Shown here: positions 1 to 42,038 of the stretch, piece after piece
How positions within the stretch are numbered: position 1 is the first letter of the stretch
How the letters are laid out: each line of letters opens with the position of its first letter
Source of the DNA: Anaerolineae bacterium
Lineage (GTDB): Bacteria > Chloroflexota > Anaerolineae > UBA4142
DNA length: 42,038 nucleotides
Direction of reading: 5' to 3'
Assembly: GCA_034435315.1 (NCBI GenBank)
Contig: DAOTYB010000194.1
Location: 1 to 42,038, forward strand
Position numbers and translations under genes: made by a program
Notes under the pieces: generated by a model
Database searches by the model: none
Told to the model about the DNA's origin: nothing
The model's input: only the letters and a program-made list of their open reading frames with translations

Positions 1-375
1 AAGTTGCGCCGACGACACTCGAAGCGCGCGAAGTTGCGCCGACGACACTCGAAGCGCGCGAAGTTGCGCCGACGACACTCGAAGCGCGCGAAGTTGCGCC
101 GACGACACTCGAAGCGCGCGAAGTTGCACCGACGCCACTCGAAGCGCGCGAAGTTGCACCGACGACACTCGAAGCGCGCGAAGTTGCGCCGACGACATTC
201 GAAGCGCGCGAAGTTGCACCGACGACACTCGAAGCGCGCGAAGTTGCGCCGACGCCACTCGAAACGCGCGAAGTTGCACCGACGACACTCGAAGCGCGCG
301 AAGTTGCGCCGACGCCACTCGAAACGCGCGAAGTTGCGCCGACGCCACTCGAAACGCGCGAAGTTGCGCCGACAA
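1..375. repeat. 30-bp tandem repeat, 12 full units plus a partial 13th (consensus AAGTTGCGCCGACGACACTCGAAGCGCGCG), cut by the window edge
   Basis: Units sit in exact register at 1-30, 31-60 ... 331-360. Only four unit positions vary (8 G/A, 15 A/C, 18 C/T, 24 G/A). No spacers between units. Confidence 0.97.
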
Positions 376-383
376 TTGAACCA

Positions 384-1592
384 ATGTCGGAATCTCGCGT
401 TGAATCGCCGATACCTGTTGCGCCTTCTCCCGCACCTGCTCTGCACCCACCATCGCTCGAAGCGCCAAGTGCAGATGAACACGCCTTACCCATCAGCGGT
501 CCTGTTCTGATTGCTGGCGCGGCATTTCTTGCGTTATTGGCTGTTATCACGATGTGGATTGTGCTCGACAATGTGGTGCCGAACCGACCGATTAGCCAGT
601 TCTTTGCAGGATTGATGGGCGCTCCCACGCCAACGCGCGTGACGACTGCACCTGCGGGACCCAACATTGCACCGTTGCTCGCGCAGGGCGATCAACTCTT
701 GCTGCGCAGTCAGATTGATGTGGCGATTGTACAGTATCAAAACGCGGCGCAACTCGCGCCTGCCAGTGCCGAGCCGCTGGTACGCTGGTCGCGCGCACTG
801 GCGTTCAAAGGGTTTATCCCCGATGCGCTAGCCAAAGCGCAACAAGCCGCTCAGCGCGCGCCCAACGATGTAGAAGTGCAAGCGCAACTCTGTCGCGCGC
901 TCGCGTGGAGTGGTCGCATTGACGAGGCGGTGAGAGCCGGCGAACGCGCCGTGCAACTGGATATGCGCAACGTGAACGCGCGCGCGAATCTCGCCGAGGC
1001 GTATTTGCTTGCGCAACGCACCGTCGAAGCGCAAGCCGCTGCGAATGCCGCGCTGCAAATCGCGCCCTCCAGTGCCGAAGCCCAGCGCGCGCAGGCATGG
1101 GTGTACACAATTCTCAACCAGCGCGAGAATGCACTGAACGCATGGAAACAAACGGTAACTCTCGAACCCAATTTCTACTTTCGCCATTTCGAGTATGGCG
1201 AAGTGTTGCGCTTGTACTTTGACGCGCCAGAAGAAGCCGTTGCGGAACATCAAAAAGCCGTGAATCTGTACGGCGCGTACGTGCCCGCCATCCGCCGATT
1301 GGGGTTGGCGTTTCTGGCGACGAACAAACCGCAGGAGGCAATTCCCACGTTGCGTCGCGCGCTCGCCCTCGATCCCGTGAGCGAAGCGTACGCGAGTCTG
1401 GGGTTGGCATTTGGTATGGCCAACCAATGCTCACAAGCAATTCCGTACTTTGAAGAAGCCCTGCGGATGGATCCGAACAATATCCTTGCCCAACGTAGTC
1501 TGGCAGATTGTCGCGCGGGCAAAACGCCCACACTGCCACCACTCCAGCCCTTGCAAGTGCCGCTGACTCCTCCAACCGTCACAGCAAAATAA
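384..1592 (+). CDS. Single-pass membrane-anchored TPR-repeat protein; may extend 5' through the tandem repeat beyond the window
   Basis: P/A/S-rich linker, TM helix ([21 protein letters not shown]), then repeated TPR-like A/L/Y-rich 34-aa units (e.g. [30 protein letters not shown]). The same frame has no stop from position 3 to 384. Confidence 0.85.
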
Positions 1593-1683
1593 GCGCATAC
1601 TTTTGCGGCAGAGAGAGAAAATCAAAAGAATCCGCAATTCGACGGTCATCCGGGGTATTGCGCCTTGCAACCCACTTGATATT

Positions 1684-2784
1684 ATGATGATTCCATTTTT
1701 CGATCTCACCCAACAGTACGAAAACATCAAAACCGAAATTGACGACGCGACCGCGCGCGTGTTGAAAAGTGGCTGGTTCATCCTGGGACCTGAGGTGCGC
1801 GCGTTCGAGCAAGAATTTGCCGAGTACATCGGCGCGCGGTTTGCGCTTGGCGTCGGCTCGGGCACCGAAGCGCTGCATCTCGCGCTGCTCGCGCTTGGCG
1901 TCGGCGCAGGCGACGAAGTGATTACAGTGCCGAACACCGCGGTTGCTACGGTCGCCGCCATCGAACTCACGGGCGCGCGCGCGGTATTGTGCGACGTGCA
2001 CGCGGATTCGATGCTGATGGATGTCGCGTCGCTCGAACGCGCCATCACGCCGCGCACGCGCGCGATCATTCCCGTCCATCTCTTTGGACAAAGTTGCGAT
2101 CTCGATCCGATTCTGGAGATGGCGCGCGCGCGCAAGATTTTCGTGCTGGAGGATTGCGCGCAAGCGCACGGCGCGACGTATCGCGGCAAGCGCGTCGGCA
2201 GTTTCGGTGACATTGCCGCGTTCAGTTTCTATCCGACGAAGAATCTGGGCGCGTACGGCGATGGCGGCGCGATCGTGACGAACGACGCGCAACTCGCCGA
2301 GCGCGTGAATCTGTTGCGACAGTACGGCTGGCGCGAGCGTTACGTGAGCGAAATCAAAGGCACCAACTCGCGCCTCGACGAACTTCAGGCGGCGATTCTG
2401 CGCGTCAAGTTGCGGCATCTCGACGCGTGGAACGCCGCGCGCCGCGAACGCGCCGCGCTCTACACCGAACTGCTCCGCACCGTCATGCCACCGCGCGAGA
2501 TGGCGTACGGTCAGCATGTCTATCATCTCTACGTCGTCCAATCATCCAATCGTCAATCTCTAATTTCCCATCTCCAATCGCACGGCATCGGCACCGCCAT
2601 TCACTATCCGCTGGCGATTCATCAGCAAGCCGCGTACGCGAATCTGGGCTATCGCGATGAGGATTTACCGGTCGCGTCGCGCCTCGCGCGGGAGATCGTC
2701 TCGTTGCCGTTGTATCCCGAACTCGCGCTGGACGATGTGCGCGTGGTGGCGAACGCGGTGAATGAGGTGACGAAGGACGGATGA
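1684..2784 (+). CDS. DegT/DnrJ/EryC1/StrS-family PLP-dependent sugar aminotransferase (ArnB/WecE-like)
   Basis: [16 protein letters not shown]..., [49 protein letters not shown] and [18 protein letters not shown] are typical of the family. Start moved from ORF start 1603 to ATG 1684. Confidence 0.9.
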
Positions 2785-2817
2785 CGAAGGACGAAAGACA
2801 GAGGACGAAGGATGGAG
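2769..2817. repeat. Heptamer tandem array (GACGAAG-like x7) spanning the aminotransferase stop codon
   Basis: gacgaag gacggat gacgaag gacgaaa gacagag gacgaag gatggag read directly. Confidence 0.9.
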
Positions 2818-2845
2818 TACGGAGGTTACTTTGTCACGTGAAACA

Positions 2846-3226
2846 ATGATGGCGCTGGCTTGGCTCATTCCAGCCATGTTGCTCACCACCACAGGCGAAT
2901 TGTTCTTGAAACGCGGAATGAATCAAGTTGGCGTTTTGGATTTTACCGCCACAGATACGCTCATACCAACGTTTATCAAAATATTCACGAATCCAAACAT
3001 CTGGATCGGATTTATCGGATTTGGGCTGGGGTCGCTCTTTTGGCTCTCGGTGATTTCGCGCGTGCCACTTTCTCTTGCTTATCCGATGCTCGGCTTGATG
3101 TATGTGATTATCGTCGTCGAGTCGTGGATTTTTCTTGGTGAGGGATTGCACCCGCTCCGGGTGATCGGTTCGATCATCGTGGGCATCGGAGTTGCGTTGG
3201 TGGGGTTGAGTAGTGTGGAACACTGA
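2846..3226 (+). CDS. Small 4-TM EamA/SMR-like membrane protein (ArnE/ArnF-like flippase-subunit candidate)
   Basis: About 126 aa and very hydrophobic with four predicted helices. Located between the aminotransferase and the GT39 gene. ORF opens at TTG 2831; ATG 2846 preferred. Confidence 0.65.
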   Translation: MMALAWLIPAMLLTTTGELFLKRGMNQVGVLDFTATDTLIPTFIKIFTNPNIWIGFIGFGLGSLFWLSVISRVPLSLAYPMLGLMYVIIVVESWIFLGEGLHPLRVIGSIIVGIGVALVGLSSVEH

Positions 3227-5576
3227 CGAACGACGAACGACGAACGCCTTCGTCATTCGTCATTGGTCATTCGTCTTTTGTCCTTCGTCATTGGTCTATG
3301 GCATTCTCCTGCTCGCGTTCCTCGCGCGCGCGTATCGCCTTGCCGATCAAAATGTGTGGTGGGACGAGGGCTGGAGTGTGTGGCTCTCGCAAAAAGATGT
3401 GGCGTGGATCGCGCTGCGCACCGCGATGGACGAACATCCACCGTTGCATTACTGGATGCTCCACTTTTGGAATTTCGTCGCGGGTACCAGCGCGTTCAGC
3501 GGGCGATTCGTTTCGCTTGCGTTCGGCGTGCTGACAGTCGCGCTGATCTATCGCATCGGCAAGCGCATCGGCGGTACGTGGGTTGGCGTACTTGCCGCGC
3601 TCTTCCTCGCGACGGCACGCTTTCACATCTGGTGGTCGCAAGACATCAAGAATTACACCCCCTCGATTTTCTTCGCGTTCGCGGCGGTATGGTTCGCGCT
3701 CCAGATTTTCGATTTTCGATCGCCAATCGCCGATGAGGCGCGCAATCTAAAATCGCCAATCGCAAATCGCAAATCTTTCGTCCTTCGTCCTTCGTCCATT
3801 GCCTACGCGCTCTGCGCCGCGCTCGCGCTGTGGACGCACTATCTCGCCGCGCTTGTTCTGCTCGCGCTCAATGTGTATGCTGTGATTGTCCTCGTGCGCG
3901 AGTTTCACGTTTCACGTTTCACGTTTCACGATTTACGATTCGTCCTTCGTCCTTCGTCCTTCGTCCAATGGTTTGTTGCCAACGCGCTCGCCGCCGCGCT
4001 CTTTGTCCCGTGGCTCTACCTCTATCTGCAAAACGCGGCAGAATGGACGGCGGCACCCGCGTTCGATTTCGCGCTCTTTCTCAAACTCGTGGCAACCGTT
4101 TTGCCGCTGGGCGTCACGACGAACATTGACGATTACGCCGCGCTGACGATTGCGTTCACCATTTTGATCACGCTGGGATGTATTCCGCAAACACTTGCCT
4201 CTCGCCATCTGCCTCTCGCCTCCCGCCTCCTGCCTCCTGCCTCCTGCCTCCTGCCGGCTCTGATCGTCGCGCTGCCTCCGATCCTCATCTATCTCCTCTC
4301 GCTCACGCCTGCCGCGTTCTTTGCGCCCAAAATCCAGGCGCGCTATTTGCTGGTGCTGTTGCCTGCCTATGTGATTCTGCTCGCGCTCGGCATTCGATTC
4401 CTTTCGCGGCTTTCGCGCCCTGTCGCGATTGTCGCGCTCTTGTTTGTGCTTGGCGCTAACGCGTTTGTGCTGAACGATTACTATGCCGCGCGGCGCTTGC
4501 GCGACGAGTACACGACGCTCGCCAACACGATCAACGCGTTTGCGCGCGCCGGCGATGTGGTGTTGCTCGATACCGATCAAGAGTGGCCCACGTTCCTGTA
4601 CTATCTGCGCGCGCCGCTCGATTGGCTGGGCGTGCCGAATGGCAAAACGATGACCGAAGCCGATGCGGACGCGCTCGCGCGGCGCGCGCTGATGCGTCAC
4701 GATGCCGTGTGGCTGGTGGTGATTCCCGACGCGCTGGCGACCGACCCGCAAAAACTTTTGGAGACGCGGCTCGCGCGCGAGTTGCCCAGACGACTGGAGC
4801 AGACGTTCGATGACAAACGGTTGGTGCTGTACGCGCGTGACGCGCGCGACTTGGTTCACGTGGCGCGCGAGAATTTCGCGCCGCAGTTCGTACGGCAACA
4901 ACGCCTCAACGATGATGTGACCCTGTTGGGTTATGATTTACCGGTGCGCGAGGCGCGCGGCGGTGATACGGTGCGCGTGGTAACGTACTGGGACGCGCGT
5001 GCGGCACAACCCAACTTGCCTGTTCCCATTCCAGCCGGCGAGCGCGTCCGTGTGCAAACCGACCTGTTCGTTCCGCCCGACGCGCGCGCGTTCAGCGTGA
5101 ACATCAACGGCATCGAACTCGCGCGCCTCGCGGTTGCGCCGCGCGTCGCGCGTGCGCGCGCGGGCGAAATCGCCAATCGTGTGGACTATCGGCTGGGTGA
5201 CGCGATCCACCTCGTCGGTTACGATCTTTCGACCGCGAACCTGAAACCAAACGAAACCTTGAACGTGAAACTGTATTGGCGCGCCGAGCGTCCTATCGAA
5301 AAAAGTTATACCGTGTTCGCGCAAATCGTCGGCGAGTTCAATCCGCGCAAAAATAATCCGCTGTGGGGACAGGTGGATCGCGCGCCATCGCCGCCGACGA
5401 ACGCGTGGCTGCCGGACGAAATCGTCGCGGAGACGTACCGCATCGTGATTGACGCGGACGCGCCGGCGGGCACATACACGCTCATCGTCGGAATGTACGA
5501 CGCGGCAACCGGCGCGCGCTTGCTGGTGGAGGGTGGCGGTGATCACATCGCGCTGGCTCAGATTCAGGTGCGCTAA
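3213..5576 (+). CDS. GT-C fold glycosyltransferase, family 39/83 (ArnT / PMT_2-like), with a large C-terminal extracytoplasmic domain
   Basis: N-terminal TM helix then WWDEGWSVW (DE motif), DEHPPLHYW, and many TM helices. True start is uncertain: ATG 3213 lies inside a heptamer array; in-frame TTG 3291 is an alternative. Confidence 0.85.
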   Translation: MWNTDERRTTNAFVIRHWSFVFCPSSLVYGILLLAFLARAYRLADQNVWWDEGWSVWLSQKDVAWIALRTAMDEHPPLHYWMLHFWNFVAGTSAFSGRFVSLAFGVLTVALIYRIGKRIGGTWVGVLAALFLATARFHIWWSQDIKNYTPSIFFAFAAVWFALQIFDFRSPIADEARNLKSPIANRKSFVLRPSSIAYALCAALALWTHYLAALVLLALNVYAVIVLVREFHVSRFTFHDLRFVLRPSSFVQWFVANALAAALFVPWLYLYLQNAAEWTAAPAFDFALFLKLVATVLPLGVTTNIDDYAALTIAFTILITLGCIPQTLASRHLPLASRLLPPASCLLPALIVALPPILIYLLSLTPAAFFAPKIQARYLLVLLPAYVILLALGIRFLSRLSRPVAIVALLFVLGANAFVLNDYYAARRLRDEYTTLANTINAFARAGDVVLLDTDQEWPTFLYYLRAPLDWLGVPNGKTMTEADADALARRALMRHDAVWLVVIPDALATDPQKLLETRLARELPRRLEQTFDDKRLVLYARDARDLVHVARENFAPQFVRQQRLNDDVTLLGYDLPVREARGGDTVRVVTYWDARAAQPNLPVPIPAGERVRVQTDLFVPPDARAFSVNINGIELARLAVAPRVARARAGEIANRVDYRLGDAIHLVGYDLSTANLKPNETLNVKLYWRAERPIEKSYTVFAQIVGEFNPRKNNPLWGQVDRAPSPPTNAWLPDEIVAETYRIVIDADAPAGTYTLIVGMYDAATGARLLVEGGGDHIALAQIQVR
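3225..3297. repeat. Inverted heptamer arrays: (GACGAAC)x3 followed by (TTCGTCA-like)x7
   Basis: Read directly. The two arms are mutually complementary (GACGAA / TTCGTC) and could fold. Overlaps the annotated 5' end of the GT39 ORF. Confidence 0.9.
3704..3799. repeat. Heptamer arrays (GATTTTC, AATCGCC/AATCGCA, CGTCCTT units) inside the GT39 CDS
   Basis: Read directly. Translated in frame as ...FRSPIADEARNLKSPIANRKSFVLRPSS... Confidence 0.9.
3902..3966. repeat. Heptamer arrays (GTTTCAC x4, then CCTTCGT x3-4) inside the GT39 CDS
   Basis: Read directly. Translated in frame as FHVSRFTFHDLRFVLRPSSFV. Confidence 0.9.
4194..4256. repeat. Heptamer array (CCTGCCT-like x9, 63 nt) inside the GT39 CDS
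   Basis: Read directly. Translated in frame as LASRHLPLASRLLPPASCLLP. Confidence 0.9.
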
Positions 5577-5715
5577 ATTCAAGTGGGTAACACGCAACAC
5601 GCGGCGAAGGGTTGCGAGATTCGTATGACGCGTGCGCCAGACATCGTTGACGCGGAAGGGGCTTGGCAGAAAGGATTTTTTGTAATAGAATTGCATCGAA
5701 GGAAGAATCAAAACA

Positions 5716-6402
5716 ATGAGTGATTTACCCGCGCCTATTCGAATCGTCGTGATTGAACCGCACACTTTGGTACGTGAAGGGTTGATCGCGTTACTGAAGC
5801 AAGAGACAACATTTTGCATTGTGGGGGAAACGGGTAGCGTACCCGACGCACTCGCGCTGATAGCGCGCGAACAGCCAGACATTGTCCTGTTCGAGCCGAC
5901 GGGTCTGGAGCAAGACAGGTATGAATTGATTGATCAGATGCGCGCCGCTGCGCCAGAGGCTCGTCTCATTATGGTGACATACTTGTCTGATACAGCGGTA
6001 CACCAACAGGCTGTGCAACGCGGTGTGACAGGCATCGTGCTGAAAACGCAAACGGCAAAGACGCTGACCAAAGCGATTGCCAGAGTCTATGGCGGTGAGG
6101 CGTGGTTGGATCGTTCTATGGTGGCAATTGTGATCACGCGAATCGCACGCGATCAAGATGCCGCGCGCGATGACCCGGAGAAAATGCGCATCGCCTTGCT
6201 CAGTCCAAGAGAAATTGAGATCGTCCGGCTGATCGCCAGAGGGTTGAAGAATAAAGTCATCGCAAAACAGATGTGTATCAGTGAGCACACAGTGCGCCAT
6301 CATTTGACTTCGATCTTTTCTAAATTACAGGTGAACGATCGTTTAGAGTTGATGATTTTTGCCTACCGACATGGACTGGGTGATTTGCCCAGGGCAAACT
6401 GA
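5716..6402 (+). CDS. NarL/FixJ-family response regulator (REC + LuxR-type HTH) with an atypical receiver domain
   Basis: C-terminal LSPREIEIVRLIARGLKNKVIAKQMCISEHTVRHHLTSIFSKL is a LuxR HTH. The receiver aligns to NarL, but the acidic pair is EP and the phosphoacceptor position is Glu (DIVLFEP). Confidence 0.9.
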   Translation: MSDLPAPIRIVVIEPHTLVREGLIALLKQETTFCIVGETGSVPDALALIAREQPDIVLFEPTGLEQDRYELIDQMRAAAPEARLIMVTYLSDTAVHQQAVQRGVTGIVLKTQTAKTLTKAIARVYGGEAWLDRSMVAIVITRIARDQDAARDDPEKMRIALLSPREIEIVRLIARGLKNKVIAKQMCISEHTVRHHLTSIFSKLQVNDRLELMIFAYRHGLGDLPRAN

Positions 6403-6410
6403 CAGATAGA

Positions 6411-6445
6411 CCCGCAGAGCGTTATCTCTGCGGGTCTTTTCTTTT
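6411..6445 (+). terminator. Rho-independent terminator after the response regulator gene
   Basis: cccgcagag-cgttat-ctctgcggg followed by tcttttctttt. Confidence 0.8.
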
Positions 6446-6463
6446 GCAAGTCCTGTCGGCACA

Positions 6464-6958
6464 TTAGTGCTTTTTGATTAGCACAAACCAGCCATCGAAC
6501 TCTCTCTGAAAATAGGCGTCTATGCCTATCGCAAAGGCATTACGTGACGATGCATTTCTCGGAGCGGTGATGATATACTCAACGGTGTGATAACGGGACA
6601 AGTCTCCGGCACGGAGCGGCGACGCAAACCGCGAATCACGTGTGCGTATCCTGCTATCGTGCGCGATCTGGAAAACCGATTTTAAGAGCGCGCGCGACTT
6701 GGCAACCTCAGCGCTGGAGGACTTTATCTCCGTTTGAACCGTGTACTGGAACCGGGATGCCAACTCTGGGTGTTGATTCACCTGGCAGCCGAGCCAACAG
6801 AACAGACGGTGACACTTGCCGTACGCGAGATTGTTGTGCGGAGTGAAACCCAGCCCGACGGACAATGGGGCGTGGCACTCACGGTGGATCGCTATCGTTT
6901 TCTCTAAAGCAAGGTCGCGCAAAGTAGGGTGAAAGGAAAAGCAAAATGAAAAAGGCAA
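6464..6958 (-). CDS. Hypothetical protein (no family recognised)
   Basis: 164-aa ORF in an AT-richer stretch, with no competing ORF of similar quality. Only one Met, and its 5' end overlaps the divergent gene start, so start and reality are uncertain. Confidence 0.35.
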   Translation of the reverse strand: MPFSFCFSFHPTLRDLALEKTIAIHRECHAPLSVGLGFTPHNNLAYGKCHRLFCWLGCQVNQHPELASRFQYTVQTEIKSSSAEVAKSRALLKSVFQIAHDSRIRTRDSRFASPLRAGDLSRYHTVEYIITAPRNASSRNAFAIGIDAYFQREFDGWFVLIKKH

Positions 6959-7635
6959 TGAACGTTTTCAAGATGATGTTCTTGGTAGCGACGTTTACGC
7001 TACTTGCAGTGACAATGGTTTCTGCAGCGGCGCCCACCGTGGGGACTGGCACCGCCGATGTAGACGGCAATTACGCTGAGTGGAATTTGGCTGACGATTT
7101 CTTCGCGAATATGTACAAAGCCGCCAATTCTAACAAGGAGACGCTCGCCAAGTTATCCCTGCGCTATGATTGCAAAACGCAGACGCTCTACGCGCTGGTG
7201 CTGGTTGAGCCCGGGCACACGATTGCTGCCAATGTGGGACCGGGTGAACACTATCTTAAACTTGGAACAAGCATCCTCGTCAAAGAGTCAGACGGTGACG
7301 ATGGCACGCCTCCCGACTTTGCGTGGATTAACAAACGGACTGGCTCGCTGGGTGTTGACATTGCCGATGGCTGGGAAGCGTCTGTATCACTCACCACCGG
7401 CAATTACAGCAACTTTAACGCCCACACCAACGTAGATTGGAACGGTACGGCATGGGACACGGCGGCAGTCGAGAATCGCTCGATTGCGATGTATATTGTC
7501 TGCACGCCCACCGCGGTCACCCTCTCCTCGTTCCACGCGCAGCCCGATGCGAGCGATACACCGTGGGCAACGTGGGTTGGCGCGGTAGGTCTGATCGTTG
7601 CCGGTTGGAGCGCGTTTCTGTTCGCGCGGCGCTAG
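6946..7635 (+). CDS. Secreted protein with N-terminal signal peptide and C-terminal hydrophobic anchor plus basic tail
   Basis: MKKAMNVFKMMFLVATFTLLAVTMVSAAAP signal. C-terminus is TAVTLSSFHAQPDASDTPWATWVGAVGLIVAGWSAFLFARR. Confidence 0.75.
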   Translation: MKKAMNVFKMMFLVATFTLLAVTMVSAAAPTVGTGTADVDGNYAEWNLADDFFANMYKAANSNKETLAKLSLRYDCKTQTLYALVLVEPGHTIAANVGPGEHYLKLGTSILVKESDGDDGTPPDFAWINKRTGSLGVDIADGWEASVSLTTGNYSNFNAHTNVDWNGTAWDTAAVENRSIAMYIVCTPTAVTLSSFHAQPDASDTPWATWVGAVGLIVAGWSAFLFARR

Positions 7636-7666
7636 GCGCGGCAAAGCACATTTCGTCAAGGAGAAC

Positions 7667-7831
7667 ATGATGAATAATCAAGCCCCAAAAAAGTTGCAAC
7701 CCTCAGAACCGAATGTACCCAAGCAAGCGTACGAGCGCCCCGCGATCATTTATCGCGCGCCACTGGAAACAACTGCTGGCTTTTGCACAACCAAATCCGA
7801 TCCCTCTTGTTTATCGCCTCAAACTAGTTGA
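7667..7831 (+). CDS. 54-aa small protein, RiPP-precursor-like (leader-like N-terminal part, Cys/Ser/Thr-rich C-terminal part)
   Basis: AAGGAGA Shine-Dalgarno 4-10 nt upstream of ATGATG. Sequence MMNNQAPKKLQPSEPNVPKQAYERPAIIYRAPLETTAGFCTTKSDPSCLSPQTS. Followed by a strong terminator. Confidence 0.55.
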   Translation: MMNNQAPKKLQPSEPNVPKQAYERPAIIYRAPLETTAGFCTTKSDPSCLSPQTS

Positions 7832-7888
7832 AACGCGTCAGACGATTCACAACGGGCAACACTCTTGTTTCCTATCAACGATTGAAAA

Positions 7889-7927
7889 ATATCGTCCCGC
7901 GAGGTTTCTCGCGGGACGATATTTTTT
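7889..7927. terminator. Bidirectional rho-independent terminator between the small ORF (+) and icd (-)
   Basis: 15-bp perfect stem atatcgtcccgcgag / ctcgcgggacgatat, loop gttt, flanked by an A-run and a T-run. Confidence 0.85.
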
Positions 7928-7934
7928 GTGGTGG

Positions 7935-9233
<1,299 letters not shown>

Positions 9234-9261
9234 AAGTTACTCCTTTCCGAAAAATGGTGGG

Positions 9262-9385
9262 ATTGTGTAATTATTCAGCCGTGCCGTCCATCGCGACAAG
9301 CCCCACCCCCTTGCTCCTTCCCCACGCCGCTCTGCAGCGTGGGGAGGGGGAATTAGAGGGAGTGGGGTGGTGGCGGGGAGAAGGC
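9262..9385. repeat. GC-rich nested-palindrome element (same family as 18562-18728, 21583-21848, 41658-41792)
   Basis: Contains hairpin module ctccccacgccgctctgcagcgtggggag and flank gtaattattcagccgtgccgtccatcgcgacaagccccaccccc, which is the reverse complement of 41750-41795. Confidence 0.85.
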
Positions 9386-9571
9386 AACAGGGAGATGAGT
9401 GGGGTTGTCTCTTTGGGGTGAAAGATTTTTCACCCGTACAACGACGAAATTCAGGCTCAACCATCGGCTTGCGTTAGTCGTCGGTCGCTAACTGACAGCG
9501 AGCGATGCCGGGACTTGTCCCTGGTGGTATTATGCTCTAAATTGCCTGCAAACGCAAGTACCTTTGTCCTA

Positions 9572-9600
9572 TTGCCATTGCAAGCGGGATGTGATTAAAT
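9572..9600 (+). promoter_or_regulatory. Candidate sigma70-type promoter of the Ubl-system operon
   Basis: TTGCCA, 17 nt spacer, TTAAAT, with TG one base upstream of the -10 (extended -10 like). Predicted by eye only. Confidence 0.35.
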
Positions 9601-9610
9601 GCGTCCAGAT

Positions 9611-9637
9611 TGGTATTCTGGTCAGACCAGAATACCA
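9611..9637. promoter_or_regulatory. Perfect 27-nt palindrome (13+1+13), candidate GntR/FadR-type operator
   Basis: TGGTATTCTGGTC A GACCAGAATACCA. The core CTGGTcaGACCAG resembles FadR-type operators (TGGT-N-ACCA class). Ends 14 nt upstream of the ATG of the GntR-wHTH::E1 gene. Confidence 0.6.
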
Positions 9638-9650
9638 CAGGAAAGATGCG

Positions 9651-11318
9651 ATGAGAATTGATCCTGTCGAAAAAAGTACGCTGGCACAATCTGTGGCAGA
9701 ACGCCTTTTGCGTTTGATTGCTGATGGGACTTGTAAGCCCGGCGAAAAAATGCCGTCCGAACGCGAGTTGATGGAACGCCTTCAGGTAGCGCGTTCCACC
9801 GTGCGTGAAGCACTGCAAGCGCTTGCGGCGTCTCACGTCGTCGAGATTCGTCCCGGCGTCGGTACGTTTGTGCGCGAAAATGCGCGCGATCTGATTCCCG
9901 TTGCACTCGAAAGTTTGCGTAACCCGCGCGCAGTTGCAGCATCACGGAGTACATCGGGCGATGGCTCGGAACGCGTACAGGGCGCGGGGGTGAGTCCTTT
10001 GCCGCCTCCACCAGACAAACCGTTGCACATTCCGAATCTCAAAAAAGATCGGCTGGGGACGTTCGAGTTTATTTCGTGGTGGGAACGCAGCAAAGTTCAA
10101 GCCGCGCGTGTGATGGTGGTAGGCGCGGGCGCACTCGGTAACGAGGTGTTAAAAAATCTTGCTTTGATGGGCGTGGGCAACCTGTTCATCGTGGACTTTG
10201 ATACCATCGAAGCCGCCAATCTGAGTCGCTCGGTATTGTTCCGCGCCGAAGACAATGGCAAGAAAAAAGCCGAGGTTGCCGCGCGCCGCGTCAAAGAACT
10301 GAATCCCGATGTGCATGTTCAATATTTTCATGGCGATGTGAATGTTGCACTGGGGCTGGGCATCTTTCGTCGAATGGATGTGATTATCGGATGTCTCGAT
10401 AATCGCGAAGCGCGCCTGTCTATCAATCGCTTTGCGTATCGGTTGAACAAACCGTGGGTGGATGGTGCAATTCAAGAACTCTTTGGCTTGATGCGCGTGT
10501 TCGTCCCCGGGGAAGGAGCGTGCTACGAATGCACACTCACTGAACAAGCGCGCCGCGAAATGTCGTTGCGATACTCGTGCCCCCTGCTGGCGCGGCAAAA
10601 TATCTTGCTGGGCAAAGTGCCGACCACGCCAACCATCTCGGCGATTATTGCGGGACTGCAATCGCAAGAGGCGTTGAAACTCATTCACGGTATGCCGGTG
10701 CAGGCAGGCTATGTGACGCACGTCAACGGTTTGATCAACGAGTTTCACACCACTGCCTACACGCCCGATGAAAATTGTGAGAGTCATTGGATTTACGGAG
10801 ACATTACCGAGTTGCCGAACATCAAAGCCGCGACGACAACAGCAGCGGAACTCTTGCGTATCGCGCGCGAACAACTGGGTCCCGACGCGCTGATTGAACT
10901 CGATCAGGAAATCGTGACCCATCTGGAATGTCATCGTTGCGAAACGCGTACCGCGGTGTACAAACCCATCTCGCAGGTAAGTTACAACGAGGGATTGTGT
11001 CCCGGCTGTGGCGAGTTGCGCGAGGTGCAGATGGCGCACGTCATCACCGGCGATGAGCCGTTTCTGCACCGGACCCTTTTGGCGCTGGGGATTCCGCCGC
11101 TCCACATCGTGCGTGTGCGTAACGAGCACGAGTATCGCTTTTTGGAATTGACCGGCGATCTAGCCGAAACGTTGCACTGGTCGCACTTTGAGGGCGGCGC
11201 GCGTTCAGCGCATGCCGCGCGAGTGCGCTTGCATCCACGTCCGCGCATCAAACTGGGTGAGGTGGTTCAGGTGAACGCGCCGGTCGAACCCAAGCGTCCA
11301 CGAATCGTCGTGCATTAA
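9651..11318 (+). CDS. GntR-family winged-HTH fused to an E1-like (ThiF/MoeB/UBA-type) adenylating enzyme
   Basis: N-terminus LAQSVAERLLRLIADGTCKPGEKMPSERELMERLQVARSTVREALQALAASHVVEIRPGVGTFV is a GntR wHTH. A P/S-rich linker follows, then the Rossmann motif VMVVGAGALGNEVLKNLALMGVGNLFIVDFDTIEAANLSRS, plus CYEC, CHRC and CPGC zinc-type pairs. Start moved from 9564 to ATG 9651. Confidence 0.85.
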   Translation: MRIDPVEKSTLAQSVAERLLRLIADGTCKPGEKMPSERELMERLQVARSTVREALQALAASHVVEIRPGVGTFVRENARDLIPVALESLRNPRAVAASRSTSGDGSERVQGAGVSPLPPPPDKPLHIPNLKKDRLGTFEFISWWERSKVQAARVMVVGAGALGNEVLKNLALMGVGNLFIVDFDTIEAANLSRSVLFRAEDNGKKKAEVAARRVKELNPDVHVQYFHGDVNVALGLGIFRRMDVIIGCLDNREARLSINRFAYRLNKPWVDGAIQELFGLMRVFVPGEGACYECTLTEQARREMSLRYSCPLLARQNILLGKVPTTPTISAIIAGLQSQEALKLIHGMPVQAGYVTHVNGLINEFHTTAYTPDENCESHWIYGDITELPNIKAATTTAAELLRIAREQLGPDALIELDQEIVTHLECHRCETRTAVYKPISQVSYNEGLCPGCGELREVQMAHVITGDEPFLHRTLLALGIPPLHIVRVRNEHEYRFLELTGDLAETLHWSHFEGGARSAHAARVRLHPRPRIKLGEVVQVNAPVEPKRPRIVVH

Positions 11319-11345
11319 AGCGTTTGCTTTCAGCGAGCCGAAGGA

Positions 11346-12197
11346 ATGACGAGTGAATTTTCCAACCGCTGGCAGTTCCGTATCGGTTTTCTGTTGAGCG
11401 CGTTTTCGGGATTTGCCTGGGGGCTTGTACTGGGCTGGGCGCTGGTACGCCTGAACGCCTATCTCTCGGCGTGGCTCACGCTGGGTGTCACGTTGCCGCT
11501 GTTGTTCTGGGGGAGTCTGCTCGCCGGGCTGGGGTTCAACGTGATGTTGCCGCGCTGGCACAAACTGGTGCGCTGGCTGGTCGCCATTCCCATCCTCAGC
11601 GCGGGAAGTTTGTGGGGTATCCTGTGGGCGCTGATTGCCGATGGGATGGACCCTGTCAACCTGATTCGCTCGACGGGCTGGACGCTCTGGCAGTTGGAAG
11701 GGGTAGTGATGCTCGTGGGCTTGCTGGGTGGCATCTATCCGCGCTGGACCCTTCCCTTCTTGCGCCTGCTGGGACATCTGGCGCGTGGAGCGCTGGCTGT
11801 GCCGCTGCACCTGCTCCAGCGTCTGGGCGATGGCGTGTTGTGGCTGCCCCGCCAAATGCTGCGCGCCCTCGCACACGCGCGGGATAACGTGCGAGCCTTG
11901 GTGCCGATGCTTCCTGCGCTGCCATCGTGGAGTGGTCCCGCGTCAACATCGTCTCCCGCGCGCCCACGGACGCGTCGAGTCAAGCCAGCCCAGCCCAGAC
12001 CGGTGCACAATCGCAACAATGATTCGAACGGCGCGCGCATTGTCGCGCACATCGAGGATCGCTGTCCGTATTGCCTGGATGTGATCAAACCAAACGACCC
12101 GCGCGGTGTACGCGTGTGTGAGGTGTGTCACACACCGCATCACGCCGATTGCTGGGCAATCGCGGGCAAATGTCAGATGCCCCATTTGAATCTCTAG
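11346..12197 (+). CDS. Polytopic (about 4 TM) membrane protein with a C-terminal RING-like binuclear zinc finger (Prok-RING-like; candidate E3)
   Basis: Four hydrophobic helices in aa 10-130 and a P/S/R-rich linker. C-terminal pattern is C240-x2-C243-x14-C258-x2-C261-x3-H265-x3-C269-W-x5-C276-x3-H280 (CPYC...CEVCHTPHHADCWAIAGKCQMPH). Confidence 0.75.
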   Translation: MTSEFSNRWQFRIGFLLSAFSGFAWGLVLGWALVRLNAYLSAWLTLGVTLPLLFWGSLLAGLGFNVMLPRWHKLVRWLVAIPILSAGSLWGILWALIADGMDPVNLIRSTGWTLWQLEGVVMLVGLLGGIYPRWTLPFLRLLGHLARGALAVPLHLLQRLGDGVLWLPRQMLRALAHARDNVRALVPMLPALPSWSGPASTSSPARPRTRRVKPAQPRPVHNRNNDSNGARIVAHIEDRCPYCLDVIKPNDPRGVRVCEVCHTPHHADCWAIAGKCQMPHLNL

Positions 12198-12211
12198 TTC
12201 ACGGAGGATGT

Positions 12212-13069
12212 ATGGCGGACTTGAGTGTAACGCTAGTGTTGCCAACCGGTGGCGCGCGCACGGCGGAGGTGCCGGACGACGTGCCGGTGCGCGAATTGTT
12301 ACCCGAACTCGTTTCCGTACTCGAATTGCCGACCACGGGACCCGACGGCCGCCCAATGGGCTATCGGCTGGATAGCAAAGCCCTGGGGCGAGAACTGCGT
12401 GAGAATGAAACGCTGGCAGCCGCCGGTGTGCCGGCGAACGATCGGCTGATGATTACAGCGGACGTTACGGCGGGCGCGCCGACCGCGCTGGTGAATGCCA
12501 GTCCGCGCTTTCGCCGCCTCAAAGCCGATTACGAAAAAATGCTGGAACTCAAAGCGCATAGCGACATTATTGACTTTGAGGTGGTGGATGTCAAACCCGG
12601 TTTTCCACCCGAAAAGTACATCGTGACGTTCAAATGCAAAAGTATCATCGGCATTGATGCGGCGGGTAATCCCAAATTCGGCGACAAACATCAAGTAGCA
12701 ATTTACTTGCATAACGAATACCCCCATCGCTGGCCCGGTTTGAAATGGCTCACGCCCATCTGGCATCCTAACATCAAAGGGTCGAACGGCAGTGTGTGCA
12801 TTGATGCGGCGTGGTGGACGGCGGCACGCTCACTCGATCGCCTGGTGATTATGCTGGGCGAAATGGCACAGTGGAAAAATTTTCATGATGATCCGACCAA
12901 GCCGCCGTTCCCCTGGGACCTCGAAGCCGCCAAGTGGAGTATGAACTATCGCAAGAAACATCCCGACTTTTTTCCAGTGGACAAGCGTGAACTCTTGCGC
13001 CCCGAACGGGTCAAACTCAAAACCGCGCCGACCACAGCCAAATCCAAACCCAAAATCAAGTTGAAATGA
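12212..13069 (+). CDS. Ubiquitin-like domain fused to a canonical UBC-fold E2 (HPN motif + catalytic Cys)
   Basis: GGAGG SD 4 nt upstream of ATG 12212. Residues 1-88 are 81 percent identical to the free Ubl and end in the same TADVTAG. The E2 core is YPHRWPGLKWLTPIWHPNIKGSNGSVCID (Cys196 codon at 12797-12799) plus an N-terminal RFRRLKADYEKMLEL helix. Confidence 0.88.
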   Translation: MADLSVTLVLPTGGARTAEVPDDVPVRELLPELVSVLELPTTGPDGRPMGYRLDSKALGRELRENETLAAAGVPANDRLMITADVTAGAPTALVNASPRFRRLKADYEKMLELKAHSDIIDFEVVDVKPGFPPEKYIVTFKCKSIIGIDAAGNPKFGDKHQVAIYLHNEYPHRWPGLKWLTPIWHPNIKGSNGSVCIDAAWWTAARSLDRLVIMLGEMAQWKNFHDDPTKPPFPWDLEAAKWSMNYRKKHPDFFPVDKRELLRPERVKLKTAPTTAKSKPKIKLK

Positions 13070-13115
13070 TTTCGACCATACGGTCGTAATCGAAAAATCC
13101 AAACGGAGGTGCCCA

Positions 13116-13382
13116 ATGGCAGACGTGCCTGTAACGCTGGTTCTTCCGGCCGGTGGCTCGCGTACCGCCGAAGTACCCAACGATGTACCCATCAAGGACT
13201 TGTTGCCCGAACTCACTTCATCCTTGCAACTCCCCACCACGGGACCCGATGGCCGTCCGATGAGTTATCGGATTGACAGCAAGGCATTGGGGCGTGAACT
13301 GCGCGAGGATGAAACGCTCGAATCCGCCGGCGTGCCCGCAAACGATCGGCTGATGCTGACAGCGGATGTGACCGCCGGCTAG
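13116..13382 (+). CDS. Free ubiquitin-like (beta-grasp type) protein, 88 aa, ending in Gly
   Basis: GGAGG SD 6 nt upstream. Sequence MADVPVTLVLPAGGSRTAEVPNDVPIKDLLPELTSSLQLPTTGPDGRPMSYRIDSKALGRELREDETLESAGVPANDRLMLTADVTAG then stop. Paralog of the N-terminal domain of the E2 fusion. Confidence 0.85.
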   Translation: MADVPVTLVLPAGGSRTAEVPNDVPIKDLLPELTSSLQLPTTGPDGRPMSYRIDSKALGRELREDETLESAGVPANDRLMLTADVTAG

Positions 13383-13395
13383 CGTTCGCGCGATG

Positions 13396-13422
13396 GTAGC
13401 ACAGGACGCTCTCCTGTGCTAC
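13396..13422 (+). other. Intercistronic 11-bp perfect hairpin immediately after the Ubl gene (no U-tract)
   Basis: gtagcacagga-cgctc-tcctgtgctac. Confidence 0.7.
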
Positions 13423-13447
13423 AGCGTATCCCCTGGGGGTTGGGCAA

Positions 13448-14566
13448 ATGTCATCGGCTGGGGTAGCCGCCACACCTTTTCACGCGCTGGCGATCGTCGC
13501 ATCACACAACGCCGATGCCGCGCCGATGCTGTACGAACTACAGAGTGAATCCACGACCATCGGCTCGGCAGAGGATAACGCGATCGTTCTGGTGGATGCC
13601 AGCATTGCGCCGCATCACTGCACCGTGCGTCGTCAAGGCGAGTCCGTGTATCTTCTGGTGGATGTGGGCGAACGTCTGCGCGCGCGCGCGGATACGTGGG
13701 ACACCGCACTTCCCGGCGACACCTATTGGTGTCCCCGTCACGGCAAGGTGGAACAACTGGATGCGCGCCGGTGGTGTGCCCAGTGCAAACGTCGGCGCGG
13801 TTCGTTGTGGTTGATGCGTCCACTCCACCCGGGCGATACGTTCGAGATTGGCGCGGCGTTTCGGGCGACCTATGTGGTGCACGAGCGCGAGGGAGAAGCG
13901 CACGATGCGTCTTCTCCGTTATCGCACCCGTTAGCCCCTGCCCCAGCGCGCTCCATCTCACTCATACCAGCCGAAACGTCTTTGCCGGTGCGTCCCCCGC
14001 CGCGCGACGACTCGAATGTATGGTGCTGGCAACCTGAAGGCGTACCCTTTCCCATCTACTTGCACCAGCGCGTCAATCTCCACGTCACGCAGCATGCGCG
14101 CCAGAATATGGATCGCGAAGTTGGGGGTGTTTTACTCGGCGAGGTGGGGCTGGATGAGCAGGGGCAAATGTACGTCTATGTGACGCACGCTATCAAAGCC
14201 GAGTTCACCACCGAAGCGCGCGGACACCTCACCTTTTCTCATCGCACCTGGTTGCAGATTCATTCGATTCACCAGACGTTGTATCCCGACAGACTGATTG
14301 TCGGATGGTATCACACGCATCCGGGGTGGACGATTTTTCTCTCGCCGTGGGATTTGTTCATCCATCGAAATTTTTTCAAACAGCCCTGGCAGATTGCGCT
14401 TGTGATTGATCCGACGCTGGATCGCGCCGGCTTTTTCGTGTGGAAGGACAATCAAATCGCCAGTCCGCATCAGCCGATTGCTCCCTTTCGTCTGGCAGAA
14501 CTCGACTACTGGATGGAACTATTCAAACCGCGCGTGCGCGTCAAACTGACCGATACGGCGCGCTGA
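13448..14566 (+). CDS. FHA-like domain (with Cys/His insert) fused to a JAMM/MPN+ metalloprotease (candidate deconjugating/processing enzyme 1)
   Basis: FHA-like STTIGSAEDNAIVLVDASIAPHHCTV...VYLLVDVG ... GDTFEIG with insert WCPRHGKVEQLDARRWCAQCKRRRG. JAMM motifs are REVGGVLLGEV and GWYHTHPGWTIFLSPWD (HxHx7Sx2D). Confidence 0.85.
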   Translation: MSSAGVAATPFHALAIVASHNADAAPMLYELQSESTTIGSAEDNAIVLVDASIAPHHCTVRRQGESVYLLVDVGERLRARADTWDTALPGDTYWCPRHGKVEQLDARRWCAQCKRRRGSLWLMRPLHPGDTFEIGAAFRATYVVHEREGEAHDASSPLSHPLAPAPARSISLIPAETSLPVRPPPRDDSNVWCWQPEGVPFPIYLHQRVNLHVTQHARQNMDREVGGVLLGEVGLDEQGQMYVYVTHAIKAEFTTEARGHLTFSHRTWLQIHSIHQTLYPDRLIVGWYHTHPGWTIFLSPWDLFIHRNFFKQPWQIALVIDPTLDRAGFFVWKDNQIASPHQPIAPFRLAELDYWMELFKPRVRVKLTDTAR

Positions 14567-14580
14567 TAGAAGGAGGTAAA

Positions 14581-15231
14581 GTGTTGCGGGTCAAACTAGG
14601 AGGCACTGTACCCAGCCCCATCATCGAACGACCGATGCCACTGGCTCAAGCGTTGCAGTGGGTCTCGCCGTACGAGGCGGAGGTGGCAGCGCAGGTGCGC
14701 ATCTTTTTCACGCAATCCGCTTATCGCCGTTGTGCGGAACATACGCAAAGCGATTTGGACCACGAAGTGGGAGGCGCGCTCGTGGGCGAGGTATGTTACG
14801 ACGCGCTCTATGCGCAGACGTACATCGTGATTCAAGACATCCTCCCCGCTCTCTTTGCGCGCGCGGGCGAAACGCATCTGACCTTTACACAGGACACGCT
14901 GGTTGATTTCAATAACCAACTGGAGGCGCGTTTTCCGGACAAACGGATTGTGGGATGGTATCACACGCATCCGCGTCTGGGAGTGTTCTTATCGGGATAC
15001 GATACTTTTTTGCATCGGCATTTTTTTCCTGACCCGAATCAAGTAGCACTCGTCATTGATCCGGCGGCACAGCAGGCGGGCTTTTTTTGCTGGCAACGTG
15101 ACGCCTCGCTCGATCCGCGGCGCTATGTCGGTTTCTATGAGGTGAGCGATCTGGACGAGTACAGCATCGTCGAGTGGGAGAATCTCACACCAGCGGTCTC
15201 GGTGCAGACGCCAGAAAGTGAGGCACAATGA
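14581..15231 (+). CDS. Stand-alone JAMM/MPN+ metalloprotease (candidate deconjugating/processing enzyme 2)
   Basis: AGGAGG at 14571-14576, then GTG 14581 (ATG 14635 is an alternative). Motifs HEVGGALVGEV and GWYHTHPRLGVFLSGYD. Clear paralog of the C-terminal half of the previous gene. Confidence 0.85.
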   Translation: MLRVKLGGTVPSPIIERPMPLAQALQWVSPYEAEVAAQVRIFFTQSAYRRCAEHTQSDLDHEVGGALVGEVCYDALYAQTYIVIQDILPALFARAGETHLTFTQDTLVDFNNQLEARFPDKRIVGWYHTHPRLGVFLSGYDTFLHRHFFPDPNQVALVIDPAAQQAGFFCWQRDASLDPRRYVGFYEVSDLDEYSIVEWENLTPAVSVQTPESEAQ

Positions 15232-16088
15232 GTTTACGAATGCGGGCGTACTATTACGCGATTCTGGGCGCGATCGGCGCGCTCATTGGTGGACGTATCG
15301 GCGATACGATTGGTTTTGTGCACGGGATGAATGTGTATGTGAGTGATGTCATCCTCGGCGCGATTCTGGGGTTGAGTATCGGTGTGTTGATTGGTGCCAG
15401 CGAGGGTTTGCTGGAGCGCTCGTGGTATCGCACGCTGCGCGCCGCTCTGGTGGCGGGCAGCATTGGCATGGTGGCAGGCGCGGTGGGCTTGCCCATCGGC
15501 GAGTTGGTGTTTCAACTCTCCGGCGGCGAACTCGTTGGACGTGCGCTGGGGTGGGCGCTGTTCGGTTTGCTGATTGGCTGGTCGGAAGGCTACATCACCG
15601 GAGCACAGGCGTGGAAAGGCGCGCTGGGCGGCGTGGTGGGGGGAACCATCGGCGGGGTCATTTTGTTTCTCCTGCAATCTCTCTTCGGTGCCTCGGAGTT
15701 GGGCAAGATTCTGGGCTTGAGCGTGTTGGGCGCGGCGGTGGGTGCGTTCATTGCCTTGATTGTGGTGATCCTCTCGCGCGCGTGGCTCGAAGTCAAAACG
15801 GGTAAACTCAAAGGCAATGAATTCATCCTCGACAAATTCTTGCCCACACACGGACCCGCCGCGATTATCGGCAGTAACGATTTCAAAGCGGACATTGCAC
15901 TCCCCGACCCGGCGATTGCACCCCAACATGCGCGCTTGAAAGGCGCGGGCACACACTTTGTGATTGAGGATATGAGTGTGGGCAAAGGAACGTTCGTGAA
16001 TGGTCGCAAAGTGGAAACAGCGCGCTTGACGAACAACGCGGTCATTCGTCTGGGCAACACCGAGTTGGTGTACCACGAGCGACGTTAA
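15228..16088 (+). CDS. Gly-rich polytopic membrane protein with a C-terminal FHA domain
   Basis: ATGA start/stop overlap with the upstream JAMM gene. N-terminal glycine-zipper-like helices. C-terminus AIIGSNDFKADIALPDPAIAPQHARLKGAGTHFVIEDMSVGKGTFVNGRKVETARLTNNAVIRLGNTELVY. Confidence 0.85.
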   Translation: MSLRMRAYYYAILGAIGALIGGRIGDTIGFVHGMNVYVSDVILGAILGLSIGVLIGASEGLLERSWYRTLRAALVAGSIGMVAGAVGLPIGELVFQLSGGELVGRALGWALFGLLIGWSEGYITGAQAWKGALGGVVGGTIGGVILFLLQSLFGASELGKILGLSVLGAAVGAFIALIVVILSRAWLEVKTGKLKGNEFILDKFLPTHGPAAIIGSNDFKADIALPDPAIAPQHARLKGAGTHFVIEDMSVGKGTFVNGRKVETARLTNNAVIRLGNTELVYHERR

Positions 16089-16184
16089 GCGATTGCCGAT
16101 TTTCGATTTGCGATTTGCGATTTTCACTGGAAGCCGCGATCGGCAATTGGCAATCGCACATCGGCAATCGGCAATCGCAAATCG
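16089..16184. repeat. Inverted heptamer arrays (CGATTTG-like x5, 12-nt spacer, AATCGSM-like x6-7), hairpin-capable
   Basis: gcgattgccgattttcgatttgcgatttgcgattttc ... gatcggcaattggcaatcgcacatcggcaatcggcaatcgcaaatcg read directly. Located between the FHA and vWA genes. Confidence 0.9.
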
Positions 16185-16199
16185 ACAGCAGGGGGTCGT

Positions 16200-17414
16200 A
16201 TGAGAAAGTTTATCGTCTTCTGGATGTGGGTGTGCGTGTTCGGCTGGCTTGCTGCGACGGGGGTGCAGGCGCAAGCGCAGGTGAATATCCGCGTGACGCA
16301 AGTGGATACCTCGCGCTTTCCACAGGTGGACGTGTACATCTCGGTCACGGATGCCAGCGGCAATCCCGTGCGTCACATTTCCCCGAGCGCCTTTCGCGTG
16401 ACGGAGAATGGCGCAGAAATGTCGCTGACCAGCGTCACGCGCGCGGGTGAGCAAGGCGCGGTCAACACTATCTTGATTATTGATCGCAGCGGCAGTATGG
16501 CGGCGGGCGACAAGATGGTCGCGGCGAAACAAGCGGCGAGTACCTTTGTCAATTTGATGCGCCCCGGCGACAAGACCGCGTTGATCCAGTTCGATACCGA
16601 AATCGAGACACTGCAAACGTTCACGGATGACAAAGCCAGGTTGTTGGCGGCGATTCAAAAAATCTTTCCGCGCGGCAATACCGCGCTGTACGATGCGCTG
16701 GATCACGCCGCGCGCTATTTCGAGACGGTGCAGGGACGCAAAGCCATCATCGTGCTGACCGACGGTATGGATACAGCAAGCAAACTGGGGCGTGAAGCGA
16801 TTGTGCAACGTGTGAGTCACGGTGGCTTTTCGGTTTACACCGTGGGGCTGGGTGCCCGCAATACGGCGTATGGCAGTCAAGAAGGCGTTGACGAGGAGAT
16901 TTTGCGTGAACTGGCAAACGTGACCTATGGCAATTACTACTACAGTCCCGATGGCAGCCAGTTGAGTGAACTGTATCAACAGTTGTCGTTCCTGCTCCAG
17001 AACGAATACAAACTCACCTACCTTTCACCCAATCCTTTGCGCGATGGCGTCAAGCGCAACATTGTGGTCACGGCGATGGGCGCCGGCAGTACACGCACCG
17101 AGTTCAATCCCGGTGGCGTCATTCCCGAAGTGGCAACGCAGGCGACCTCGTGGATCCTCTTTTTCGTCGTGCTGGCGGTGTTGCTCGCGCTGTTACTCGT
17201 TCCTGCGGCAATACACCTGCTCCGCGCGCGCGGGGTGGCGCTGCCGACTGTGCCCACGTCTGCGTCAGCGCCGCAGAAACCGAGTCGTATCAAATTGACC
17301 GGTGAGGCTCCACCGGCAGGAACGGCGCAACCTAAATCGCGCATCAAGATCAAACAATCATCCAGCGACACCGCGCGCCCGATGCCGTGGGATGAAAATC
17401 CAGATGGACATTGA
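16200..17414 (+). CDS. Secreted vWA-domain protein with a C-terminal TM anchor and a Lys/Ser/Thr-rich cytoplasmic tail
   Basis: Signal peptide MRKFIVFWMWVCVFGWLAATGVQAQA, MIDAS motif IIDRSGSM with downstream T and D, TM helix WILFFVVLAVLLALLLVPAAIHLL, and a tail with two PxSRIK motifs. Confidence 0.85.
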   Translation: MRKFIVFWMWVCVFGWLAATGVQAQAQVNIRVTQVDTSRFPQVDVYISVTDASGNPVRHISPSAFRVTENGAEMSLTSVTRAGEQGAVNTILIIDRSGSMAAGDKMVAAKQAASTFVNLMRPGDKTALIQFDTEIETLQTFTDDKARLLAAIQKIFPRGNTALYDALDHAARYFETVQGRKAIIVLTDGMDTASKLGREAIVQRVSHGGFSVYTVGLGARNTAYGSQEGVDEEILRELANVTYGNYYYSPDGSQLSELYQQLSFLLQNEYKLTYLSPNPLRDGVKRNIVVTAMGAGSTRTEFNPGGVIPEVATQATSWILFFVVLAVLLALLLVPAAIHLLRARGVALPTVPTSASAPQKPSRIKLTGEAPPAGTAQPKSRIKIKQSSSDTARPMPWDENPDGH

Positions 17415-17479
17415 GCGTCTGGCGTATCGCAAACGCCATTCACTATACGCCATACGCTTTCTACTCAAGGGAGGTTAGA

Positions 17480-18511
17480 ATGTCGAACGTATTTGAACAG
17501 ATGCCCGATGTAGGCAAAAAGAAACCCACGAGTGCCGCCAAGACGCCCAGTCGCACACCGCTGGTGGTGGGAGCACTCGCCGTATTTTTAATGCTGTTGT
17601 TGTGTGCGTTGCTGGCTGGTGGCGGCTATTGGCTCTGGTCGTCTCAGCAGGGCAGCCCCGTCGCTCTATCTCCAACGCCCGGCGTCAAGTTCGCACAGCC
17701 GGTTATGCCTGTCGGAGGCCGCGTCCGCATCGCCTTTAGTGTCGAGCGCGGGGGGCGCCCTGAAGACAAGTTCGTGTGGATAATGAACGCCGATGGGAGT
17801 GATGCCAGGCAGGTGCTCAAGAATGCGTCTTCGCCCGCTCTTTCGCCGGACGGTTCGTTGATTGCCTACTATCACTGGAACGAGGGCATTCACGTGGCGA
17901 ATGTCAATGGGACCAACGCGCGCAAGATCGTGGGCGAAGCGCATGCCAAGTATCTCGCCTGGTCGAATGATGGCAAATGGATTGCCTTTTCCTCGCAACC
18001 GATTCTGGATCGCACGGTGCTGGTCAACATTGATGCGGTGCGCGTGGATGGTAGCGGGCGGCGTACCATCGTTTATGGCGGTACGCAACCGTCGTGGTCG
18101 CCGGACGACAAGTACATTGCGTTTGCTACTTGTCGCGGTTCCGATTGTGGCATCTACAAAGCCAGTTCGGCAGGCGGAGATGCCGGTACTCCCATCACTA
18201 AAGATTTGGGAACGAACCCCGCTTGGTCACCCACAGGCAATCAGATTCTATATCAGGCTGATGTGGACGGGGTCAAGCACTTGTTTGTTGTGAACGTGGA
18301 TGGTAGTGGCAAACGTCAACTCACGTGGGGTACTTCGCCGCGCGTGGGCGCGCAATGGTCGCCGGACGGAAGTGCCATCTACTATCGCGCGCTCGAAGAT
18401 GGAGTGTGGAGCATCTGGCGAATGAATGCAGATGGCTCGAACCCTGTCCGCATCGCTACCGATGTACCACCTGTTGATTGGGCGTACGAACGCCTGGCGC
18501 TGAGTCGCTAA
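17480..18511 (+). CDS. N-terminally anchored TolB-like beta-propeller protein (PD40/WD40-like repeats)
   Basis: GGGAGG SD upstream of ATG 17480. Short basic cytoplasmic tail, TM helix, and repeated SPDG / WSPD / DGS blades (ALSPDGSLIAY, AWSNDGKWIAF, SWSPDDKYIAF, AWSPTGNQILY, QWSPDGSAIYY). Confidence 0.85.
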   Translation: MSNVFEQMPDVGKKKPTSAAKTPSRTPLVVGALAVFLMLLLCALLAGGGYWLWSSQQGSPVALSPTPGVKFAQPVMPVGGRVRIAFSVERGGRPEDKFVWIMNADGSDARQVLKNASSPALSPDGSLIAYYHWNEGIHVANVNGTNARKIVGEAHAKYLAWSNDGKWIAFSSQPILDRTVLVNIDAVRVDGSGRRTIVYGGTQPSWSPDDKYIAFATCRGSDCGIYKASSAGGDAGTPITKDLGTNPAWSPTGNQILYQADVDGVKHLFVVNVDGSGKRQLTWGTSPRVGAQWSPDGSAIYYRALEDGVWSIWRMNADGSNPVRIATDVPPVDWAYERLALSR

Positions 18512-18517
18512 AAATCA

Positions 18518-18556
18518 AGACACCAGGTTTCCTCATTGGAGCCTGGTGTCTATTTT
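18518..18556 (+). terminator. Rho-independent terminator closing the nine-gene block
   Basis: agacaccagg ... cctggtgtct (10-bp stem) followed by atttt. Confidence 0.7.
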
Positions 18557-18561
18557 ATACC

Positions 18562-18728
18562 TTCAACGGTCGCAAACTTTCATTTTGGTTTGCACAGTAC
18601 AGGCTTGACCCCACTCATCCCCCTGCCCTCTTCTCTCCCCGCGTGGCGGGGAGAGAAGAGGGAGATGGGGGTGGGGCTTGACGCCATAGACGGCAACGGC
18701 TTAAAACGAAAGTTTGTGCCCGTGCCGG
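18562..18728. repeat. GC-rich nested-palindrome element, short form
   Basis: Outer arms cgcaaactttcatttt / aaaacgaaagtttgtgc. Inner 17-bp perfect hairpin ccctcttctctccccgc-gtg-gcggggagagaagaggg. Near-identical flanks recur at 21583-21848. Confidence 0.9.
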
Positions 18729-18748
18729 AGATACCTCCCGCCTCCTGC

Positions 18749-21496
18749 CTACTGCTTCTGTCCCGTTGCCTTCATCAACTCTTCCAGCGTTTGTTGCAGC
18801 CCCTGCATCTCTTTGCCGTACGTTGCCCAATCGCCGGTCTTGAGCGCGTCTTGTGCGCGCGCATAGTGATCGTTCGCTTTCTTGACGAGGGCGTTGACGC
18901 TGGTCGGCGTGTCGGTGCTGGGCGTGGTTGGCGCTGCGACGACGCTGGCGCCCGCGCCGAAAATGCGCGCGAGCGACTCGCCGAGGGTTGGCTCCATCAC
19001 GACGTTGTTCGTCGTGGCGACCACGACGCGTTTCAACTGCGGTATCTGCGATTGTTCCGCAAGCAGATACATCGGTTGAATGTAGAGAAGCGATTTTTCG
19101 ATGGGGATGACGAGCAAATTCCCCCACAGCACGCGACTGCCGCGCTGACTGAGGAGCGTCAGTTCTGCCGAAATCTTGGGGTCCTGATTCAGGCGCGCGT
19201 GAATTTGTTCAGGACCGTACACCAACTTGTCCTTGGGAAAACGATACACCAGGCGTTTGCCGTAATCCGCGCCATCGCTCTTGGCCGACATCCATGCGAC
19301 CATATTTTGACGCTTGGCTGGGGTGAACGGCAACATCAGCATAAATTCTTCCTTCGGATCGCTGGGCAAACGCATAATCACATAGTACGGCTCCATTGGA
19401 TTGGGACGACCGTCCGCCGATTCGTTTGGAAATGCCCACAGGTCTTCTTTGTTGTAAAAGACCAGCGGGTCTTGCATATGATATGTGCGATACATCGCGG
19501 CTTGAATCGTGAACAAGCCTTCGGGATAGCGCAAATGATCGCGCAGCGTGGCAGGCATTTGCTCCATCGGCTTGAAGAGCGCGGGAAAGATCGCGCGATA
19601 CGCGCGCAGAATCGGCTCGTCCGGTTCCGCGATGTAAAACGTCGTCGTGCCATCGTACGCGTCAATCGCAATCTTGACCGAGTTGCGAATGTAGTTGAGG
19701 TTGCGTTGATACGGTTCGCTGTAGGGATATTGACCTGTGAACGTGTAGGCGTCTTGTAGCCATACGATCTTGCCATCGGCGATGACGGCGTATGGATCCT
19801 TGTCCAGCATCAAAAAGGGCGCGATGCGCCGCACGCGCGTCTGAATGTGCCGATTGAACAGCACGCGGCTTTCGTTGGTGAGCGCATCGGTGAGCAAGAT
19901 ATTCATATCGCCAAAGCGCAGCGCGAACATCAAGCGATCCCAGTACGAGCCAATGGGCACACCGCCGGTGCCTTCGTACGTCGTGAACGCGTTCTCATCG
20001 CCTCTGGGATAATCGAATTCTTTTTCGCGCGTCTTGACAAAGACGTAATCGGTCGTCTCTTCACCAAAGTAGATCTGGGGGCGCGTCACGGGAATGACGC
20101 CAGTCGGTGGAATATCTTTGACGAGCAAATTCGGCAGACCATCGGCAGTGAATTCGTTGACGGGACTGACTGCCACGCCATAGCCATGCGTATAGACCAG
20201 ATGCAAGTTGACCCACGTCTGCGCTTTTTCAGTCAACTTCCGCGTGGCTAGTTCGCGCACGCTTACCATCACCTGACGATAGCGGTCACCGATGCGGTAG
20301 CGATCCACATCCACATCACTGAATTCGTAGTACGTGCGGATAGATTGAATTTGATTGTACGTTTGCAACAGCGGACGATAATCCTGCAAACGAATGTTGT
20401 TGATGGTCTCGGCGTTGCGCTGAATATCGGTGGCGGTGAGCACATCCTCGGCAGGATAGGGCGCGTCCTGAATCGTATCGAGCGCGTACGCGCGACGCGT
20501 CAACGTGATGTTGTGTTTGATGTACGGCTCTTCCTTGACAAACTCGTTCGGCTTGACCTCGAAATTCTGCACGACGCCCGGATAAAATTCACCCAGCACG
20601 AGCGCGGCAAGAATCCAGAGCGCGACCGCAATACCAATCGCTTTGAGCGCGCGCACAAAAACGTTGACGAGCAGCAACACCGCCAGCGCGAGCGCGAGAA
20701 TCGTGAGGATGTTGTAGGCGGGAATTTGCGCGTTCACGTCGGTGTAACTGGCGCCAAAGACCACACCGCGCGGTGAAAAGACGAGTTCGTACTTGTCGAG
20801 TTGGTAACTCCACGCGTTGAGCAACAAAAACAGAAAACCGAGAAACGACAGATGCGCCTTGACCGCGTTCGTCCACTGAATTCGCCCCAGTCCCATCAAG
20901 TACGTCGCGCCCGTGGCGAACGCGGCAAGCACAATCGCGCTGCCAATCCAACTGACCAGAAAGCGATAGATGGGCAGGGTGAAAACGTAGAACGCCACAT
21001 CCTGATTAAAAATCGGATCGGTGACGCCGAACGGCGCGGCGTTGGCAAAGCGCAAAAACGCCAGCCAGTTGTTTTGCGCGAGCATCCCCACGATGAACGC
21101 GAGCAACAGTCCGGCGGAAACGAGCAGGAACGTGATGGATTTGCCAGCGAACATCGCCAGTTGCGTCCAGCGCGACGATTCGTCCGCAAAGCGTGGCGTG
21201 AGTCGTCGCGCGATGGCGATGTTGATGATGTAGAACACAAAGAACACGAGCGCCGCGCCGAAAAAGATCGCGACGCGCGCGTTCAGTTCGGTCACAAAGA
21301 CCGAGGTGTAACCGACTTCTTCGAACCAGCGATAATCGGTATAGAGACGCGGTAGAATCGAAAACAAAATCCACAGCAAGAAAAATGCTGTGACCAACAA
21401 AATCGGTCGCCGCAAGTTCGGTGATGGACGACGCAACACATCGTCCCAATCCACCTCAGGCGCGGCGCGCCGTCCGCGATAAAAAGCCATTGTCAC
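18749..21496 (-). CDS. UPF0182-family large polytopic membrane protein
   Basis: 915 aa with an N-terminal multi-TM region containing YTDYRWFEEVGYTSVF, a large soluble domain, and a C-terminal ALKTGDWATYGKEMQGLQQTLEEL typical of the family. Confidence 0.85.
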   Translation of the reverse strand: MTMAFYRGRRAAPEVDWDDVLRRPSPNLRRPILLVTAFFLLWILFSILPRLYTDYRWFEEVGYTSVFVTELNARVAIFFGAALVFFVFYIINIAIARRLTPRFADESSRWTQLAMFAGKSITFLLVSAGLLLAFIVGMLAQNNWLAFLRFANAAPFGVTDPIFNQDVAFYVFTLPIYRFLVSWIGSAIVLAAFATGATYLMGLGRIQWTNAVKAHLSFLGFLFLLLNAWSYQLDKYELVFSPRGVVFGASYTDVNAQIPAYNILTILALALAVLLLVNVFVRALKAIGIAVALWILAALVLGEFYPGVVQNFEVKPNEFVKEEPYIKHNITLTRRAYALDTIQDAPYPAEDVLTATDIQRNAETINNIRLQDYRPLLQTYNQIQSIRTYYEFSDVDVDRYRIGDRYRQVMVSVRELATRKLTEKAQTWVNLHLVYTHGYGVAVSPVNEFTADGLPNLLVKDIPPTGVIPVTRPQIYFGEETTDYVFVKTREKEFDYPRGDENAFTTYEGTGGVPIGSYWDRLMFALRFGDMNILLTDALTNESRVLFNRHIQTRVRRIAPFLMLDKDPYAVIADGKIVWLQDAYTFTGQYPYSEPYQRNLNYIRNSVKIAIDAYDGTTTFYIAEPDEPILRAYRAIFPALFKPMEQMPATLRDHLRYPEGLFTIQAAMYRTYHMQDPLVFYNKEDLWAFPNESADGRPNPMEPYYVIMRLPSDPKEEFMLMLPFTPAKRQNMVAWMSAKSDGADYGKRLVYRFPKDKLVYGPEQIHARLNQDPKISAELTLLSQRGSRVLWGNLLVIPIEKSLLYIQPMYLLAEQSQIPQLKRVVVATTNNVVMEPTLGESLARIFGAGASVVAAPTTPSTDTPTSVNALVKKANDHYARAQDALKTGDWATYGKEMQGLQQTLEELMKATGQKQ

Positions 21497-21512
21497 CTCC
21501 CAGTATCAAGTA

Positions 21513-21582
21513 GACAGGTGATAGGTAAACAAGTCATACCTGTTTACCTGCTCACCTGTTTACTCGCTTACCTGTTTACCTC
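21513..21582. repeat. Octamer-type tandem/inverted array (ACCTGTTT-like) in the 5' leader of the UPF0182 gene
   Basis: caggtgataggtaaacaag ... tacctgtttacctgctcacctgtttactcgcttacctgtttacc read directly. Confidence 0.85.
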
Positions 21583-21848
21583 TAACGGTCGCAAACTTGC
21601 ATTTTGGTTTACACAGTTACAGGCTTGACCCCACTCATCCCCCTGCCCCCTGCTCTCCCCGCGTCGCGGGGAGAGCAGGGGGGGATGACGGGGTGGTGGC
21701 GGGCGGCGAAGCCGCCCACCCACTCCCCCGCTTTTGATTCCCCCTCCCCACGCCGCAGAGCGGCGTGGGGAGGGGATTAGGGGATGGGGCTTGACGCCAT
21801 AGACAGCACGGCTGAGTAATTAAATGAAAGTTTGCACCCGTGCCGGGT
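21583..21848. repeat. GC-rich nested-palindrome element, long form with two additional hairpin modules inserted
   Basis: Same outer arms as 18562-18728, plus modules ggtggcgggcggcgaagccgcccaccc and ccctccccacgccgcagagcggcgtggggaggg. Confidence 0.9.
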
Positions 21849-21879
21849 ATCTCTATCGTTGGAACGGTTCAGGCGTGAT

Positions 21880-23259
21880 CTAACGTGCCCCCCAATCGCC
21901 CGGCTCGCTTTTTGACATCAAGGTCTGTTTGACCAGTGTGCGCACCGAGGGCCAATACGCCGTGATTAAATCGCCATAGGGGTCGGCGTCAATCGGCACA
22001 GCGTAATCGAGCGAAGGGTACACGCCTTGACGAATGTCCCGCTGGGTAATCGGATTGACTGCGGCGTTCGCGTTGACCCACTGCACACCGCCGTCGCCGT
22101 GGGCGGGATCAACAATGTGGCACGTGGAACGAATTTTGGGGACGCGTATGGTACGGGCTTTGCCGGTAGCCAGTTTCTCAGCGGTGGCGGCGGTCTCACC
22201 GAGATTGTTGATGACGAGAGGCACGGGATCAAAATCATAGACGATGGTTCCCGTAGCCAGCGCTTTGGTCACAAAGGCAGCCCCGCTCAGCCAAAAGGTA
22301 CGCTCTTTGTGCCTGCGTTCGAGCGCGCTGGCAAGTCCTTGAAAGACCAGATGCTTGCGCGCGTTATTTTCGAGTGCCGTACCATAGTAGCCTTCGGTGA
22401 TGGGCAGGGTCTTGATGAACTGCAAAGCACGACGCCCATCCATCCGCTGGGGTCCTCTGGCAAAATAACCGCGTTCGTACTTTTTTCCGTCCAGATAGTA
22501 GGGATGGGCATGAAATTCGACCGGCACATCGACTTCCACGCCCCCAAAGACTTCGTCAATCAAACCGACCAGCAGACGATCTTTGAATACAATCTGAAAG
22601 TCTATCGAGAGTCCGGTGGCGTTCTCCAGGACCCGCCGCATTAGATTGAATCCCCCGACGGAGTAGGCTTGATCAATCCGCACAGCGGTCACTCGGGGCG
22701 CGTTGCGCCACACTTCGCGTTCGATTTCAGGCGCGCGAATGTCGCTGGTCAGCGAAACAATATCGGCTTGACGCGCGAGGGTATCGTAGGAGACGATTGT
22801 ATAGGAGCCGACGATGGATTTCTCGGTATGGGGAGGCCAGTGGGCTTCGCCGTATCCAAACAGCAAGATGTTGAGGCGTCCCCGATTTATCTCGGCATCC
22901 ACGCGCCGTTGATAGTCGCGCTCGCTCCTGGCACGCTCGAGGCGGCGTTTGTTCGCTTCGCTCACCAGCGGTGCAACCAAAGTGTCGAAGAGTGAATCAT
23001 CCGCCGGCGCATCGGGGGTACTTTGTGCCATTGCTGAGATTGCCACTGTGGTGGGGGATGGCGTAGCGGATGGAACGACGGTAGGCGTGGCAGTGGGCTG
23101 TGCCGTAGCCGGGGGAGTAGCCAGAGGTGTTGGTGTGACCAGCGCAAGAGTTGACGCAGGGGTTGGATAAATGGTTGAGACCTGAGAGGGGACAGAACAC
23201 GCATTCAGCAAAAAGATTGACAGGGCTAGAAACAAATAGGTCTGAGGTAGCGTCTTCAT
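21880..23259 (-). CDS. LytR-CpsA-Psr (LCP) family lipoprotein
   Basis: Lipobox LLNAC, P/T-rich linker, LCP-like core RLNILLFGYG...IVSYD...ADIVSLTSDIRAPE...RIDQAYSVGG...GLSIDFQIVFKDRLLVGLIDEVFGGVEVDV. Confidence 0.7.
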   Translation of the reverse strand: MKTLPQTYLFLALSIFLLNACSVPSQVSTIYPTPASTLALVTPTPLATPPATAQPTATPTVVPSATPSPTTVAISAMAQSTPDAPADDSLFDTLVAPLVSEANKRRLERARSERDYQRRVDAEINRGRLNILLFGYGEAHWPPHTEKSIVGSYTIVSYDTLARQADIVSLTSDIRAPEIEREVWRNAPRVTAVRIDQAYSVGGFNLMRRVLENATGLSIDFQIVFKDRLLVGLIDEVFGGVEVDVPVEFHAHPYYLDGKKYERGYFARGPQRMDGRRALQFIKTLPITEGYYGTALENNARKHLVFQGLASALERRHKERTFWLSGAAFVTKALATGTIVYDFDPVPLVINNLGETAATAEKLATGKARTIRVPKIRSTCHIVDPAHGDGGVQWVNANAAVNPITQRDIRQGVYPSLDYAVPIDADPYGDLITAYWPSVRTLVKQTLMSKSEPGDWGAR

Positions 23260-23340
23260 AGAGCCGTGTTACTTGCGAATGTGAGTTTAAAGTGGTTGAA
23301 TTATAACACAAGGCGATGGATGCGGCAAATACGCGTGGAC

Positions 23341-23389
23341 GTGTCAATGAGCCAATGTGCCAATGAGCCAAATGTGCCAAATGTGCCAG
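23341..23389. repeat. 8-9-nt tandem array (GCCAATGT / GCCAAATGT)
   Basis: gtgtcaatga gccaatgt gccaatga gccaaatgt gccaaatgt gccaga read directly. Confidence 0.85.
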
Positions 23390-23542
23390 AATGAAATTTA
23401 AGTTTCGTGTAAATCTTGAGGTACTTTTCTGAATTTTCCAATCCCAACATCTTGTAGTCATTCGTGCAATACCCACAAGATATTGTAGGCACAAGACACA
23501 GCACATTAAATTGTTGCCGTTGATGACTCGATTCGCCCATCG

Positions 23543-24393
23543 TTGGTCAGCGAAGTGTCGGCAAAACTGTGCTTTCGAGGCGAATTCAGGCATAATTCGG
23601 GAAACCTCTCTGAAATTTACACGAAACTTGAGGGAATACTTGGCGCAGGATGGTGGCGCGGCACAACGCGCTTGCCTCCGAATTCTGGTTATAACTATGG
23701 CAGTGCGCCTCCGCCTTTGGGCGAACACTTCTCGGTCTATCCGACCGATTGGTCACCCACCGACTATTGGCGCGCCTTCGGCCTTCGCCCCAGTTCGAGT
23801 GCCGATTACGACTTGCACCTGTACGGCGCCTCGTGGTTTGACGACCCAGCCATGCGCAATCTGCTGGCTACTTCACTTTTTGGCAGTGGGCAAGTGGACT
23901 TGATCATGGTGGACGGTAATCATCGTCCTTCCAATCAACCAGAGCATTATCGCGTCAACACATACAGCGGAACTGGGAGTTATGCCGTGAATTGGTCGAA
24001 CCCAGGCATCGGATTGGTTAATCCAGGTTGGTATGGACCGTACAGCATGAGCGCGTCTGAGGTGGTTCGCGTGTTTGATGTGTGGTTTTACGGTTACCAG
24101 AGCAAACGTATCTGGGTTGTGCCATCCGCCAGTACGAATGACTATGCGATGGGGCCTTGTTCCGTTCGGATAGCAGCAATGCGGCAACCTGGACGCTGGG
24201 ACTGGGCAGCAACGTGGCATTCGCAGATTCGTATGGAGTCGGATCGAGCGCGGAATCCCTGACCTATCGCTTGCCCTTTTCCGTCTCCGATTGGCTTGGA
24301 CTCGTGGTGTACAGTAAGGTATCAGCGACAGGAGATTTCTGGCTCTATGTCGAGAATCTGAATTACGTGTATCTCCCGCTGATCCTCAAGTAA
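23543..24393 (+). pseudogene. Frameshift-split hypothetical protein (ORFs 23543-24262 and 24157-24393 read as one protein across a 1-nt frame change near 24150-24165)
   Basis: Upstream frame reads ...VVPSASTNDYAMG. After the gggg run the other frame continues LFRSDSSNAATWTLGLGSNVAFADSYGV...FWLYVENLNYVYLPLILK with similar composition. No signal peptide or clear start. Confidence 0.4.
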
Positions 24394-24436
24394 GGAGCGC
24401 GTCTGCCTTTTGGAACGTCTTAATAGGGAGGAAAAG

Positions 24437-25036
24437 ATGAAAGCGTCTACGCTGCTATCGCGAAAGAGCATTCTCGTTGGTATTGCCTGCGGTGTGTTAA
24501 TCGTGGTAGGTGCGGCATGTGTAACACCTCCCTCCACCACTTTGCCCGTCGCACCTACGGCTGTCACTGCCCTGCCGAGTAGTTCTGTGACAACCCCTTC
24601 GCCCATTGCATCTCCAACGGCGTTTGTTGTGTTAAGAAATGTGCCCTTTGAGGTTATAGCGGAAGGTGCGCCCTTTGTTGGCAAAGGACGCGCGCCGATT
24701 CTGCTGGCAATTCGCGGCGACGATCCCAAACGCGTCGTGCCAGATGGTCTGCCAGAGCAAGCCAGGGAAATCCTGCACAGAATCTTTGGCACGCCTACAC
24801 CAGACCTTTACATTGTGGTATATGTAGGTTTAGCGGGTTCCACGGGGTTTCGCGTGCGGATTAACTCCATTACCGTGCGGCAGGATTCGGGAATGGAACG
24901 TCTGGCAATCAACTACTCTGTGGATAAGCCATTACCCAGCACACCACAGTCGGATGTTATCACACATCCCTTTGTGATTGTACGCGTGCGTAACACGGAC
25001 CTGCGCGCCAGCGATGTGATATTTGAAGGTCAATAA
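24437..25036 (+). CDS. Lipoprotein, hypothetical (C-terminal part loosely PrcB_C-like)
   Basis: GGAGG SD. MKASTLLSRKSILVGIACGVLIVVGAAC lipobox, P/T/S linker. The PrcB-like assignment is by eye only. Confidence 0.65.
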   Translation: MKASTLLSRKSILVGIACGVLIVVGAACVTPPSTTLPVAPTAVTALPSSSVTTPSPIASPTAFVVLRNVPFEVIAEGAPFVGKGRAPILLAIRGDDPKRVVPDGLPEQAREILHRIFGTPTPDLYIVVYVGLAGSTGFRVRINSITVRQDSGMERLAINYSVDKPLPSTPQSDVITHPFVIVRVRNTDLRASDVIFEGQ

Positions 25037-25304
25037 TGTGTTGGCAAATGTGTGCGGTATGAACTGAAGCCGCACGAACGCAGAACACACGCAGGACGAC
25101 AATGTGGCGCGTCAAGTTGTCCTGCTCTGCAAGGTGGGGCCCGTGCAAAATTGGTACGGGCGGTTAAAACCGTAGCAACCAAAACCCAAAGTCGCCCTGC
25201 AGCGGCTGGAATTCAGTCTGCACAGGCAGGCTTGGGATAATTGTAGACGCGATTTAAATTGCCAAAGGCATCTGAAATGCGCGCGGGCACAGGCACCAAC
25301 GCAT

Positions 25305-25333
25305 TTGACGCGCGCAATGGCTGGGTGTATAAT
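25305..25333 (+). promoter_or_regulatory. Near-consensus sigma70 promoter in an otherwise gene-free 700-bp gap
   Basis: TTGACG, 17 nt spacer, TATAAT. Confidence 0.5.
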
Positions 25334-25339
25334 TTGCTC

Positions 25340-25488
25340 GTGAGTTAGGGAGCGTTGGGTCAATCGGTTCGCGCTTGTTTGGTGAGGCACACGTGATTCG
25401 TCCGTCCAATCGTCCAAGCGATGTTTCGTGGTTACGTCAAAAGCACTTTTGACGCGTTGTTGCGCGCGCGTCTCGAGTGCTTTTTTTG
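25340..25488 (+). ncRNA. Candidate about 150-nt small transcript (sRNA or leader) defined by promoter plus terminator; family unknown
   Basis: Lies between the promoter at 25305-25333 and the terminator at 25443-25488. No convincing ORF apart from a possible 19-codon GTG ORF. Confidence 0.3.
25443..25488 (+). terminator. Rho-independent terminator-like hairpin with a T7 tract
   Basis: gcacttttgacgcg ... cgcgtctcgagtgc (11 of 14 paired) followed by ttttttt. Confidence 0.55.
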
Positions 25489-25733
25489 TTTGCGAGATGC
25501 GAAACGCAGGGCGACTCATCGCGTGCGAAGAAGGGAAGAATGTACGGAGAAGGTAAACGAGTGAAGGAAATGTTGGCATTAGATTAAATGGGGTGGTATC
25601 CCCCACGAAGTGATACCCGACACGTTTATTGCGGGTAACACGGGAAAATGCCGTGATACACGACGAAAGCGTGTCGTGGAACGTAAGTTCTCTGACATGC
25701 CTTTCTCGCGTGGAAGTTGTGGGTTAGCCACAG

Positions 25734-26618
25734 ATGAGAGACAGTACAGAAGTCATAGTTCTCAGTAAATGGCCAGTGGTTATTGGAGTGCTTGCATTGA
25801 TTGTCGCATGTGTCGCAATTGTAGTTGGCTTGCTGACTCCCGAGATTAGATATTTTCTGGGTCTGGAGCAACGGCAGAAAGCAAGACTTGATGAACCAGC
25901 CATTGTGTTACCCACGCCAAGACCTCAGCCGACCGCTACATTGCCAGCATCATTACCAACTGCAACTCGCGCTATGCCAACGCCGACCATTGCACTGCCT
26001 ACGAGATTGCCGCCGACAGCCACTGCTGCTCCACTCGTCTCAGATTTCGCGGTCATCTCTGTTAGTTCAAACTCGGAACAGTCTGCTCCGTATGTGAATC
26101 TCGGACTAGAAATTAGCAGCCGAAAGTTGTTGCTGAATATTCCTTTTGAGACGGGATGGACGTCAACAACGCAGTGTTCCCACGTACCAGAGCGACCGAC
26201 GACACTCCAGTATAATGTGGACATACCTCGTCCCACCAATGTATATCTGCTTCTTCAAGGCGGATGGGCATTGCAAGAATACAACGGAAAGGAAGTCAGA
26301 TACGTTCTCTTGGGCTTTTCTGGCGGGGCTAACCACAAAACTTCTCTGGTCCTGGGTTTCAACTTTCGTGACTGGTCAGTTGACAAACCAAACGCGGTAA
26401 CTACAGCATCATCGCCCACACTGCGCGAGGCATGGCAAGGAATCGCACCCGATGGAGCCAAAGGCAGATTTGACATTCTCACAATTGAGATTCCAGGTCC
26501 TCTAACCCAATCAAGACTTACGAGCGTACAGATTGTAGACACATCCACCACGACAACTGGTTCAGTCAACCCTTGCATCCATTTGACTGGAATCACTGTG
26601 AAGTACTTTCGACAATAG
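25734..26618 (+). CDS. N-terminally anchored hypothetical extracytoplasmic protein
   Basis: TM helix WPVVIGVLALIVACVAIVVGLL, P/T-rich linker, about 190-aa C-terminal domain. No family recognised. Confidence 0.6.
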   Translation: MRDSTEVIVLSKWPVVIGVLALIVACVAIVVGLLTPEIRYFLGLEQRQKARLDEPAIVLPTPRPQPTATLPASLPTATRAMPTPTIALPTRLPPTATAAPLVSDFAVISVSSNSEQSAPYVNLGLEISSRKLLLNIPFETGWTSTTQCSHVPERPTTLQYNVDIPRPTNVYLLLQGGWALQEYNGKEVRYVLLGFSGGANHKTSLVLGFNFRDWSVDKPNAVTTASSPTLREAWQGIAPDGAKGRFDILTIEIPGPLTQSRLTSVQIVDTSTTTTGSVNPCIHLTGITVKYFRQ

Positions 26619-26645
26619 GGGACGCCAAGTGCACGGCAGCACACA

Positions 26646-26781
26646 CGCGCGCACCGACCGCGCCACGTACGCGGCAGGAGAGTACAACGGACAAGAACGA
26701 AATCAAACGGACAACCCCGCACGCCATCGTCCGTTTCTTTCTGGGTTGTCCGTTGTCATCCTTTGGGCGCGGTCGGTGCGC
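26646..26781. repeat. TIR-bounded element, copy 1 (TIRs GCGCGCACCGACCGCGCC / GGCGCGGTCGGTGCGC, distinct internal cargo)
   Basis: TIRs at 26646-26663 and 26766-26781, the same as copy 2. The interior has its own hairpin (acggacaacccc...gggttgtccgt). Confidence 0.8.
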
Positions 26782-26864
26782 TACGGCGTTTTGTGACATT
26801 CCGTTGCAACCATCAGTCGCGCGGCAAAACGGAGAATTCACTAACCACTCCCGAAAGTGAGGCA

Positions 26865-27863
26865 ATGCAAATGCGCCACCACAAATTTCTCGGCATACTC
26901 GTTGGGGTTTCTCTTTCGATATTGCTTGACGCCTGTACCACTCCCCAACCAAGCCCCTCTCAGTACAATCCGCCCCAGGCAAATGTTCAGGTGAATGAAA
27001 CTCAAAGTCGAACCATTACTACGGTTGAGACCATACGCATCAATAATTGCGGTGGTAGAGGAGAGAGTAAACAGGTGGCGGAGCGCTCGTTTTCGGTGAG
27101 TGTCGAAGGAGCAATCGGTGCAACAGTCGGTTACGCGATTGTTCAGGGAAGTGTCTCCGCAAAGTACGGACAGTATAGAAATGTGAGCAAGAGACAAGAA
27201 CTCACCGCTCCCGCTGGAACAAATATGGAATTTATGCTCAGATGGACTGAGCAAGAATGGACAGGCACACTTTTCTCTGGTGGTCAGTCAGGAACGTATA
27301 TTGCCCAAGCACCGATTTCGGTGGAGCAAGTATCGGGTAAGGATTTGGGATGTGGCACAGGGTCACAATCACCTGCAGCTAGCGCGCCTTTTCCCACCCC
27401 AATACCACCGCCAGCGGCAACGCAAGTTCAGCCCTCCTCTACATCTGCAAGTCCATTGCGTTCGCATACGACAGTGTCCATAGGTTCTGGAGTCTTTTCA
27501 AGGGTAACATTCTCAGACGGGCAAGCCCCGTATGATGAAAATTGGCTATGGGCAAACAATCATTTCAATATTCAGCGAATAAGACGCGAGGAACAGCCAG
27601 ATGGTTGTGATATAGCGCAATATCGCGTAAGCAAGATATGGGTTAGCGCAGCCAGCGTAGCGAAAGTCACGGTGAATGGTTCGGAAGTAGGAACAATTTC
27701 AGATATTACCCCGCTCCAAAAACACGGTTATATAGCAGACGTGTCTTTGAATCCTGGGGATAGGATTTGTCTCTCACCTGTTCCTGCTGGAGGATTTCAT
27801 ATCGTATTTGGTCCAGACATCTACTACCATTATGACAGTTACTGCTATCGTGGGTACTGTTAG
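26865..27863 (+). CDS. Lipoprotein, hypothetical
   Basis: MQMRHHKFLGILVGVSLSILLDAC lipobox. Start moved from 26763 to ATG 26865 (the earlier part lies in the repeat element). Cys/Tyr-rich C-terminus YYHYDSYCYRGYC. Confidence 0.65.
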   Translation: MQMRHHKFLGILVGVSLSILLDACTTPQPSPSQYNPPQANVQVNETQSRTITTVETIRINNCGGRGESKQVAERSFSVSVEGAIGATVGYAIVQGSVSAKYGQYRNVSKRQELTAPAGTNMEFMLRWTEQEWTGTLFSGGQSGTYIAQAPISVEQVSGKDLGCGTGSQSPAASAPFPTPIPPPAATQVQPSSTSASPLRSHTTVSIGSGVFSRVTFSDGQAPYDENWLWANNHFNIQRIRREEQPDGCDIAQYRVSKIWVSAASVAKVTVNGSEVGTISDITPLQKHGYIADVSLNPGDRICLSPVPAGGFHIVFGPDIYYHYDSYCYRGYC

Positions 27864-27890
27864 CACCACATTGCGCACATCACAAAACAC

Positions 27891-28011
27891 GCGCGCACCG
27901 ACCGCGCCATCCTTCGCTGCGCTCAGGATAAACTCCCGCGCCCTTTGGTGAACTCGGCGCGGTTGGACGTTGGTTTCATTTCGCGTGGCGCGTTGGGCGC
28001 GGTCGGTGCGC
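27891..28011. repeat. MITE-like TIR-bounded element, copy 2 (121 bp)
   Basis: TIRs at 27891-27908 and 27996-28011. The interior (gctgcgctcaggataaactcccgcgcc...) is about 85 percent identical by eye to the reverse complement of 41188-41312. Confidence 0.85.
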
Positions 28012-28059
28012 TATGGCGTTTGGCGAAATTGATTTCCCGAAAGCAACGAGGTATGCCGA

Positions 28060-28341
28060 ATGAAAGTAACCGGAATCATTTGGTTACGCAACGTTATTGA
28101 CAAACTATCGTGGAAGCACAACATCACGACCGATGAAGTAGAGGAGATATTCAATAGTTCACCGCGCTACCGTTTCATCGAGACTGGCGATATTGAAGGT
28201 GAAAACCTCTATGTAGCGTTGGGACAAACTGAAGAAGGTCGTTACCTTACCGTTTACTTCGTTCACAAACGAACAGGTGAAGCGTTGATTGTCAGCGCGC
28301 GAGATATGACGAGAAAGGAAAGAAGAACCTATGGCAAATAA
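28060..28341 (+). CDS. brnT: BrnT-like (DUF497) toxin
   Basis: 93 aa. The C-terminal LIVSARDMTRKERRTYGK matches the BrnT-family IISARKATKKERKxY signature. Overlaps the downstream antitoxin gene by 11 nt. Confidence 0.75.
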   Translation: MKVTGIIWLRNVIDKLSWKHNITTDEVEEIFNSSPRYRFIETGDIEGENLYVALGQTEEGRYLTVYFVHKRTGEALIVSARDMTRKERRTYGK

Positions 28342-28603
28342 AAAGAAACGCGACCCGATTCCCAAGCACTTTAAGAGTATTGAGGAAGCAGCAGAGTTCT
28401 GGGATAGCCACGATTTGACTGACTATTGGGACTTGACCAGAGAAGCGCACTTTGAGGCAGATATTCAGCGGCGCGTGTTTCTAACCGCGTTAGAGCCAAC
28501 ACTTGCAAAGAGACTGACGGCGCTCGCACATAAGCAAGGTGTATCCACAGAAACTCTGATCAACGTGTGGCTAACCGAGAAGGCAAAAGAAGCGACAAAG
28601 TAG
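28331..28603 (+). CDS. brnA: BrnA-like antitoxin (CopG/RHH C-terminal domain)
   Basis: FKSIEEAAEFWDSHDLTDYWD is typical of BrnA-type antitoxins. The C-terminus is RHH-like: LEPTLAKRLTALAHKQGVSTETLINVWL. Confidence 0.75.
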   Translation: MANKKKRDPIPKHFKSIEEAAEFWDSHDLTDYWDLTREAHFEADIQRRVFLTALEPTLAKRLTALAHKQGVSTETLINVWLTEKAKEATK

Positions 28604-28743
28604 ATATAGACATTCAATTTCACCCAACACACGCGCAGGGCGACAATGCGGCGTGCGATGTTGGCTTGCGTTGCACAGCGCGCTGTATTGCGCCCGGCTC
28701 TGGTGTTCCCCGCCCAAGCAGATACTGCACTTCAAGCGCTAAC

Positions 28744-28782
28744 CCCCGTCGGGTTTCCCCCACACCCGACGGGGCTTTTTTT
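28744..28782 (+). terminator. Rho-independent terminator after brnA
   Basis: ccccgtcgggt-ttcccccac-acccgacgggg (11-bp perfect stem), then c and ttttttt. Confidence 0.85.
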
Positions 28783-28821
28783 ACCCCAGGATTAAAATTT
28801 CGCTAAAGATTCGACAAACGA

Positions 28822-28850
28822 TTGACAAACTATAATTATTGTTGTATAAT
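28822..28850 (+). promoter_or_regulatory. Perfect-consensus sigma70 promoter (TTGACA, 17 nt, TATAAT) upstream of the TspO-like/CarH-like operon
   Basis: Read directly. GACAAAC occurs twice, 11 bp apart (28813 and 28824), with the second copy overlapping the -35. Confidence 0.65.
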
Positions 28851-28868
28851 GTTTGTGTAATCAAGTGT

Positions 28869-28910
28869 GGCGGCGGTCGTCGGTCATCCGTCCTTCGTCC
28901 TTCGTCCCAC
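28869..28910. repeat. Heptamer array (GTCGTCG / GTCCTTC units x6) in the 5' leader of the TspO-like gene
   Basis: ggcggcg gtcgtcg gtcatcc gtccttc gtccttc gtcccac. Confidence 0.9.
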
Positions 28911-28925
28911 AAGAAAGGTCAAGCA

Positions 28926-29690
28926 ATGAAACGCTGGTTACCTTGGGTCAATCTCGCGACGGTTATCGTCGCACTGACGGTGAATGTTCTGGCAAACGCG
29001 CTGCCGTTGAACGGGCAAAGCACGGGCGCCATTTCGGACAAGTTCAAGGTGTTTTTCGTCCCTGCGGGTTATGTCTTTGCAATCTGGGGTGTCATCTACA
29101 TCGGTTGGATTGCGTTTGTCGTGTACCAGTTGTTGCCCGCACAGCGCGACAACGCGCGCCTCGCGCGCATCGGCTGGCTGTTTGTGTTCAGCAACCTCGC
29201 GAACGCGGCGTGGTTGTTCACCTGGCATTACGAACTCTTGCCCCTCTCGGTCGTGGTGATGCTCGCGCTGCTCCTCTCACTCATTGGAATCTACGTCCGC
29301 TTGAACATCGGACGCGCGCGCGTGACGACAATCGAAAAATGGTGCGTGGATGTTCCGTTCAGCATCTACCTCGGCTGGATCAGCGTGGCGACGATTGCGA
29401 ACATCACCGATTTGCTGTACGCGTTAAAGTGGGACGGCCTGGGCATCGCGCCTGAAATGTGGGCGGCGGTGATGCTCGTCGTCGCATCCGCGCTCGCGCT
29501 GGTGATGACGTGGACGCGCCGCAACCTTGCGTATCTGGTGGTGCTGGTCTGGTCGTTCATCGGCATCGCGGTCAAACAATCGGCGGTGGCAGTGGTGGCG
29601 AACACGGCGTGGGTGACGACCGCGTTCGTCGTCCTGTTGATTGCGTCGAGCGTCTGGTTGCGCGCGCGCAAATCGGTTGCTGCGAGTTGA
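28926..29690 (+). CDS. Trp-rich polytopic membrane protein, TspO/MBR-related
   Basis: About 254 aa with multiple TM helices and W-rich motifs (AIWGVIYIGWIAF, NAAWLFTWHY, SIYLGWISVATIAN). Family assignment by eye. Start moved from 28839 to ATG 28926. Confidence 0.6.
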   Translation: MKRWLPWVNLATVIVALTVNVLANALPLNGQSTGAISDKFKVFFVPAGYVFAIWGVIYIGWIAFVVYQLLPAQRDNARLARIGWLFVFSNLANAAWLFTWHYELLPLSVVVMLALLLSLIGIYVRLNIGRARVTTIEKWCVDVPFSIYLGWISVATIANITDLLYALKWDGLGIAPEMWAAVMLVVASALALVMTWTRRNLAYLVVLVWSFIGIAVKQSAVAVVANTAWVTTAFVVLLIASSVWLRARKSVAAS

Positions 29691-29698
29691 GTATCGGA

Positions 29699-30982
29699 AT
29701 GGGCACAACCTTCGGGCTGACGATCAAAGTGGTTGCCGAACGCACGGGTGTATCGGTGCATACCTTGCGCGCGTGGGAGCGGCGCTATGGCGTGCCTGCG
29801 CCCAAGCGCGACGCGGACAATCGCTATCGTCTGTACGATGAGCAGGACATTGCCGATGTGTTGTGGCTGAGGCAACAAGTGGAAGCAGGCATTCCGCCCG
29901 CGCAGGCGAGCGCGCTGTTGCGCCAGCGTCGTCAGTCTGCGCGCGCGATGGTTGAAGCGATGCAACCGCTCGCGACGACACAAGCCGCGCTGTTCGATGC
30001 GTTCGCGCGTTCGGACGAGACGGCCGCGCGGCGAATCTTGGACGAAGCGTTCGCGCTCTTTGCGCCTGAACAAGTGGCGCAACACATCATCGTCCCCACG
30101 CTGCGCGAGATTGGCGCGCGCTGGATGCGCGGCGAGATGACCGTGTGGCAAGAGCATCTGGCGAGCAACGTCATTCAACAAAAATTGTTTGCGATTTTGC
30201 AAGCGCAACCCGCGCTGCCGCTCGCGGTGCCAACGCTGGTTGCCGCGTGCGCGCCCAACGAAGAGCACGCGCTCGGTCTGCTCATCTTTTCGCTGATCGC
30301 GCAGCGTCAAGGGTGGCGCGTGATTTTTCTGGGACAGGGTACGCCGCTTGCCGACATCAACGCGGCGGCGCGCCTCCAGCCGAAATTCATCGTGGTCTCT
30401 GTGACGACGGTGATTGGTCTGGCGGGGCTAATCCCTTGGCTTGATGCGGCGCAGCGCCCTGCGGTTCCACTTGTCTTTGCGGGGCGCATCGTGGACGCGC
30501 TGCCGAATTTGCGCGCGCATTTGCCTGGCGAGTATCTGGGCGCGGAGATGATTGCGCCCGCGCAACTCTTGACACTGAAACCGCGCGCCGAGTATTGGTC
30601 GCCCAGCAAGCGCGCGTTGAACGCGGCAAACGCGCTGTACGCGCGCCGACTCGAAATCGCGGGCGAGACGGTCGCGCGATTCTTCGCGACGCTCGCGCCG
30701 AATCATCATCGCACGTGGAACGTGAACGACATCAATTTTGCGACGTTGTTTCTGATTGATGCGGTCACCTGCGCGCTTGCGTTCGGCGTGCCCGAATTGA
30801 TGGACACGGAACGCGCGTGGTTGGACGAGATGATGCCATCGCGCGCAGTGCCTGCCGAATTGGTTACGCAACATCTCACAACGTTTGCGCGCGTGCTGGG
30901 ACAATCGTTTTCCAAAGAACACAATCGGTTGTATCAATCGCTGATTGAACGAATGAAAAATGCAAGGCGGTCGTACGAATGA
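29699..30982 (+). CDS. MerR-HTH + cobalamin-binding-domain regulator, CarH/LitR-type light sensor candidate, with an extra about 170-aa C-terminal domain
   Basis: MerR HTH LTIKVVAERTGVSVHTLRAWERRYGVPAPKR. W-x9-EH motif (WMRGEMTVWQEH). ExHxxG lower-ligand motif (NEEHALG). Start moved from 29459 to ATG 29699. Confidence 0.8.
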   Translation: MGTTFGLTIKVVAERTGVSVHTLRAWERRYGVPAPKRDADNRYRLYDEQDIADVLWLRQQVEAGIPPAQASALLRQRRQSARAMVEAMQPLATTQAALFDAFARSDETAARRILDEAFALFAPEQVAQHIIVPTLREIGARWMRGEMTVWQEHLASNVIQQKLFAILQAQPALPLAVPTLVAACAPNEEHALGLLIFSLIAQRQGWRVIFLGQGTPLADINAAARLQPKFIVVSVTTVIGLAGLIPWLDAAQRPAVPLVFAGRIVDALPNLRAHLPGEYLGAEMIAPAQLLTLKPRAEYWSPSKRALNAANALYARRLEIAGETVARFFATLAPNHHRTWNVNDINFATLFLIDAVTCALAFGVPELMDTERAWLDEMMPSRAVPAELVTQHLTTFARVLGQSFSKEHNRLYQSLIERMKNARRSYE

Positions 30983-31671
30983 AACACTTGGCGTTTCTCT
31001 GGGCAATCTTTTTCACATTCCTTACCGCGACTGCCGCGCTCGCGCATCGTCCGATTTTTGTCGAGCCGCGCAGTAACACAACGCGCGCGAACGCAATCCC
31101 GATTAGTGACTATACTATTTCGTGGGCGGTGTACGCGCAACTCTCCGATGCGGGCGAGGTGAACTATTATCGCTTTGAAGGCACGCGCGGCGCGCTCGTG
31201 CGAATCGAAACGCTAGTGCCACACAGCGAATCTGCGCGCGCGTTTGGGTTCGATGTCGCGCTCATCGGCAAGGGATTCGACGCGGCGCGCGTGCCGTTCG
31301 TGCTCGAAGCGGGCGAGGGTGTCATCATCGCCCCTGATGTGGGACAGGACGATGCGCGCGTGTTCGATGAACACGTGACGCAAACGTCGTACTGGCAACG
31401 GCAAAGTTTGCGCGCGCAGTTGCCCGCCGACGGAACATACTGGATCGCGGTGTACGATCCGCGCGGGCGTACGGGCAAGTACGTTTTGTCAATCGGCGAA
31501 CGCGAAGTGTGGAGCGCGAGTGATCTGGCAGAGATGCCGCGCATCATCGCGCGTGTGCGCGAATTCGCTGGGCTAGGCACATTCACGGTTCCCGTGATGC
31601 CAATTGGTTTGGGAATCGTCGTGCTGGCAATTCTGGCGCGCGTGGTCGTGCTGATACGGAGGTCGAAATGA
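30979..31671 (+). CDS. Secreted hypothetical protein with a C-terminal TM anchor
   Basis: Signal MKHLAFLWAIFFTFLTATAALA. C-terminal helix IGLGIVVLAILARVVVLIRRSK. ATGA overlap with the upstream gene. Confidence 0.65.
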   Translation: MKHLAFLWAIFFTFLTATAALAHRPIFVEPRSNTTRANAIPISDYTISWAVYAQLSDAGEVNYYRFEGTRGALVRIETLVPHSESARAFGFDVALIGKGFDAARVPFVLEAGEGVIIAPDVGQDDARVFDEHVTQTSYWQRQSLRAQLPADGTYWIAVYDPRGRTGKYVLSIGEREVWSASDLAEMPRIIARVREFAGLGTFTVPVMPIGLGIVVLAILARVVVLIRRSK

Positions 31672-32588
31672 AACGCGTCATTATCACAGGTGGTTCAGGT
31701 TTCATCGGTCGCGCGCTGACGCGCGAACTATTGGACGCGCAGTACGAGGTTGTATGGCTCAGTCGCAATCCCGCAACGACGCGCGATGTGCCTGCGGGGG
31801 TGCGCGTCGAAAAATGGGACGGGCGCAGCGCGCAAGGGTGGAGCGCGCTCGCTGAGGGCGCGTTCGCGATTGTGAATCTCGCAGGCGAAAGCATCGGCAT
31901 TCCACCGCTGCCGTGGACGAACGAACGCAAGCGACGCATTCGCGACAGTCGCGTCAACGCGAGCAAGGCAGTAGTCGAAGCGGTACGGCTGGCGCGCGAA
32001 AAACCGCGCGTCATTGTGCAAGCATCGGCGGTTGGATTTTATGGCGCGCGCGGCGACGAAGTCATCACCGAGAAAAATGGGGCGGGGCACGATTTTCTCG
32101 CCGATGTTGCGGTCGCGTGGGAAGCATCGAGCGCGGAGGTCGAAACGCTGGGTGTGCGTCGCGTCGTCACGCGATTCGGTTTGCCGCTCGATAAAAGCGG
32201 CGGTGTCTTTCCGTTCCTCGTTATGCCGATTCGCTTGTTCGTCGGCGGACCGATTGGCAGCGGCAGGCAAGTGATTGCGTGGATTCATCTGCACGATGCG
32301 GTGCGCGCGATTCGCTTCTTGATGGAAAAGGACGACGCGCGCGGCGCGTTCAACCTCACGGCACCCGAACCGTTGGCGAATGCGGAACTGGGGCGCGTCA
32401 TCGCGCGCGTGTTGCGTCGTCCATTCTGGTTGCCTGTGCCAGCGTTCGCGCTCAAACTCGCGCTAGGCGAAATGGCGGAACTCCTCTTACTCAACGGACA
32501 ACGCGTGCTCCCCGAACGTTTGTTGCGCGCAGGATTCAAATTTCAATTCCCAACGGCAGAACTCGCGTTGAAGGATGTGTTAAAGTGA
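31668..32588 (+). CDS. TIGR01777 (YfcH-like) epimerase-family SDR with a DUF1731 C-terminus
   Basis: MKRVIITGGSGFIGRALTRELL Rossmann motif. C-terminal LLNGQRVLPERLLRAGFKFQFP. Confidence 0.85.
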   Translation: MKRVIITGGSGFIGRALTRELLDAQYEVVWLSRNPATTRDVPAGVRVEKWDGRSAQGWSALAEGAFAIVNLAGESIGIPPLPWTNERKRRIRDSRVNASKAVVEAVRLAREKPRVIVQASAVGFYGARGDEVITEKNGAGHDFLADVAVAWEASSAEVETLGVRRVVTRFGLPLDKSGGVFPFLVMPIRLFVGGPIGSGRQVIAWIHLHDAVRAIRFLMEKDDARGAFNLTAPEPLANAELGRVIARVLRRPFWLPVPAFALKLALGEMAELLLLNGQRVLPERLLRAGFKFQFPTAELALKDVLK

Positions 32589-34027
32589 CGATTCTAGTGA
32601 CAGGTGCGACAGGTTACGTTGGTGGGCGACTCGTGCCACAATTGCTCAACGCGGGGTATCGCGTGCGCGTGCTGGCGCGCGATTCCGAGCGTTTGCAAGA
32701 TCGCCCCTGGCGCGCGCGCGTTGAAATCGTGCAGGGCGATGTGTTGCAAGCCGAAACGCTTGCGCCCGCGCTGCAAGGTGTGGAGGTGGCGTACTATCTC
32801 GTCCACAGTATGAGCGGCTTTACCGAGTTTCATTCGCGCGATGTGACAGCGGCGCGCAATTTCAGTTATGCCGCGCGCGCGGCGAATGTGTCGCGCATCA
32901 TTTATCTGGGCGGCTTGGGCAACCCCGATGAAAAACTCTCGCCGCATTTGCGTTCGCGGCACGAAACGGGCGACGCGTTGCGCGAGTCGGGTGTGCCGGT
33001 GACCGAATTTCGCGCGGCGATCATCGTCGGGTCGGGGAGTGTGTCGTTCGAGATCATTCGCGCGATGACCGAGCGCGTGCCGTTGATGATTTGCCCACGC
33101 TGGGTCTATGTGCGCGTGCAACCGATTGCGATTCGCGATGTGCTGGCGTATCTTGTGAACGCGCTGCGCGTACCAGAGAGCGCGGGGCGCATCATCGAAA
33201 TTGGCGGTGCAGACGTGCAGACGTATGCGAGTATGATGCTGGGATACGCTCGCGCGCGCGGCTTGCGTCGCGTGTTGATTCCCGTGCCAGTGTTGACGCC
33301 CAAACTTTCGGCGTACTGGGTGCACTGGATGACGCCGATTTCGGCGAACATCGCGCATCCCTTGATTGAAGGGCTGCGGAACGAAGTGATTGTGCGCGAT
33401 GACGTGGCGCGTCGGTTGTTTCCGCACATTCAACCACTCGATTATGCGCGCGCGCTGGATGAAGCACTCGCGCAACTCGATGCAAGTCAGGTGGAAACAT
33501 CGTGGAGTGACGCGCTCTTGAGTAGCAAAGGCGATGCGCCGCAACAAAAGTTCGTTTATCGCGAAGGCATCATCACCGAAGCGCGTCAACGCATCGTCGC
33601 GGCGAGTCCCGAAGCGGTCTTTCGCGTCGTCACAGGATTGGGCGGCAAGCGCGGCTGGCTGTATGCGGATTGGCTGTGGCACATTCGCGGCGCGCTCGAT
33701 CGTTTGGTCGGTGGTGTGGGTTTGCGGCGCGGGCGGCGTCATCCCGACGAGTTGCACGTCGGCGACGCGCTCGATTTCTGGCGCGTGGAGAAAATCGAAC
33801 CGAATCGTTTGCTGCGTTTGCGCGCAGAAATGAAATCGCCTGGTCCCGCGTGGTTGGAATTTCGCATCGAATCGCACAACGACAATCACACGCGGCTTGT
33901 TCAAACCGCGTTCTTCATTCCGAAAGGTTTGTTCGGTTTGTTGTATTGGTACGCGCTGTATCCGATTCACGGCATCGTCTTTTCGGGTTTGATTGACGCG
34001 ATTGCCCAGCACGCGGAGAAGAAATGA
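32585..34027 (+). CDS. NAD(P)-binding SDR/NmrA-like domain fused to DUF2867
   Basis: GTG 32585 overlaps the upstream stop (GTGA). VTILVTGATGYVGGRLVPQLL. C-terminal WLYADWLWHIRGALDRLVGGVGLRRGRR...DFWRVE is DUF2867-like. Confidence 0.8.
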   Translation: MTILVTGATGYVGGRLVPQLLNAGYRVRVLARDSERLQDRPWRARVEIVQGDVLQAETLAPALQGVEVAYYLVHSMSGFTEFHSRDVTAARNFSYAARAANVSRIIYLGGLGNPDEKLSPHLRSRHETGDALRESGVPVTEFRAAIIVGSGSVSFEIIRAMTERVPLMICPRWVYVRVQPIAIRDVLAYLVNALRVPESAGRIIEIGGADVQTYASMMLGYARARGLRRVLIPVPVLTPKLSAYWVHWMTPISANIAHPLIEGLRNEVIVRDDVARRLFPHIQPLDYARALDEALAQLDASQVETSWSDALLSSKGDAPQQKFVYREGIITEARQRIVAASPEAVFRVVTGLGGKRGWLYADWLWHIRGALDRLVGGVGLRRGRRHPDELHVGDALDFWRVEKIEPNRLLRLRAEMKSPGPAWLEFRIESHNDNHTRLVQTAFFIPKGLFGLLYWYALYPIHGIVFSGLIDAIAQHAEKK

Positions 34028-35226
34028 ACAATAAACGTCTCACGATAATTTTTCTGATTGTGTTTGTGGACTTGCTGGGGTTTAGTTTGATTTTGCCCTT
34101 GCTTCCGTACTATGCCGCCACCTTCGGCGCGGACGCGTTCGTCACGGGCTTGCTCGTCGCGTCGTATGCGGTGGCGCAACTGATTGGCGCGCCGCTGTTG
34201 GGACGCTGGTCGGATCGCGCGGGGCGGCGTCCCGTGTTGCTCATCAGCATCTTTGGCACGTTCATCGGATTTTTGTTGCTGGGTTTTGCGGGCGCGCTCT
34301 GGATGTTGTTTCTTAGCCGCGTCATTGATGGTCTCACCGGTGGCAACATTTCGGTCGCGCAGGCGTACATCGCAGATGTGACGGACGAAAAGAATCGCGC
34401 CAAGGGGCTGGGAATGATTGGCGCGGCGTTTGGGCTGGGGTTCATCATCGGTCCTGCGGTGGGCGGCGCGCTGAGCGTGTTTGGCTATGCGGTGCCGGCG
34501 TTCGCAGCCGCCGCGCTCTCTTTCATCAACCTGCTCGCGGTCTTTGTGTTCTTGCCGGAATCGTTGACGGCGGAACGTCGCGCAGAAATCGCGGCGCAAA
34601 CGCGACCGCCGTTCACGTTGCGCGCGCTGATCGTCGCGCTGAATCGTCCGCGTGTGGGACCGCTCCTGCACACGCGATTCTTTTTCGGCCTGGCGTTCTC
34701 ATTGTTCCAGAGCGTCTTTGCGCTGTACGCGCAGTATCGGCTGGAACTCACCGCGCAGACGACTGGATACGTGCTGGCGTACGTCGGTTTGCTTTCGGTG
34801 TTGGTGCAAGGCGTCGCGATTGGCAAGTTGACCGCGCGCTTTGCCGAGAGTCGGCTCATCTTCGCCGCGAGTGTGGTGATGGGCTTGTCGCTACTCGCAT
34901 GGGCGTTCGCGCCGAACTTGGTTGTGTTGCTCGTCATCCTTGCGCCGATGGCGTTCGCGGGCGGCACGTTGAACACGGTGCTGAGTAGCGCGTTGACCAA
35001 AGCGGTAACGCGCGAAGAGATCGGCGGGACGCTGGGCTTGGCATCATCGGTGGAGAGTGTGACGCGCGTCATCGCGCCAACGCTCGGCGGATTCTTGATC
35101 GAGTTCTATGGCGCGAGCGCGCCGGGAATTTTCAGCGCGTTGGTGATGTTGTGGGTGGTGACGTTCGTGTGGCGCCGCATCATCGTCAATCCCGATCCGC
35201 CGCTCGCGCTGGGCAAAATTGTTTGA
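34024..35226 (+). CDS. MFS transporter (DHA1/tetracycline-efflux-like)
   Basis: 12-TM pattern and the motif GRWSDRAGRRPVLLISIFG. Confidence 0.85.
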   Translation: MNNKRLTIIFLIVFVDLLGFSLILPLLPYYAATFGADAFVTGLLVASYAVAQLIGAPLLGRWSDRAGRRPVLLISIFGTFIGFLLLGFAGALWMLFLSRVIDGLTGGNISVAQAYIADVTDEKNRAKGLGMIGAAFGLGFIIGPAVGGALSVFGYAVPAFAAAALSFINLLAVFVFLPESLTAERRAEIAAQTRPPFTLRALIVALNRPRVGPLLHTRFFFGLAFSLFQSVFALYAQYRLELTAQTTGYVLAYVGLLSVLVQGVAIGKLTARFAESRLIFAASVVMGLSLLAWAFAPNLVVLLVILAPMAFAGGTLNTVLSSALTKAVTREEIGGTLGLASSVESVTRVIAPTLGGFLIEFYGASAPGIFSALVMLWVVTFVWRRIIVNPDPPLALGKIV

Positions 35227-35235
35227 GGAATAGCG

Positions 35236-35973
35236 ATGCGTAAAAATTGGCGTTGGTTATTGCTGGCATTGGTAGTGCTAATCGTTGTGCTGGGCGTTGG
35301 AGTGACGGTGGCGACGCGCCCCGCCGAACCAATGCCGCAAGCGCTAGCGGCGTTGCAATCGGATGCACAGGTGGAGGTGGCGACGCGTCAATGGATTGTG
35401 TTCACGCCGCGCGCGCGTGAGCCATCGGCAGGGTTCATCTTTTATCCCGGCGGTTTGGTGGACGCGCGCGCGTATGCGCCAATGGCGCGCGACATTGCAG
35501 CGCAAGGTTATCTCGTCGTCATCGTACCGATGCCGCTCAACCTGGCTTTCTTCGATGCGAATCGCGCCAAGGAAGTGATCGCCAACTATCCTGCGCTCAA
35601 ACGTTGGGCGATTGGCGGACATTCGCTGGGTGGTGTTGCCGCCGCGATGTTCGTCAAGAGTCATCCGCAAGCAGTGCAAGGTCTTGCGTTTTGGGCGTCG
35701 TATCCGGCGGAAAGTATAACCGATGCTCCCGTGCGTGTGCTTTCGATTTACGGTACGCAAGATGGTTTGTCCACGCCAGCTAAAATCAACGACTCGCGCG
35801 CCTTGCTGCCAGCAAACGCTCAATTCGTTGCGATCCAAGGCGGCAATCACGCCCAGTTTGGTTGGTATGGCGCGCAATCGGGCGATGGCATTGCCACGAT
35901 TTCGCGCGAAGAACAACAAAAGCAAATCGTTTCGACGATGGTGGCTTGGTTGAAACAGATTCCAGGAGAATAA
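35236..35973 (+). CDS. Alpha/beta hydrolase with an N-terminal anchor
   Basis: Nucleophile elbow GGHSLGG. N-terminal TM helix/signal. Confidence 0.8.
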   Translation: MRKNWRWLLLALVVLIVVLGVGVTVATRPAEPMPQALAALQSDAQVEVATRQWIVFTPRAREPSAGFIFYPGGLVDARAYAPMARDIAAQGYLVVIVPMPLNLAFFDANRAKEVIANYPALKRWAIGGHSLGGVAAAMFVKSHPQAVQGLAFWASYPAESITDAPVRVLSIYGTQDGLSTPAKINDSRALLPANAQFVAIQGGNHAQFGWYGAQSGDGIATISREEQQKQIVSTMVAWLKQIPGE

Positions 35974-35974
35974 A

Positions 35975-36319
35975 GTGAATGATCTTTTGACGATTTTGAA
36001 AATCATCGCGGCGTTGGCGACGGCGGCAACCGGTTTGCTCGCCTTCGTCAAGCCCGATGCGACGTACGGATTCATCGGTTTGAACGCGAATGGCGTGCGC
36101 GGCGTTTCGGAAATTCGCTCTGTGTTCGGTGGCTTGTTCATCGCGCTGGGTCTCACGCCGCTGTTTCTGGGCGCACCCGCGTATCAGATGCTCGGCATCG
36201 GCTATCTGGCGATTGCTGTGACGCGCGCGTTTTCCATCGTGTTCGATCAATCGTTCGCGCAATCGAACATCATCAGTCTCATCATCGAAATCGTGTTCGG
36301 CGTGATTTTGGTGCTATGA
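35975..36319 (+). CDS. Small 4-TM membrane protein (DUF4345-like)
   Basis: 114 aa and hydrophobic. Tightly coupled to the upstream gene (1-nt gap). Confidence 0.6.
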   Translation: MNDLLTILKIIAALATAATGLLAFVKPDATYGFIGLNANGVRGVSEIRSVFGGLFIALGLTPLFLGAPAYQMLGIGYLAIAVTRAFSIVFDQSFAQSNIISLIIEIVFGVILVL

Positions 36320-36440
36320 GAATCCCCATGAACGCTCTGCGTTCATCAGCGTTCGGATGAAAATATCCACGAAGGACACGAAGCGTCACGAAGGTTTTTT
36401 CTTCGTGTTCCTTCGTGACCTTCGTGGACACAGGAGAGGT
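36319..36440. repeat. CACGAAG-hairpin intergenic element, copy A
   Basis: aatccccatgaacg..gcgttcatcagcgttcggatgaaaatatccacgaaggacacgaagcgtcacgaagg-tttttt-cttcgtgttccttcgtgaccttcgtggaca-caggagagg. Ends 5 nt before the DegV ATG. Confidence 0.9.
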
Positions 36441-36444
36441 AAAT

Positions 36445-37281
36445 ATGTCTGTTCGAATTGTTACTGATAGCACGTGCGATTTGCCTGCCGAGACGATTGC
36501 GCGCTATGGTATTCGCGTGGTGCCGCTCTACATCAACGTCGGCAAGCAAGGGTATCTGGATGGCGTGGACATTACGCGGCAAGAGTTTTACCAGCGCTTG
36601 CCCACGTTTCCCGAACATCCAACGACTGCCGCGCCATCGCCGCTGAAATTCCGCTCGATGTACGACGCGCTGGCGGATGAAGGCGCGACGCACGTCTTGT
36701 CCATTCACATTTCGAGCGCGCTGAGCGCGGTGGTGGACACCGCGAGCATCGGCGCGCGCGAAACAACGTCTGTGCCGGTGACCGTGTTCGATTCGCGGCA
36801 GTTGAGTCTTGGCACGGGCTTTCTCGTCGAGACGGCGGCGAAACTCGCGGCAGAAGGTCGCGCGGTCGGCGAAATCATCGCCGCGCTGAACGAGCAGATC
36901 AAGCGCTCGCATGTTTTTGCCGCGCTCGATACGCTGGAATTTTTAAAGCGCAGCGGGCGAATGAACGGCGTCATCGCCGGTTTTGGCACGCTCTTGCAAC
37001 TCAAGCCGATTCTGACGATGTACGATGGCAAGCCGGGCGCGGAGCGTGTTCGTACGCGCGAACGCGCGACGGAACGCATCCTCGAAATGTTGGCGGATGT
37101 GGGCGCGCTCGAACGCGTTGCGATTGTGCATACGCACGCGCACGCGCGCGTCGCGGAATTGCGCGAACGCGCCGCGCATCTCCTGCCGCCTGATGATGTT
37201 CCTGCAGTGGACATTACGCCGGTCATCGGCGCGCATATCGGACCGGGCGCGGTGGGATTCGCGGTGGTGAGTAAGAAATGA
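36445..37281 (+). CDS. DegV-family fatty-acid-binding protein
   Basis: MSVRIVTDSTCDLP..., typical DegV N-terminus and length. Start moved from 36415 to ATG 36445. Confidence 0.88.
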   Translation: MSVRIVTDSTCDLPAETIARYGIRVVPLYINVGKQGYLDGVDITRQEFYQRLPTFPEHPTTAAPSPLKFRSMYDALADEGATHVLSIHISSALSAVVDTASIGARETTSVPVTVFDSRQLSLGTGFLVETAAKLAAEGRAVGEIIAALNEQIKRSHVFAALDTLEFLKRSGRMNGVIAGFGTLLQLKPILTMYDGKPGAERVRTRERATERILEMLADVGALERVAIVHTHAHARVAELRERAAHLLPPDDVPAVDITPVIGAHIGPGAVGFAVVSKK

Positions 37282-37308
37282 CGAAAGACGAAGGACGAAG
37301 GACAAAAG
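37278..37308. repeat. Heptamer array (GACGAAG-like) starting at the DegV stop codon
   Basis: atgacga aagacga aggacga aggacaa aag. Confidence 0.85.
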
Positions 37309-37326
37309 ATTTTTGATTGCGATGGT

Positions 37327-37530
37327 TATATCCACGAAGGAACACGAAGTTTCACGAAGGTTTTTTCTTCGTGTTCCTTCGTGACCTTGGTGGACAAATG
37401 TATTTTCAGGAGAATTCCCCATGAACTTGCGTTCACCAACGTTCGGATGAAAATATCCACGAAGATTCACGAAGGTTTTTTCTTCGTGTTCCTTCGTGAC
37501 CTTCGTGGACAAATGTATTTTCAGGAGAGG
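37327..37530. repeat. CACGAAG-hairpin intergenic element, copies B and C in tandem
   Basis: Each has tccacgaag...cacgaagg-tttttt-cttcgtgttccttcgtgacctt(c/g)gtggacaaatgtattttcaggaga. Copy C ends in the SD before ATG 37541. Confidence 0.9.
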
Positions 37531-37540
37531 ATGAAATCGA

Positions 37541-38413
37541 ATGAAAACAGAAGATCGTAAAGCGCTGGGCGTTTTCGCAATTTTAATCTTGATTGGCGCG
37601 GCGGTTGCTTGGGCAGGTAGTCAGGGTGGCAGCGCGTTTCTCGGAATTCCATTGTTCGCTTTGATGGTTGGGTTGGCTTTTGTGATTCAGTGGATCGTCT
37701 TTGTCCCGTCCTATCTACGCCAAACCGAAAAATTCTTCGATCTCACGGGGAGCATCACCTACATTTCCGTGACGACGCTCGCGTTGCTGTCGAGTTCGGC
37801 AATTGACGCGCGCGCGATCCTGTTGTGGGCACTCGTCATCATTTGGGCGGCGCGCCTCGGAACGTTTCTGTTCCGCCGCATCCAAAAAGCCGGCAAGGAT
37901 GATCGCTTTGACGAACTCAAACCCTCGTTCATTCGATTTCTGAACGTCTGGACGATTCAGGGTTTGTGGGTGACGTTCACAGCGGCTGCCGCGTGGGTGG
38001 CAATTACAACGACATATCGCAAAGAACTCGACGCGTTTGCTGTCATCGGCTTGCTCGTGTGGATGTTCGGTTTCGCGTTCGAAGTGATCGCCGACGCGCA
38101 AAAGAGTCGTTTCAACGCCGACTCTGCCAACAAAGGCAAGTTTATTCAAACCGGTTTGTGGTCACGCTCGCGTCACCCCAACTATTTCGGTGAGATTGTG
38201 CTGTGGGTCGGCGTCGCGATCATTGCGTTGCCGGTGTTGCAGGGCTGGCAATGGGTCGCGCTGATTTCGCCGGTGTTCGTCACGCTCTTGCTCACGCGCG
38301 TCAGCGGTATTCCGTTGCTGGAAGCCAAAGCGGATAAAAAGTGGGGCGGGCAACCGGACTATGAAGCGTACAAAAAACGAACACCGGTGTTGATTCCCCG
38401 GTGGTGGGGATGA
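37541..38413 (+). CDS. DUF1295 / steroid-5-alpha-reductase-like membrane protein
   Basis: GLWSRSRHPNYFGEIVLWVG signature and a polytopic profile. Confidence 0.85.
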   Translation: MKTEDRKALGVFAILILIGAAVAWAGSQGGSAFLGIPLFALMVGLAFVIQWIVFVPSYLRQTEKFFDLTGSITYISVTTLALLSSSAIDARAILLWALVIIWAARLGTFLFRRIQKAGKDDRFDELKPSFIRFLNVWTIQGLWVTFTAAAAWVAITTTYRKELDAFAVIGLLVWMFGFAFEVIADAQKSRFNADSANKGKFIQTGLWSRSRHPNYFGEIVLWVGVAIIALPVLQGWQWVALISPVFVTLLLTRVSGIPLLEAKADKKWGGQPDYEAYKKRTPVLIPRWWG

Positions 38414-38418
38414 ATTTT

Positions 38419-38488
38419 CCGACCGCCGACCGCTGACTGCCGACCTTTTGAAAAGGACGGCGGTCGTCGGTCGTCCGTCGTCGGTCGT
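38419..38488. repeat. Inverted heptamer arrays (CCGACCG-like x4, spacer, TCGTCGG-like x4)
   Basis: ccgaccgccgaccgctgactgccgacc-ttttgaaaagg-acggcggtcgtcggtcgtccgtcgtcggtcg. Confidence 0.9.
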
Positions 38489-38500
38489 TTGGAGGTAACG

Positions 38501-38830
38501 ATGAACATCGCAAAAACAATTTCGCTGCTTGGTCTGGTTGCAATGACGCTTGCGATTGGCTATGCGTTCGCGTTCGGCAATTTTGCCGTCGAAGGCGCGT
38601 GGATCACATCGCACCCGTGGGGCATTGTCTCGCTCGTTGATTTGTACGTCGGCTTTACGATTTTCTCGATGTGGATCGTGTACCGCGAAAAATCGCTGGC
38701 GGCACGAGTCATCTGGGTCGTGCTGATGATGGTGCTGGGGAACTGGACCGCCGCGCTGTACGTTTTGCTCGCGCTCTACGCGAGTCGCGGCGATTGGAAG
38801 AAATTCTGGATGGGACAACGCGCGCAATAA
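38501..38830 (+). CDS. DUF1475-like small membrane protein
   Basis: GGAGG SD. MNIAKTISLLGLVAMTLAIGYAF...HPWGIVSLVDLYVGF... Start moved from 38489 to ATG 38501. Confidence 0.7.
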   Translation: MNIAKTISLLGLVAMTLAIGYAFAFGNFAVEGAWITSHPWGIVSLVDLYVGFTIFSMWIVYREKSLAARVIWVVLMMVLGNWTAALYVLLALYASRGDWKKFWMGQRAQ

Positions 38831-38898
38831 CCCCAGTTTGGTGACTGGGTTGATCACCGTAAAGGAGTTGTGCATGCGTGCGTGCGCCCGCCACGAAA

Positions 38899-38995
38899 GA
38901 TGGAAAAATATCCACCAAGAACACGAAGATGCACGAAGATTTTTTCTTCGTGTTTCTTCGTGACCTTCGTGGACAAATGTATTGTTGTAAGGAGG
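38899..38995. repeat. CACGAAG-hairpin intergenic element, copy D
   Basis: aaaaatatccaccaagaacacgaagatgcacgaaga-tttttt-cttcgtgtttcttcgtgaccttcgtggacaaatgtattgttgtaaggagg. Ends 5 nt before ATG 39000. Confidence 0.9.
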
Positions 38996-38999
38996 ATCA

Positions 39000-39473
39000 A
39001 TGTCGAAAATCGCGCTCAACACTCTCGCGCCGGATTTCGCGCTGGACGATTTTCAGGGACGCCAGGTGCGCCTTGCCGATTTTCGTGGCAAGAAGAATGT
39101 CGTGCTGATTTTCAATCGTGGCTTTGCGTGACCATTTTGCCAGAGGCATATGGCGCAGTTGCGCCAGGATGTTGACGCGTTTGTAAAACGCGATGCGGAA
39201 ATCATCGTCGTCGGTCCAGAAAACGCGCGCGCGTTTGCCGAGTACTGGCGGAAACACAATCTGCCGTTCGTCGGCTTGCCCGACCCGACCGCCAGCGTGC
39301 TCAAGTTGTACGGGCAAGAGGTGAACCTGTTCAAACTGGGACGAATGCCCGCACAAGTGATCATAGACCGCGCGGGCGTGGCGCGTTTTGTTCACTATGG
39401 ACATTCGATGAGGGACATTCCGGCAAATGCTGAATTGCTCGCGATTCTCGATACATTGAATCAGGAAGCGTGA
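39000..39473 (+). CDS. AhpC/TSA (Prx-like, thioredoxin-fold) protein with in-frame UGA at the redox-active position: probable selenoprotein (UxxC)
   Basis: ATG 39000 with AGGAGG SD. Reads MSKIALNTLAPDFALDDFQGRQVRLADFRGKKNVVLIFNRGFA-TGA(39129-39131)-PFCQRHMAQL..., continuing in the same frame as ORF 39150-39473. The TGA replaces the first Cys of the CPFC-type motif. A hairpin lies 18-42 nt downstream. Confidence 0.7.
39147..39171 (+). promoter_or_regulatory. Candidate bacterial SECIS hairpin
   Basis: cat-a-tggcgc-AGTT-gcgcca-gg-atg gives a 9-bp interrupted stem. The apical loop contains GU, 28-31 nt after the U of UGA. Confidence 0.5.
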
Positions 39474-40861
39474 TGCGTCGAGTGATCTGGTGGCTGCGGC
39501 GCGATCTGCGCCTGACCGATAACATCACGTTGCATTACGCGTTGCGCGATGCGTCCGCGGTGATTCCCGTTTTCATTCTCGATGCGCGCCTCTTGCGCAG
39601 CGACACACTCGCGCCCGCGCGCAAGCAATTTCTGTTCGATTCGCTCGCCGATCTCGATGCACGATTACGCGCGCGCGGCGGACGATTGATTGTGCGGCGC
39701 GGCGATCCCGCGCGCGAACTGGCGCGCCTAGCGCGCGAGACGCAAAGCGACGCGGTGTACTTGCATCGCGATTACACGCCGTACGCTCGCGCGCGTGATG
39801 CGCGCGTGGTCAACGCGCTGGGCGCGCTCGGTGTGCGCATCGAAGCGTTCGACGACAATTATCTTGCCGCGCCTGAACAGGTGTTGAAGGACGACGGCAC
39901 GCCATACACCGTGTTCACGCGCTTTCGCCAGCGCTTTGAAGAGCGCGTGATTGTGCCGAATCGTTACGCGGCGCGCGGCGATTTGAACACCCCGCGCGAC
40001 ATTGCGTCGCTAGATGTGCCACGCGTCGAGCGCGAGCATCGTTTTGCGCGCGGTGGCGAGACCGAGGGGCTGAAACTTGCGCGCGCGTTCTTGCGTCGCG
40101 CGGATGGTTTGCGCGCGTATCGCGACACGCGCGATTTTCCCGCGCGCGATGCCACGTCGCATCTCTCGCCGCATTTGCATTTTGGCACTGTGTCGGTGCG
40201 CGAACTGGTGCGCGCCGCGCGCGCGGTGGACGCTGGTGCGAATGGCAAAGCGTGGTTGGACGAACTGGTGTGGCGCGAGTTTTACGCGTATGTACTGTGG
40301 CATTTTCCGCACGCGGCGCGCGGCGCGTTTCGGCGCGCGTACGAAACAATCGCGTGGGAGAATGATGCGGAAAAATTCGCGGCGTGGTGTGCGGGTCGCA
40401 CCGGCTATCCGATGGTGGACGCGGCGATGCGGCAACTGAACGCGACGGGGTGGATGCACAATCGCGCGCGGATGATCGTCGCGTCGTTTCTCACCAAAGA
40501 TTTGCTGATTGATTGGCGCTGGGGCGAGAAATATTTTTTGCAAAACTTGGTTGATGGCGATATGGCATCGAACAATGGCGGCTGGCAATGGGCGGCAGGA
40601 ACAGGAACGGACGCGCAGCCGTTCTTTCGCATTTTCAATCCCGTCTTGCAAGGCGCGCGGTTCGATCCCGATGGCGCGTACGTCAAGCGGTGGGTGCCCG
40701 AACTGGCGCGCGTGCCGCGCGAGTATGTACACGCGCCCGCTACAATGCCGCGCGAGATCGCGCGGCGCGCGGGTGTGGAAGTCGGCAGGGATTATCCCGC
40801 GCCGATTGTGGAGCATGCGGTACAACGTGAGCGCGCGGTGGCGCTGTATCGGCAAAAGTAA
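39470..40861 (+). CDS. phr: Deoxyribodipyrimidine photolyase (class I CPD photolyase/cryptochrome family)
   Basis: VIWWLRRDLRLTDN, TGYPMVDAAMRQLNATGWMHNRARMIVASFLTKDLLIDWRWGEKYF, DGDMASNNGGWQWAAGTGTDAQPFFRIFNP. Start GTG 39470 or ATG 39473, overlapping the upstream stop. Confidence 0.95.
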   Translation: MMRRVIWWLRRDLRLTDNITLHYALRDASAVIPVFILDARLLRSDTLAPARKQFLFDSLADLDARLRARGGRLIVRRGDPARELARLARETQSDAVYLHRDYTPYARARDARVVNALGALGVRIEAFDDNYLAAPEQVLKDDGTPYTVFTRFRQRFEERVIVPNRYAARGDLNTPRDIASLDVPRVEREHRFARGGETEGLKLARAFLRRADGLRAYRDTRDFPARDATSHLSPHLHFGTVSVRELVRAARAVDAGANGKAWLDELVWREFYAYVLWHFPHAARGAFRRAYETIAWENDAEKFAAWCAGRTGYPMVDAAMRQLNATGWMHNRARMIVASFLTKDLLIDWRWGEKYFLQNLVDGDMASNNGGWQWAAGTGTDAQPFFRIFNPVLQGARFDPDGAYVKRWVPELARVPREYVHAPATMPREIARRAGVEVGRDYPAPIVEHAVQRERAVALYRQK

Positions 40862-40862
40862 A

Positions 40863-40891
40863 ACGCGCGGGGTGCCTCCCGCGTGTTTTTT
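40863..40891 (+). terminator. Rho-independent terminator after the photolyase gene
   Basis: acgcgcggg-gtgcct-cccgcgtg followed by tttttt. Confidence 0.8.
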
Positions 40892-40940
40892 GTTCATCAA
40901 GAGCCACGTTACAGTTGGAGTACTTCGTTGAGAAAGCGCA

Positions 40941-41135
40941 TTACGCCAGCAGCCGATAAAGTTCAGCATTCTTCTTGAGCACATCTAGGGCGCGTTGGAA
41001 TGACTCTTGGGGGCGTGTCAGCAATTCTTCAACGCTTACCCACACCAATTCTTCTGGCGAAACTTGCAATTGAGTGGCTGTCTCTTTCAGTTTCAACATT
41101 CGGTCGTCAGGCAACGTTATCGTTATGGTATGCAT
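40941..41135 (-). CDS. 64-aa ribbon-helix-helix (CopG/antitoxin-like) protein with no adjacent toxin
   Basis: MHTITITLPDDRMLKLKETATQLQVSPEELVWVSVEELL... is a typical RHH beta-strand plus helices. The ORF track extends it to 41330 through a repeat element; start moved to the internal ATG (41135). Confidence 0.6.
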   Translation of the reverse strand: MHTITITLPDDRMLKLKETATQLQVSPEELVWVSVEELLTRPQESFQRALDVLKKNAELYRLLA

Positions 41136-41167
41136 ATTCACCTTACGAGTTATCATCGGATACAACG

Positions 41168-41312
41168 GAATGTCCGCAAATGCTTCAGCGCACCGACCGC
41201 GCCCAAAGTGACCCGCGAAATGAAGCCACCGTCCAACCGCGCCAACCAACTCCGCGAAAAGGCGCGGGAGTTTATCCTGAGCGCAACGGAGGATGGCGTG
41301 GTCAGTGCGCGC
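41168..41312. repeat. MITE-like TIR-bounded element, copy 3 (inverted relative to copy 2)
   Basis: gcgcaccgaccgcgcc at 41188-41203 and ggcgtggtcagtgcgcgc at 41295-41312. The interior matches the reverse complement of 27909-27995. Confidence 0.85.
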
Positions 41313-41432
41313 GTATTCCCAGACATTCATTGGTCAATCGGGCATACCGTAAATGAAACGTACGATTTTCCATCTACCGTCAATTTTGGCAAAATACCAG
41401 AGTTCTTGACTTGGTTTAGTCTCTGATACATT

Positions 41433-41640
41433 TCAGCTTTTCAGTTCCGTAACCTTAGCGCGCTGCCTGACTCTGACCGTTGCGTTGTCTTCTGAATCCT
41501 GTTTCAAATCAAGAAATTCGTGAGTGTTTTCTAGAAAGGTCAGGCGATTGAATAAATCCAGGTACCTGGAACGAATTTGGTCTAATCCAACCCATTGCAC
41601 CCCTGAGAAGGATTCGACGATAACGGCGTTATCAGCGTAT
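41433..41640 (-). pseudogene. Possible NTF2/SnoaL-like C-terminal fragment whose 5' part is replaced by a repeat element
   Basis: LYADNAVIVESFSGVQWVGLDQIRSRYLDLFNRLTFLENTHEFLDLK... looks protein-like, but the ORF start (MAGGFAARHYPALQAL) is a translation of the GC-rich repeat. Confidence 0.3.
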
Positions 41641-41657
41641 AGCCCCAATGCTTGAAG

Positions 41658-41792
41658 GGCGGGGTAGTGGCGGGCGGCGAAGCCGCCCGCCACTACCCCG
41701 CCCTTGATTCTCCCTCCCCACGCCGCTCTGCGGCGTGGGGAGGGGGCAAGGGGGTGGGGCTTTTCGCGATGGATGACACGGCTGAGTAATTA
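41658..41792. repeat. GC-rich nested-palindrome element
   Basis: Modules gtagtggcgggcggcgaagccgcccgccactac and ctccctccccacgccgctctgcggcgtggggaggggg, plus flank ggggtggggcttttcgcgatggatgacacggctgagtaattac. Confidence 0.9.
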
Positions 41793-41992
41793 CTCTGGGC
41801 AAATAAATTTGCTGCAACGCAGAGCGATGTCCGCCTGCGCGGACAACATCTTTTGCCGACGCAGGTCGGCATGGCTGTGGCTTGCTGCGACTTGCAGTCG
41901 CCTCAACTTGCCCCCTAACTGAACAGGGTGTGTGCAAAGTCGCTTGACAAAGCCGCGCCTCCGCTTGTCATTGCGAGGAGCGGTCTTTGCGA

Positions 41993-42029
41993 CGAAGCAA
42001 TCCCCTATTGCGGTGTGGAGATTGCTTCG
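41993..42029. repeat. 10-bp stem hairpin repeat (CGAAGCAATC / GATTGCTTCG) at the window edge
   Basis: Read directly. Context gtcattgcgaggagcg...gcgacgaagcaatc looks like a dispersed-repeat motif, but only one copy is visible here. Confidence 0.5.
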
Positions 42030-42038
42030 CCGCTGCGC

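Follow-up and report, generated by a model that had tools for sequence, protein, structure and literature searches.

A ubiquitin-type E1 fused to a GntR winged helix in Anaerolineae, with a conserved FadR-type operator in its own promoter

The activating enzyme (E1) of a ubiquitin-like conjugation operon in Anaerolineae is fused, within one protein, to an N-terminal GntR-family winged helix-turn-helix (wHTH) domain, and the promoter of its gene holds an operator identical to that of classical GntR+FCD regulators. The fusion and its conservation, the operator and its position, and the fact that the operator is specific to fused loci and identical with the classical operators were all shown by our analysis of a 42,038-nucleotide stretch of DNA (the window) and of related loci. 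We consider it likely that wHTH-E1 is a bifunctional protein in which an E1 dimer takes the place of a FadR-type effector domain and autoregulates the operon, with binding, dimerisation and repression being inferred.

Bacterial ubiquitin-like conjugation systems are studied intensely, and how they are switched on is mostly unknown; the regulation that is known relies on separate repressors. Here the activating enzyme itself bears a predicted DNA-binding domain. For the ubiquitin field this would be an E1 that reads DNA, although no binding data exist, and for the GntR field it would be an effector and, by inference, oligomerisation domain beyond the six recognised subfamilies. More than 100 independent loci resolve the cis element to single base pairs, so regulation can be tested directly with one protein and one 27-bp duplex. 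The operon appears, from sequence alone, to be a complete E1-E2-RING-DUB cascade inherited across the Anaerolineae.

The fusion protein and its operon

The gene and its parts lie in the window as follows.
9651..11318, + strand: wHTH-E1 gene, 555 aa, ATG start, four parts in a single protein
9681..9938, + strand: GntR winged helix-turn-helix domain, aa 11-96 (Pfam match aa 11-74), pLDDT about 90
9939..10073, + strand: flexible linker, aa 97-141, pLDDT below 50
10083..10781, + strand: E1 adenylation domain (Pfam ThiF), aa 145-377
10803..11180, + strand: C-terminal domain, aa 385-510, conserved Cys427/430/450/453, pLDDT above 90

We took ATG 9651 as the start codon, and rejected the TTG at 9564 given by a mechanical list of open reading frames, because protein conservation begins at M1 and the longer reading frame would place the conserved promoter within coding sequence. 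From its N terminus, the resulting protein consists of the GntR winged helix (aa 11-74), then a linker predicted to be disordered, then the E1/ThiF adenylation domain and finally a C-terminal domain. Pfam recognised both GntR (PF00392; aa 11-74, E = 2.8e-21, 75.4 bits with a curated cut-off of 27, model positions 1-64 of 64), which meets the criterion for the GntR family, and ThiF (PF00899; aa 145-377, E = 3.8e-57, 193.6 bits with a cut-off of 28.1).

The closest solved relatives of the winged helix are the wHTH domains of FadR-family proteins, PdhR and NanR. Across 70 sequences, R38, R48, R52 and E37 were invariant and T50 nearly so (at least 90%), and G69 was at least 90% conserved in a 14-sequence alignment. 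In a BLASTP comparison with Escherichia coli FadR, R38, R48, R52 and T50 align with R35, R45, R49 and T47; R35, R45, T47, R49 and G66 are what we take to be the DNA-contacting residues of FadR (also Table 1 of PMC4494728). FadR-type contact residues are thus present in both recognition helix and wing. No match to an FCD/FadR_C domain (all-helical, 150-170 aa) was found in wHTH-E1, leaving the criterion for the FadR subfamily unmet, and Pfam detected no PLP-dependent aminotransferase-like domain, leaving that for the MocR subfamily unmet; the PdxR and YczR models match the wHTH alone.

The segment connecting GntR and ThiF is rich in S, G and P, and AlphaFold2 predicts aa 97-141 to be disordered. 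Length and sequence vary over aa 80-115, and unfused relatives begin to match at query aa 116-140; we infer that the linker from around aa 116 onward belongs to the conserved N terminus of the E1 core and that its earlier part is variable.

The adenylation domain has an invariant Gly-rich ATP loop together with an Asp pair, the Arg of an NLSR motif, and CLDN and CxxC motifs; Cys310 lies in its crossover loop. G158-A-G-A-L-G163, D182, D184, R193, K206 and D250 are among the invariant positions, and the criterion for the E1/ThiF-MoeB superfamily is met. The crossover-loop region (aa 297-317, low pLDDT) holds an invariant R-Y-S-C310-P-L-L motif, and Cys310 is plausibly placed to be the catalytic cysteine of a ubiquitin-like protein (Ubl) thioester, a possibility that rests on sequence without evidence of activity. 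The best sequence matches among solved structures were eukaryotic UBA7, UBA1 and SAE2, ahead of ThiF and MoeB. The top Foldseek matches were UBA3 chains (about 431 columns, high global rmsd); in this whole-protein search, in which the C-terminal domain was not queried alone, that domain aligned with the C-terminal ubiquitin-fold (UFD) region of UBA3, the part which recruits the E2 in canonical E1s. With ATP-binding and catalytic-loop residues invariant and no other E1 gene in the operon, we infer that the E1 part is catalytically intact.

Of the 120 best protein clusters, which have 60-98% identity and were drawn from independent NCBI, JGI, ENA and Logan assemblies, 118 encode both domains in a single gene, as do 79 Anaerolineae species genomes; the best 80 species-genome loci all belong to Anaerolineae/Chloroflexota. 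The linker differs in length among relatives and the reading frame is open in all. Some database entries (570-577 aa) differ in N-terminal length because gene callers picked upstream starts. A metagenome-assembled genome assigned to Anaerolinea thermophila (L071) carries the operon, and the Anaerolineae include cultivated strains.

Downstream of the E1 gene lie the following.
11346..12197, + strand: prokaryotic RING finger protein (Pfam Prok-RING_1), candidate E3, directly 3' of E1 in 77/80 loci
12212..13069, + strand: YukD-like Ubl domain fused to E2 (UQ_con), likely start MADLSV at 12212, in 76/80 loci
13116..13382, + strand: free YukD-like Ubl, 88 aa, C terminus ...TADVTAG, 70-92% identity in 76/80 loci
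13448-14566, 14440-15231 and 15228-16088, + strand: FHA-JAB, JAB and FHA genes, order conserved in 63-66 loci
16200..17414, + strand: VWA-domain protein, last widely conserved gene of the operon, in 62 loci

An E2 of the UQ_con family, a RING protein, JAB proteins and a beta-grasp Ubl ending in Gly together satisfy the definition of an E1-E2-RING-JAB-Ubl operon, and their order is kept in 62-77 of 80 loci. We infer that the operon is vertically inherited across the Anaerolineae rather than sporadic. Assignment to a known defence system (Bil, Bub or CBASS Cap2) was rejected, as PADLOC gave only partial adenylation-core matches to E1-E2 and BilD models; the RING, Ubl-E2, Ubl, FHA and VWA proteins had no PADLOC match, and no operon protein reached an NCBIfam model.

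An operator in the promoter of the E1 gene

The region upstream of the start codon contains five elements.
9556..9571, + strand: second conserved element AAGTACCTTTGTCCTA, abutting the -35 box, family consensus approximately TAGTAC-N6/7-CCTA
9572..9577, + strand: -35 hexamer TTGCCA, read directly, aligned with TTGACA/TTGCCA/TTTACT of relatives
9592..9600, + strand: extended -10, TG-A-TTAAAT (TG 9592-9593, TTAAAT 9595-9600), 17-nt spacer from the -35
9611..9637, no strand assigned: operator, between the conserved promoter and the ATG, with inner TGGTCAGACCA at 9619-9629 flanked inversely by TGGTAT (9611-9616) and ATACCA (9632-9637)
9639..9645, + strand: Shine-Dalgarno-like AGGAAAG, 5 nt 5' of the ATG, read directly

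In the window the operator, TGGTATTCTGGTC-A-GACCAGAATACCA, is a perfect 13+1+13 palindrome whose 13-nt arms are 100% complementary. It is present once in 42 kb even when three mismatches are allowed, with none expected from shuffled sequences. Perfect 13-nt arms were seen in only 3 of 63 distinct sites, those of the window and a few relatives. Family-wide, what is conserved is TGGTC[T/A]GACCA-NN-ATACCA, with ATACCA at +8 to +13 and a less strict TGGTAT at -13 to -8. The positions GGTC/GACC, and ACC in the distal box, have an information content of 2.0 bits, and all 76 sites keep the inner core TGGT-C[T/A]G-ACCA unchanged. The conserved property of the operator is therefore base identity, not pairing. 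The FadR-subfamily operator consensus is TKGT-N3-ACMA, and extra boxes beside the palindromes are known in that family (PMC4494728); the operator meets this criterion, with TKGT/ACMA half-sites and 3 nt between GT and AC.

The core GGTCnGAC was found in 73 of 79 upstream regions, against an expectation of about 0.014 per region. With a leave-one-out matrix, the best site of the locus lay just upstream of the E1 gene in all 80 sources, scoring 20-44 bits in 76 of them, while the second-best site per locus did not exceed 11.4 bits; the window operator scored 41.5 bits and the next best site in the window 9.4. Sites in L008, L009, L012 and L013 were weak or degenerate. The motif also precedes E1 in 65 metagenome contigs. 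In contrast, none of seven unfused sister E1 loci carries the motif, compared with 76 of 80 fused loci (Fisher p = 5.6e-8). The E1 gene is the only GntR gene in the 42-kb window, and about 8 kb of surrounding sequence in the 80 loci contained no other; nor does a separate GntR gene adjoin the unfused sister operons. In metagenomes, the identical 19-nt motif occurs at the promoters of 9 stand-alone GntR+FCD genes and at about 20 aldehyde-dehydrogenase/GntR+FCD loci; the wHTH domains of those stand-alone regulators are 34-46% identical to that of the E1.

Both promoter hexamers fall in conserved columns (TTGACA/TTGCCA; TAnAAT-like) of an alignment with seven relatives, in which the window -10 shares its column with TAGAAT, TAAGAT, TATATT, TATCAT and TACAAT. 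Most loci have 5-6 of 6 matches to TTGACA, 16-18 nt from a TATA(A/C)T box. In about 56 of 76 loci the -10 box ends 13-16 nt upstream of the operator centre; in the subclade of the window this distance is 22-24 nt. In relatives, 7-13 nt of purine-rich sequence separate operator and start codon. The presumed operator of the E1 thus sits within the promoter of the E1 gene itself, at the -10 box or the probable transcription start, the arrangement expected for autoregulation, for which the evidence is limited to sequence and comparison.

The AAGTACCTTTGTCCTA element also lies in conserved columns of the seven-relative alignment. With a strict regular expression, 28 of 69 loci proved to have such an element 55-70 nt upstream of the centre of the operator, with about 0.001 expected per region, and in L060, L058 and L004 it is a perfect palindrome. 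No second good copy was found within the 42-kb window. A sigma-54 reading does not fit its sequence. The presence of this conserved element upstream of the -35 shows that one or more additional factors or sites take part.

A preliminary description of the window, made before any comparison with relatives, had proposed much of this. Its GntR wHTH joined to an E1 by a P/S-rich linker held, as one 555-aa reading frame with both Pfam domains; so did its perfect palindrome for the window, which failed as a family feature, and the placement of that palindrome between promoter and ATG 9651. The resemblance it saw to FadR/GntR operators held in the TGGT-N3-ACCA core (PMC4494728) and in the identical motif at GntR+FCD promoters. 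Its promoter, TTGCCA-17-TTAAAT with an extended -10 TG, held as conserved columns, although a consensus scanner rejects it because the -10 hexamer lacks A at position 2. The site it suggested seeking upstream of orthologous clusters was found in 76 of 80 sources, where it scores at least 20 bits, and in the 65 metagenome contigs. Of the findings that it said would refute it, those open to computation all spoke for it: separate wHTH and E1 genes are contradicted by the single gene described above, and a dispersed repeat is excluded by the single copy in the window and the one best site per locus. The window does hold dispersed GC-rich hairpin repeats, which are unrelated to the operator palindrome.

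Proposed autoregulation and rival explanations

In the model that we favour, wHTH-E1 would activate the operon's YukD-like Ubl through its C-terminal part, an intact E1 of ubiquitin type, and its N-terminal part would be a GntR winged helix of the FadR subfamily, flexibly tethered by about 35-45 residues. The E1 core is assumed to dimerise as ThiF, MoeB, UBA5 and MccB do, and would thereby substitute for the FCD effector/dimerisation domain of ordinary FadR-type regulators. Two wHTH domains would bind the inner palindrome TGGT-N3-ACCA, for which we have no binding data, and the flanking TGGTAT/ATACCA boxes may recruit a second dimer. Because the operator lies directly downstream of the -10 and covers the probable transcription start, binding should repress the operon; as that start is unmapped, repression rather than activation is inferred from geometry alone. 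The repressed unit would be E1-RING-Ubl~E2-Ubl-JAB-JAB-FHA-VWA, with negative autoregulation capping the amount of conjugation machinery. The weak or degenerate sites of four loci and the second conserved element upstream of the -35 speak against this model. Autoregulation through the E1's own operator, as the preliminary description had inferred, is thus supported in silico, with binding and the sign of regulation still inferred.

A bolder reading, which we consider less likely than not, is that wHTH-E1 is a trigger enzyme whose catalytic state controls DNA binding. Candidate signals would be ATP or Ubl-adenylate occupancy, a Ubl~Cys310 thioester, docking of the E2, or self-modification of the wHTH or linker reversed by the JAB peptidases of the operon. 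If so, transcription of the whole E1-E2-RING-DUB operon would be set by Ubl flux through the E1, in a BirA-like feedback loop, and ubiquitin-type activation chemistry would for the first time be tied directly to the occupancy of a promoter. We found no evidence either way for this coupling of conjugation capacity, or of Ubl/ATP occupancy, to transcription, which had also been suggested at the outset.

The most serious rival, although an unlikely one, is that a separate stand-alone FadR-type (GntR+FCD) regulator binds the operator, with the wHTH of the E1 having another role or merely competing. The 19-nt motif does serve ordinary GntR+FCD regulators and aldehyde-dehydrogenase targets in metagenomes, and the wHTH domains of those regulators show 34-46% identity to that of the E1; since stand-alone regulators recognise the same sequence, a trans-acting paralogue elsewhere in the genome could be the real binder or a second one. 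Against this, among the E1 loci only those with a fused wHTH have the motif (76 of 80, against 0 of 7 unfused), the E1 is the sole GntR gene in the window and in the neighbourhood of the 80 loci, and the DNA-contact residues of the fused wHTH are invariant. Less credible is the proposal that the winged helix serves to recognise a peptide or protein, in the manner of the RRE-type wHTH of MccB and PaaA, and helps the E1 to hold Ubl or substrate without binding DNA. ThiF-like enzymes with an N-terminal clamp of wHTH fold exist, and MccB and PaaA were among the structural or sequence matches. However, the domain is a full-score GntR member rather than an RRE, the positions matching FadR's DNA-contacting residues do not vary, a matching GntR operator accompanies it, and unfused sister E1s serve the same kind of Ubl without it.

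We regard as equally improbable a role for the palindrome as a hairpin in RNA or DNA (a stem-loop of the 5' UTR controlling mRNA stability or translation, a cruciform or a terminator) rather than as a protein site. The window copy, if transcribed, folds into a 12-bp hairpin (-21.3 kcal/mol, z = -4.3), and it ends 13 nt short of the ATG, probably within the 5' UTR. Yet the inner bases are invariant across the 63 distinct sites without compensatory changes or covariation, pairing at +-6 and +-7 is kept in just 13 and 11 of them, perfect arms are rare, and the left outer arm is often gone while ATACCA remains. The identical sequence also lies in divergent promoters of GntR+FCD genes. A terminator is excluded by the lack of a T-run, the absence of any scanner match and the position downstream of a conserved promoter. 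Finally, we could find no evidence that the fusion arose artificially in assembly or annotation, through an indel joining two genes, and this is all but excluded by the same single, always open frame in the 118 clusters from independent assemblies and the 79 species genomes.

Comparison with known systems

In the full-text literature that we searched, which did not include Burroughs, Iyer and Aravind 2009, 2011 and 2012, we found no description of a GntR-E1 protein; in the preliminary description, too, a DNA-binding E1 was not known as a described architecture. Prokaryotic E1-E2-RING-JAB-Ubl operons are known (Burroughs, Iyer and Aravind 2011, cited in PMC3417536), as is the Caldiarchaeum system (PMC5654768). 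They share with the present operon the enzyme set and operon logic, a YukD-like Ubl with a C-terminal Gly and an E1 nearer to eukaryotic E1s than to ThiF/MoeB, whereas the E1s of unfused operons, including the seven sister loci found among relatives, have about 380-420 aa, no DNA-binding domain and no such operator upstream. Bil, Bub and CBASS-Cap2 have E1, E2 and JAB chemistry in common with it and are often under dedicated transcriptional repressors, for example CapW or CapH/CapP (PMC11601596); those regulators, however, are separate proteins of other families, and the partner proteins of the wHTH-E1 operon lack PADLOC matches.

Among regulators, the wHTH is most similar to that of the FadR-subfamily GntR proteins (FadR, PdhR, LldR, NanR; GntR+FCD), with which it shares the DNA-contact Arg and Thr residues, an operator with a TGGT-N3-ACCA core and TGGTAT-type boxes, a site in the regulator's own promoter and the very 19-mer used by stand-alone GntR+FCD genes. 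It differs in having, in place of FCD, a disordered linker and a 430-aa E1 judged catalytically intact from its residues; because the E1 replaces FCD, the expected ligand is not a small carboxylate or acyl-CoA. MocR-subfamily proteins (GabR, PdxR) likewise combine a GntR wHTH, a long flexible linker and a large dimeric enzyme-fold domain, and GabR also recognises ATACCA boxes (PMC4756830; PMC4494728). Their enzyme-like domain, which serves as a sensory/effector domain (PMC5320631), is a PLP aminotransferase, whereas that of wHTH-E1 is a Rossmann-type E1 that keeps all catalytic motifs and is the sole activating enzyme of its operon.

BirA, the biotin protein ligase and bio repressor, is an adenylate-forming, protein-modifying enzyme with an N-terminal wHTH that acts on the operator of its own pathway, and its adenylate is a corepressor that drives dimerisation. 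Although the folds and family of BirA are unrelated to those of wHTH-E1, and a link between adenylate and dimerisation has not been shown for the latter, wHTH-E1 has in common with BirA and other trigger enzymes the combination of an enzyme, an N-terminal wHTH and an operator in the promoter of its own pathway.

The wHTH-E1 fusion and its operon

The gene running from the ATG at 9651 to 11318 encodes a 555-aa protein, wHTH-E1, in which Pfam detects a complete GntR domain (aa 11–74, 75 bits against a cut-off of 27) and, in the same protein, a ThiF/E1 adenylation domain (aa 145–377, 194 bits). Searched against 5.8 billion proteins, wHTH-E1 had 7,982 matches, and we examined the 120 best clusters (60–98% identity; NCBI, JGI, ENA and Logan assemblies). 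Both Pfam domains were present in 118, the remaining two being short, with only 72–78% query coverage. The preliminary description had claimed that a GntR wHTH and an E1 share one ORF, and this held. Sources that name the protein use 'ThiF family adenylyltransferase' or 'GntR family transcriptional regulator', and JGI uses a double name, indicating that annotation pipelines have noticed both halves.

Scanning one genome per GTDB species yielded 558 stretches encoding a relative. The best 80 were all from Anaerolineae/Chloroflexota MAGs, and all except one truncated contig contained the N-terminus. In a library clustered at 50% identity, where 563 representatives match at E ≤ 1e-30, the fused family is a single full-length representative; for every other close relative the match is confined to about residues 120–508 of the query, and the close unfused representatives listed are ≤56% identical and mostly 380–420 aa. 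This pattern indicates that the fusion is derived and belongs to one clade within a wider family of unfused E1s. Seven distinct unfused loci were retrieved, all E1/E2/RING/JAB/YukD operons of varying gene order, with no GntR gene adjoining any of them. The unfused sister operon in locus L210 (1–11161) encodes FHA-RING, E1, E2, RING-YukD proteins, YukD and JAB, and is directly preceded by two Pup-ligase family genes and an AAA ATPase gene, an arrangement that hints at a tie between YukD-type conjugation and Pup/proteasome-type proteolysis.

An AlphaFold2 model of wHTH-E1, built on a 70-sequence alignment, had a mean pLDDT of 78.7.

Regions of wHTH-E1 in the AlphaFold2 model
aa 11–96: wHTH, pLDDT about 90
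aa 97–141: disordered stretch, pLDDT below 50
aa 145–380: adenylation domain, confident
aa 297–317: crossover loop, low confidence
aa 385–510: C-terminal domain, confident
aa 525–555: disordered tail, pLDDT below 50

The top structural match (Foldseek against the PDB) was UBA3, the catalytic subunit of the NEDD8 E1, with ~431 aligned columns, followed by ThiF, UBA5 and MccB. By sequence, the nearest solved relatives of the E1 part were UBA7, UBA1 and SAE2, with ThiF and MoeB behind, and those of the wHTH were FadR-family proteins, PdhR and NanR. Across the 70 sequences the Gly-rich ATP loop, D182/D184, R193, K206, the CLDN motif, C291/C294, C310 and C450/C453 are invariant, from which we infer that selection acts on this E1, the only one encoded in the operon, as it would on an active enzyme. 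In the wHTH, the invariant R38, R48 and R52 and the nearly invariant T50 align with R35, R45, R49 and T47 of E. coli FadR, residues known to contact DNA (see also PMC4494728).

A mechanical ORF list starts the gene at TTG 9564. We rejected this start because the protein is conserved only from Met1 of the 9651 start onward and because the 5′ extension would contain the conserved promoter. Several public gene calls of 570–577 aa for wHTH-E1 (database entries P0001, P0003, P0004, P0020 and P0023; window equivalent 9564–9650) start upstream of the true ATG, translating operator and promoter, and are therefore mis-annotated.

Genes downstream of the E1 on the same strand
11346–12197 (+): prokaryotic RING finger protein
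about 12212–13069 (+): YukD-like Ubl (ubiquitin-like) domain fused to an E2 core
13116–13382 (+): free YukD-like Ubl, 88 aa, ending ...TADVTAG
13448–14566 (+): FHA-JAB protein
14440–15231 (+): second JAB
15228–16088 (+): FHA protein
16200–17414 (+): VWA protein

By tblastn of these proteins, gene order was identical in every sufficiently long locus of 80 related loci. Genes 5′ of the E1 are not conserved, the isocitrate dehydrogenase gene on the opposite strand being found only in the window, and the E1 promoter therefore marks the upstream border of the conserved operon. The N-terminal Ubl copy of the E2 also ends in TADVTAG, like the free Ubl just after it, and 76 of the 80 loci conserve both proteins; this suggests either that the Ubl-E2 is a precursor, to be processed by JAB peptidases of the operon, or that the E2 has its own built-in mimic of the Ubl. 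The VWA protein is conserved as the operon's end in 62 loci and is followed, in the window and five close relatives (53–66% identity), by a PD40 beta-propeller protein (17411–18511); the two are conceivably substrates or adaptors of the conjugation system. A 581-aa ORF at 15234–16979 (−), antisense to the FHA and VWA genes, has weak tblastn matches in 63 loci only because it shadows conserved genes of the other strand, and is most likely no gene.

The operator and its association with the fusion

Within the sequence of 9400–10200, TGGTATTCTGGTC-A-GACCAGAATACCA occupies 9611–9637, and a repeat finder gave its arms as 13 nt long, 100% complementary and 1 nt apart; the perfect 13+1+13 palindrome of the preliminary description held. 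That description had also allowed that it might be a dispersed repeat. No other copy was found in the 42-kb window with three mismatches allowed, and none was expected by chance.

One family of GC-rich inverted repeats (CCCCTCCCCACGCCGC / GCGGCGTGGGGAGGGG and variants) is dispersed between genes, at 9316–9348, 18626–18662, 21646–21682, 21741–21775, 41655–41705 and 41712–41744. They resemble REP-like or terminator hairpins and are unrelated to the operator.

Nearly all related loci carry the operator motif a few nt before the ATG: of 79 regions reaching 150 nt upstream from the E1 start, 73 had the core GGTCnGAC, one copy each, and two further loci have the motif 196 nt upstream. In a conservation profile drawn from 76 sites, information content was 2.0 bits at GGTC and GAC, flanked by T (−5; 1.7 bits), C (+4; 1.55) and A (+5; 1.5), with a distal box in which A (+8) and ACCA (+10 to +13) reached 1.4–2.0 bits and T (+9) about 1.0. 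At TGGTAT (−13 to −8), the mirror image of the distal box, the figure was just 0.2–0.9 bits; in many cases this stretch runs into the −10 box or lies directly against it. When each complete locus (2–42 kb, both strands) was scanned with a leave-one-out matrix, the top match lay no more than 260 nt upstream of the E1 start in 80/80 sources, with the operator scoring 20–44 bits in 76 and the runner-up anywhere in the locus never above 11.4 bits. The search of relatives proposed in the preliminary description thus placed the motif upstream of the E1 in related loci. In 1.05 Mb there are 84 copies of GGTCnGACC where about 25 would be expected, and E1 sites account for the whole excess. The operator was not found in the seven unfused sister loci (best score 4.5 bits), and motif and fusion were associated with a Fisher p of 5.6e-8.

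The operator might instead act as an RNA structure rather than a protein site. Transcription of the window copy would give an RNA able to fold into a 12-bp stem of −21 kcal/mol. However, among 63 distinct sites complementarity is seen at ±6 in only 13 and at ±7 in only 11, and perfect 13-nt arms occur in 3; the inner five pairs never vary and are therefore uninformative on pairing. Conservation of particular bases together with an asymmetric outer box is the pattern of a protein-binding site, not of a structure, and although there are no binding data, we consider the RNA explanation unlikely.

The protein-site reading can be set beside the FadR-subfamily consensus, a palindrome of TKGT/ACMA boxes with three bases between GT and AC (PMC4494728). 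The operator has an inner core of TGGT-CTG-ACCA and outer boxes TGGTAT/ATACCA; extra boxes beside the FadR-subfamily palindrome have been noted, and NanR and NagQ bind TGGTAT(A/T) repeats (PMC4494728). Scanning a metagenome collection for TGGTCTGACCANNATACCA returned 120 contigs, some with regulators carrying FCD, the effector domain of ordinary FadR-type proteins.

Context of the motif in metagenome contigs
65 contigs: GntR-E1 gene directly 3′ of the motif (60 on one strand, 5 on the other)
10 contigs: nothing beside the motif; contig ends too early
about 20 contigs: divergent aldehyde dehydrogenase gene, with a GntR+FCD gene ~1.5 kb off
9 contigs: motif in the promoter of a stand-alone GntR+FCD gene
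about 16 contigs: unclear or within coding sequence, approximately the number expected by chance

The wHTH of the E1 is 34–46% identical to that of these GntR+FCD regulators. Their contexts lead us to infer that the motif serves classical FadR-type regulators as a functional recognition site, and the wHTH of the E1 has in all likelihood retained FadR-type specificity, an inference made without binding data. The 19-nt motif TGGTCTGACCACTATACCA occurs at the aldehyde-dehydrogenase and GntR+FCD loci of this collection (contigs L090–L206; for example L096 7042–7060, L134, L104 and L109), which probably represent an uncharacterised FadR-type regulon sharing its DNA specificity with the E1 fusion.

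Promoter geometry and putative autoregulation

The promoter named in the preliminary description, TTGCCA-17-TTAAAT preceded by TG, was found as described; a consensus scanner passes over it, since position 2 of the −10 hexamer is not an A. Both hexamers align with better ones in relatives. Most loci have a good TTGACA-16/18-TATA(A/C)T promoter whose −10 box ends 13–16 nt before the operator centre, so that the operator begins at or just after this box and covers the expected start point. In the window's subclade the distance is 22–24 nt. With either spacing, a bound protein would sit inside the region of RNA polymerase's footprint, and we therefore infer repression. Operator and ATG are separated by a short, constrained gap (mode 11 nt) with a purine-rich ribosome-binding stretch.

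A second conserved element abuts or sits just upstream of the −35 box (AAGTACCTTTGTCCTA at 9556–9571 in the window; same position in the related fused loci L001–L080; family consensus about TAGTAC-N6/7-CCTA). A strict regex matched 28/69 loci against about 0.001 expected per region, the element is rare elsewhere, and in some loci it is a perfect palindrome (GTAAATAGTACTTAAGTACTATTTAC in L060). It may be the site of a second regulator or a further wHTH-E1 site; its partner is unidentified.

One polypeptide thus combines an intact E1 with an intact FadR-type wHTH and has a matching operator at its own promoter, with strict co-occurrence. By analogy with homodimeric relatives, the E1 core would dimerise; the operon holds no gene for a second, inactive adenylation subunit. 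Such a dimer would offer two tethered wHTH domains to the inner palindrome, a second dimer may occupy the outer boxes, and dimer binding would repress the operon. It is likely, on sequence evidence, that the fused wHTH binds the operator and autoregulates the operon, and this proposal of the preliminary description is supported as far as such evidence reaches. Its suggested coupling of Ubl/ATP occupancy to transcription is unproven, neither supported nor refuted; that the ligand or thioester state of the E1 alters DNA binding remains a possibility without proof.

Comparison with known systems

No E1 with a DNA-binding domain is mentioned in Iyer 2006, the Bub preprint, a 2024 review, Aravind 2012 or the Caldiarchaeum reconstruction; the likeliest Burroughs/Iyer/Aravind surveys were not covered. 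Where the Bub preprint discusses regulation, it involves the separate repressors CapW and CapH/CapP. Neither PADLOC nor NCBIfam has a model for wHTH-E1 or its system. GntR subfamilies are set by the C-terminal domain (FadR, HutC, MocR, YtrA, AraR and PlmA), and an E1 domain is absent from this scheme (PMC4494728).

Autoregulation through a fused HTH is a familiar bacterial theme, and in BirA ligand state alters DNA binding; an equivalent in wHTH-E1 is unproven. The architecture is unusual and the system tractable, and catalytic-state control, if true, would be the exciting part. We regard wHTH-E1 as probably a GntR-family autoregulator with a new C-terminal module, the autoregulation being inferred, and equally as a prokaryotic ubiquitin-type E1 with a DNA-binding domain: its E1 sits where FadR-type proteins have the FCD domain and MocR-type proteins an aminotransferase-like domain.

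Follow-up and report, generated by a model that had tools for sequence, protein, structure and literature searches.

A membrane-anchored candidate RING-type E3 flanked by E1 and E2 genes in a Chloroflexota ubiquitin-like conjugation cassette

The locus and its conservation

The window (the whole 42,038-nucleotide stretch of Anaerolineae DNA that was analyzed) carries a cassette of genes related to ubiquitin-like protein (Ubl) conjugation, and the features of interest are listed in Table 1. In particular, the cassette includes a gene for a 283-amino-acid protein that is made up of four transmembrane (TM) helices, an amphipathic helix, a disordered Pro/Arg/Ser-rich linker and a C-terminal Cys- and His-rich finger. 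A preliminary description of this DNA had placed the gene between those for an E1 and an E2, and this is where it is found: a gene encoding a GntR-type helix-turn-helix fused to a ThiF domain lies on its 5' side (27 nt away), and a gene encoding a YukD-like Ubl fused to a UQ_con domain lies on its 3' side (14 nt away). The same open reading frame, with identical ends, is present on three other contigs as called by the independent JGI and Logan gene callers.

Table 1. Features of the cassette and of the membrane protein with the C-terminal finger.
Feature	Position	Strand	Basis
E1: GntR-type winged helix fused to ThiF-type adenylating domain	9651..11318	+	Pfam GntR, ThiF; 555 aa
Membrane protein gene with C-terminal Prok-RING_1 finger	11346..12197	+	ORF list, ATG start, 283 aa
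Four TM helices, residues ~13-34, 41-65, 77-99, 113-131	11382..11738	+	Hydropathy, AF2
Amphipathic juxtamembrane helix, residues 132-188	11739..11909	+	AF2 helix; predicted cytoplasmic, peripheral
Disordered Pro/Arg/Ser-rich linker, residues 189-232	11910..12041	+	Composition, low pLDDT
Predicted binuclear finger, residues 240-280	12063..12185	+	Invariant ligands, Pfam Prok-RING_1, AF2, Foldseek
Ubl-E2 fusion: YukD-like beta-grasp + canonical UQ_con E2, HPN...C	12212..13069	+	Pfam YukD, UQ_con; 285 aa
Stand-alone 88-aa YukD-like Ubl, exposed C-terminal Gly (...TAG)	13116..13382	+	Pfam YukD
FHA-JAB peptidase, intact JAMM motif HTHP..S..D	13448..14566	+	Pfam FHA, JAB; motif read from translation
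Second JAB peptidase, intact JAMM motif	14581..15231	+	Pfam JAB; 216-aa gene call
Glycine-rich polytopic membrane protein, C-terminal FHA (TM-FHA)	15228..16088	+	Pfam FHA, Yop-YscD_cpl; syntenic in Chloroflexota loci
Signal peptide + vWA + C-terminal TM + basic cytoplasmic tail	16200..17414	+	Pfam VWA, sequence, tail conservation
N-terminally anchored PD40/TolB-like beta-propeller, last cassette gene	17480..18511	+	Pfam PD40, NCBIfam TolB propeller, N-terminal TM

The nearest solved relatives of the E1 are the eukaryotic proteins UBA7, UBA1 and SAE2, and those of the E2 are eukaryotic UBE2K and UBE2D; moreover, IWHPNIKGSNGSVCID of the E2 aligns with the active sites of eukaryotic E2s. Among 42 orthologs of the stand-alone Ubl, 40 have a C-terminal Gly, the last residues being ...TAG in 38 and ...VAG in 2 more.

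The order GntR-E1, membrane-anchored finger protein (TM-RING), (Ubl-)E2, Ubl, [FHA-JAB], JAB, TM-FHA, vWA was found in 50 Chloroflexota-type loci. (Note that gene order was judged wherever the contig reaches far enough, and that one of the 50 bins is labelled Acidobacteriota.) A gene for a PD40 propeller was detected 3' of the vWA gene in only the closest relatives (9 of the 50 loci). More distantly related E1, E2, Ubl and JAB genes occur near the finger gene in loci L053, L062, L064, L069, L073, L075 and L078. The genes that flank the cassette in the window (those for isocitrate dehydrogenase, UPF0182 and LytR, and ORF 6946) are without a counterpart in all 79 loci, and the cassette therefore has no conserved wider context.

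Homologs of the 283-amino-acid protein number 470 at E <= 1e-3. Conservation is distributed unevenly along the protein, with pairwise identity of 81% in the finger, 44% in the TM region, 29% in the amphipathic helix and 29% in the linker. As a separate observation, the tails of the E1, the E2 and both JAB peptidases, together with the cytoplasmic tail of the vWA protein, have in common an R-[IV]-K-L motif, of which we found no published description.

Membrane anchor, linker and topology

The four hydrophobic helices that had been seen in the initial inspection of the sequence are recovered as Kyte-Doolittle peaks centred near residues 24, 54, 88 and 121, and an AF2 model places helices at residues 3-38, 42-67, 73-99 and 112-130 with pLDDT values of at least 95. 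All four have the properties of membrane-spanning segments (Eisenberg <H> of 0.66-0.78, muH of at most 0.16 and 0-1 charged residues per 18). When the full-length AF2 model was compared with the PDB, the membrane domain had no significant structural match (the best, to the MlaE-like Mce1/LucB, had an E value of 0.6), and at the sequence level it likewise resembles none of the solved structures. The linker described as rich in Pro, Ser and Arg is so by composition, these three residues making up 48% of positions 189-232, and pLDDT falls below 50 across residues 201-232.

The preliminary description had also put the finger in the cytoplasm on account of an even number of helices. Positively charged residues bear this placement out: K+R values are 2.3 for the N-terminus, 2.85 for loop 2 and 4.1 for the region after TM4, against 1.0 for loop 1 and 0.5 for loop 3, and sum to 9.3 in the inside regions versus 1.4 in the outside regions. 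Since this bias favours the inside for both ends of the protein, the predicted topology is N-in/C-in with the finger in the cytoplasm.

The AF2 model adds one element to the earlier account, namely a fifth long helix (residues 132-188) that follows TM4 and that is amphipathic rather than transmembrane. Were this helix to cross the membrane, the finger would lie outside the cell, and a crude hydropathy scan does pick out a hydrophobic stretch at about residues 145-165 in some orthologs. However, the helix combines a low <H> (0.16-0.40) with a high hydrophobic moment (muH of 0.36-0.52) and 3-4 charged residues per 18, and its length varies so strongly among orthologs that topology would flip from one to another if it were membrane-crossing. 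For these reasons we reject a fifth TM pass. Three further considerations weigh against an external finger: the positive-inside count strongly favours C-in, the translations of the E1 and E2 genes begin without a hydrophobic segment, and a Cys-rich zinc site fits the reducing cytoplasm. Taken with the evidence from the helix itself, they leave an external finger the most improbable of the alternatives that we considered.

The C-terminal finger

Residues 240-280 read exactly as they were first written down, CPYC-x14-CEVC-HTPHH-ADCW-x5-C-x3-H, and this pattern occurs once across the six reading frames of the window. The eight or more Cys/His ligands with cross-brace spacing that were claimed for it correspond to eight, C240-x2-C243-x14-C258-x2-C261-x4-H266-x2-C269-x6-C276-x3-H280, and all eight are kept in each of the 120 homologs listed (120/120). 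The six Cys residues of the protein all lie within the finger. Alignments of 27 full-length sequences and of 36 fingers show C240, C243, C258, C261, H265, H266, C269, W270, C276 and H280 to be invariant. H262 was considered as a ninth ligand and rejected because it is not conserved, the position being occupied by G, H, R or other residues in homologs. Invariance extends to non-ligand residues of the finger surface, in particular P241, Y242, D251-P-R-G254, H265, W270, Q277 and P279. We propose, from the canonical cross-brace order, that C240, C243, H266 and C269 form site 1 and that C258, C261, C276 and H280 form site 2, such that the finger would bind two zinc ions.

The finger belongs, by the HMM search that had been suggested as a check, to Pfam PF14446 ("Prokaryotic RING finger family 1", Prok-RING_1): with 29.9 bits for the full protein and 34.4 bits for residues 224-283 alone, both scores lie above the curated gathering threshold of 29.1 bits, and the family is matched by 36/36 homolog fingers (best E value of 1.2e-11). 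Likewise, the CW dipeptide that had been noted as typical of prokaryotic RINGs is the invariant C269-W270, part of an HHADCW core shared with Prok-RING_1. The more extended core C-x2-C ... C-x2-C-x-x-P-H-H-A-D-C-W is invariant in the Chloroflexota clade and is also present in members from Planctomycetota, Solirubrobacterales and Verrucomicrobia.

In the AF2 model the finger has pLDDT values of 84 to about 90 and a beta-beta-alpha core (strands 255-257 and 264-266, helix 267-273). The best PDB matches of this model, found with Foldseek, are almost without exception binuclear cross-brace fingers, and include the RINGs of Ring1b (among them its complex with UbcH5c), EL5, Pirh2, Arkadia and Rad18 as well as the PHD fingers of TAF3, MLL3 and Pygo and the Rubicon RH domain. 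Note that the probabilities of these matches are 0.6-0.9 and their E values 0.1-1, which is usual for so short a domain, and that the matches do not separate RING from PHD, the PHD fingers scoring as high as the RINGs. Searching PDB chains with the finger sequence returned noise only (Mn-SOD, RNF24 and a FYVE domain, at E >= 0.65). The fold predicted by the model is of RING/PHD type.

A simple zinc ribbon had been named at the outset as an outcome that would count against a RING-like domain, and the 50 best PDB matches of the finger model contain almost no ribbon folds. The same observation weighs against the finger being two mononuclear zinc ribbons or knuckles in succession with a role outside Ubl transfer such as nucleic-acid binding, as does the exclusively Ubl-pathway genomic context. 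Matches to the Pfam families DZR, RecR_ZnF and zinc-ribbon were obtained for 15-19 of the 36 homolog fingers, which speaks for ribbons, but they are weak and lie far below their thresholds, whereas Prok-RING_1 scores above its own. We consider this reading highly improbable.

A cross-brace finger could, on the other hand, be a PHD-like reader or anchor, binding a peptide, Ubl or conjugates and holding the soluble enzymes or their products at the membrane, with no stimulation of transfer, while the E2 modifies targets directly. Apart from the equal standing of PHD fingers in the structural comparison, there are weak, sub-threshold Pfam PHD matches in 12/36 homolog fingers (best E value of 0.0016) versus zf-RING_2 matches in 3/36. 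(None of the 36 fingers matches PHD, PF00628, above threshold, and the finger from the window has no match to it at E <= 1.) There is also no basic "linchpin" Arg or Lys after the last ligand, the protein ending H280-L-N-L with N282 at least 90% conserved; such a residue just after the last ligand is common in RINGs, though not universal. Finally, the R-[IV]-K-L tails of the E1, E2 and JAB proteins suggest an assembly held by docking peptides. Set against these points, the family whose curated threshold the finger passes is defined as RING, the gene is invariably wedged between those for the E1 and the E2, the finger of an archaeal protein that functions as an E3 has an identical central spacing, and the conservation of the finger in the cassette (81% pairwise) resembles that of the E2 domain (which is 63-93% identical to that of the window). 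On balance we regard a reader or anchor as unlikely.

Besides the missing linchpin, two features count against an E3 role for the finger. Its last ligand pair is C-x3-H rather than C-x2-C, and the conserved W270 immediately follows ligand 6 (C269); in eukaryotic RING-H2 domains the E2-contacting Trp lies about four residues past ligand 6.

Very unlikely, in our estimation, is a role for the protein mainly as a Ubl-modified substrate or regulatory target with a finger that serves as a structural zinc module only. RING E3s commonly auto-modify, and suitably placed lysines exist (Lys213 in the flexible linker, Lys248 and Lys275 in the finger), but there are just four lysines in the entire protein, conservation of the linker is poor, and it would be left unexplained why surface residues other than the ligands are invariant.

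Proposed function and relation to known systems

Homology and genomic context support the reading that we favour, which is that the cassette is a self-contained, eukaryote-like system for Ubl conjugation and that the product of this gene is probably its E3 adaptor. In the literature searched, no bacterial Prok-RING_1 member turned up that had been tested experimentally. The four N-terminal helices would fix the protein in the cytoplasmic membrane such that both of its ends lie inside, and the amphipathic helix together with a flexible basic linker of ~40 residues would present the 45-residue two-zinc finger (C4-H-C2-H) at the inner membrane face. The adjacent E1 would adenylate the 88-residue YukD-like Ubl (...Ala-Gly), form a thioester with it and hand it to the catalytic Cys of the HPN-type E2, after which the finger would bind E2~Ubl and promote discharge onto lysines of membrane-proximal targets. 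The two JAB peptidases would undo the modification and would probably also cleave the Ubl-E2 fusion behind the same TAG, setting its Ubl free. In this scheme we infer that the finger holds two zinc ions, binds the E2 and stimulates ligation, that the fusion is processed, and what is targeted.

A bolder, tentative and rather doubtful extension of the E3 reading is that the cassette forms a membrane-embedded "ubiquitylation signalosome" with the TM-RING protein as its ligase, in which extracytoplasmic sensors (the vWA and TolB-like propeller proteins) are coupled, via TM segments and TM-FHA, to cytoplasmic Ubl tagging, and in which R-[IV]-K-L docking holds the machine together. If so, bacteria would have in this system a counterpart of MARCH-/ERAD-type membrane-protein ubiquitylation with an assembly code of its own.

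Complete E1/E2/RING-E3/DUB cascades were long held to be a eukaryotic, and later an archaeal, invention, and in some surveys no complete toolkit was reported for bacteria (PMC4327156). The cassette described here, which is maintained in no fewer than 50 species-level genomes of Chloroflexota type, would be a clean bacterial example, with an HPN-type E2, an E1 near UBA7 and UBA1, eukaryote-type JABs and a membrane-anchored RING-type finger. It raises the questions of whether RING-mediated E2 activation is older than eukaryotes and of what bacteria tag at the membrane. The compact finger (~55 residues) and the adjoining E2, E1 and Ubl make a tractable experimental set.

Among known systems, Bil and Bub are likewise bacterial E1/E2/Ubl/JAB operons, and type I Bub likewise has a Ubl-E2 fusion. 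Bil and Bub are, however, without a RING E3 as described, and in the window the E2 is a canonical UQ_con protein and there is no DUF6527 protease. With PADLOC and NCBIfam, the RING, E2, Ubl and second JAB proteins were matched by none of the defence-system and curated family models, and for this reason we reject an assignment of the cassette to Bil, Bub or CBASS (Cap2). The E1 and the JAB peptidases gave weak PADLOC matches only (E1-E2/BilD and JAB).

The FtsH-MoxR-vWA "ternary" conflict systems contain a Ubl-E2/E1/JAB/prokaryotic-RING module (Kaur et al. 2020, PMC7159879) and share with the cassette a Ubl fused to the E2, separate E1 and JAB genes, a RING E3 and an association with vWA and beta-propeller proteins. 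They differ in that the cassette in the window is without a MoxR/FtsH AAA+ gene, an EAD1 adaptor or a caspase-like effector, has its vWA and propeller as separate, membrane-anchored, extracytoplasmic proteins, and includes FHA domains and a GntR-E1 fusion.

The small protein srfp of Caldiarchaeum subterraneum has the motif C-X2-C-X11-C-X2-C-X4-H-X2-C-X10-C-X2-C (PMC3082918) and is needed biochemically for E1/E2-dependent ubiquitylation in vitro (PMC5654768). Its operon likewise contains a Ub/Ubl, an E1, an E2 and an Rpn11/JAB peptidase, and its finger shares the C4-H-C3-type order and an identical central C-x2-C-x4-H-x2-C, a comparison made at the level of the published motif. By contrast, neither PMC3082918 nor PMC5654768 mentions a TM segment, and the window protein is membrane-anchored; the loops are x11 and x10 in srfp versus x14 and x6 here; the last pair is C-x2-C versus C-x3-H; and the functionally important Arg R69 of srfp has no counterpart in the window finger. 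The archaeal modifier is ubiquitin-like with a Gly-Gly end, whereas the one encoded here is YukD-like with an Ala-Gly end.

Like the MARCH/RING-CH proteins, Hrd1 and Doa10, the window protein would combine a polytopic anchor with a cytosol-facing finger that recruits a canonical HPN-type E2, and its ligand order is C4HC3-like, as in RING-CH. The central spacing of RING-CH is C-x-C-x7-H, however, and that of the window finger is C-x2-C-x4-H. RINGv is absent from the best 25 of the 32 Pfam families matched by the homolog fingers at E <= 1, and the window finger has no RINGv match. The likeness to ER-membrane or MARCH-type RING ligases, on which the preliminary description had drawn, is to be taken as a functional analogy only and not as membership.

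The closest relatives are the Prok-RING_1 proteins. Burroughs, Iyer and Aravind (2011, Mol Biosyst 7:2261) reportedly described this family by comparative genomics and linked it to operons of the E1/E2/JAB/YukD-like Ubl kind, and in the Pfam entry the bacterial members are said to carry transmembrane helices. The HHADCW core and the neighbourhood of E1, E2, JAB and YukD-like Ubl genes are shared. The Chloroflexota clade differs in that its finger ends in C-x3-H (CQ[VM]PH), as opposed to C-x4-C in Planctomycetota, Solirubrobacterales and other recovered members, in having an invariant DPRG in loop 1, and in that its finger is always the most C-terminal part of the protein, preceded by 4 to ~10 TM helices. 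Since proteins of this kind were already predicted in 2011, our analysis extends and documents a known family rather than defining a new one.

The Prok-RING_1 finger of TM-RING

The ORF encoding TM-RING, a four-helix membrane protein with a C-terminal finger, is present as given in the preliminary description, starting at an ATG between the genes of a GntR-ThiF E1 (upstream) and a Ubl-E2 fusion (downstream), both assigned by gene calls and Pfam, with flanking gaps of 27 and 14 nt. Its translated C-terminus also matches the motif string described there: ...EDR-C240-P-Y-C243-x14-C258-E-V-C261-H-T-P-H265-H266-A-D-C269-W270-x5-C276-x3-H280-LNL. Independent gene callers give the identical 283-aa product in metagenome contigs from JGI and Logan, and a precomputed match to Pfam PF14446 accompanies each one. 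A database search returned 470 homologs at E <= 1e-3, about 60 of them full-length (33-59% identity).

All six cysteines of TM-RING lie within the finger segment; the generalised finger pattern occurs once in the 42-kb window (all six frames), and the same motif is found in 120 of the 120 homologs listed. Alignments of 27 full-length proteins and of 36 fingers agree on the invariance of C240, P241, Y242, C243, D251, R253, G254, C258, C261, H265, H266, A267, C269, W270, C276, Q277 and H280, with P252, D268 and P279 invariant in the first and conserved in at least 90% of the second. Position 262 is occupied by G, H, R and other residues among homologs, which rules out H262 as a ligand and gives the effective pattern C-x2-C-x14-C-x2-C-x4-H-x2-C-x6-C-x3-H, to which H265 adds one more invariant residue.

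A Pfam HMM search placed the finger above the cut-off (29.1 bits) of PF14446, 'Prokaryotic RING finger family 1', with scores of 29.9 bits for full-length TM-RING and 34.4 bits for the isolated domain. The same model was matched by 36 of 36 homolog fingers (best E 1.2e-11), and the PHD, C1, zinc-ribbon and zf-RING_2 models of Pfam gave sub-threshold matches only. In an AF2 model of residues 224-283, with a pLDDT of 84 that rises to about 90 in the finger, two short strands precede a helix; the best 50 PDB matches of this model are nearly all binuclear cross-brace treble-clef fingers. These include RINGs (Ring1b, alone and in complex with UbcH5c, EL5, Pirh2, APIP6, Arkadia and Rad18), PHD fingers (TAF3, AL3, MLL3, MLL1 and Pygo2) and the Rubicon RH domain, at probabilities of 0.6-0.9 and E values of only 0.1-1, as expected at 45 residues. 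These matches favour a RING/PHD-type fold over a plain zinc ribbon, the alternative named in the preliminary description; the fold search does not separate RING from PHD. Four features weaken a straightforward RING reading: the absence of a basic 'linchpin' after the last ligand, the invariant Trp immediately after ligand 6, a last ligand pair of the form C-x3-H, and the equally good fit of PHD fingers to the model.

Prok-RING_1 fingers at loci in other phyla (L051-L079: Planctomycetota, Solirubrobacterales, Wallbacteria and Verrucomicrobia) end in C-x4-C, not C-x3-H, are N- or C-terminal, occur with or without TM helices, and are often encoded by three or four tandem paralogs (L060, L064 and L067, for example).

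Membrane anchor and orientation

Hydropathy peaks near residues 24, 54, 88 and 121 coincide with AF2 helices 3-38, 42-67, 73-99 and 112-130 (pLDDT at least 95), which have mean hydrophobicities of 0.66-0.78, a low hydrophobic moment and 0-1 charged residues per 18. A further helix (132-188), absent from the preliminary description, combines <H> of 0.16-0.40 with a moment of 0.36-0.52 and 3-4 charges per 18, an amphipathic profile, and its length varies strongly among orthologs; we therefore reject a fifth membrane pass in favour of a peripheral helix on the cytoplasmic side. The linker that follows (residues 189-232) is 48% Pro+Ser+Arg, with disorder predicted over residues 201-232.

K+R counts averaged over 27 homologs are 2.3 for the N-terminus, 2.85 for loop 2 and 4.1 for the region after TM4, all predicted to be inside, and 1.0 for loop 1 and 0.5 for loop 3 (net acidic), both predicted to be outside. 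With inside regions carrying 9.3 positive charges and outside regions 1.4, the data fit an N-in/C-in model in which four passes would place the finger on the cytoplasmic side. The four hydrophobic helices and the P/S/R-rich linker of the preliminary description are confirmed, and its cytoplasmic placing of the finger is supported. The E1 and E2 translations, read directly, show no N-terminal hydrophobic segment, so these proteins should be cytoplasmic too.

Pairwise identity is 81% in the finger, 44% in TM1-4 and 29% in helix 5 and the linker. At loci where the E1 shares 62-90% identity and the E2 domain 63-93% with their window counterparts, TM-RING as a whole shares only 29-55%; the divergence of TM-RING is restricted to the anchor and linker. 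In other clades the same finger is joined to roughly 8-10 predicted helices.

The cassette and its tail motif

Gene calls and Pfam scans place TM-RING in one tight plus-strand run of genes, the cassette. Mechanical ORF starts (9564, 12125, 14440 and 17411) lie too far upstream for four of these genes; the tabulated starts of E1, Ubl-E2 and JAB2 come from independent gene calls and Shine-Dalgarno-like sequences.

Features of the cassette and its surroundings in the window
Feature	Position	Strand	Detail
Isocitrate/isopropylmalate dehydrogenase	7935-9233	-	cassette border
GntR winged-helix fused to ThiF-type E1	9651-11318	+	gene call, Pfam
GntR-type winged-helix of E1	9651-9960		Pfam GntR, 75 bits
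E1 C-terminus, tail motif	11220-11250		'PRIKLGE', terminal 'PRIVVH'
TM-RING	11346-12197	+	ATG start, 283 codons
YukD-like Ubl fused to UQ_con E2 (Ubl-E2)	12212-13069	+	gene call, Pfam
Ubl copy fused to E2	12212-12475		N-terminal
E2 C-terminus, tail motif	13005-13066		'ERVKLKT', terminal 'KIKLK'
Free YukD-like Ubl, 88 aa	13116-13382	+	gene call, Pfam
FHA-JAB peptidase	13448-14566	+	gene call, Pfam
FHA-JAB C-terminus, tail motif	14535-14555		'VRVKLTD'
Second JAB peptidase (JAB2)	14581-15231	+	gene call, Pfam
JAB2 N-terminus, tail motif	14584-14600		'(M)LRVKLGG'
Glycine-rich polytopic protein, C-terminal FHA	15228-16088	+	gene call, Pfam
Signal peptide, vWA, TM, basic tail	16200-17414	+	gene call, Pfam
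vWA cytoplasmic tail, tail motif	17285-17350		'SRIKLTGE', 'SRIKIKQ'
TM-anchored PD40/TolB-like propeller	~17480-18511	+	Pfam; start from sequence
UPF0182 membrane protein	18749-21496	-	cassette border
MerR-HTH + B12-binding (CarH-like) regulator	29459-30982		
DNA photolyase	39470-40861		

The nearest solved relatives of the E1 are UBA7, UBA1 and SAE2, ahead of ThiF and MoeB. The E2 contains 'WHPNIKGSNGSVCID' and is closest, among solved structures, to eukaryotic UBE2K and UBE2D. Of the two Ubl copies, the free one ends in ...TAG* in 38 of 42 orthologs and in ...VAG* in 2, and is thus made with an exposed C-terminal Gly. No Ubl match was found upstream of E2 at L013, L016, L017, L021 and L049. 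Translations of the two consecutive JABs retain an intact H-x-H-x7-S-x2-D (JAMM) motif, and for both the eukaryote-type JAB model gives a better score than Prok-JAB. The GntR-E1 fusion is present at 42 of the 50 Chloroflexota-type loci, most others being truncated before the E1 core is reached on its upstream side. That the E1 can be expected to bind DNA suggests autoregulation, or a link between Ubl activation and transcription.

Three membrane proteins close the cassette (15228-18511): a glycine-zipper polytopic protein with its FHA domain in the cytoplasm, a protein whose secreted vWA domain is followed by a C-terminal TM and a conserved tail, which in close relatives ends MPWDE..DKH, and the propeller, with an N-terminal anchor. 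A second FHA domain stands at the N-terminus of the first JAB; no Ser/Thr kinase or phosphatase family able to feed these domains was found by Pfam among the larger window ORFs that were scanned.

Scanning one genome per species identified 79 loci, of which L001-L050 are from Chloroflexota, mostly Anaerolineae MAGs, plus one bin labelled Acidobacteriota. Among these, gene set and order are constant through the vWA gene wherever contigs extend far enough. Many of the more distant loci lack the FHA-JAB gene, and the propeller gene was detected downstream of vWA at just nine loci, all among the closest. The window's flanking genes are conserved beside the cassette at none of the 79 loci, and the cassette thus behaves as a stand-alone module; the bordering dehydrogenase and UPF0182 genes are not shared even at 90% E1 identity, which argues that the module switches genomic context among close relatives. 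PADLOC did not recognise the cassette as a known defence system. Further downstream, the CarH-like regulator and photolyase resemble a light-response neighbourhood with no relation to TM-RING.

The most novel element of the analysis lies outside the coordinates of TM-RING. Most of the cytoplasmic parts that the cassette encodes (E1, E2, FHA-JAB, JAB2 and the vWA cytoplasmic tail) bear a short motif, R-[IV]-[KRH]-[LI], at their termini, and likewise at L001-L050. Strict matches number 9 in the 2,855 aa of the cassette, compared with 0.79 +/- 0.90 in shuffles (maximum 5 in 1,000), and 0 among 4,804 aa from other proteins of the window. The motif is kept in orthologs amid variable flanking sequence, and TM-RING has a looser version 6-7 residues before the finger (ARIVAH; IRLTG or VKLVG in homologs). 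We found no published description of this motif, which may be a docking code of cassette assembly; it could serve as a docking strand, interact with Ubl or be a site of modification.

Proposed mechanism and known systems

The best-supported reading is that TM-RING is a membrane-tethered RING-type adaptor. For this mechanism, only the parts list, the conservation of the parts and the orientation come from our analysis, and the transfer steps are drawn from knowledge of the families. Ubl would be activated by E1 and passed to the E2 cysteine; the finger, which a flexible basic linker would hold at the inner face of the membrane, would bind E2~Ubl and help to place Ubl on lysines of targets close by, which are probably membrane-associated; and the JABs would remove Ubl. 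The repeat of TAG at the Ubl-E2 junction, with a variable linker after it, suggests that a JAB also cuts the fusion, and such cleavage of related Ubl-E2 fusions has been proposed by Kaur et al. (PMC7159879). The family assignment, the RING/PHD-type model, the topology and the E1/E2 context provide computational support for the E3 candidate put forward in the preliminary description; the observation is confirmed, and the interpretation has the support that computation can give.

TM-RING is a new, well-documented member of a family known from comparative genomics, within which it represents a distinct Chloroflexota clade. Papers that cite Burroughs, Iyer and Aravind 2011 credit that study with the discovery of prokaryotic RING E3s in E1/E2/JAB/Ubl operons. 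The earlier likening of TM-RING to eukaryotic ER-membrane RING ligases holds as a functional analogy and nothing beyond it, MARCH and Hrd1 being functional analogues only. The 2011 study is also said to have put forward the idea that YukD-like Ubls are conjugated, and the Pfam entry based on that study reportedly describes transmembrane helices in bacterial members. The literature searched contained no experimental study of a bacterial Prok-RING_1 member. The small RING finger protein of Caldiarchaeum (C-X2-C-X11-C-X2-C-X4-H-X2-C-X10-C-X2-C; PMC3082918), which has the same central spacing as the window finger (C-x2-C-x4-H-x2-C), is required for E1/E2-dependent ubiquitylation in vitro (PMC5654768). 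The Bil and Bub operons, as described, are without a RING E3. Unlike the FtsH/MoxR/vWA systems, the window cassette is without ATPases, an EAD1 adaptor and a caspase-like effector; what it has in common with them is the core of Ubl-E2 fusion, E1, JAB and prokaryotic RING that they contain (Kaur et al. 2020, PMC7159879).

What the first reader, a model, noticed from the sequence alone, without database searches (positions are those of the whole stretch)
12212..13382. Ubl fused in frame to its own E2, next to a free paralogous Ubl that stops exactly at the fusion junction
Seen directly: residues 1-88 of the E2 protein and the 88-aa free Ubl are colinear, with 17 differences (about 81 percent identity). 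Both end in ANDRLM(I/L)TADVTAG. The free gene has a stop codon right after this Gly. In the fusion, Gly88 (12473-12475) is followed by APTALV... and the UBC core.

Inference, two options: (a) the fusion is a precursor processed by one of the two adjacent JAMM proteases to release a Gly-terminated Ubl, analogous to eukaryotic ubiquitin fusion precursors; or (b) it is a permanent cis-Ubl that mimics or regulates an E2~Ubl state. The C-terminus is a single Gly (TAG), not GG.
Basis: partly seen in the sequence, partly recalled or inferred. Interest (0 to 1): 0.85.

Follow-up and report, generated by a model that had tools for sequence, protein, structure and literature searches.

The report
Ubiquitin-like protein fused to E2
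A soil/groundwater bacterium (class Anaerolineae) carries a complete eukaryote-style ubiquitin-tagging gene cluster in which one copy of the tag is made as the front end of its own conjugating enzyme, most likely to be clipped off by a neighbouring protease, while a second ready-made copy sits next door; the fusion idea is already known from other bacteria, but the strictly conserved fused-plus-free pair is a new twist.

Summary
Window 12212-13069 encodes an 88-residue ubiquitin-fold domain joined by an 8-residue linker to a canonical E2 with the HPN motif and a catalytic Cys. Window 13116-13382 encodes a free 88-residue paralogue, 71/88 identical, that stops right after the same Gly.

The pair is not an assembly artefact. 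All 83 related loci examined carry it, in Anaerolineae genomes. The two copies form separate orthologous groups, with dN/dS 0.15 and dS about 1.

The cluster is a Caldiarchaeum-type cascade: E1, membrane RING E3, Ubl-E2, Ubl, Rpn11-like JAMM, plus FHA, vWA and PD40 membrane proteins.

- The D-[IV]-T-A-G tail is invariant in both copies.
- The residue after Gly is always small (A/G/S in 80 of 81).
- The linker is variable and predicted disordered.
- Some relatives have only the fused Ubl, or short propeptides after the Gly.
- BubAB/BubCD and CsUb/CsRpn11 are experimental precedents.

Cleavage itself is untested here. Ubl-E2 fusions with predicted JAB release are already published, so this is a new variant of a known kind. 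Interest is moderate.

The parts
9651..11318 (+). E1: N-terminal GntR-type winged helix fused to a ThiF/E1 adenylation domain with a C-terminal zinc-ribbon region. The ORF opens at 9564, but homologues align from about residue 27-29, so the likely start is the ATG at 9651.
   Evidence: Pfam ThiF E = 4e-57 and GntR E = 3e-21. The best solved relatives are the eukaryotic E1 active adenylation domains UBA7, UBA1 and SAE2, E = 8e-29 to 1e-24, ahead of ThiF and MoeB. Cys339 (RYSCP, ORF numbering from 9564) and the CxxC pairs are invariant in 77 orthologues. Start codon checked.
11346..12197 (+). Membrane protein (about 3 hydrophobic segments) with a C-terminal prokaryotic RING finger: the candidate E3.
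   Evidence: Pfam Prok-RING_1, 29.9 bits against a cut-off of 29.1, residues 237-276. Hydrophobic segments. Present directly upstream of the Ubl-E2 gene in nearly all of the 83 loci; in L043 and L052 the hit order is RING, E1, and on L068 the E1 lies off the short contig.
12212..12475 (+). Fused Ubl domain (residues 1-88 of the Ubl-E2 protein), ending D-V-T-A-G88.
   Evidence: Pfam YukD E = 3.6e-12. AlphaFold model has beta-beta-alpha-beta-beta-3/10-beta topology with pLDDT 85-94. Tail invariant in 81 orthologues.
12476..12499 (+). Linker APTALVNA between Gly88 and E2 helix 1. The predicted JAMM cleavage site lies between codons 88 and 89 (12475|12476).
   Evidence: pLDDT below 50 for residues 87-92. 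Length is 5-10 residues, with 62 distinct sequences among 81 orthologues. The first residue is A 52, G 16, S 12, V 1.
12500..13069 (+). E2 (UBC) core with WHPNI and catalytic Cys196 (SVCID), then a disordered basic tail ending KPKIKLK.
   Evidence: Pfam UQ_con E = 7e-10. H185 is nearly invariant, and P186, N187 and C196 are invariant, across 44 sequences down to 31% identity. Foldseek matches Ube2K, UbcH5 and Rad6, with target-normalised TM-score about 0.7 for the UbcH5- and Rad6-class E2s (about 0.5 for the longer Ube2K), probability 1.00. phmmer against PDB E2s gives E = 5e-10.
13116..13382 (+). Free 88-residue Ubl paralogue, with the stop codon immediately after Gly88.
   Evidence: 81% identical to the fused copy. 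AlphaFold pLDDT 93. The best Foldseek matches are ubiquitin, Caldiarchaeum ubiquitin 6fj7 (27% identity, TM 0.68-0.74), SUMO1 and the bacterial Ubl 8tyx. In every locus where the gene is intact it ends exactly at Gly.
13448..14566 (+). FHA domain fused to a JAMM/MPN+ metalloprotease. The motif EVGG...HTHPGWTIFLSPWD is intact.
   Evidence: Pfam JAB E = 7e-13 and FHA E = 8e-7. Motif read directly. Present only in the sub-clade at 80% identity or more to the window (12 of 83 loci).
14635..15231 (+). Stand-alone JAMM/MPN+ metalloprotease (EVGG...HTHPRLGVFLSGYD). This is the universal JAMM of the cluster and the best candidate for the processing and deconjugating enzyme.
   Evidence: Pfam JAB E = 3e-8. 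Best solved relative is the Caldiarchaeum Rpn11 homologue 6fjv/6fnn, E = 2e-8, followed by eukaryotic Rpn11. Present in every locus that extends far enough, all but the 2.9-kb contig L009. Start at 14635 inferred from the 198-aa orthologue in L001 and the ATG.
15228..16088 (+). Four-segment membrane protein with a C-terminal FHA domain.
   Evidence: Pfam FHA E = 9e-13. Hydrophobic segments. Conserved in nearly all loci long enough to show it.
16200..17414 (+). Signal peptide, vWA domain, one membrane helix and a basic cytoplasmic tail carrying two R/K-I-K-L/I motifs.
   Evidence: Pfam VWA E = 1e-20. Hydrophobic segments. Tail motif seen in 66 of 77 orthologues.
17480..18511 (+). Single-pass membrane protein with a PD40/TolB-like beta-propeller. 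Accessory: the locus scan found it in about 12 of the 83 loci, almost all in the sub-clade closest to the window.
   Evidence: Pfam PD40 E = 1.5e-23. Distribution. Start codon.

Best explanation
The locus is a chromosomal, vertically inherited ubiquitin-type conjugation system of Anaerolineae. Its parts are an E1, a membrane-anchored RING E3, a canonical HPN-Cys E2, an Rpn11-like JAMM protease and two paralogous ubiquitin-fold modifiers.

The Ubl-E2 protein is a precursor. A JAMM protease cuts the exposed linker immediately after Ala87-Gly88. The universal stand-alone JAMM (14635-15231) is the most likely enzyme, possibly also the FHA-JAMM (13448-14566). Cutting releases (i) an 88-residue Ubl with a free Gly carboxylate that the E1 can adenylate, and (ii) an E2 whose N-terminal helix 1 is now unencumbered.

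The downstream gene supplies a second Ubl isoform that needs no processing. Both isoforms are then passed from E1 to E2, and with the RING protein onto targets at the membrane. The JAMM also reverses the modification.

The fusion arose by loss of the stop codon between an adjacent Ubl gene and E2 gene, which is the ancestral order E1-Ubl-E2-JAMM. The free copy downstream of E2 is a later, clade-specific duplicate.

Shown here: the sequences, folds (as models), catalytic motifs, conservation pattern and synteny.

Inferred: cleavage, which protease does it, charging of either Ubl, and any functional difference between the two isoforms.
For: 1. Both copies keep the same invariant tail D84-[IV]85-T86-A87-G88 across 80 genomes, and A87-G88 persists in fused homologues down to about 31% identity. 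A tail needed only by E1 and a protease would not be kept in a purely structural domain.

2. Conservation collapses right after Gly88. The linker is 5-10 residues, 62 distinct sequences among 81, and its first residue is A, G or S in 80 of 81. For the closest solved JAMM relative, CsRpn11, a small residue after the scissile bond is required and bulky ones block cleavage (PMC6043591, read).

3. AlphaFold gives two confident domains joined by a pLDDT<50 segment at residues 87-92.

4. Relatives with only a fused Ubl within +/-8 kb exist: L111, L112, L117 and L084, with hmmsearch --max at E <= 50 finding no other Ubl. There the fused Ubl must be released if anything is to be conjugated.

5. In the wider family most loci have the Ubl and E2 as adjacent separate genes, and about a dozen Ubls carry 1-14 residue extensions after ..AG. 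JAMM-dependent maturation is therefore a family trait.

6. The stand-alone JAMM's best PDB match is CsRpn11 (E = 2e-8), which cleaves the CsUb precursor and CsUb-GFP fusions (PMC5654768; PMC6043591). Both JAMM motifs in the window are intact.

7. Experimental precedent: Type I Bub BubAB, a Ubl-E2 fusion, is cut by the JAB domain of BubCD right after the conserved Gly (PMC11601596). Published prediction: JAB release of the Ubl from Ubl+E2 proteins in bacterial tri-ligase systems (PMC7159879).

8. The pair is real and old. It is present in 83 of 83 loci. Fused copies are nearest to fused copies of other genomes (79 of 80) and free to free (80 of 80). dN/dS = 0.15.
Against: No cleavage, charging or conjugation has been observed for this family. 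All support is comparative.

A ready-made free Ubl is always present, so the system does not strictly need the fused copy as a modifier. This leaves room for a non-modifier role.

The fused copies evolve somewhat faster (mean pairwise identity 77% against 83% for the free copies).

Distant relatives (P0178, P0217, P0262) show that uncleavable Ubl-E2 fusions do exist in the superfamily.

The penultimate residue is Ala. In CsRpn11 assays a Gly-to-Ala change at that position slowed cleavage, so specificity must have co-evolved.

The single-chain AlphaFold model gives no reliable information on Ubl-E2 domain contacts (pTM 0.61, no error matrix available).
Confidence: 0.68

Rival explanations
1. 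Permanent cis-Ubl. The N-terminal Ubl is never removed and works as a built-in regulatory or binding module of the E2. It might act as an acceptor or 'backside' ubiquitin that promotes chain building, as a mimic of the E2~Ubl state, or as a docking module for the E1, RING or JAMM. The free Ubl would then be the only true modifier.
For: A free, mature Ubl is always encoded next door, so the fused one is dispensable as a modifier. The two paralogues have been kept distinct, with paralogue-specific residues at positions 5, 15, 27, 35, 36, 42, 50, 81 and 85. Lys27 is conserved only in the free copy (71 of 79) and is Arg or His in the fused copy, which would fit protection of a tethered domain from self-modification. 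Uncleavable Ubl-E2 fusions exist in distant relatives (P0178, P0217, P0262).
Against: A permanent domain has no need for an invariant D-[IV]-T-A-G tail identical to that of the conjugatable paralogue, for a small residue after the Gly in 80 of 81 cases, or for a hypervariable disordered linker. The relatives that do look permanent have lost exactly these features. Fused-only loci exist.
Confidence: 0.12
2. Zymogen-like licensing. The fusion is cleaved, but the selected function is control of the E2 rather than supply of modifier. With a Ubl only 5-10 residues in front of helix 1, which is the E1- and E3-binding face in canonical E2s, the uncut protein is inactive. JAMM activity then gates the whole cascade. 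That activity is possibly itself controlled through FHA/phospho-threonine signalling at the membrane.
For: The linker to helix 1 is short. A JAMM fused to an FHA domain and a second membrane FHA protein lie in the cluster. A free Ubl needing no processing is present, so the only step made protease-dependent is release of the E2. The role of helix 1 in E1 and E3 binding is established knowledge for eukaryotic E2s, not tested here.
Against: Most members of the clade have only the plain JAMM without an FHA domain. Many relatives have an unfused E2, so licensing is not a general requirement. No structural evidence here shows that the Ubl occludes helix 1. This reading is a refinement of the best explanation, not exclusive of it.
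Confidence: 0.15
3. Artefact or decaying fusion. The in-frame junction is a sequencing or assembly error, or a recent neutral stop-codon loss with no function.
For: Adjacent separate Ubl and E2 genes are the commonest arrangement in distant subfamilies, so a single base change could create such a fusion.
Against: The fusion is present in the top 120 homologues from many independent projects and in all 83 loci. It has conserved junction features, and dS is about 1 between the paralogues.
Confidence: 0.01

Closest known systems
Caldiarchaeum subterraneum ubiquitin operon (Ub precursor, E1, E2, small RING E3, Rpn11-like JAMM), reconstituted in vitro (PMC5654768, PMC6043591)
   Same: It has the same five component types. 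The Ubl model is closest to CsUb and ubiquitin (27% identity to 6fj7). The JAMM is closest to CsRpn11. The E1 is closest to eukaryotic E1s. The E2 has HPN plus Cys. The modifier is made as a precursor that a JAMM must trim after the terminal Gly.
   Different: Here the 'propeptide' is the whole E2 enzyme, and a second, already mature Ubl paralogue is encoded as well. The tail is Ala-Gly, not Gly-Gly. The RING is on a multi-pass membrane protein. The E1 carries a GntR DNA-binding domain. FHA, vWA and PD40 membrane proteins are part of the operon. The host is a bacterium (Anaerolineae).
Type I Bub (formerly 6E.1) operons: BubAB Ubl-E2 fusion cleaved by the JAB domain of BubCD (PMC11601596, PMC11601603)
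   Same: An N-terminal Ubl is fused to an E2-fold domain, with a conserved Gly at the junction. A JAB/JAMM peptidase encoded in the same operon cuts right after that Gly, as shown experimentally for Citrobacter.
   Different: The Bub E2 uses Ser with His and Asp and forms oxyesters. The JAB is fused to the E1. There is no RING. A DUF6527 serine protease is present. Bub Ubls have 1-3 beta-grasp domains. No separate free paralogue is described. None of these Bub-specific features is present here.
Bacterial 'tri-ligase' Ubl systems with a Ubl+E2 protein, E1, prokaryotic RING and JAB (Burroughs et al. 2011; Kaur et al. 2020, PMC7159879)
   Same: They share an E1, a prokaryotic RING-type E3, a JAB and one protein that combines a Ubl with an E2. 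Release of the Ubl by the JAB was predicted from sequence.
   Different: The described versions are embedded in FtsH/vWA-MoxR ternary conflict systems. They carry an EAD1 adaptor in front of the Ubl and a caspase-like effector. Here there is no EAD1, MoxR, FtsH or effector, the neighbours are housekeeping genes, and a conserved second free Ubl is present. The 2011 paper could not be read, so overlap with it cannot be excluded.
Eukaryotic ubiquitin fusion precursors (UBA52, RPS27A, polyubiquitin)
   Same: The modifier is translated as the N-terminal part of another functional protein and is released by a specific protease after the terminal Gly. Fused and other gene forms co-exist in one genome.
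   Different: The partner is a ribosomal protein, not the conjugating enzyme. The proteases are mostly cysteine DUBs. The ubiquitin moieties are identical, whereas here the two copies are diverged paralogues (74% mean identity).
ThiS-ThiF fusions with a second solo ThiS (Iyer et al. 2006, PMC1779556, Table 1 row 1)
   Same: A Ubl-fold protein is fused to an enzyme of its own pathway while the same operon also encodes a solo paralogue.
   Different: That is a sulfur-carrier pathway. The fusion partner is the E1-like adenylase, not an E2. There is no protein conjugation and no RING.

Membership tests
Eukaryote-like E1/E2/RING/JAMM ubiquitination operon (Caldiarchaeum type; prokaryotic tri-ligase systems) | Beta-grasp modifier ending in a C-terminal Gly | tested here: met
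   Pfam YukD (ubiquitin clan) hits. AlphaFold pLDDT 93. Foldseek top matches are ubiquitin, CsUb and SUMO1 at probability 1.00. The stop codon follows Gly88 directly.
Eukaryote-like E1/E2/RING/JAMM ubiquitination operon (Caldiarchaeum type; prokaryotic tri-ligase systems) | Gly-Gly at the modifier C-terminus | tested here: not met
   The tail is Thr-Ala-Gly, invariant in both paralogues in 80 genomes. Distant relatives also have xAG.
Eukaryote-like E1/E2/RING/JAMM ubiquitination operon (Caldiarchaeum type; prokaryotic tri-ligase systems) | E2 with UBC fold, HPN motif and catalytic Cys | tested here: met
   UQ_con. WHPNI is conserved: H185 is nearly invariant, and P186, N187 and C196 are invariant, across 44 sequences. 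Foldseek and phmmer match canonical E2s.
Eukaryote-like E1/E2/RING/JAMM ubiquitination operon (Caldiarchaeum type; prokaryotic tri-ligase systems) | E1 adenylation domain with a conserved candidate catalytic Cys | tested here: met
   ThiF domain. Best PDB hits are UBA7, UBA1 and SAE2. Cys339 in RYSCP is invariant in 77 orthologues. Its catalytic role is inferred.
Eukaryote-like E1/E2/RING/JAMM ubiquitination operon (Caldiarchaeum type; prokaryotic tri-ligase systems) | RING-type E3 encoded in the operon | tested here: met
   Prok-RING_1 at 29.9 bits against a cut-off of 29.1, so only just over threshold. The Cys/His pattern is conserved in orthologues (tails). Marked 'weak' in the precomputed annotation of homologues.
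Eukaryote-like E1/E2/RING/JAMM ubiquitination operon (Caldiarchaeum type; prokaryotic tri-ligase systems) | Rpn11-like JAMM/MPN+ protease with an intact E...HxH...S..D motif | tested here: met
   Pfam JAB. Best PDB hit is CsRpn11, then Rpn11. The motifs EVGG / HTHPRLGVFLSGYD and HTHPGWTIFLSPWD were read.
Eukaryote-like E1/E2/RING/JAMM ubiquitination operon (Caldiarchaeum type; prokaryotic tri-ligase systems) | ATP-dependent isopeptide conjugation of the modifier to proteins | not testable with these tools
   Needs biochemistry or proteomics.
Type I Bub (6E.1) | Ubl-E2 fusion with a conserved Gly at the junction | tested here: met
Type I Bub (6E.1) | E2 with catalytic Ser plus His and Asp, no Cys | tested here: not met
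   Invariant Cys196 in an HPN-type active site.
Type I Bub (6E.1) | JAB peptidase fused to the E1 (BubCD), and a DUF6527 serine protease (BubE) | tested here: not met
   The E1 is fused to GntR, not to a JAB. The JABs are separate genes. None of the nine cluster proteins hits DUF6527. No PADLOC model hits the Ubl-E2.
Bil (bacterial ISG15-like) defence system | BilA/BilB/BilC/BilD protein families | tested here: not met
   Only a superfamily-level BilD hit for the E1 (E = 3e-8, 66 residues). There are no BilA, BilB or BilC hits. There is no defence-island context and there are no viral contigs.
YukD (type VII secretion Ubl) | Association with ESX/T7SS genes (FtsK-like EssC, WXG100), and no conjugation machinery | tested here: not met
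   The Pfam YukD model matches above threshold. However, the neighbours are E1, E2, RING and JAMM, with no T7SS genes. The tail ends in a conserved Gly. The YukD label is fold-level only.
FtsH-ternary conflict system with tri-ligase Ubl module (Kaur et al. 2020) | EAD1 adaptor on the Ubl, vWA-MoxR-FtsH core and a caspase-like effector | tested here: not met
   The Ubl starts at residue 1 of the fusion. There are no AAA+ (MoxR, FtsH) or caspase domains among the cluster proteins. The vWA here is an extracytoplasmic single-pass membrane protein.

The most novel reading that the evidence does not exclude
This would be a two-modifier bacterial ubiquitin system. The fused and free Ubls are functionally distinct tags, kept apart for the whole history of the clade.

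The fused one is delivered 1:1 with its E2 and makes E2 activation depend on the JAMM protease. It lacks the Lys27 that only the free paralogue conserves, so it could act as a chain starter or cap, or be protected from self-modification. The free one is the bulk, chain-competent modifier.

Together with a membrane RING, FHA, vWA and PD40 proteins, and a shared basic docking motif on the E1, E2, FHA-JAMM and vWA tails, this would be a housekeeping, membrane-centred ubiquitin signalling pathway in free-living bacteria rather than an anti-phage module.
Probability: 0.25. Interest if true: 0.75.

Novelty: new variant of a known kind. Interest (0 to 1): 0.45.

Why it matters
Bacterial ubiquitin-like conjugation has so far been characterised in anti-phage modules (CBASS Cap2, Bil, Bub). 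This cluster is a full eukaryote-type cascade: canonical HPN-Cys E2, RING E3, Rpn11-like protease and a ubiquitin-fold tag. It sits among housekeeping genes and is inherited across at least several hundred Anaerolineae species (419 species-level genomes matched the search).

If the fusion is processed as predicted, it gives a clean and tractable bacterial model for three things:
- ubiquitin precursor processing;
- how an E2 can be made protease-dependent;
- how two paralogous tags share one E1/E2/E3 set, a situation otherwise known from eukaryotes.

It also documents the route by which such fusions arise, namely stop-codon loss between adjacent Ubl and E2 genes. This bears on the origin of eukaryotic ubiquitin fusion genes. 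The biological targets, presumably membrane proteins, are unknown.

Tried and rejected
1. Assembly or sequencing artefact: rejected.

2. Gene conversion keeping the paralogues alike: rejected. Fused copies cluster with fused and free with free across genomes.

3. Membership of Bub, Bil, YukD/T7SS or the FtsH-ternary systems: each fails defining features.

4. Phage or defence-island origin: no viral contigs, no PADLOC models for the Ubl-E2, Ubl or RING proteins, and housekeeping flanks.

5. The 'LRVKLGG' string upstream of the second JAMM looked like a ubiquitin-tail mimic. It lies in the intergenic region before the true start at 14635, so it was dropped.

6. Charge co-variation between the Ubl and the E2 C-terminal motif: the overall correlation (Spearman -0.78) is only a contrast between two clades, and within the diverse set there is none (rho 0.08). 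It is not used as evidence.

7. Technical dead ends:
- Burroughs et al. 2011 and 2012 are not held.
- The first metagenome query alignment was too diverse.
- Several literature searches failed on the 3-character rule.
- The profile search of the Ubl against PDB sequences gave only weak per-domain matches to ubiquitin, so fold assignment rests on Pfam plus AlphaFold/Foldseek.

8. Multimer modelling of JAMM with Ubl-E2, or of E1 with Ubl, is not possible with the single-chain tool.
Full report
**Observation**

The window encodes, on the + strand, a 285-residue protein (12212-13069) and an 88-residue protein (13116-13382). BLASTP aligns residues 1-88 of the first with the whole of the second: 71/88 identities, no gaps, E = 2e-50. 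Both end ANDRLM(I/L)TADVTAG. In the free gene the Gly codon is followed by TAG. In the long gene Gly88 (GGC, 12473-12475) is followed by APTALVNA and then SPRFRRLKADYEKM, the first helix of a UBC domain. Both genes have a GGAGG ribosome-binding site.

Pfam finds a ubiquitin-clan beta-grasp (the YukD model) in both proteins and UQ_con in the long one. At the DNA level the copies are 75% identical, with most differences at third positions. dN/dS = 0.15 and dS is about 1.0.

**Folds**

An AlphaFold model of the fusion (pLDDT 85) has three parts:
- a beta-beta-alpha-beta-beta-3/10-beta domain at residues 1-84;
- a segment with pLDDT below 50 at residues 87-92;
- a confident UBC core followed by a disordered tail at residues 272-285.

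Foldseek matches the E2 part to Ube2K, UbcH5 and Rad6. A separate model of the free Ubl (pLDDT 93) is closest to ubiquitin, to Caldiarchaeum subterraneum ubiquitin (27% identity), to SUMO1 and to a bacterial Bil Ubl.

The E2 has WHPNI and Cys196. P186, N187 and C196 are invariant, and H185 nearly so, in 44 sequences down to 31% identity.

**The cluster**

All genes are co-directional.

| Gene | Coordinates | Product |
|---|---|---|
| E1 | 9651-11318 | GntR winged helix + E1 adenylation domain |
| RING | 11346-12197 | multi-pass membrane protein with Prok-RING_1 |
| Ubl-E2 | 12212-13069 | fused Ubl and canonical E2 |
| Ubl | 13116-13382 | free 88-residue paralogue |
| FHA-JAMM | 13448-14566 | FHA domain + JAMM metalloprotease |
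| JAMM | 14635-15231 | stand-alone JAMM metalloprotease |
| TM-FHA | 15228-16088 | membrane protein with C-terminal FHA |
| vWA | 16200-17414 | signal peptide, vWA, one membrane helix, basic tail |
| PD40 | 17480-18511 | single-pass membrane protein with beta-propeller |

The E1's best solved relatives are the active adenylation domains of eukaryotic UBA7, UBA1 and SAE2 rather than ThiF or MoeB. It has an invariant Cys in an RYSCP motif just after the first CxxC. The stand-alone JAMM's best solved relative is the Caldiarchaeum Rpn11 homologue, followed by eukaryotic Rpn11. Both JAMM motifs are intact.

The system is therefore of the eukaryote-like, Caldiarchaeum type. It is not of the Bub, Bil or CBASS types. 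PADLOC and NCBIfam have no model for the Ubl-E2, the Ubl or the RING protein. No viral contig encodes a relative. The flanks are housekeeping genes: isocitrate dehydrogenase, UPF0182 and LytR in the window, and the L11-L1-L10-L7/L12 ribosomal operon in L002 and L003.

**Is the pair conserved?**

The fusion architecture is found in all of the best 120 homologues (1851 have E <= 1e-3). A scan of one genome per species found 419 genomes with a relative. The best 80 are all Chloroflexota/Anaerolineae MAGs apart from one labelled Acidobacteriota.

A script over these 80 plus three earlier loci found the order E1, RING, Ubl-E2, Ubl, JAMM, TM-FHA, vWA in essentially every locus long enough to show it. 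There was exactly one fusion and one free Ubl in 81 of 83 loci, and every intact free Ubl stops right after Gly. The two exceptions are trivial. L042 has a 100-N gap that still ends ...ACCGCCGGCTAG, and L070 has a frameshifted copy.

The FHA-JAMM, the second JAMM and the PD40 protein occur almost only in the sub-clade at 80% identity or more to the window. Everywhere else a single plain JAMM serves.

**History of the two copies**

Fused Ubls are nearest to fused Ubls of other genomes (79 of 80), and free Ubls to free Ubls (80 of 80). Mean identity is 77% among fused copies, 83% among free copies, and 74% between the two copies of one genome. The duplication therefore predates the clade and there is no gene conversion.

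Paralogue-specific positions are 5, 15, 27, 35, 36, 42, 50, 81 and 85. Lys56 is invariant in both copies. Lys27 is conserved only in the free copy (71 of 79) and is Arg or His in the fused copy. Both proteins are strongly acidic, with net charge about -7.

In more distant subfamilies recovered from metagenomes, the commonest order is E1, a free Ubl ending ..EVTAG, a separate E2 immediately downstream, then one or two JAMMs. The fusion is thus best explained as loss of the stop codon between adjacent Ubl and E2 genes. The fused copy occupies the ancestral position, and the free copy downstream of the E2 is a clade-specific addition (inference).

**Precursor or permanent domain?**

Five lines of comparative evidence favour a precursor.
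- The tail D84-[IV]-T-A-G88 is invariant in the fused copy just as in the free one. Ala-Gly is kept in fused homologues down to about 31% identity.
- Conservation collapses right after Gly88. The linker is 5-10 residues, with 62 distinct sequences among 81, yet its first residue is A, G or S in 80 of 81. CsRpn11 tolerates only small residues after the scissile bond, and bulky ones abolish processing (PMC6043591).
- The linker is the one low-confidence segment between two well-predicted domains.
- Loci exist in which the fused Ubl is the only Ubl within +/-8 kb, even at the most permissive HMM settings (L111, L112, L117, L084). About a dozen free Ubls in the wider family carry 1-14 residue extensions after the Gly. 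JAMM-dependent maturation is therefore a family habit.
- Distant relatives whose Ubl runs straight into E2 helix 1 (P0178, P0217, P0262: '...LLLWAAYPRE...') have lost both the Ala-Gly and the linker. This shows what a permanent fusion looks like.

Experimental precedents exist. BubAB is cut by the JAB domain of BubCD after the conserved Gly (PMC11601596). The CsUb precursor and CsUb fusions are cut by CsRpn11 (PMC5654768; PMC6043591).

Against the precursor reading: nothing has been measured for this family, a mature free Ubl is always available, and the fused copy evolves slightly faster. My estimates are:
- about 0.68 that the fusion is a JAMM-processed precursor yielding a conjugatable Ubl;
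- about 0.15 that cleavage occurs but mainly serves to license the E2;
- about 0.12 that the Ubl is permanent.

**Comparison with what is known**

The Ubl-E2 fusion as such is not new. Iyer et al. 2006 listed polyUbl-E2-like fusions, and also ThiS-ThiF fusions accompanied by a solo ThiS. Kaur et al. [quoted passage not shown] Ye et al. 2024 demonstrated cleavage for BubAB.

I did not find the following described in the literature available to me:
- the strictly conserved pairing of a fused Ubl with a diverged free Ubl;
- the housekeeping-like chromosomal setting in Anaerolineae;
- the membrane RING, FHA, vWA and GntR-E1 accompaniments.

The key 2011 paper could not be read, so prior description cannot be excluded. 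I classify the finding as a new variant of a known kind, of moderate interest.

**Seen in passing**

A short strand-like motif of alternating basic and aliphatic residues, matched as [RK]-[IVL]-[RKH]-[IVLF], closes the tails of several cluster proteins:
- the E2 (78 of 82);
- the E1 (72 of 88 ORFs);
- the FHA-JAMM (10 of 10);
- the cytoplasmic tail of the vWA protein (66 of 77).

It is absent from the RING, plain JAMM, TM-FHA and PD40 proteins. Distant E2s end in a related G-I-x-[ILF]-[LG] motif preceded by acidic residues. This looks like a shared docking peptide whose receptor is unknown.

Some distant family members combine these domains with TIR-like and Hint-like modules.

Noticed in passing
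window 13043-13066 (E2 tail KPKIKLK); 11220-11315 (E1 tail RPRIKLG...KRPRIVVH); 14525-14563 (FHA-JAMM tail KPRVRVKLTDTAR); about 17300-17380 (vWA tail KPSRIKLTG, KSRIKIKQ): A short motif of alternating basic and aliphatic residues, matched as [RK]-[IVL]-[RKH]-[IVLF], ends the cytoplasmic tails of four proteins across the clade: the E2 (78/82), the E1 (72/88 ORFs), the FHA-JAMM (10/10) and the vWA protein (66/77). It is absent from the RING, plain JAMM, TM-FHA and PD40 proteins. Distant E2 relatives end in a related ..DD[LF]GI[NK][IL][LG] motif. It is probably a shared docking peptide. The receptor is unknown; one guess is the very acidic Ubl (net charge about -7).
   Followed up: partly
proteins P0178, P0262, P0160, P0150 (relatives found, sequences): Distant members of the same E2 family have striking architectures. 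P0178 has an apparently uncleavable Ubl + E2, then a second Ubl ending ..ATVAG followed at once by 'CFLESARVLLPDG', which looks like a Hint/intein-type autoprocessing domain, then a TIR-like C-terminus. P0262 is Ubl-E2 plus a TIR-like domain. P0160 has Ubl + TIR-like + JAMM + E2 in one chain. P0150 is E2 + FHA. Domain calls here are by eye only.
   Followed up: no
window 9651-9980 (N-terminus of the E1): The E1 carries an N-terminal GntR-type winged-helix DNA-binding domain (Pfam E = 3e-21). It is also present in the orthologues in L001 and L002. A DNA-binding domain on a ubiquitin-activating enzyme is unusual. It may autoregulate the operon or tether the E1.
   Followed up: no
window 13448-14566 and 17480-18511; loci L001, L004-L014 versus L015-L083: The FHA-JAMM fusion and the PD40 beta-propeller membrane protein are accessories almost confined to the sub-clade at 80% identity or more to the window. 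All other members make do with one plain JAMM. Two FHA domains in one cluster suggest an input from Ser/Thr phosphorylation.
   Followed up: partly
free Ubl residue 27 (window 13194-13196) versus fused Ubl residue 27 (12290-12292): Both Ubls are lysine-poor (2-3 Lys). Lys56 is invariant in both. Lys27, at the start of the helix, is conserved only in the free paralogue (71/79) and is Arg or His in the fused one. This may bear on chain formation or on avoiding self-modification of the tethered domain.
   Followed up: partly
L002 1-7317 and L003 410-2780; window 7935-9233 (-) and 18749-21496 (-): The genomic setting is housekeeping, not a defence island. In L002 and L003 the cluster follows the ribosomal L11-L1-L10-L7/L12 operon. 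In the window it lies between isocitrate dehydrogenase and a UPF0182 membrane protein.
   Followed up: partly
L094 1-1131: A short metagenomic contig shows two Ubl reading frames with 6- and 14-residue extensions after ..EVTAG, followed by a third Ubl fused to the E2. This may be a poly-Ubl arrangement or frameshift errors. It was not resolved.
   Followed up: no

Follow-up and report, generated by a model that had tools for sequence, protein, structure and literature searches.

A conserved in-frame UGA in an AhpC/TSA-fold gene of Anaerolineae very probably encodes selenocysteine

The window, by which we mean the whole stretch of 42,038 nucleotides of Anaerolineae DNA that was analysed, carries near its end a gene of the AhpC/TSA type whose reading frame is interrupted by a single TGA. 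Read from the ATG at 39000, the translation begins with MSKIALNTLAPDFALDDFQGRQVRLADFRGKKNVVLIFNRGFA, meets the TGA at 39129-39131, goes on with PFCQRH... and ends at a TGA stop at 39471-39473. The segment that follows the first TGA translates as PFCQRHMAQLRQD... in the same frame. This is the only in-frame TGA before the stop, the motif around it is F-A-U-P-F-C (U standing for the predicted selenocysteine, Sec), and the frame of 39000-39473 contains neither a frameshift nor a second internal stop. The features of the locus are as follows.

38990..38995, + strand: Shine-Dalgarno sequence AGGAGG, read from the sequence, with a 4-nt spacer to the ATG at 39000
39000..39473, + strand: full-length predicted selenoprotein gene of 157 codons (Sec being codon 44) and a TGA stop, AhpC/TSA-Redoxin thioredoxin fold
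39129..39131, + strand: in-frame UGA, predicted Sec (U44), position 1 of the U-P-F-C redox motif
39138..39140, + strand: Cys47 (TGC), position 2 of the UxxC pair and counterpart of the peroxidatic Cys of peroxiredoxins, invariant, TGC in 82/82 sequences
39151..39166, + strand: predicted SECIS hairpin UGGCGC-AGUU-GCGCCA, from the RNAalifold consensus, with covariation
39471..39473, + strand: genuine TGA stop, sharing one base with the start codon (ATG, 39473) of the photolyase gene downstream

The initial annotation of this DNA had described an ATG at 39000 behind an AGGAGG Shine-Dalgarno sequence and an AhpC/TSA-type N-terminus, and the sequence does read so, with the Shine-Dalgarno sequence at 38990-38995. 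Translation also agrees with its description of a TGA at 39129-39131 that is followed by PFC in one frame up to 39473. It had counted 112 further codons after PFC; the frame is the same to 39473, but the count is 110 sense codons plus the stop. Its statement that the gene was missed by ORF calling holds as well, since the mechanical list of open reading frames divides the gene between a 43-aa piece (39000-39131) and a 107-aa piece (39150-39473). When Cys is put at codon 44, the resulting 157-residue protein matches the Pfam families AhpC-TSA (E-value 1.7e-22, 80.1 bits, cut-off 26) and Redoxin (1.2e-17, 64.5 bits, cut-off 26.6), and these matches span its whole length.

Public databases treat the locus in the same divided manner. 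In the public gene calls of six assemblies of the locus there is a 43-aa product, which has a weak AhpC-TSA match, and a 107-aa product. Among the best 120 database homologs, 54 begin at MAQLRQD, which corresponds to Met51, 53 are full-length proteins with Trp at codon 44, about 8 have Cys and 2 have Arg. The entries that start at Met51 have been cut by gene callers at the same TGA and the active site is missing from them. One of the entries with Trp (L007) has TGA at the site in the DNA that we fetched for it, and its Trp therefore came from another code table.

The division of the locus into two open reading frames is what one would see in a pseudogene, or after a nonsense mutation or a sequencing error, where the TGA truncates a former Cys redoxin and fragments are made at most. 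Decayed copies of the gene do exist: one homolog (L093) has CGA at codon 44 and an upstream frameshift, and looks like a decayed copy. In order to weigh this explanation we turn to the relatives of the gene. A genome scan in which each species was represented by one genome gave 575 places with relatives, of which the best 80 were examined; they belong nearly all to Chloroflexota, mostly to Anaerolineae, and the isolates Leptolinea sp. HRD-7 and Longilinea arvoryzae KOME-1 are among them. The window, six further copies of its locus from other assemblies and a metagenome contig bring these 80 species genomes to a set of 88 sequences. Codon 44 is TGA in 88/88 of them, within the context NR[GT][FL]xUP[FY]C, and the motif UP[FY]C is likewise present in 88/88. 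Relatives from metagenomes were collected by a scan seeded with a Cys-form homolog (P0040), and TGA forms dominate the result in spite of the Cys-form query, with 77 TGA and 2 TGC among 79 sequences. Neither TAA nor TAG occurs at codon 44 in the 88 and 79 sequences, which counts against a simple stop, where any stop codon would do.

These results speak against decay in several ways. The sequence of the window's locus is identical in six independent assemblies, and the TGA is retained in about 165 orthologs that share only 50-77% protein identity; as noted above, the frame holds no frameshift or second stop. We also computed the divergence at each codon position as mean pairwise differences among 82 orthologs. 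At codon positions 1, 2 and 3 these differences amount to 0.34, 0.22 and 0.60 upstream of the TGA and to 0.25, 0.15 and 0.58 downstream of it. Divergence dominated by the third position on both sides of the TGA shows that translation runs through the two parts in a single frame, and the pattern is that of purifying selection on the protein throughout. Orthologs elsewhere thus carry the TGA with coding conservation on either side of it, which is one of the criteria by which selenoproteins are recognized. With both halves under purifying selection in the same frame, we consider a pseudogene or an error of sequence to be next to impossible as an explanation of this locus.

A second criterion is the pairing of an in-frame UGA with Cys in homologs, and such Cys/Sec pairs are found here. 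Homologs with the Cys codons TGT or TGC at codon 44 (L088-L092, L113 and L117) represent six distinct Cys-form genes, namely L088, L089, L090/L117, L091, L092 and L113. Furthermore, the residue aligned with U44 in 3hdc, a thioredoxin-family protein of solved structure, is the first Cys of its WCPYC. The suggestion that the UGA lies at the position of the redox Cys is thus upheld by the Cys codons of L088-L092 and by the alignment with 3hdc, whose CxxC motif has its first Cys there.

The same alignments bear on the possibility that a standard amino acid is inserted at the UGA, be it under an alternative genetic code or by general read-through. The Trp found at codon 44 in 53/120 of the best database homologs would speak for such a reading; the Trp of L007 is a TGA translated with another code table. 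The residue aligned with the site is, however, Cys and not Trp, both in 3hdc and in the true Cys homologs. A Trp in the place of the CxxC nucleophile would also abolish redox chemistry. TGA is the commonest stop among the long open reading frames of the window (18/39) and it terminates this very gene. Since TGA is the commonest ordinary stop and ends the gene in question, it has no general sense reading and a local signal is needed for the one at codon 44. A conserved local hairpin of the SECIS type, described below, is a further point against a standard amino acid, and we regard this explanation as extremely improbable.

The initial annotation had placed a hairpin with a GU-containing loop at 39147-39171. 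An RNAalifold consensus of 81 aligned sequences contains the inner part of this structure, a 6-bp stem with the apical loop AGUU at 39157-39160, and the inner hairpin at 39151-39166 is conserved with its loop 28-31 nt from the U of the UGA, as had been claimed. The outer CAU/AUG pairs are not conserved: the outer stem (39147-39149 with 39169-39171) is peculiar to the window sequence and is absent as a pairing in the relatives. We also rejected a second mini-helix, UGC/GCA, that RNAalifold placed at columns 16-18/24-26; it is made of the invariant Cys and His codons and a third-position G, and has no covariation.

The hairpin of 39151-39166 agrees with all the constraints published for bacterial SECIS elements (PMC13188914, Fig. 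2). The consensus asks for an apical loop of 3-9 nt (here 4 nt), an upper stem of 4-16 bp (here 6 bp), a G within the loop's first two positions (here at position 2, followed by U), a distance from UGA to loop of 16-37 nt (here 25 nt, the stem beginning 19 nt past the UGA) and an energy of at most -7.5 kcal/mol (here -10.0 kcal/mol). The loop AGUU is invariant, being found in 81/81 and in 149/149 aligned sequences (columns 35-38 in the latter alignment).

The codons that encode the hairpin are frozen at their synonymous sites. Ala52 is GCG in 77/79 sequences, Gln53 is CAG in 82/82, Leu54 is TTG in 82/82 and Arg55 is only CGC or CGT. This freezing is limited to the hairpin codons 52-55 and to Cys47, which is always TGC, while other conserved residues vary synonymously; accordingly, third-position divergence is 0.07 in the hairpin as opposed to about 0.59 elsewhere. 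The stem itself varies among relatives, and four variants of it (GGCGC/GCGCC, GACGC/GCGUC, GAUGC/GCAUC and GGCAC/GUGCC) are all paired, even though some of them entail amino acid changes in one or both strands of the stem, namely Ala to Met together with Arg to His, Ala to Thr, and Arg to Cys. Across 149 distinct sequences 98.4% of cells are paired, with compensatory changes in 3/6 pairs (41 cells). None of 500 shuffles matched the observed percentage of pairing, the compensatory cells or the covariation score, and all slid registers of the hairpin alignment score far lower. The frozen codon choice and the covariation of the stem each show, independently of one another, that the RNA is under selection. 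The proposal of a SECIS-like hairpin after the UGA is therefore well supported by its fit to the published consensus (PMC13188914), by the frozen synonymous sites and by the compensatory changes.

Single-sequence folding of the window did not give a significant result (z = -0.93), and the minimum free energy fold of a 57-nt segment favours a different pairing. For this reason the support for the hairpin is drawn from the relatives. Rfam returned no SECIS or other meaningful match, either for the whole window at the gathering threshold or in a permissive search of 39090-39230.

A conserved hairpin at this position would also be compatible with two separate products, in which a 43-residue peptide ends at the UGA, translation restarts at the AUG at 39150 and the hairpin regulates the restart. 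That AUG lies 18 nt past the UGA, has GAGG before it and overlaps with the hairpin, which contains its U and G. It is invariant in the 82 sequences of the genome set, but is replaced by CTG or TTG in 2/149 sequences (L111 and L163). Met51 is, however, also conserved in the full-length Cys forms that we fetched, so the conservation of the AUG is explained by the protein. A restart would tolerate TAA or TAG in place of the UGA, and neither occurs in about 165 sequences. The UGA falls exactly on the position of the active-site Cys, and the 107-residue fragment that starts at Met51 would be left without the redox motif and without the first strands of the thioredoxin fold. On these grounds we judge re-initiation to be very unlikely.

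The Cys-form genes differ with respect to the hairpin. It is intact in L088, L090/L117 and L092, has one mismatch in L089 and L113 and is lost in L091. With an intact hairpin in 3/6 Cys-form genes, hairpin and UGA are not strictly linked within this small set. These hairpins fit relics of SECIS elements that persist after recent conversions of Sec to Cys, a reading that draws on six genes only.

We conclude that the UGA at 39129-39131 very probably encodes Sec in a 157-residue selenoprotein of the AhpC/TSA fold with the motif U44-P-F-C47. In the mechanism that we propose, this UGA would be read as selenocysteine during translation, and the coding-region hairpin at 39151-39166 would act as a bacterial SECIS that recruits SelB and Sec-tRNA(Sec) to the ribosome. 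The TGA at 39471-39473, which is without such a hairpin, would terminate the protein; given this genuine stop, the same mRNA would have TGA both as Sec and as stop. We infer the actual insertion of Sec, the catalytic role and the substrate. The original proposal of a Sec codon rather than a nonsense mutation is favoured by the retention of TGA in 88/88 and 77/79 sequences, by the pairing with Cys and by a SECIS with covariation.

Recoding of this kind depends on dedicated machinery, and we looked for its genes around the locus. ARAGORN detected no tRNA in the 42-kb window, nor any tRNA-Sec in 691 kb of sequence flanking the loci, and tblastn gave no match to SelD or SelB in the window and the loci when approximate E. 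coli probes were used. Pfam annotation of 20 open reading frames of the window likewise showed unrelated genes and no sel genes. In all, neither the 42-kb window nor the flanks of the 80 genome loci yielded selA, selB, selD or tRNA-Sec. Components of the machinery are documented for relatives: Anaerolinea thermophila UNI-1, with 4 selenoproteins, and Caldilinea aerophila, with 3, both have SelD, SelA and SelB (PMC5029168, Tables S1 and S2), and SelB is present in single-cell genomes of Anaerolineales (PMC4959059). From these relatives and from the conservation of the orthologs we infer that the source organism probably has the decoding machinery; some 165 intact orthologs that carry the TGA and are under purifying selection cannot all lack a function.

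The neighborhood of the gene varies among the loci. Only the three closest relatives (L008, L009 and L035) have a photolyase gene immediately downstream, and genes for DegV, DUF4345 and DUF1295 are found near the gene in about a third of the loci.

The AlphaFold model of a Cys homolog (P0004, 68% identical) is confident, with a pLDDT of 90.7, and shows a thioredoxin fold. Among known structures it is matched best by BCP peroxiredoxins, ResA, AhpE and 3hdc, at TM-scores of about 0.7-0.8. Cys44 in this model immediately precedes the helix of residues 45-56, so that the first residue of the motif stands directly before the first long helix, which is the arrangement of CxxC motifs in the thioredoxin fold. 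By this model, Sec44 would be placed where the nucleophilic Cys of a thioredoxin-type CxxC resides, just before the first long helix. In the family profile, C47 is aligned to the peroxidatic Cys of three proteins, the 2ywn peroxiredoxin, the 2cx3 BCP and AhpE, and U44 aligns with the conserved Thr/Ser of their PxxxT/SxxC motif, and the Pro of the peroxiredoxin motif is replaced by an invariant Arg40. The protein thus departs from the canonical PxxxT/SxxC motif, having Sec44 at the Thr/Ser position and Arg40 at that of Pro. These two replacements indicate an active site of the thioredoxin-type UxxC kind and not the catalytic site of a peroxiredoxin. The protein therefore combines a scaffold of the peroxiredoxin type with a UxxC motif of the thioredoxin type, and is not a canonical peroxiredoxin.

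As to the chemistry, nucleophilic attack by Sec44 followed by resolution by Cys47 through a selenenylsulfide is most likely. Sec44 would form the selenenylsulfide with C47 while reducing a disulfide or peroxide substrate. A bolder reading, which we think doubtful, sees a distinct, Chloroflexota-centred and almost obligately Sec-containing subfamily with a hybrid active site, in which the position of the peroxidatic Cys is kept by C47 while Thr has given way to Sec and Pro to Arg. A site of this sort would probably also keep the catalytic Arg as R115, which is not cleanly aligned. If true, the hybrid site would amount to a new catalytic variant, such as a selenenylsulfide-forming peroxidase or reductase, beyond an ordinary UxxC redoxin.

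Returning to selenocysteine at codon 44 of a UxxC redoxin, we note that a corrected gene model gives a conserved redox enzyme back to the 80 best-matching species genomes at least (of 575 places with relatives). Selenium use would then be a widespread trait in Anaerolineae, which are frequent in sediments, digesters and hot springs. The locus also presents a clear instance of an RNA signal that lies within a coding region and shapes the evolution of the protein: the paired change of Ala and Arg to Met and His keeps the stem.

Selenoproteins of this general kind are known. Reviews list as predicted families a Prx-like thiol:disulfide oxidoreductase (PF00578, UxxC/UxxU) and a Redoxin family protein (PF08534, UxxC) (PMC13188914, Table 1; PMC9312934), and the initial annotation was correct to treat Prx-like UxxC proteins as a recognised bacterial selenoprotein class. 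By the domain-plus-motif definition of these reviews, the gene is, as predicted from its sequence, a Prx-like thiol:disulfide oxidoreductase selenoprotein, having both the PF00578 domain and UxxC. It shares with the listed Prx-like and Redoxin selenoproteins the AhpC-TSA and Redoxin domains, a UxxC motif with Sec as its first residue, a downstream SECIS (here the predicted one) within the gene, and Cys homologs; it differs from them in that its subfamily is centred on Chloroflexota/Anaerolineae. The family 'Prx-like 1' (UxxC) is among the abundant selenoprotein families of ocean metagenomes, where its Cys forms outnumber the Sec forms by about 12 to 1 (PMC2398784). In contrast, the subfamily described here is almost all Sec, with about 165 TGA-carrying sequences as against 6 distinct Cys-form genes. 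The protein passes none of the curated NCBIfam models. Its best match among them is the SelL-related redox protein (NF040769), also a Prx-like redox family linked to selenoproteins, but with 76.9 bits it falls short of the curated cut-off (120 bits), and the alignment covers no more than residues 10-105.

Among proteins of related structure, the BCP/PrxQ and AhpE peroxiredoxins have the same fold, with a TM-score of about 0.8 between the P0004 model and both Bcp1 (3drn) and AhpE, but they carry PxxxT/SxxC with a catalytic Arg, where the present protein has Sec44 for Thr/Ser and Arg40 for Pro. The proteins of the ResA/TlpA type and 3hdc from Geobacter metallireducens resemble it in having CxxC at the first long helix, with A-U-P-F-C aligned to WCPYC, but identity to them is only 22-31% and Sec replaces the first Cys here. 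As regards the RNA signal, the SECIS of E. coli fdhF is a hairpin within the gene that follows soon on the UGA; its apical loop is small and has G-U at positions 2-3, and its stem starts 11 nt after the UGA. The hairpin described here is like it in its location within the gene, its small loop and its G-U at positions 2-3, and unlike it in sequence, in the start of the stem (19 nt as opposed to 11 nt) and in having no evident bulged U. Class and mechanism are already known, and the gene opens no new question. What is added here is a subfamily that occurs in at least 80 species, nearly all of them Chloroflexota, that appears to be almost always Sec-containing, that has a very rigid predicted SECIS and that is mostly mis-annotated in public databases.

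The Prx-like selenoprotein family (an AhpC/TSA-Redoxin gene at 39000-39473 on the forward strand, with the selenocysteine UGA at 39129-39131) is poorly rendered in protein databases. Among the 120 best database homologs, 53 carry Trp at the selenocysteine site, and another 54 are truncated proteins that start at Met51. In the DNA of one relative (locus L007, 104-580), the "Trp" codon is TGA and was translated with a non-standard code table. We conclude that the Trp-containing and Met51-truncated entries are a systematic annotation artefact of this family. One relative (locus L093, approximately 1001-1408) has CGA (Arg) in place of TGA and also carries a frameshift upstream; decay of this copy or a mistake in its assembly is the likely cause.

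The stretch between the UGA and the SECIS hairpin (39151-39166) was examined in ortholog nucleotide alignments (A2 and A5). Of 81 sequences, 79 have G at the third position of codon 49 (39146, column 24 of both alignments), even though the encoded residue varies among Arg, Lys, Ala and Glu, and the Cys47 codon is TGC in all sequences (82/82). The codon 49 G and the invariant TGC may stem from a short additional helix (UGC/GCA) or from a constraint on the sequence of the UGA-SECIS interval; no covariation was detected in these alignments at the putative helix.

A palindromic element approximately 70-90 nt long occupies four intergenic sites in the window, each time in the same orientation. The element consists of CACGAAG repeats and their complement CTTCGTG flanking a T-run.

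Copies of the palindromic element.
36356-36447, forward: copy 1, overlaps the DegV gene start
37321-37413, forward: copy 2, at or just upstream of the DUF1295 gene start
37446-37528, forward: copy 3, the second of two at or just upstream of the DUF1295 gene start
38911-38992, forward: copy 4, ends at the ribosome-binding site of the Prx-like gene

Its 28-nt core occurs four times versus zero expected, and was not found outside this organism's own loci in a search of 173 fetched loci. The element could be REP/MITE-like or a shared regulatory site.

A MerR and B12-binding regulator of the light-sensing CarH/LitR-like type is encoded approximately 8 kb upstream of the selenoprotein gene (approximately 29459-30982, forward), and a DNA photolyase gene (39473-40861, forward) begins on the final base of the selenoprotein stop codon (TGATG). 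Together they hint at a light or oxidative-stress neighbourhood, but among the loci compared the photolyase adjoins the selenoprotein gene only in the three closest relatives.

Elsewhere in the window, Pfam annotation delineates an eight-gene cluster (9564-18511, forward).

Genes of the cluster, by domain annotation.
9564-11318, forward: GntR and ThiF (E1-like)
11346-12197, forward: Prok-RING_1
12125-13069, forward: fusion of YukD (ubiquitin-like) and UQ_con (E2)
13448-14566, forward: FHA and JAB
14440-15231, forward: JAB/Prok-JAB
15228-16088, forward: FHA
16200-17414, forward: VWA
17411-18511, forward: PD40 beta-propeller

This cluster resembles a prokaryotic ubiquitin-like conjugation system.
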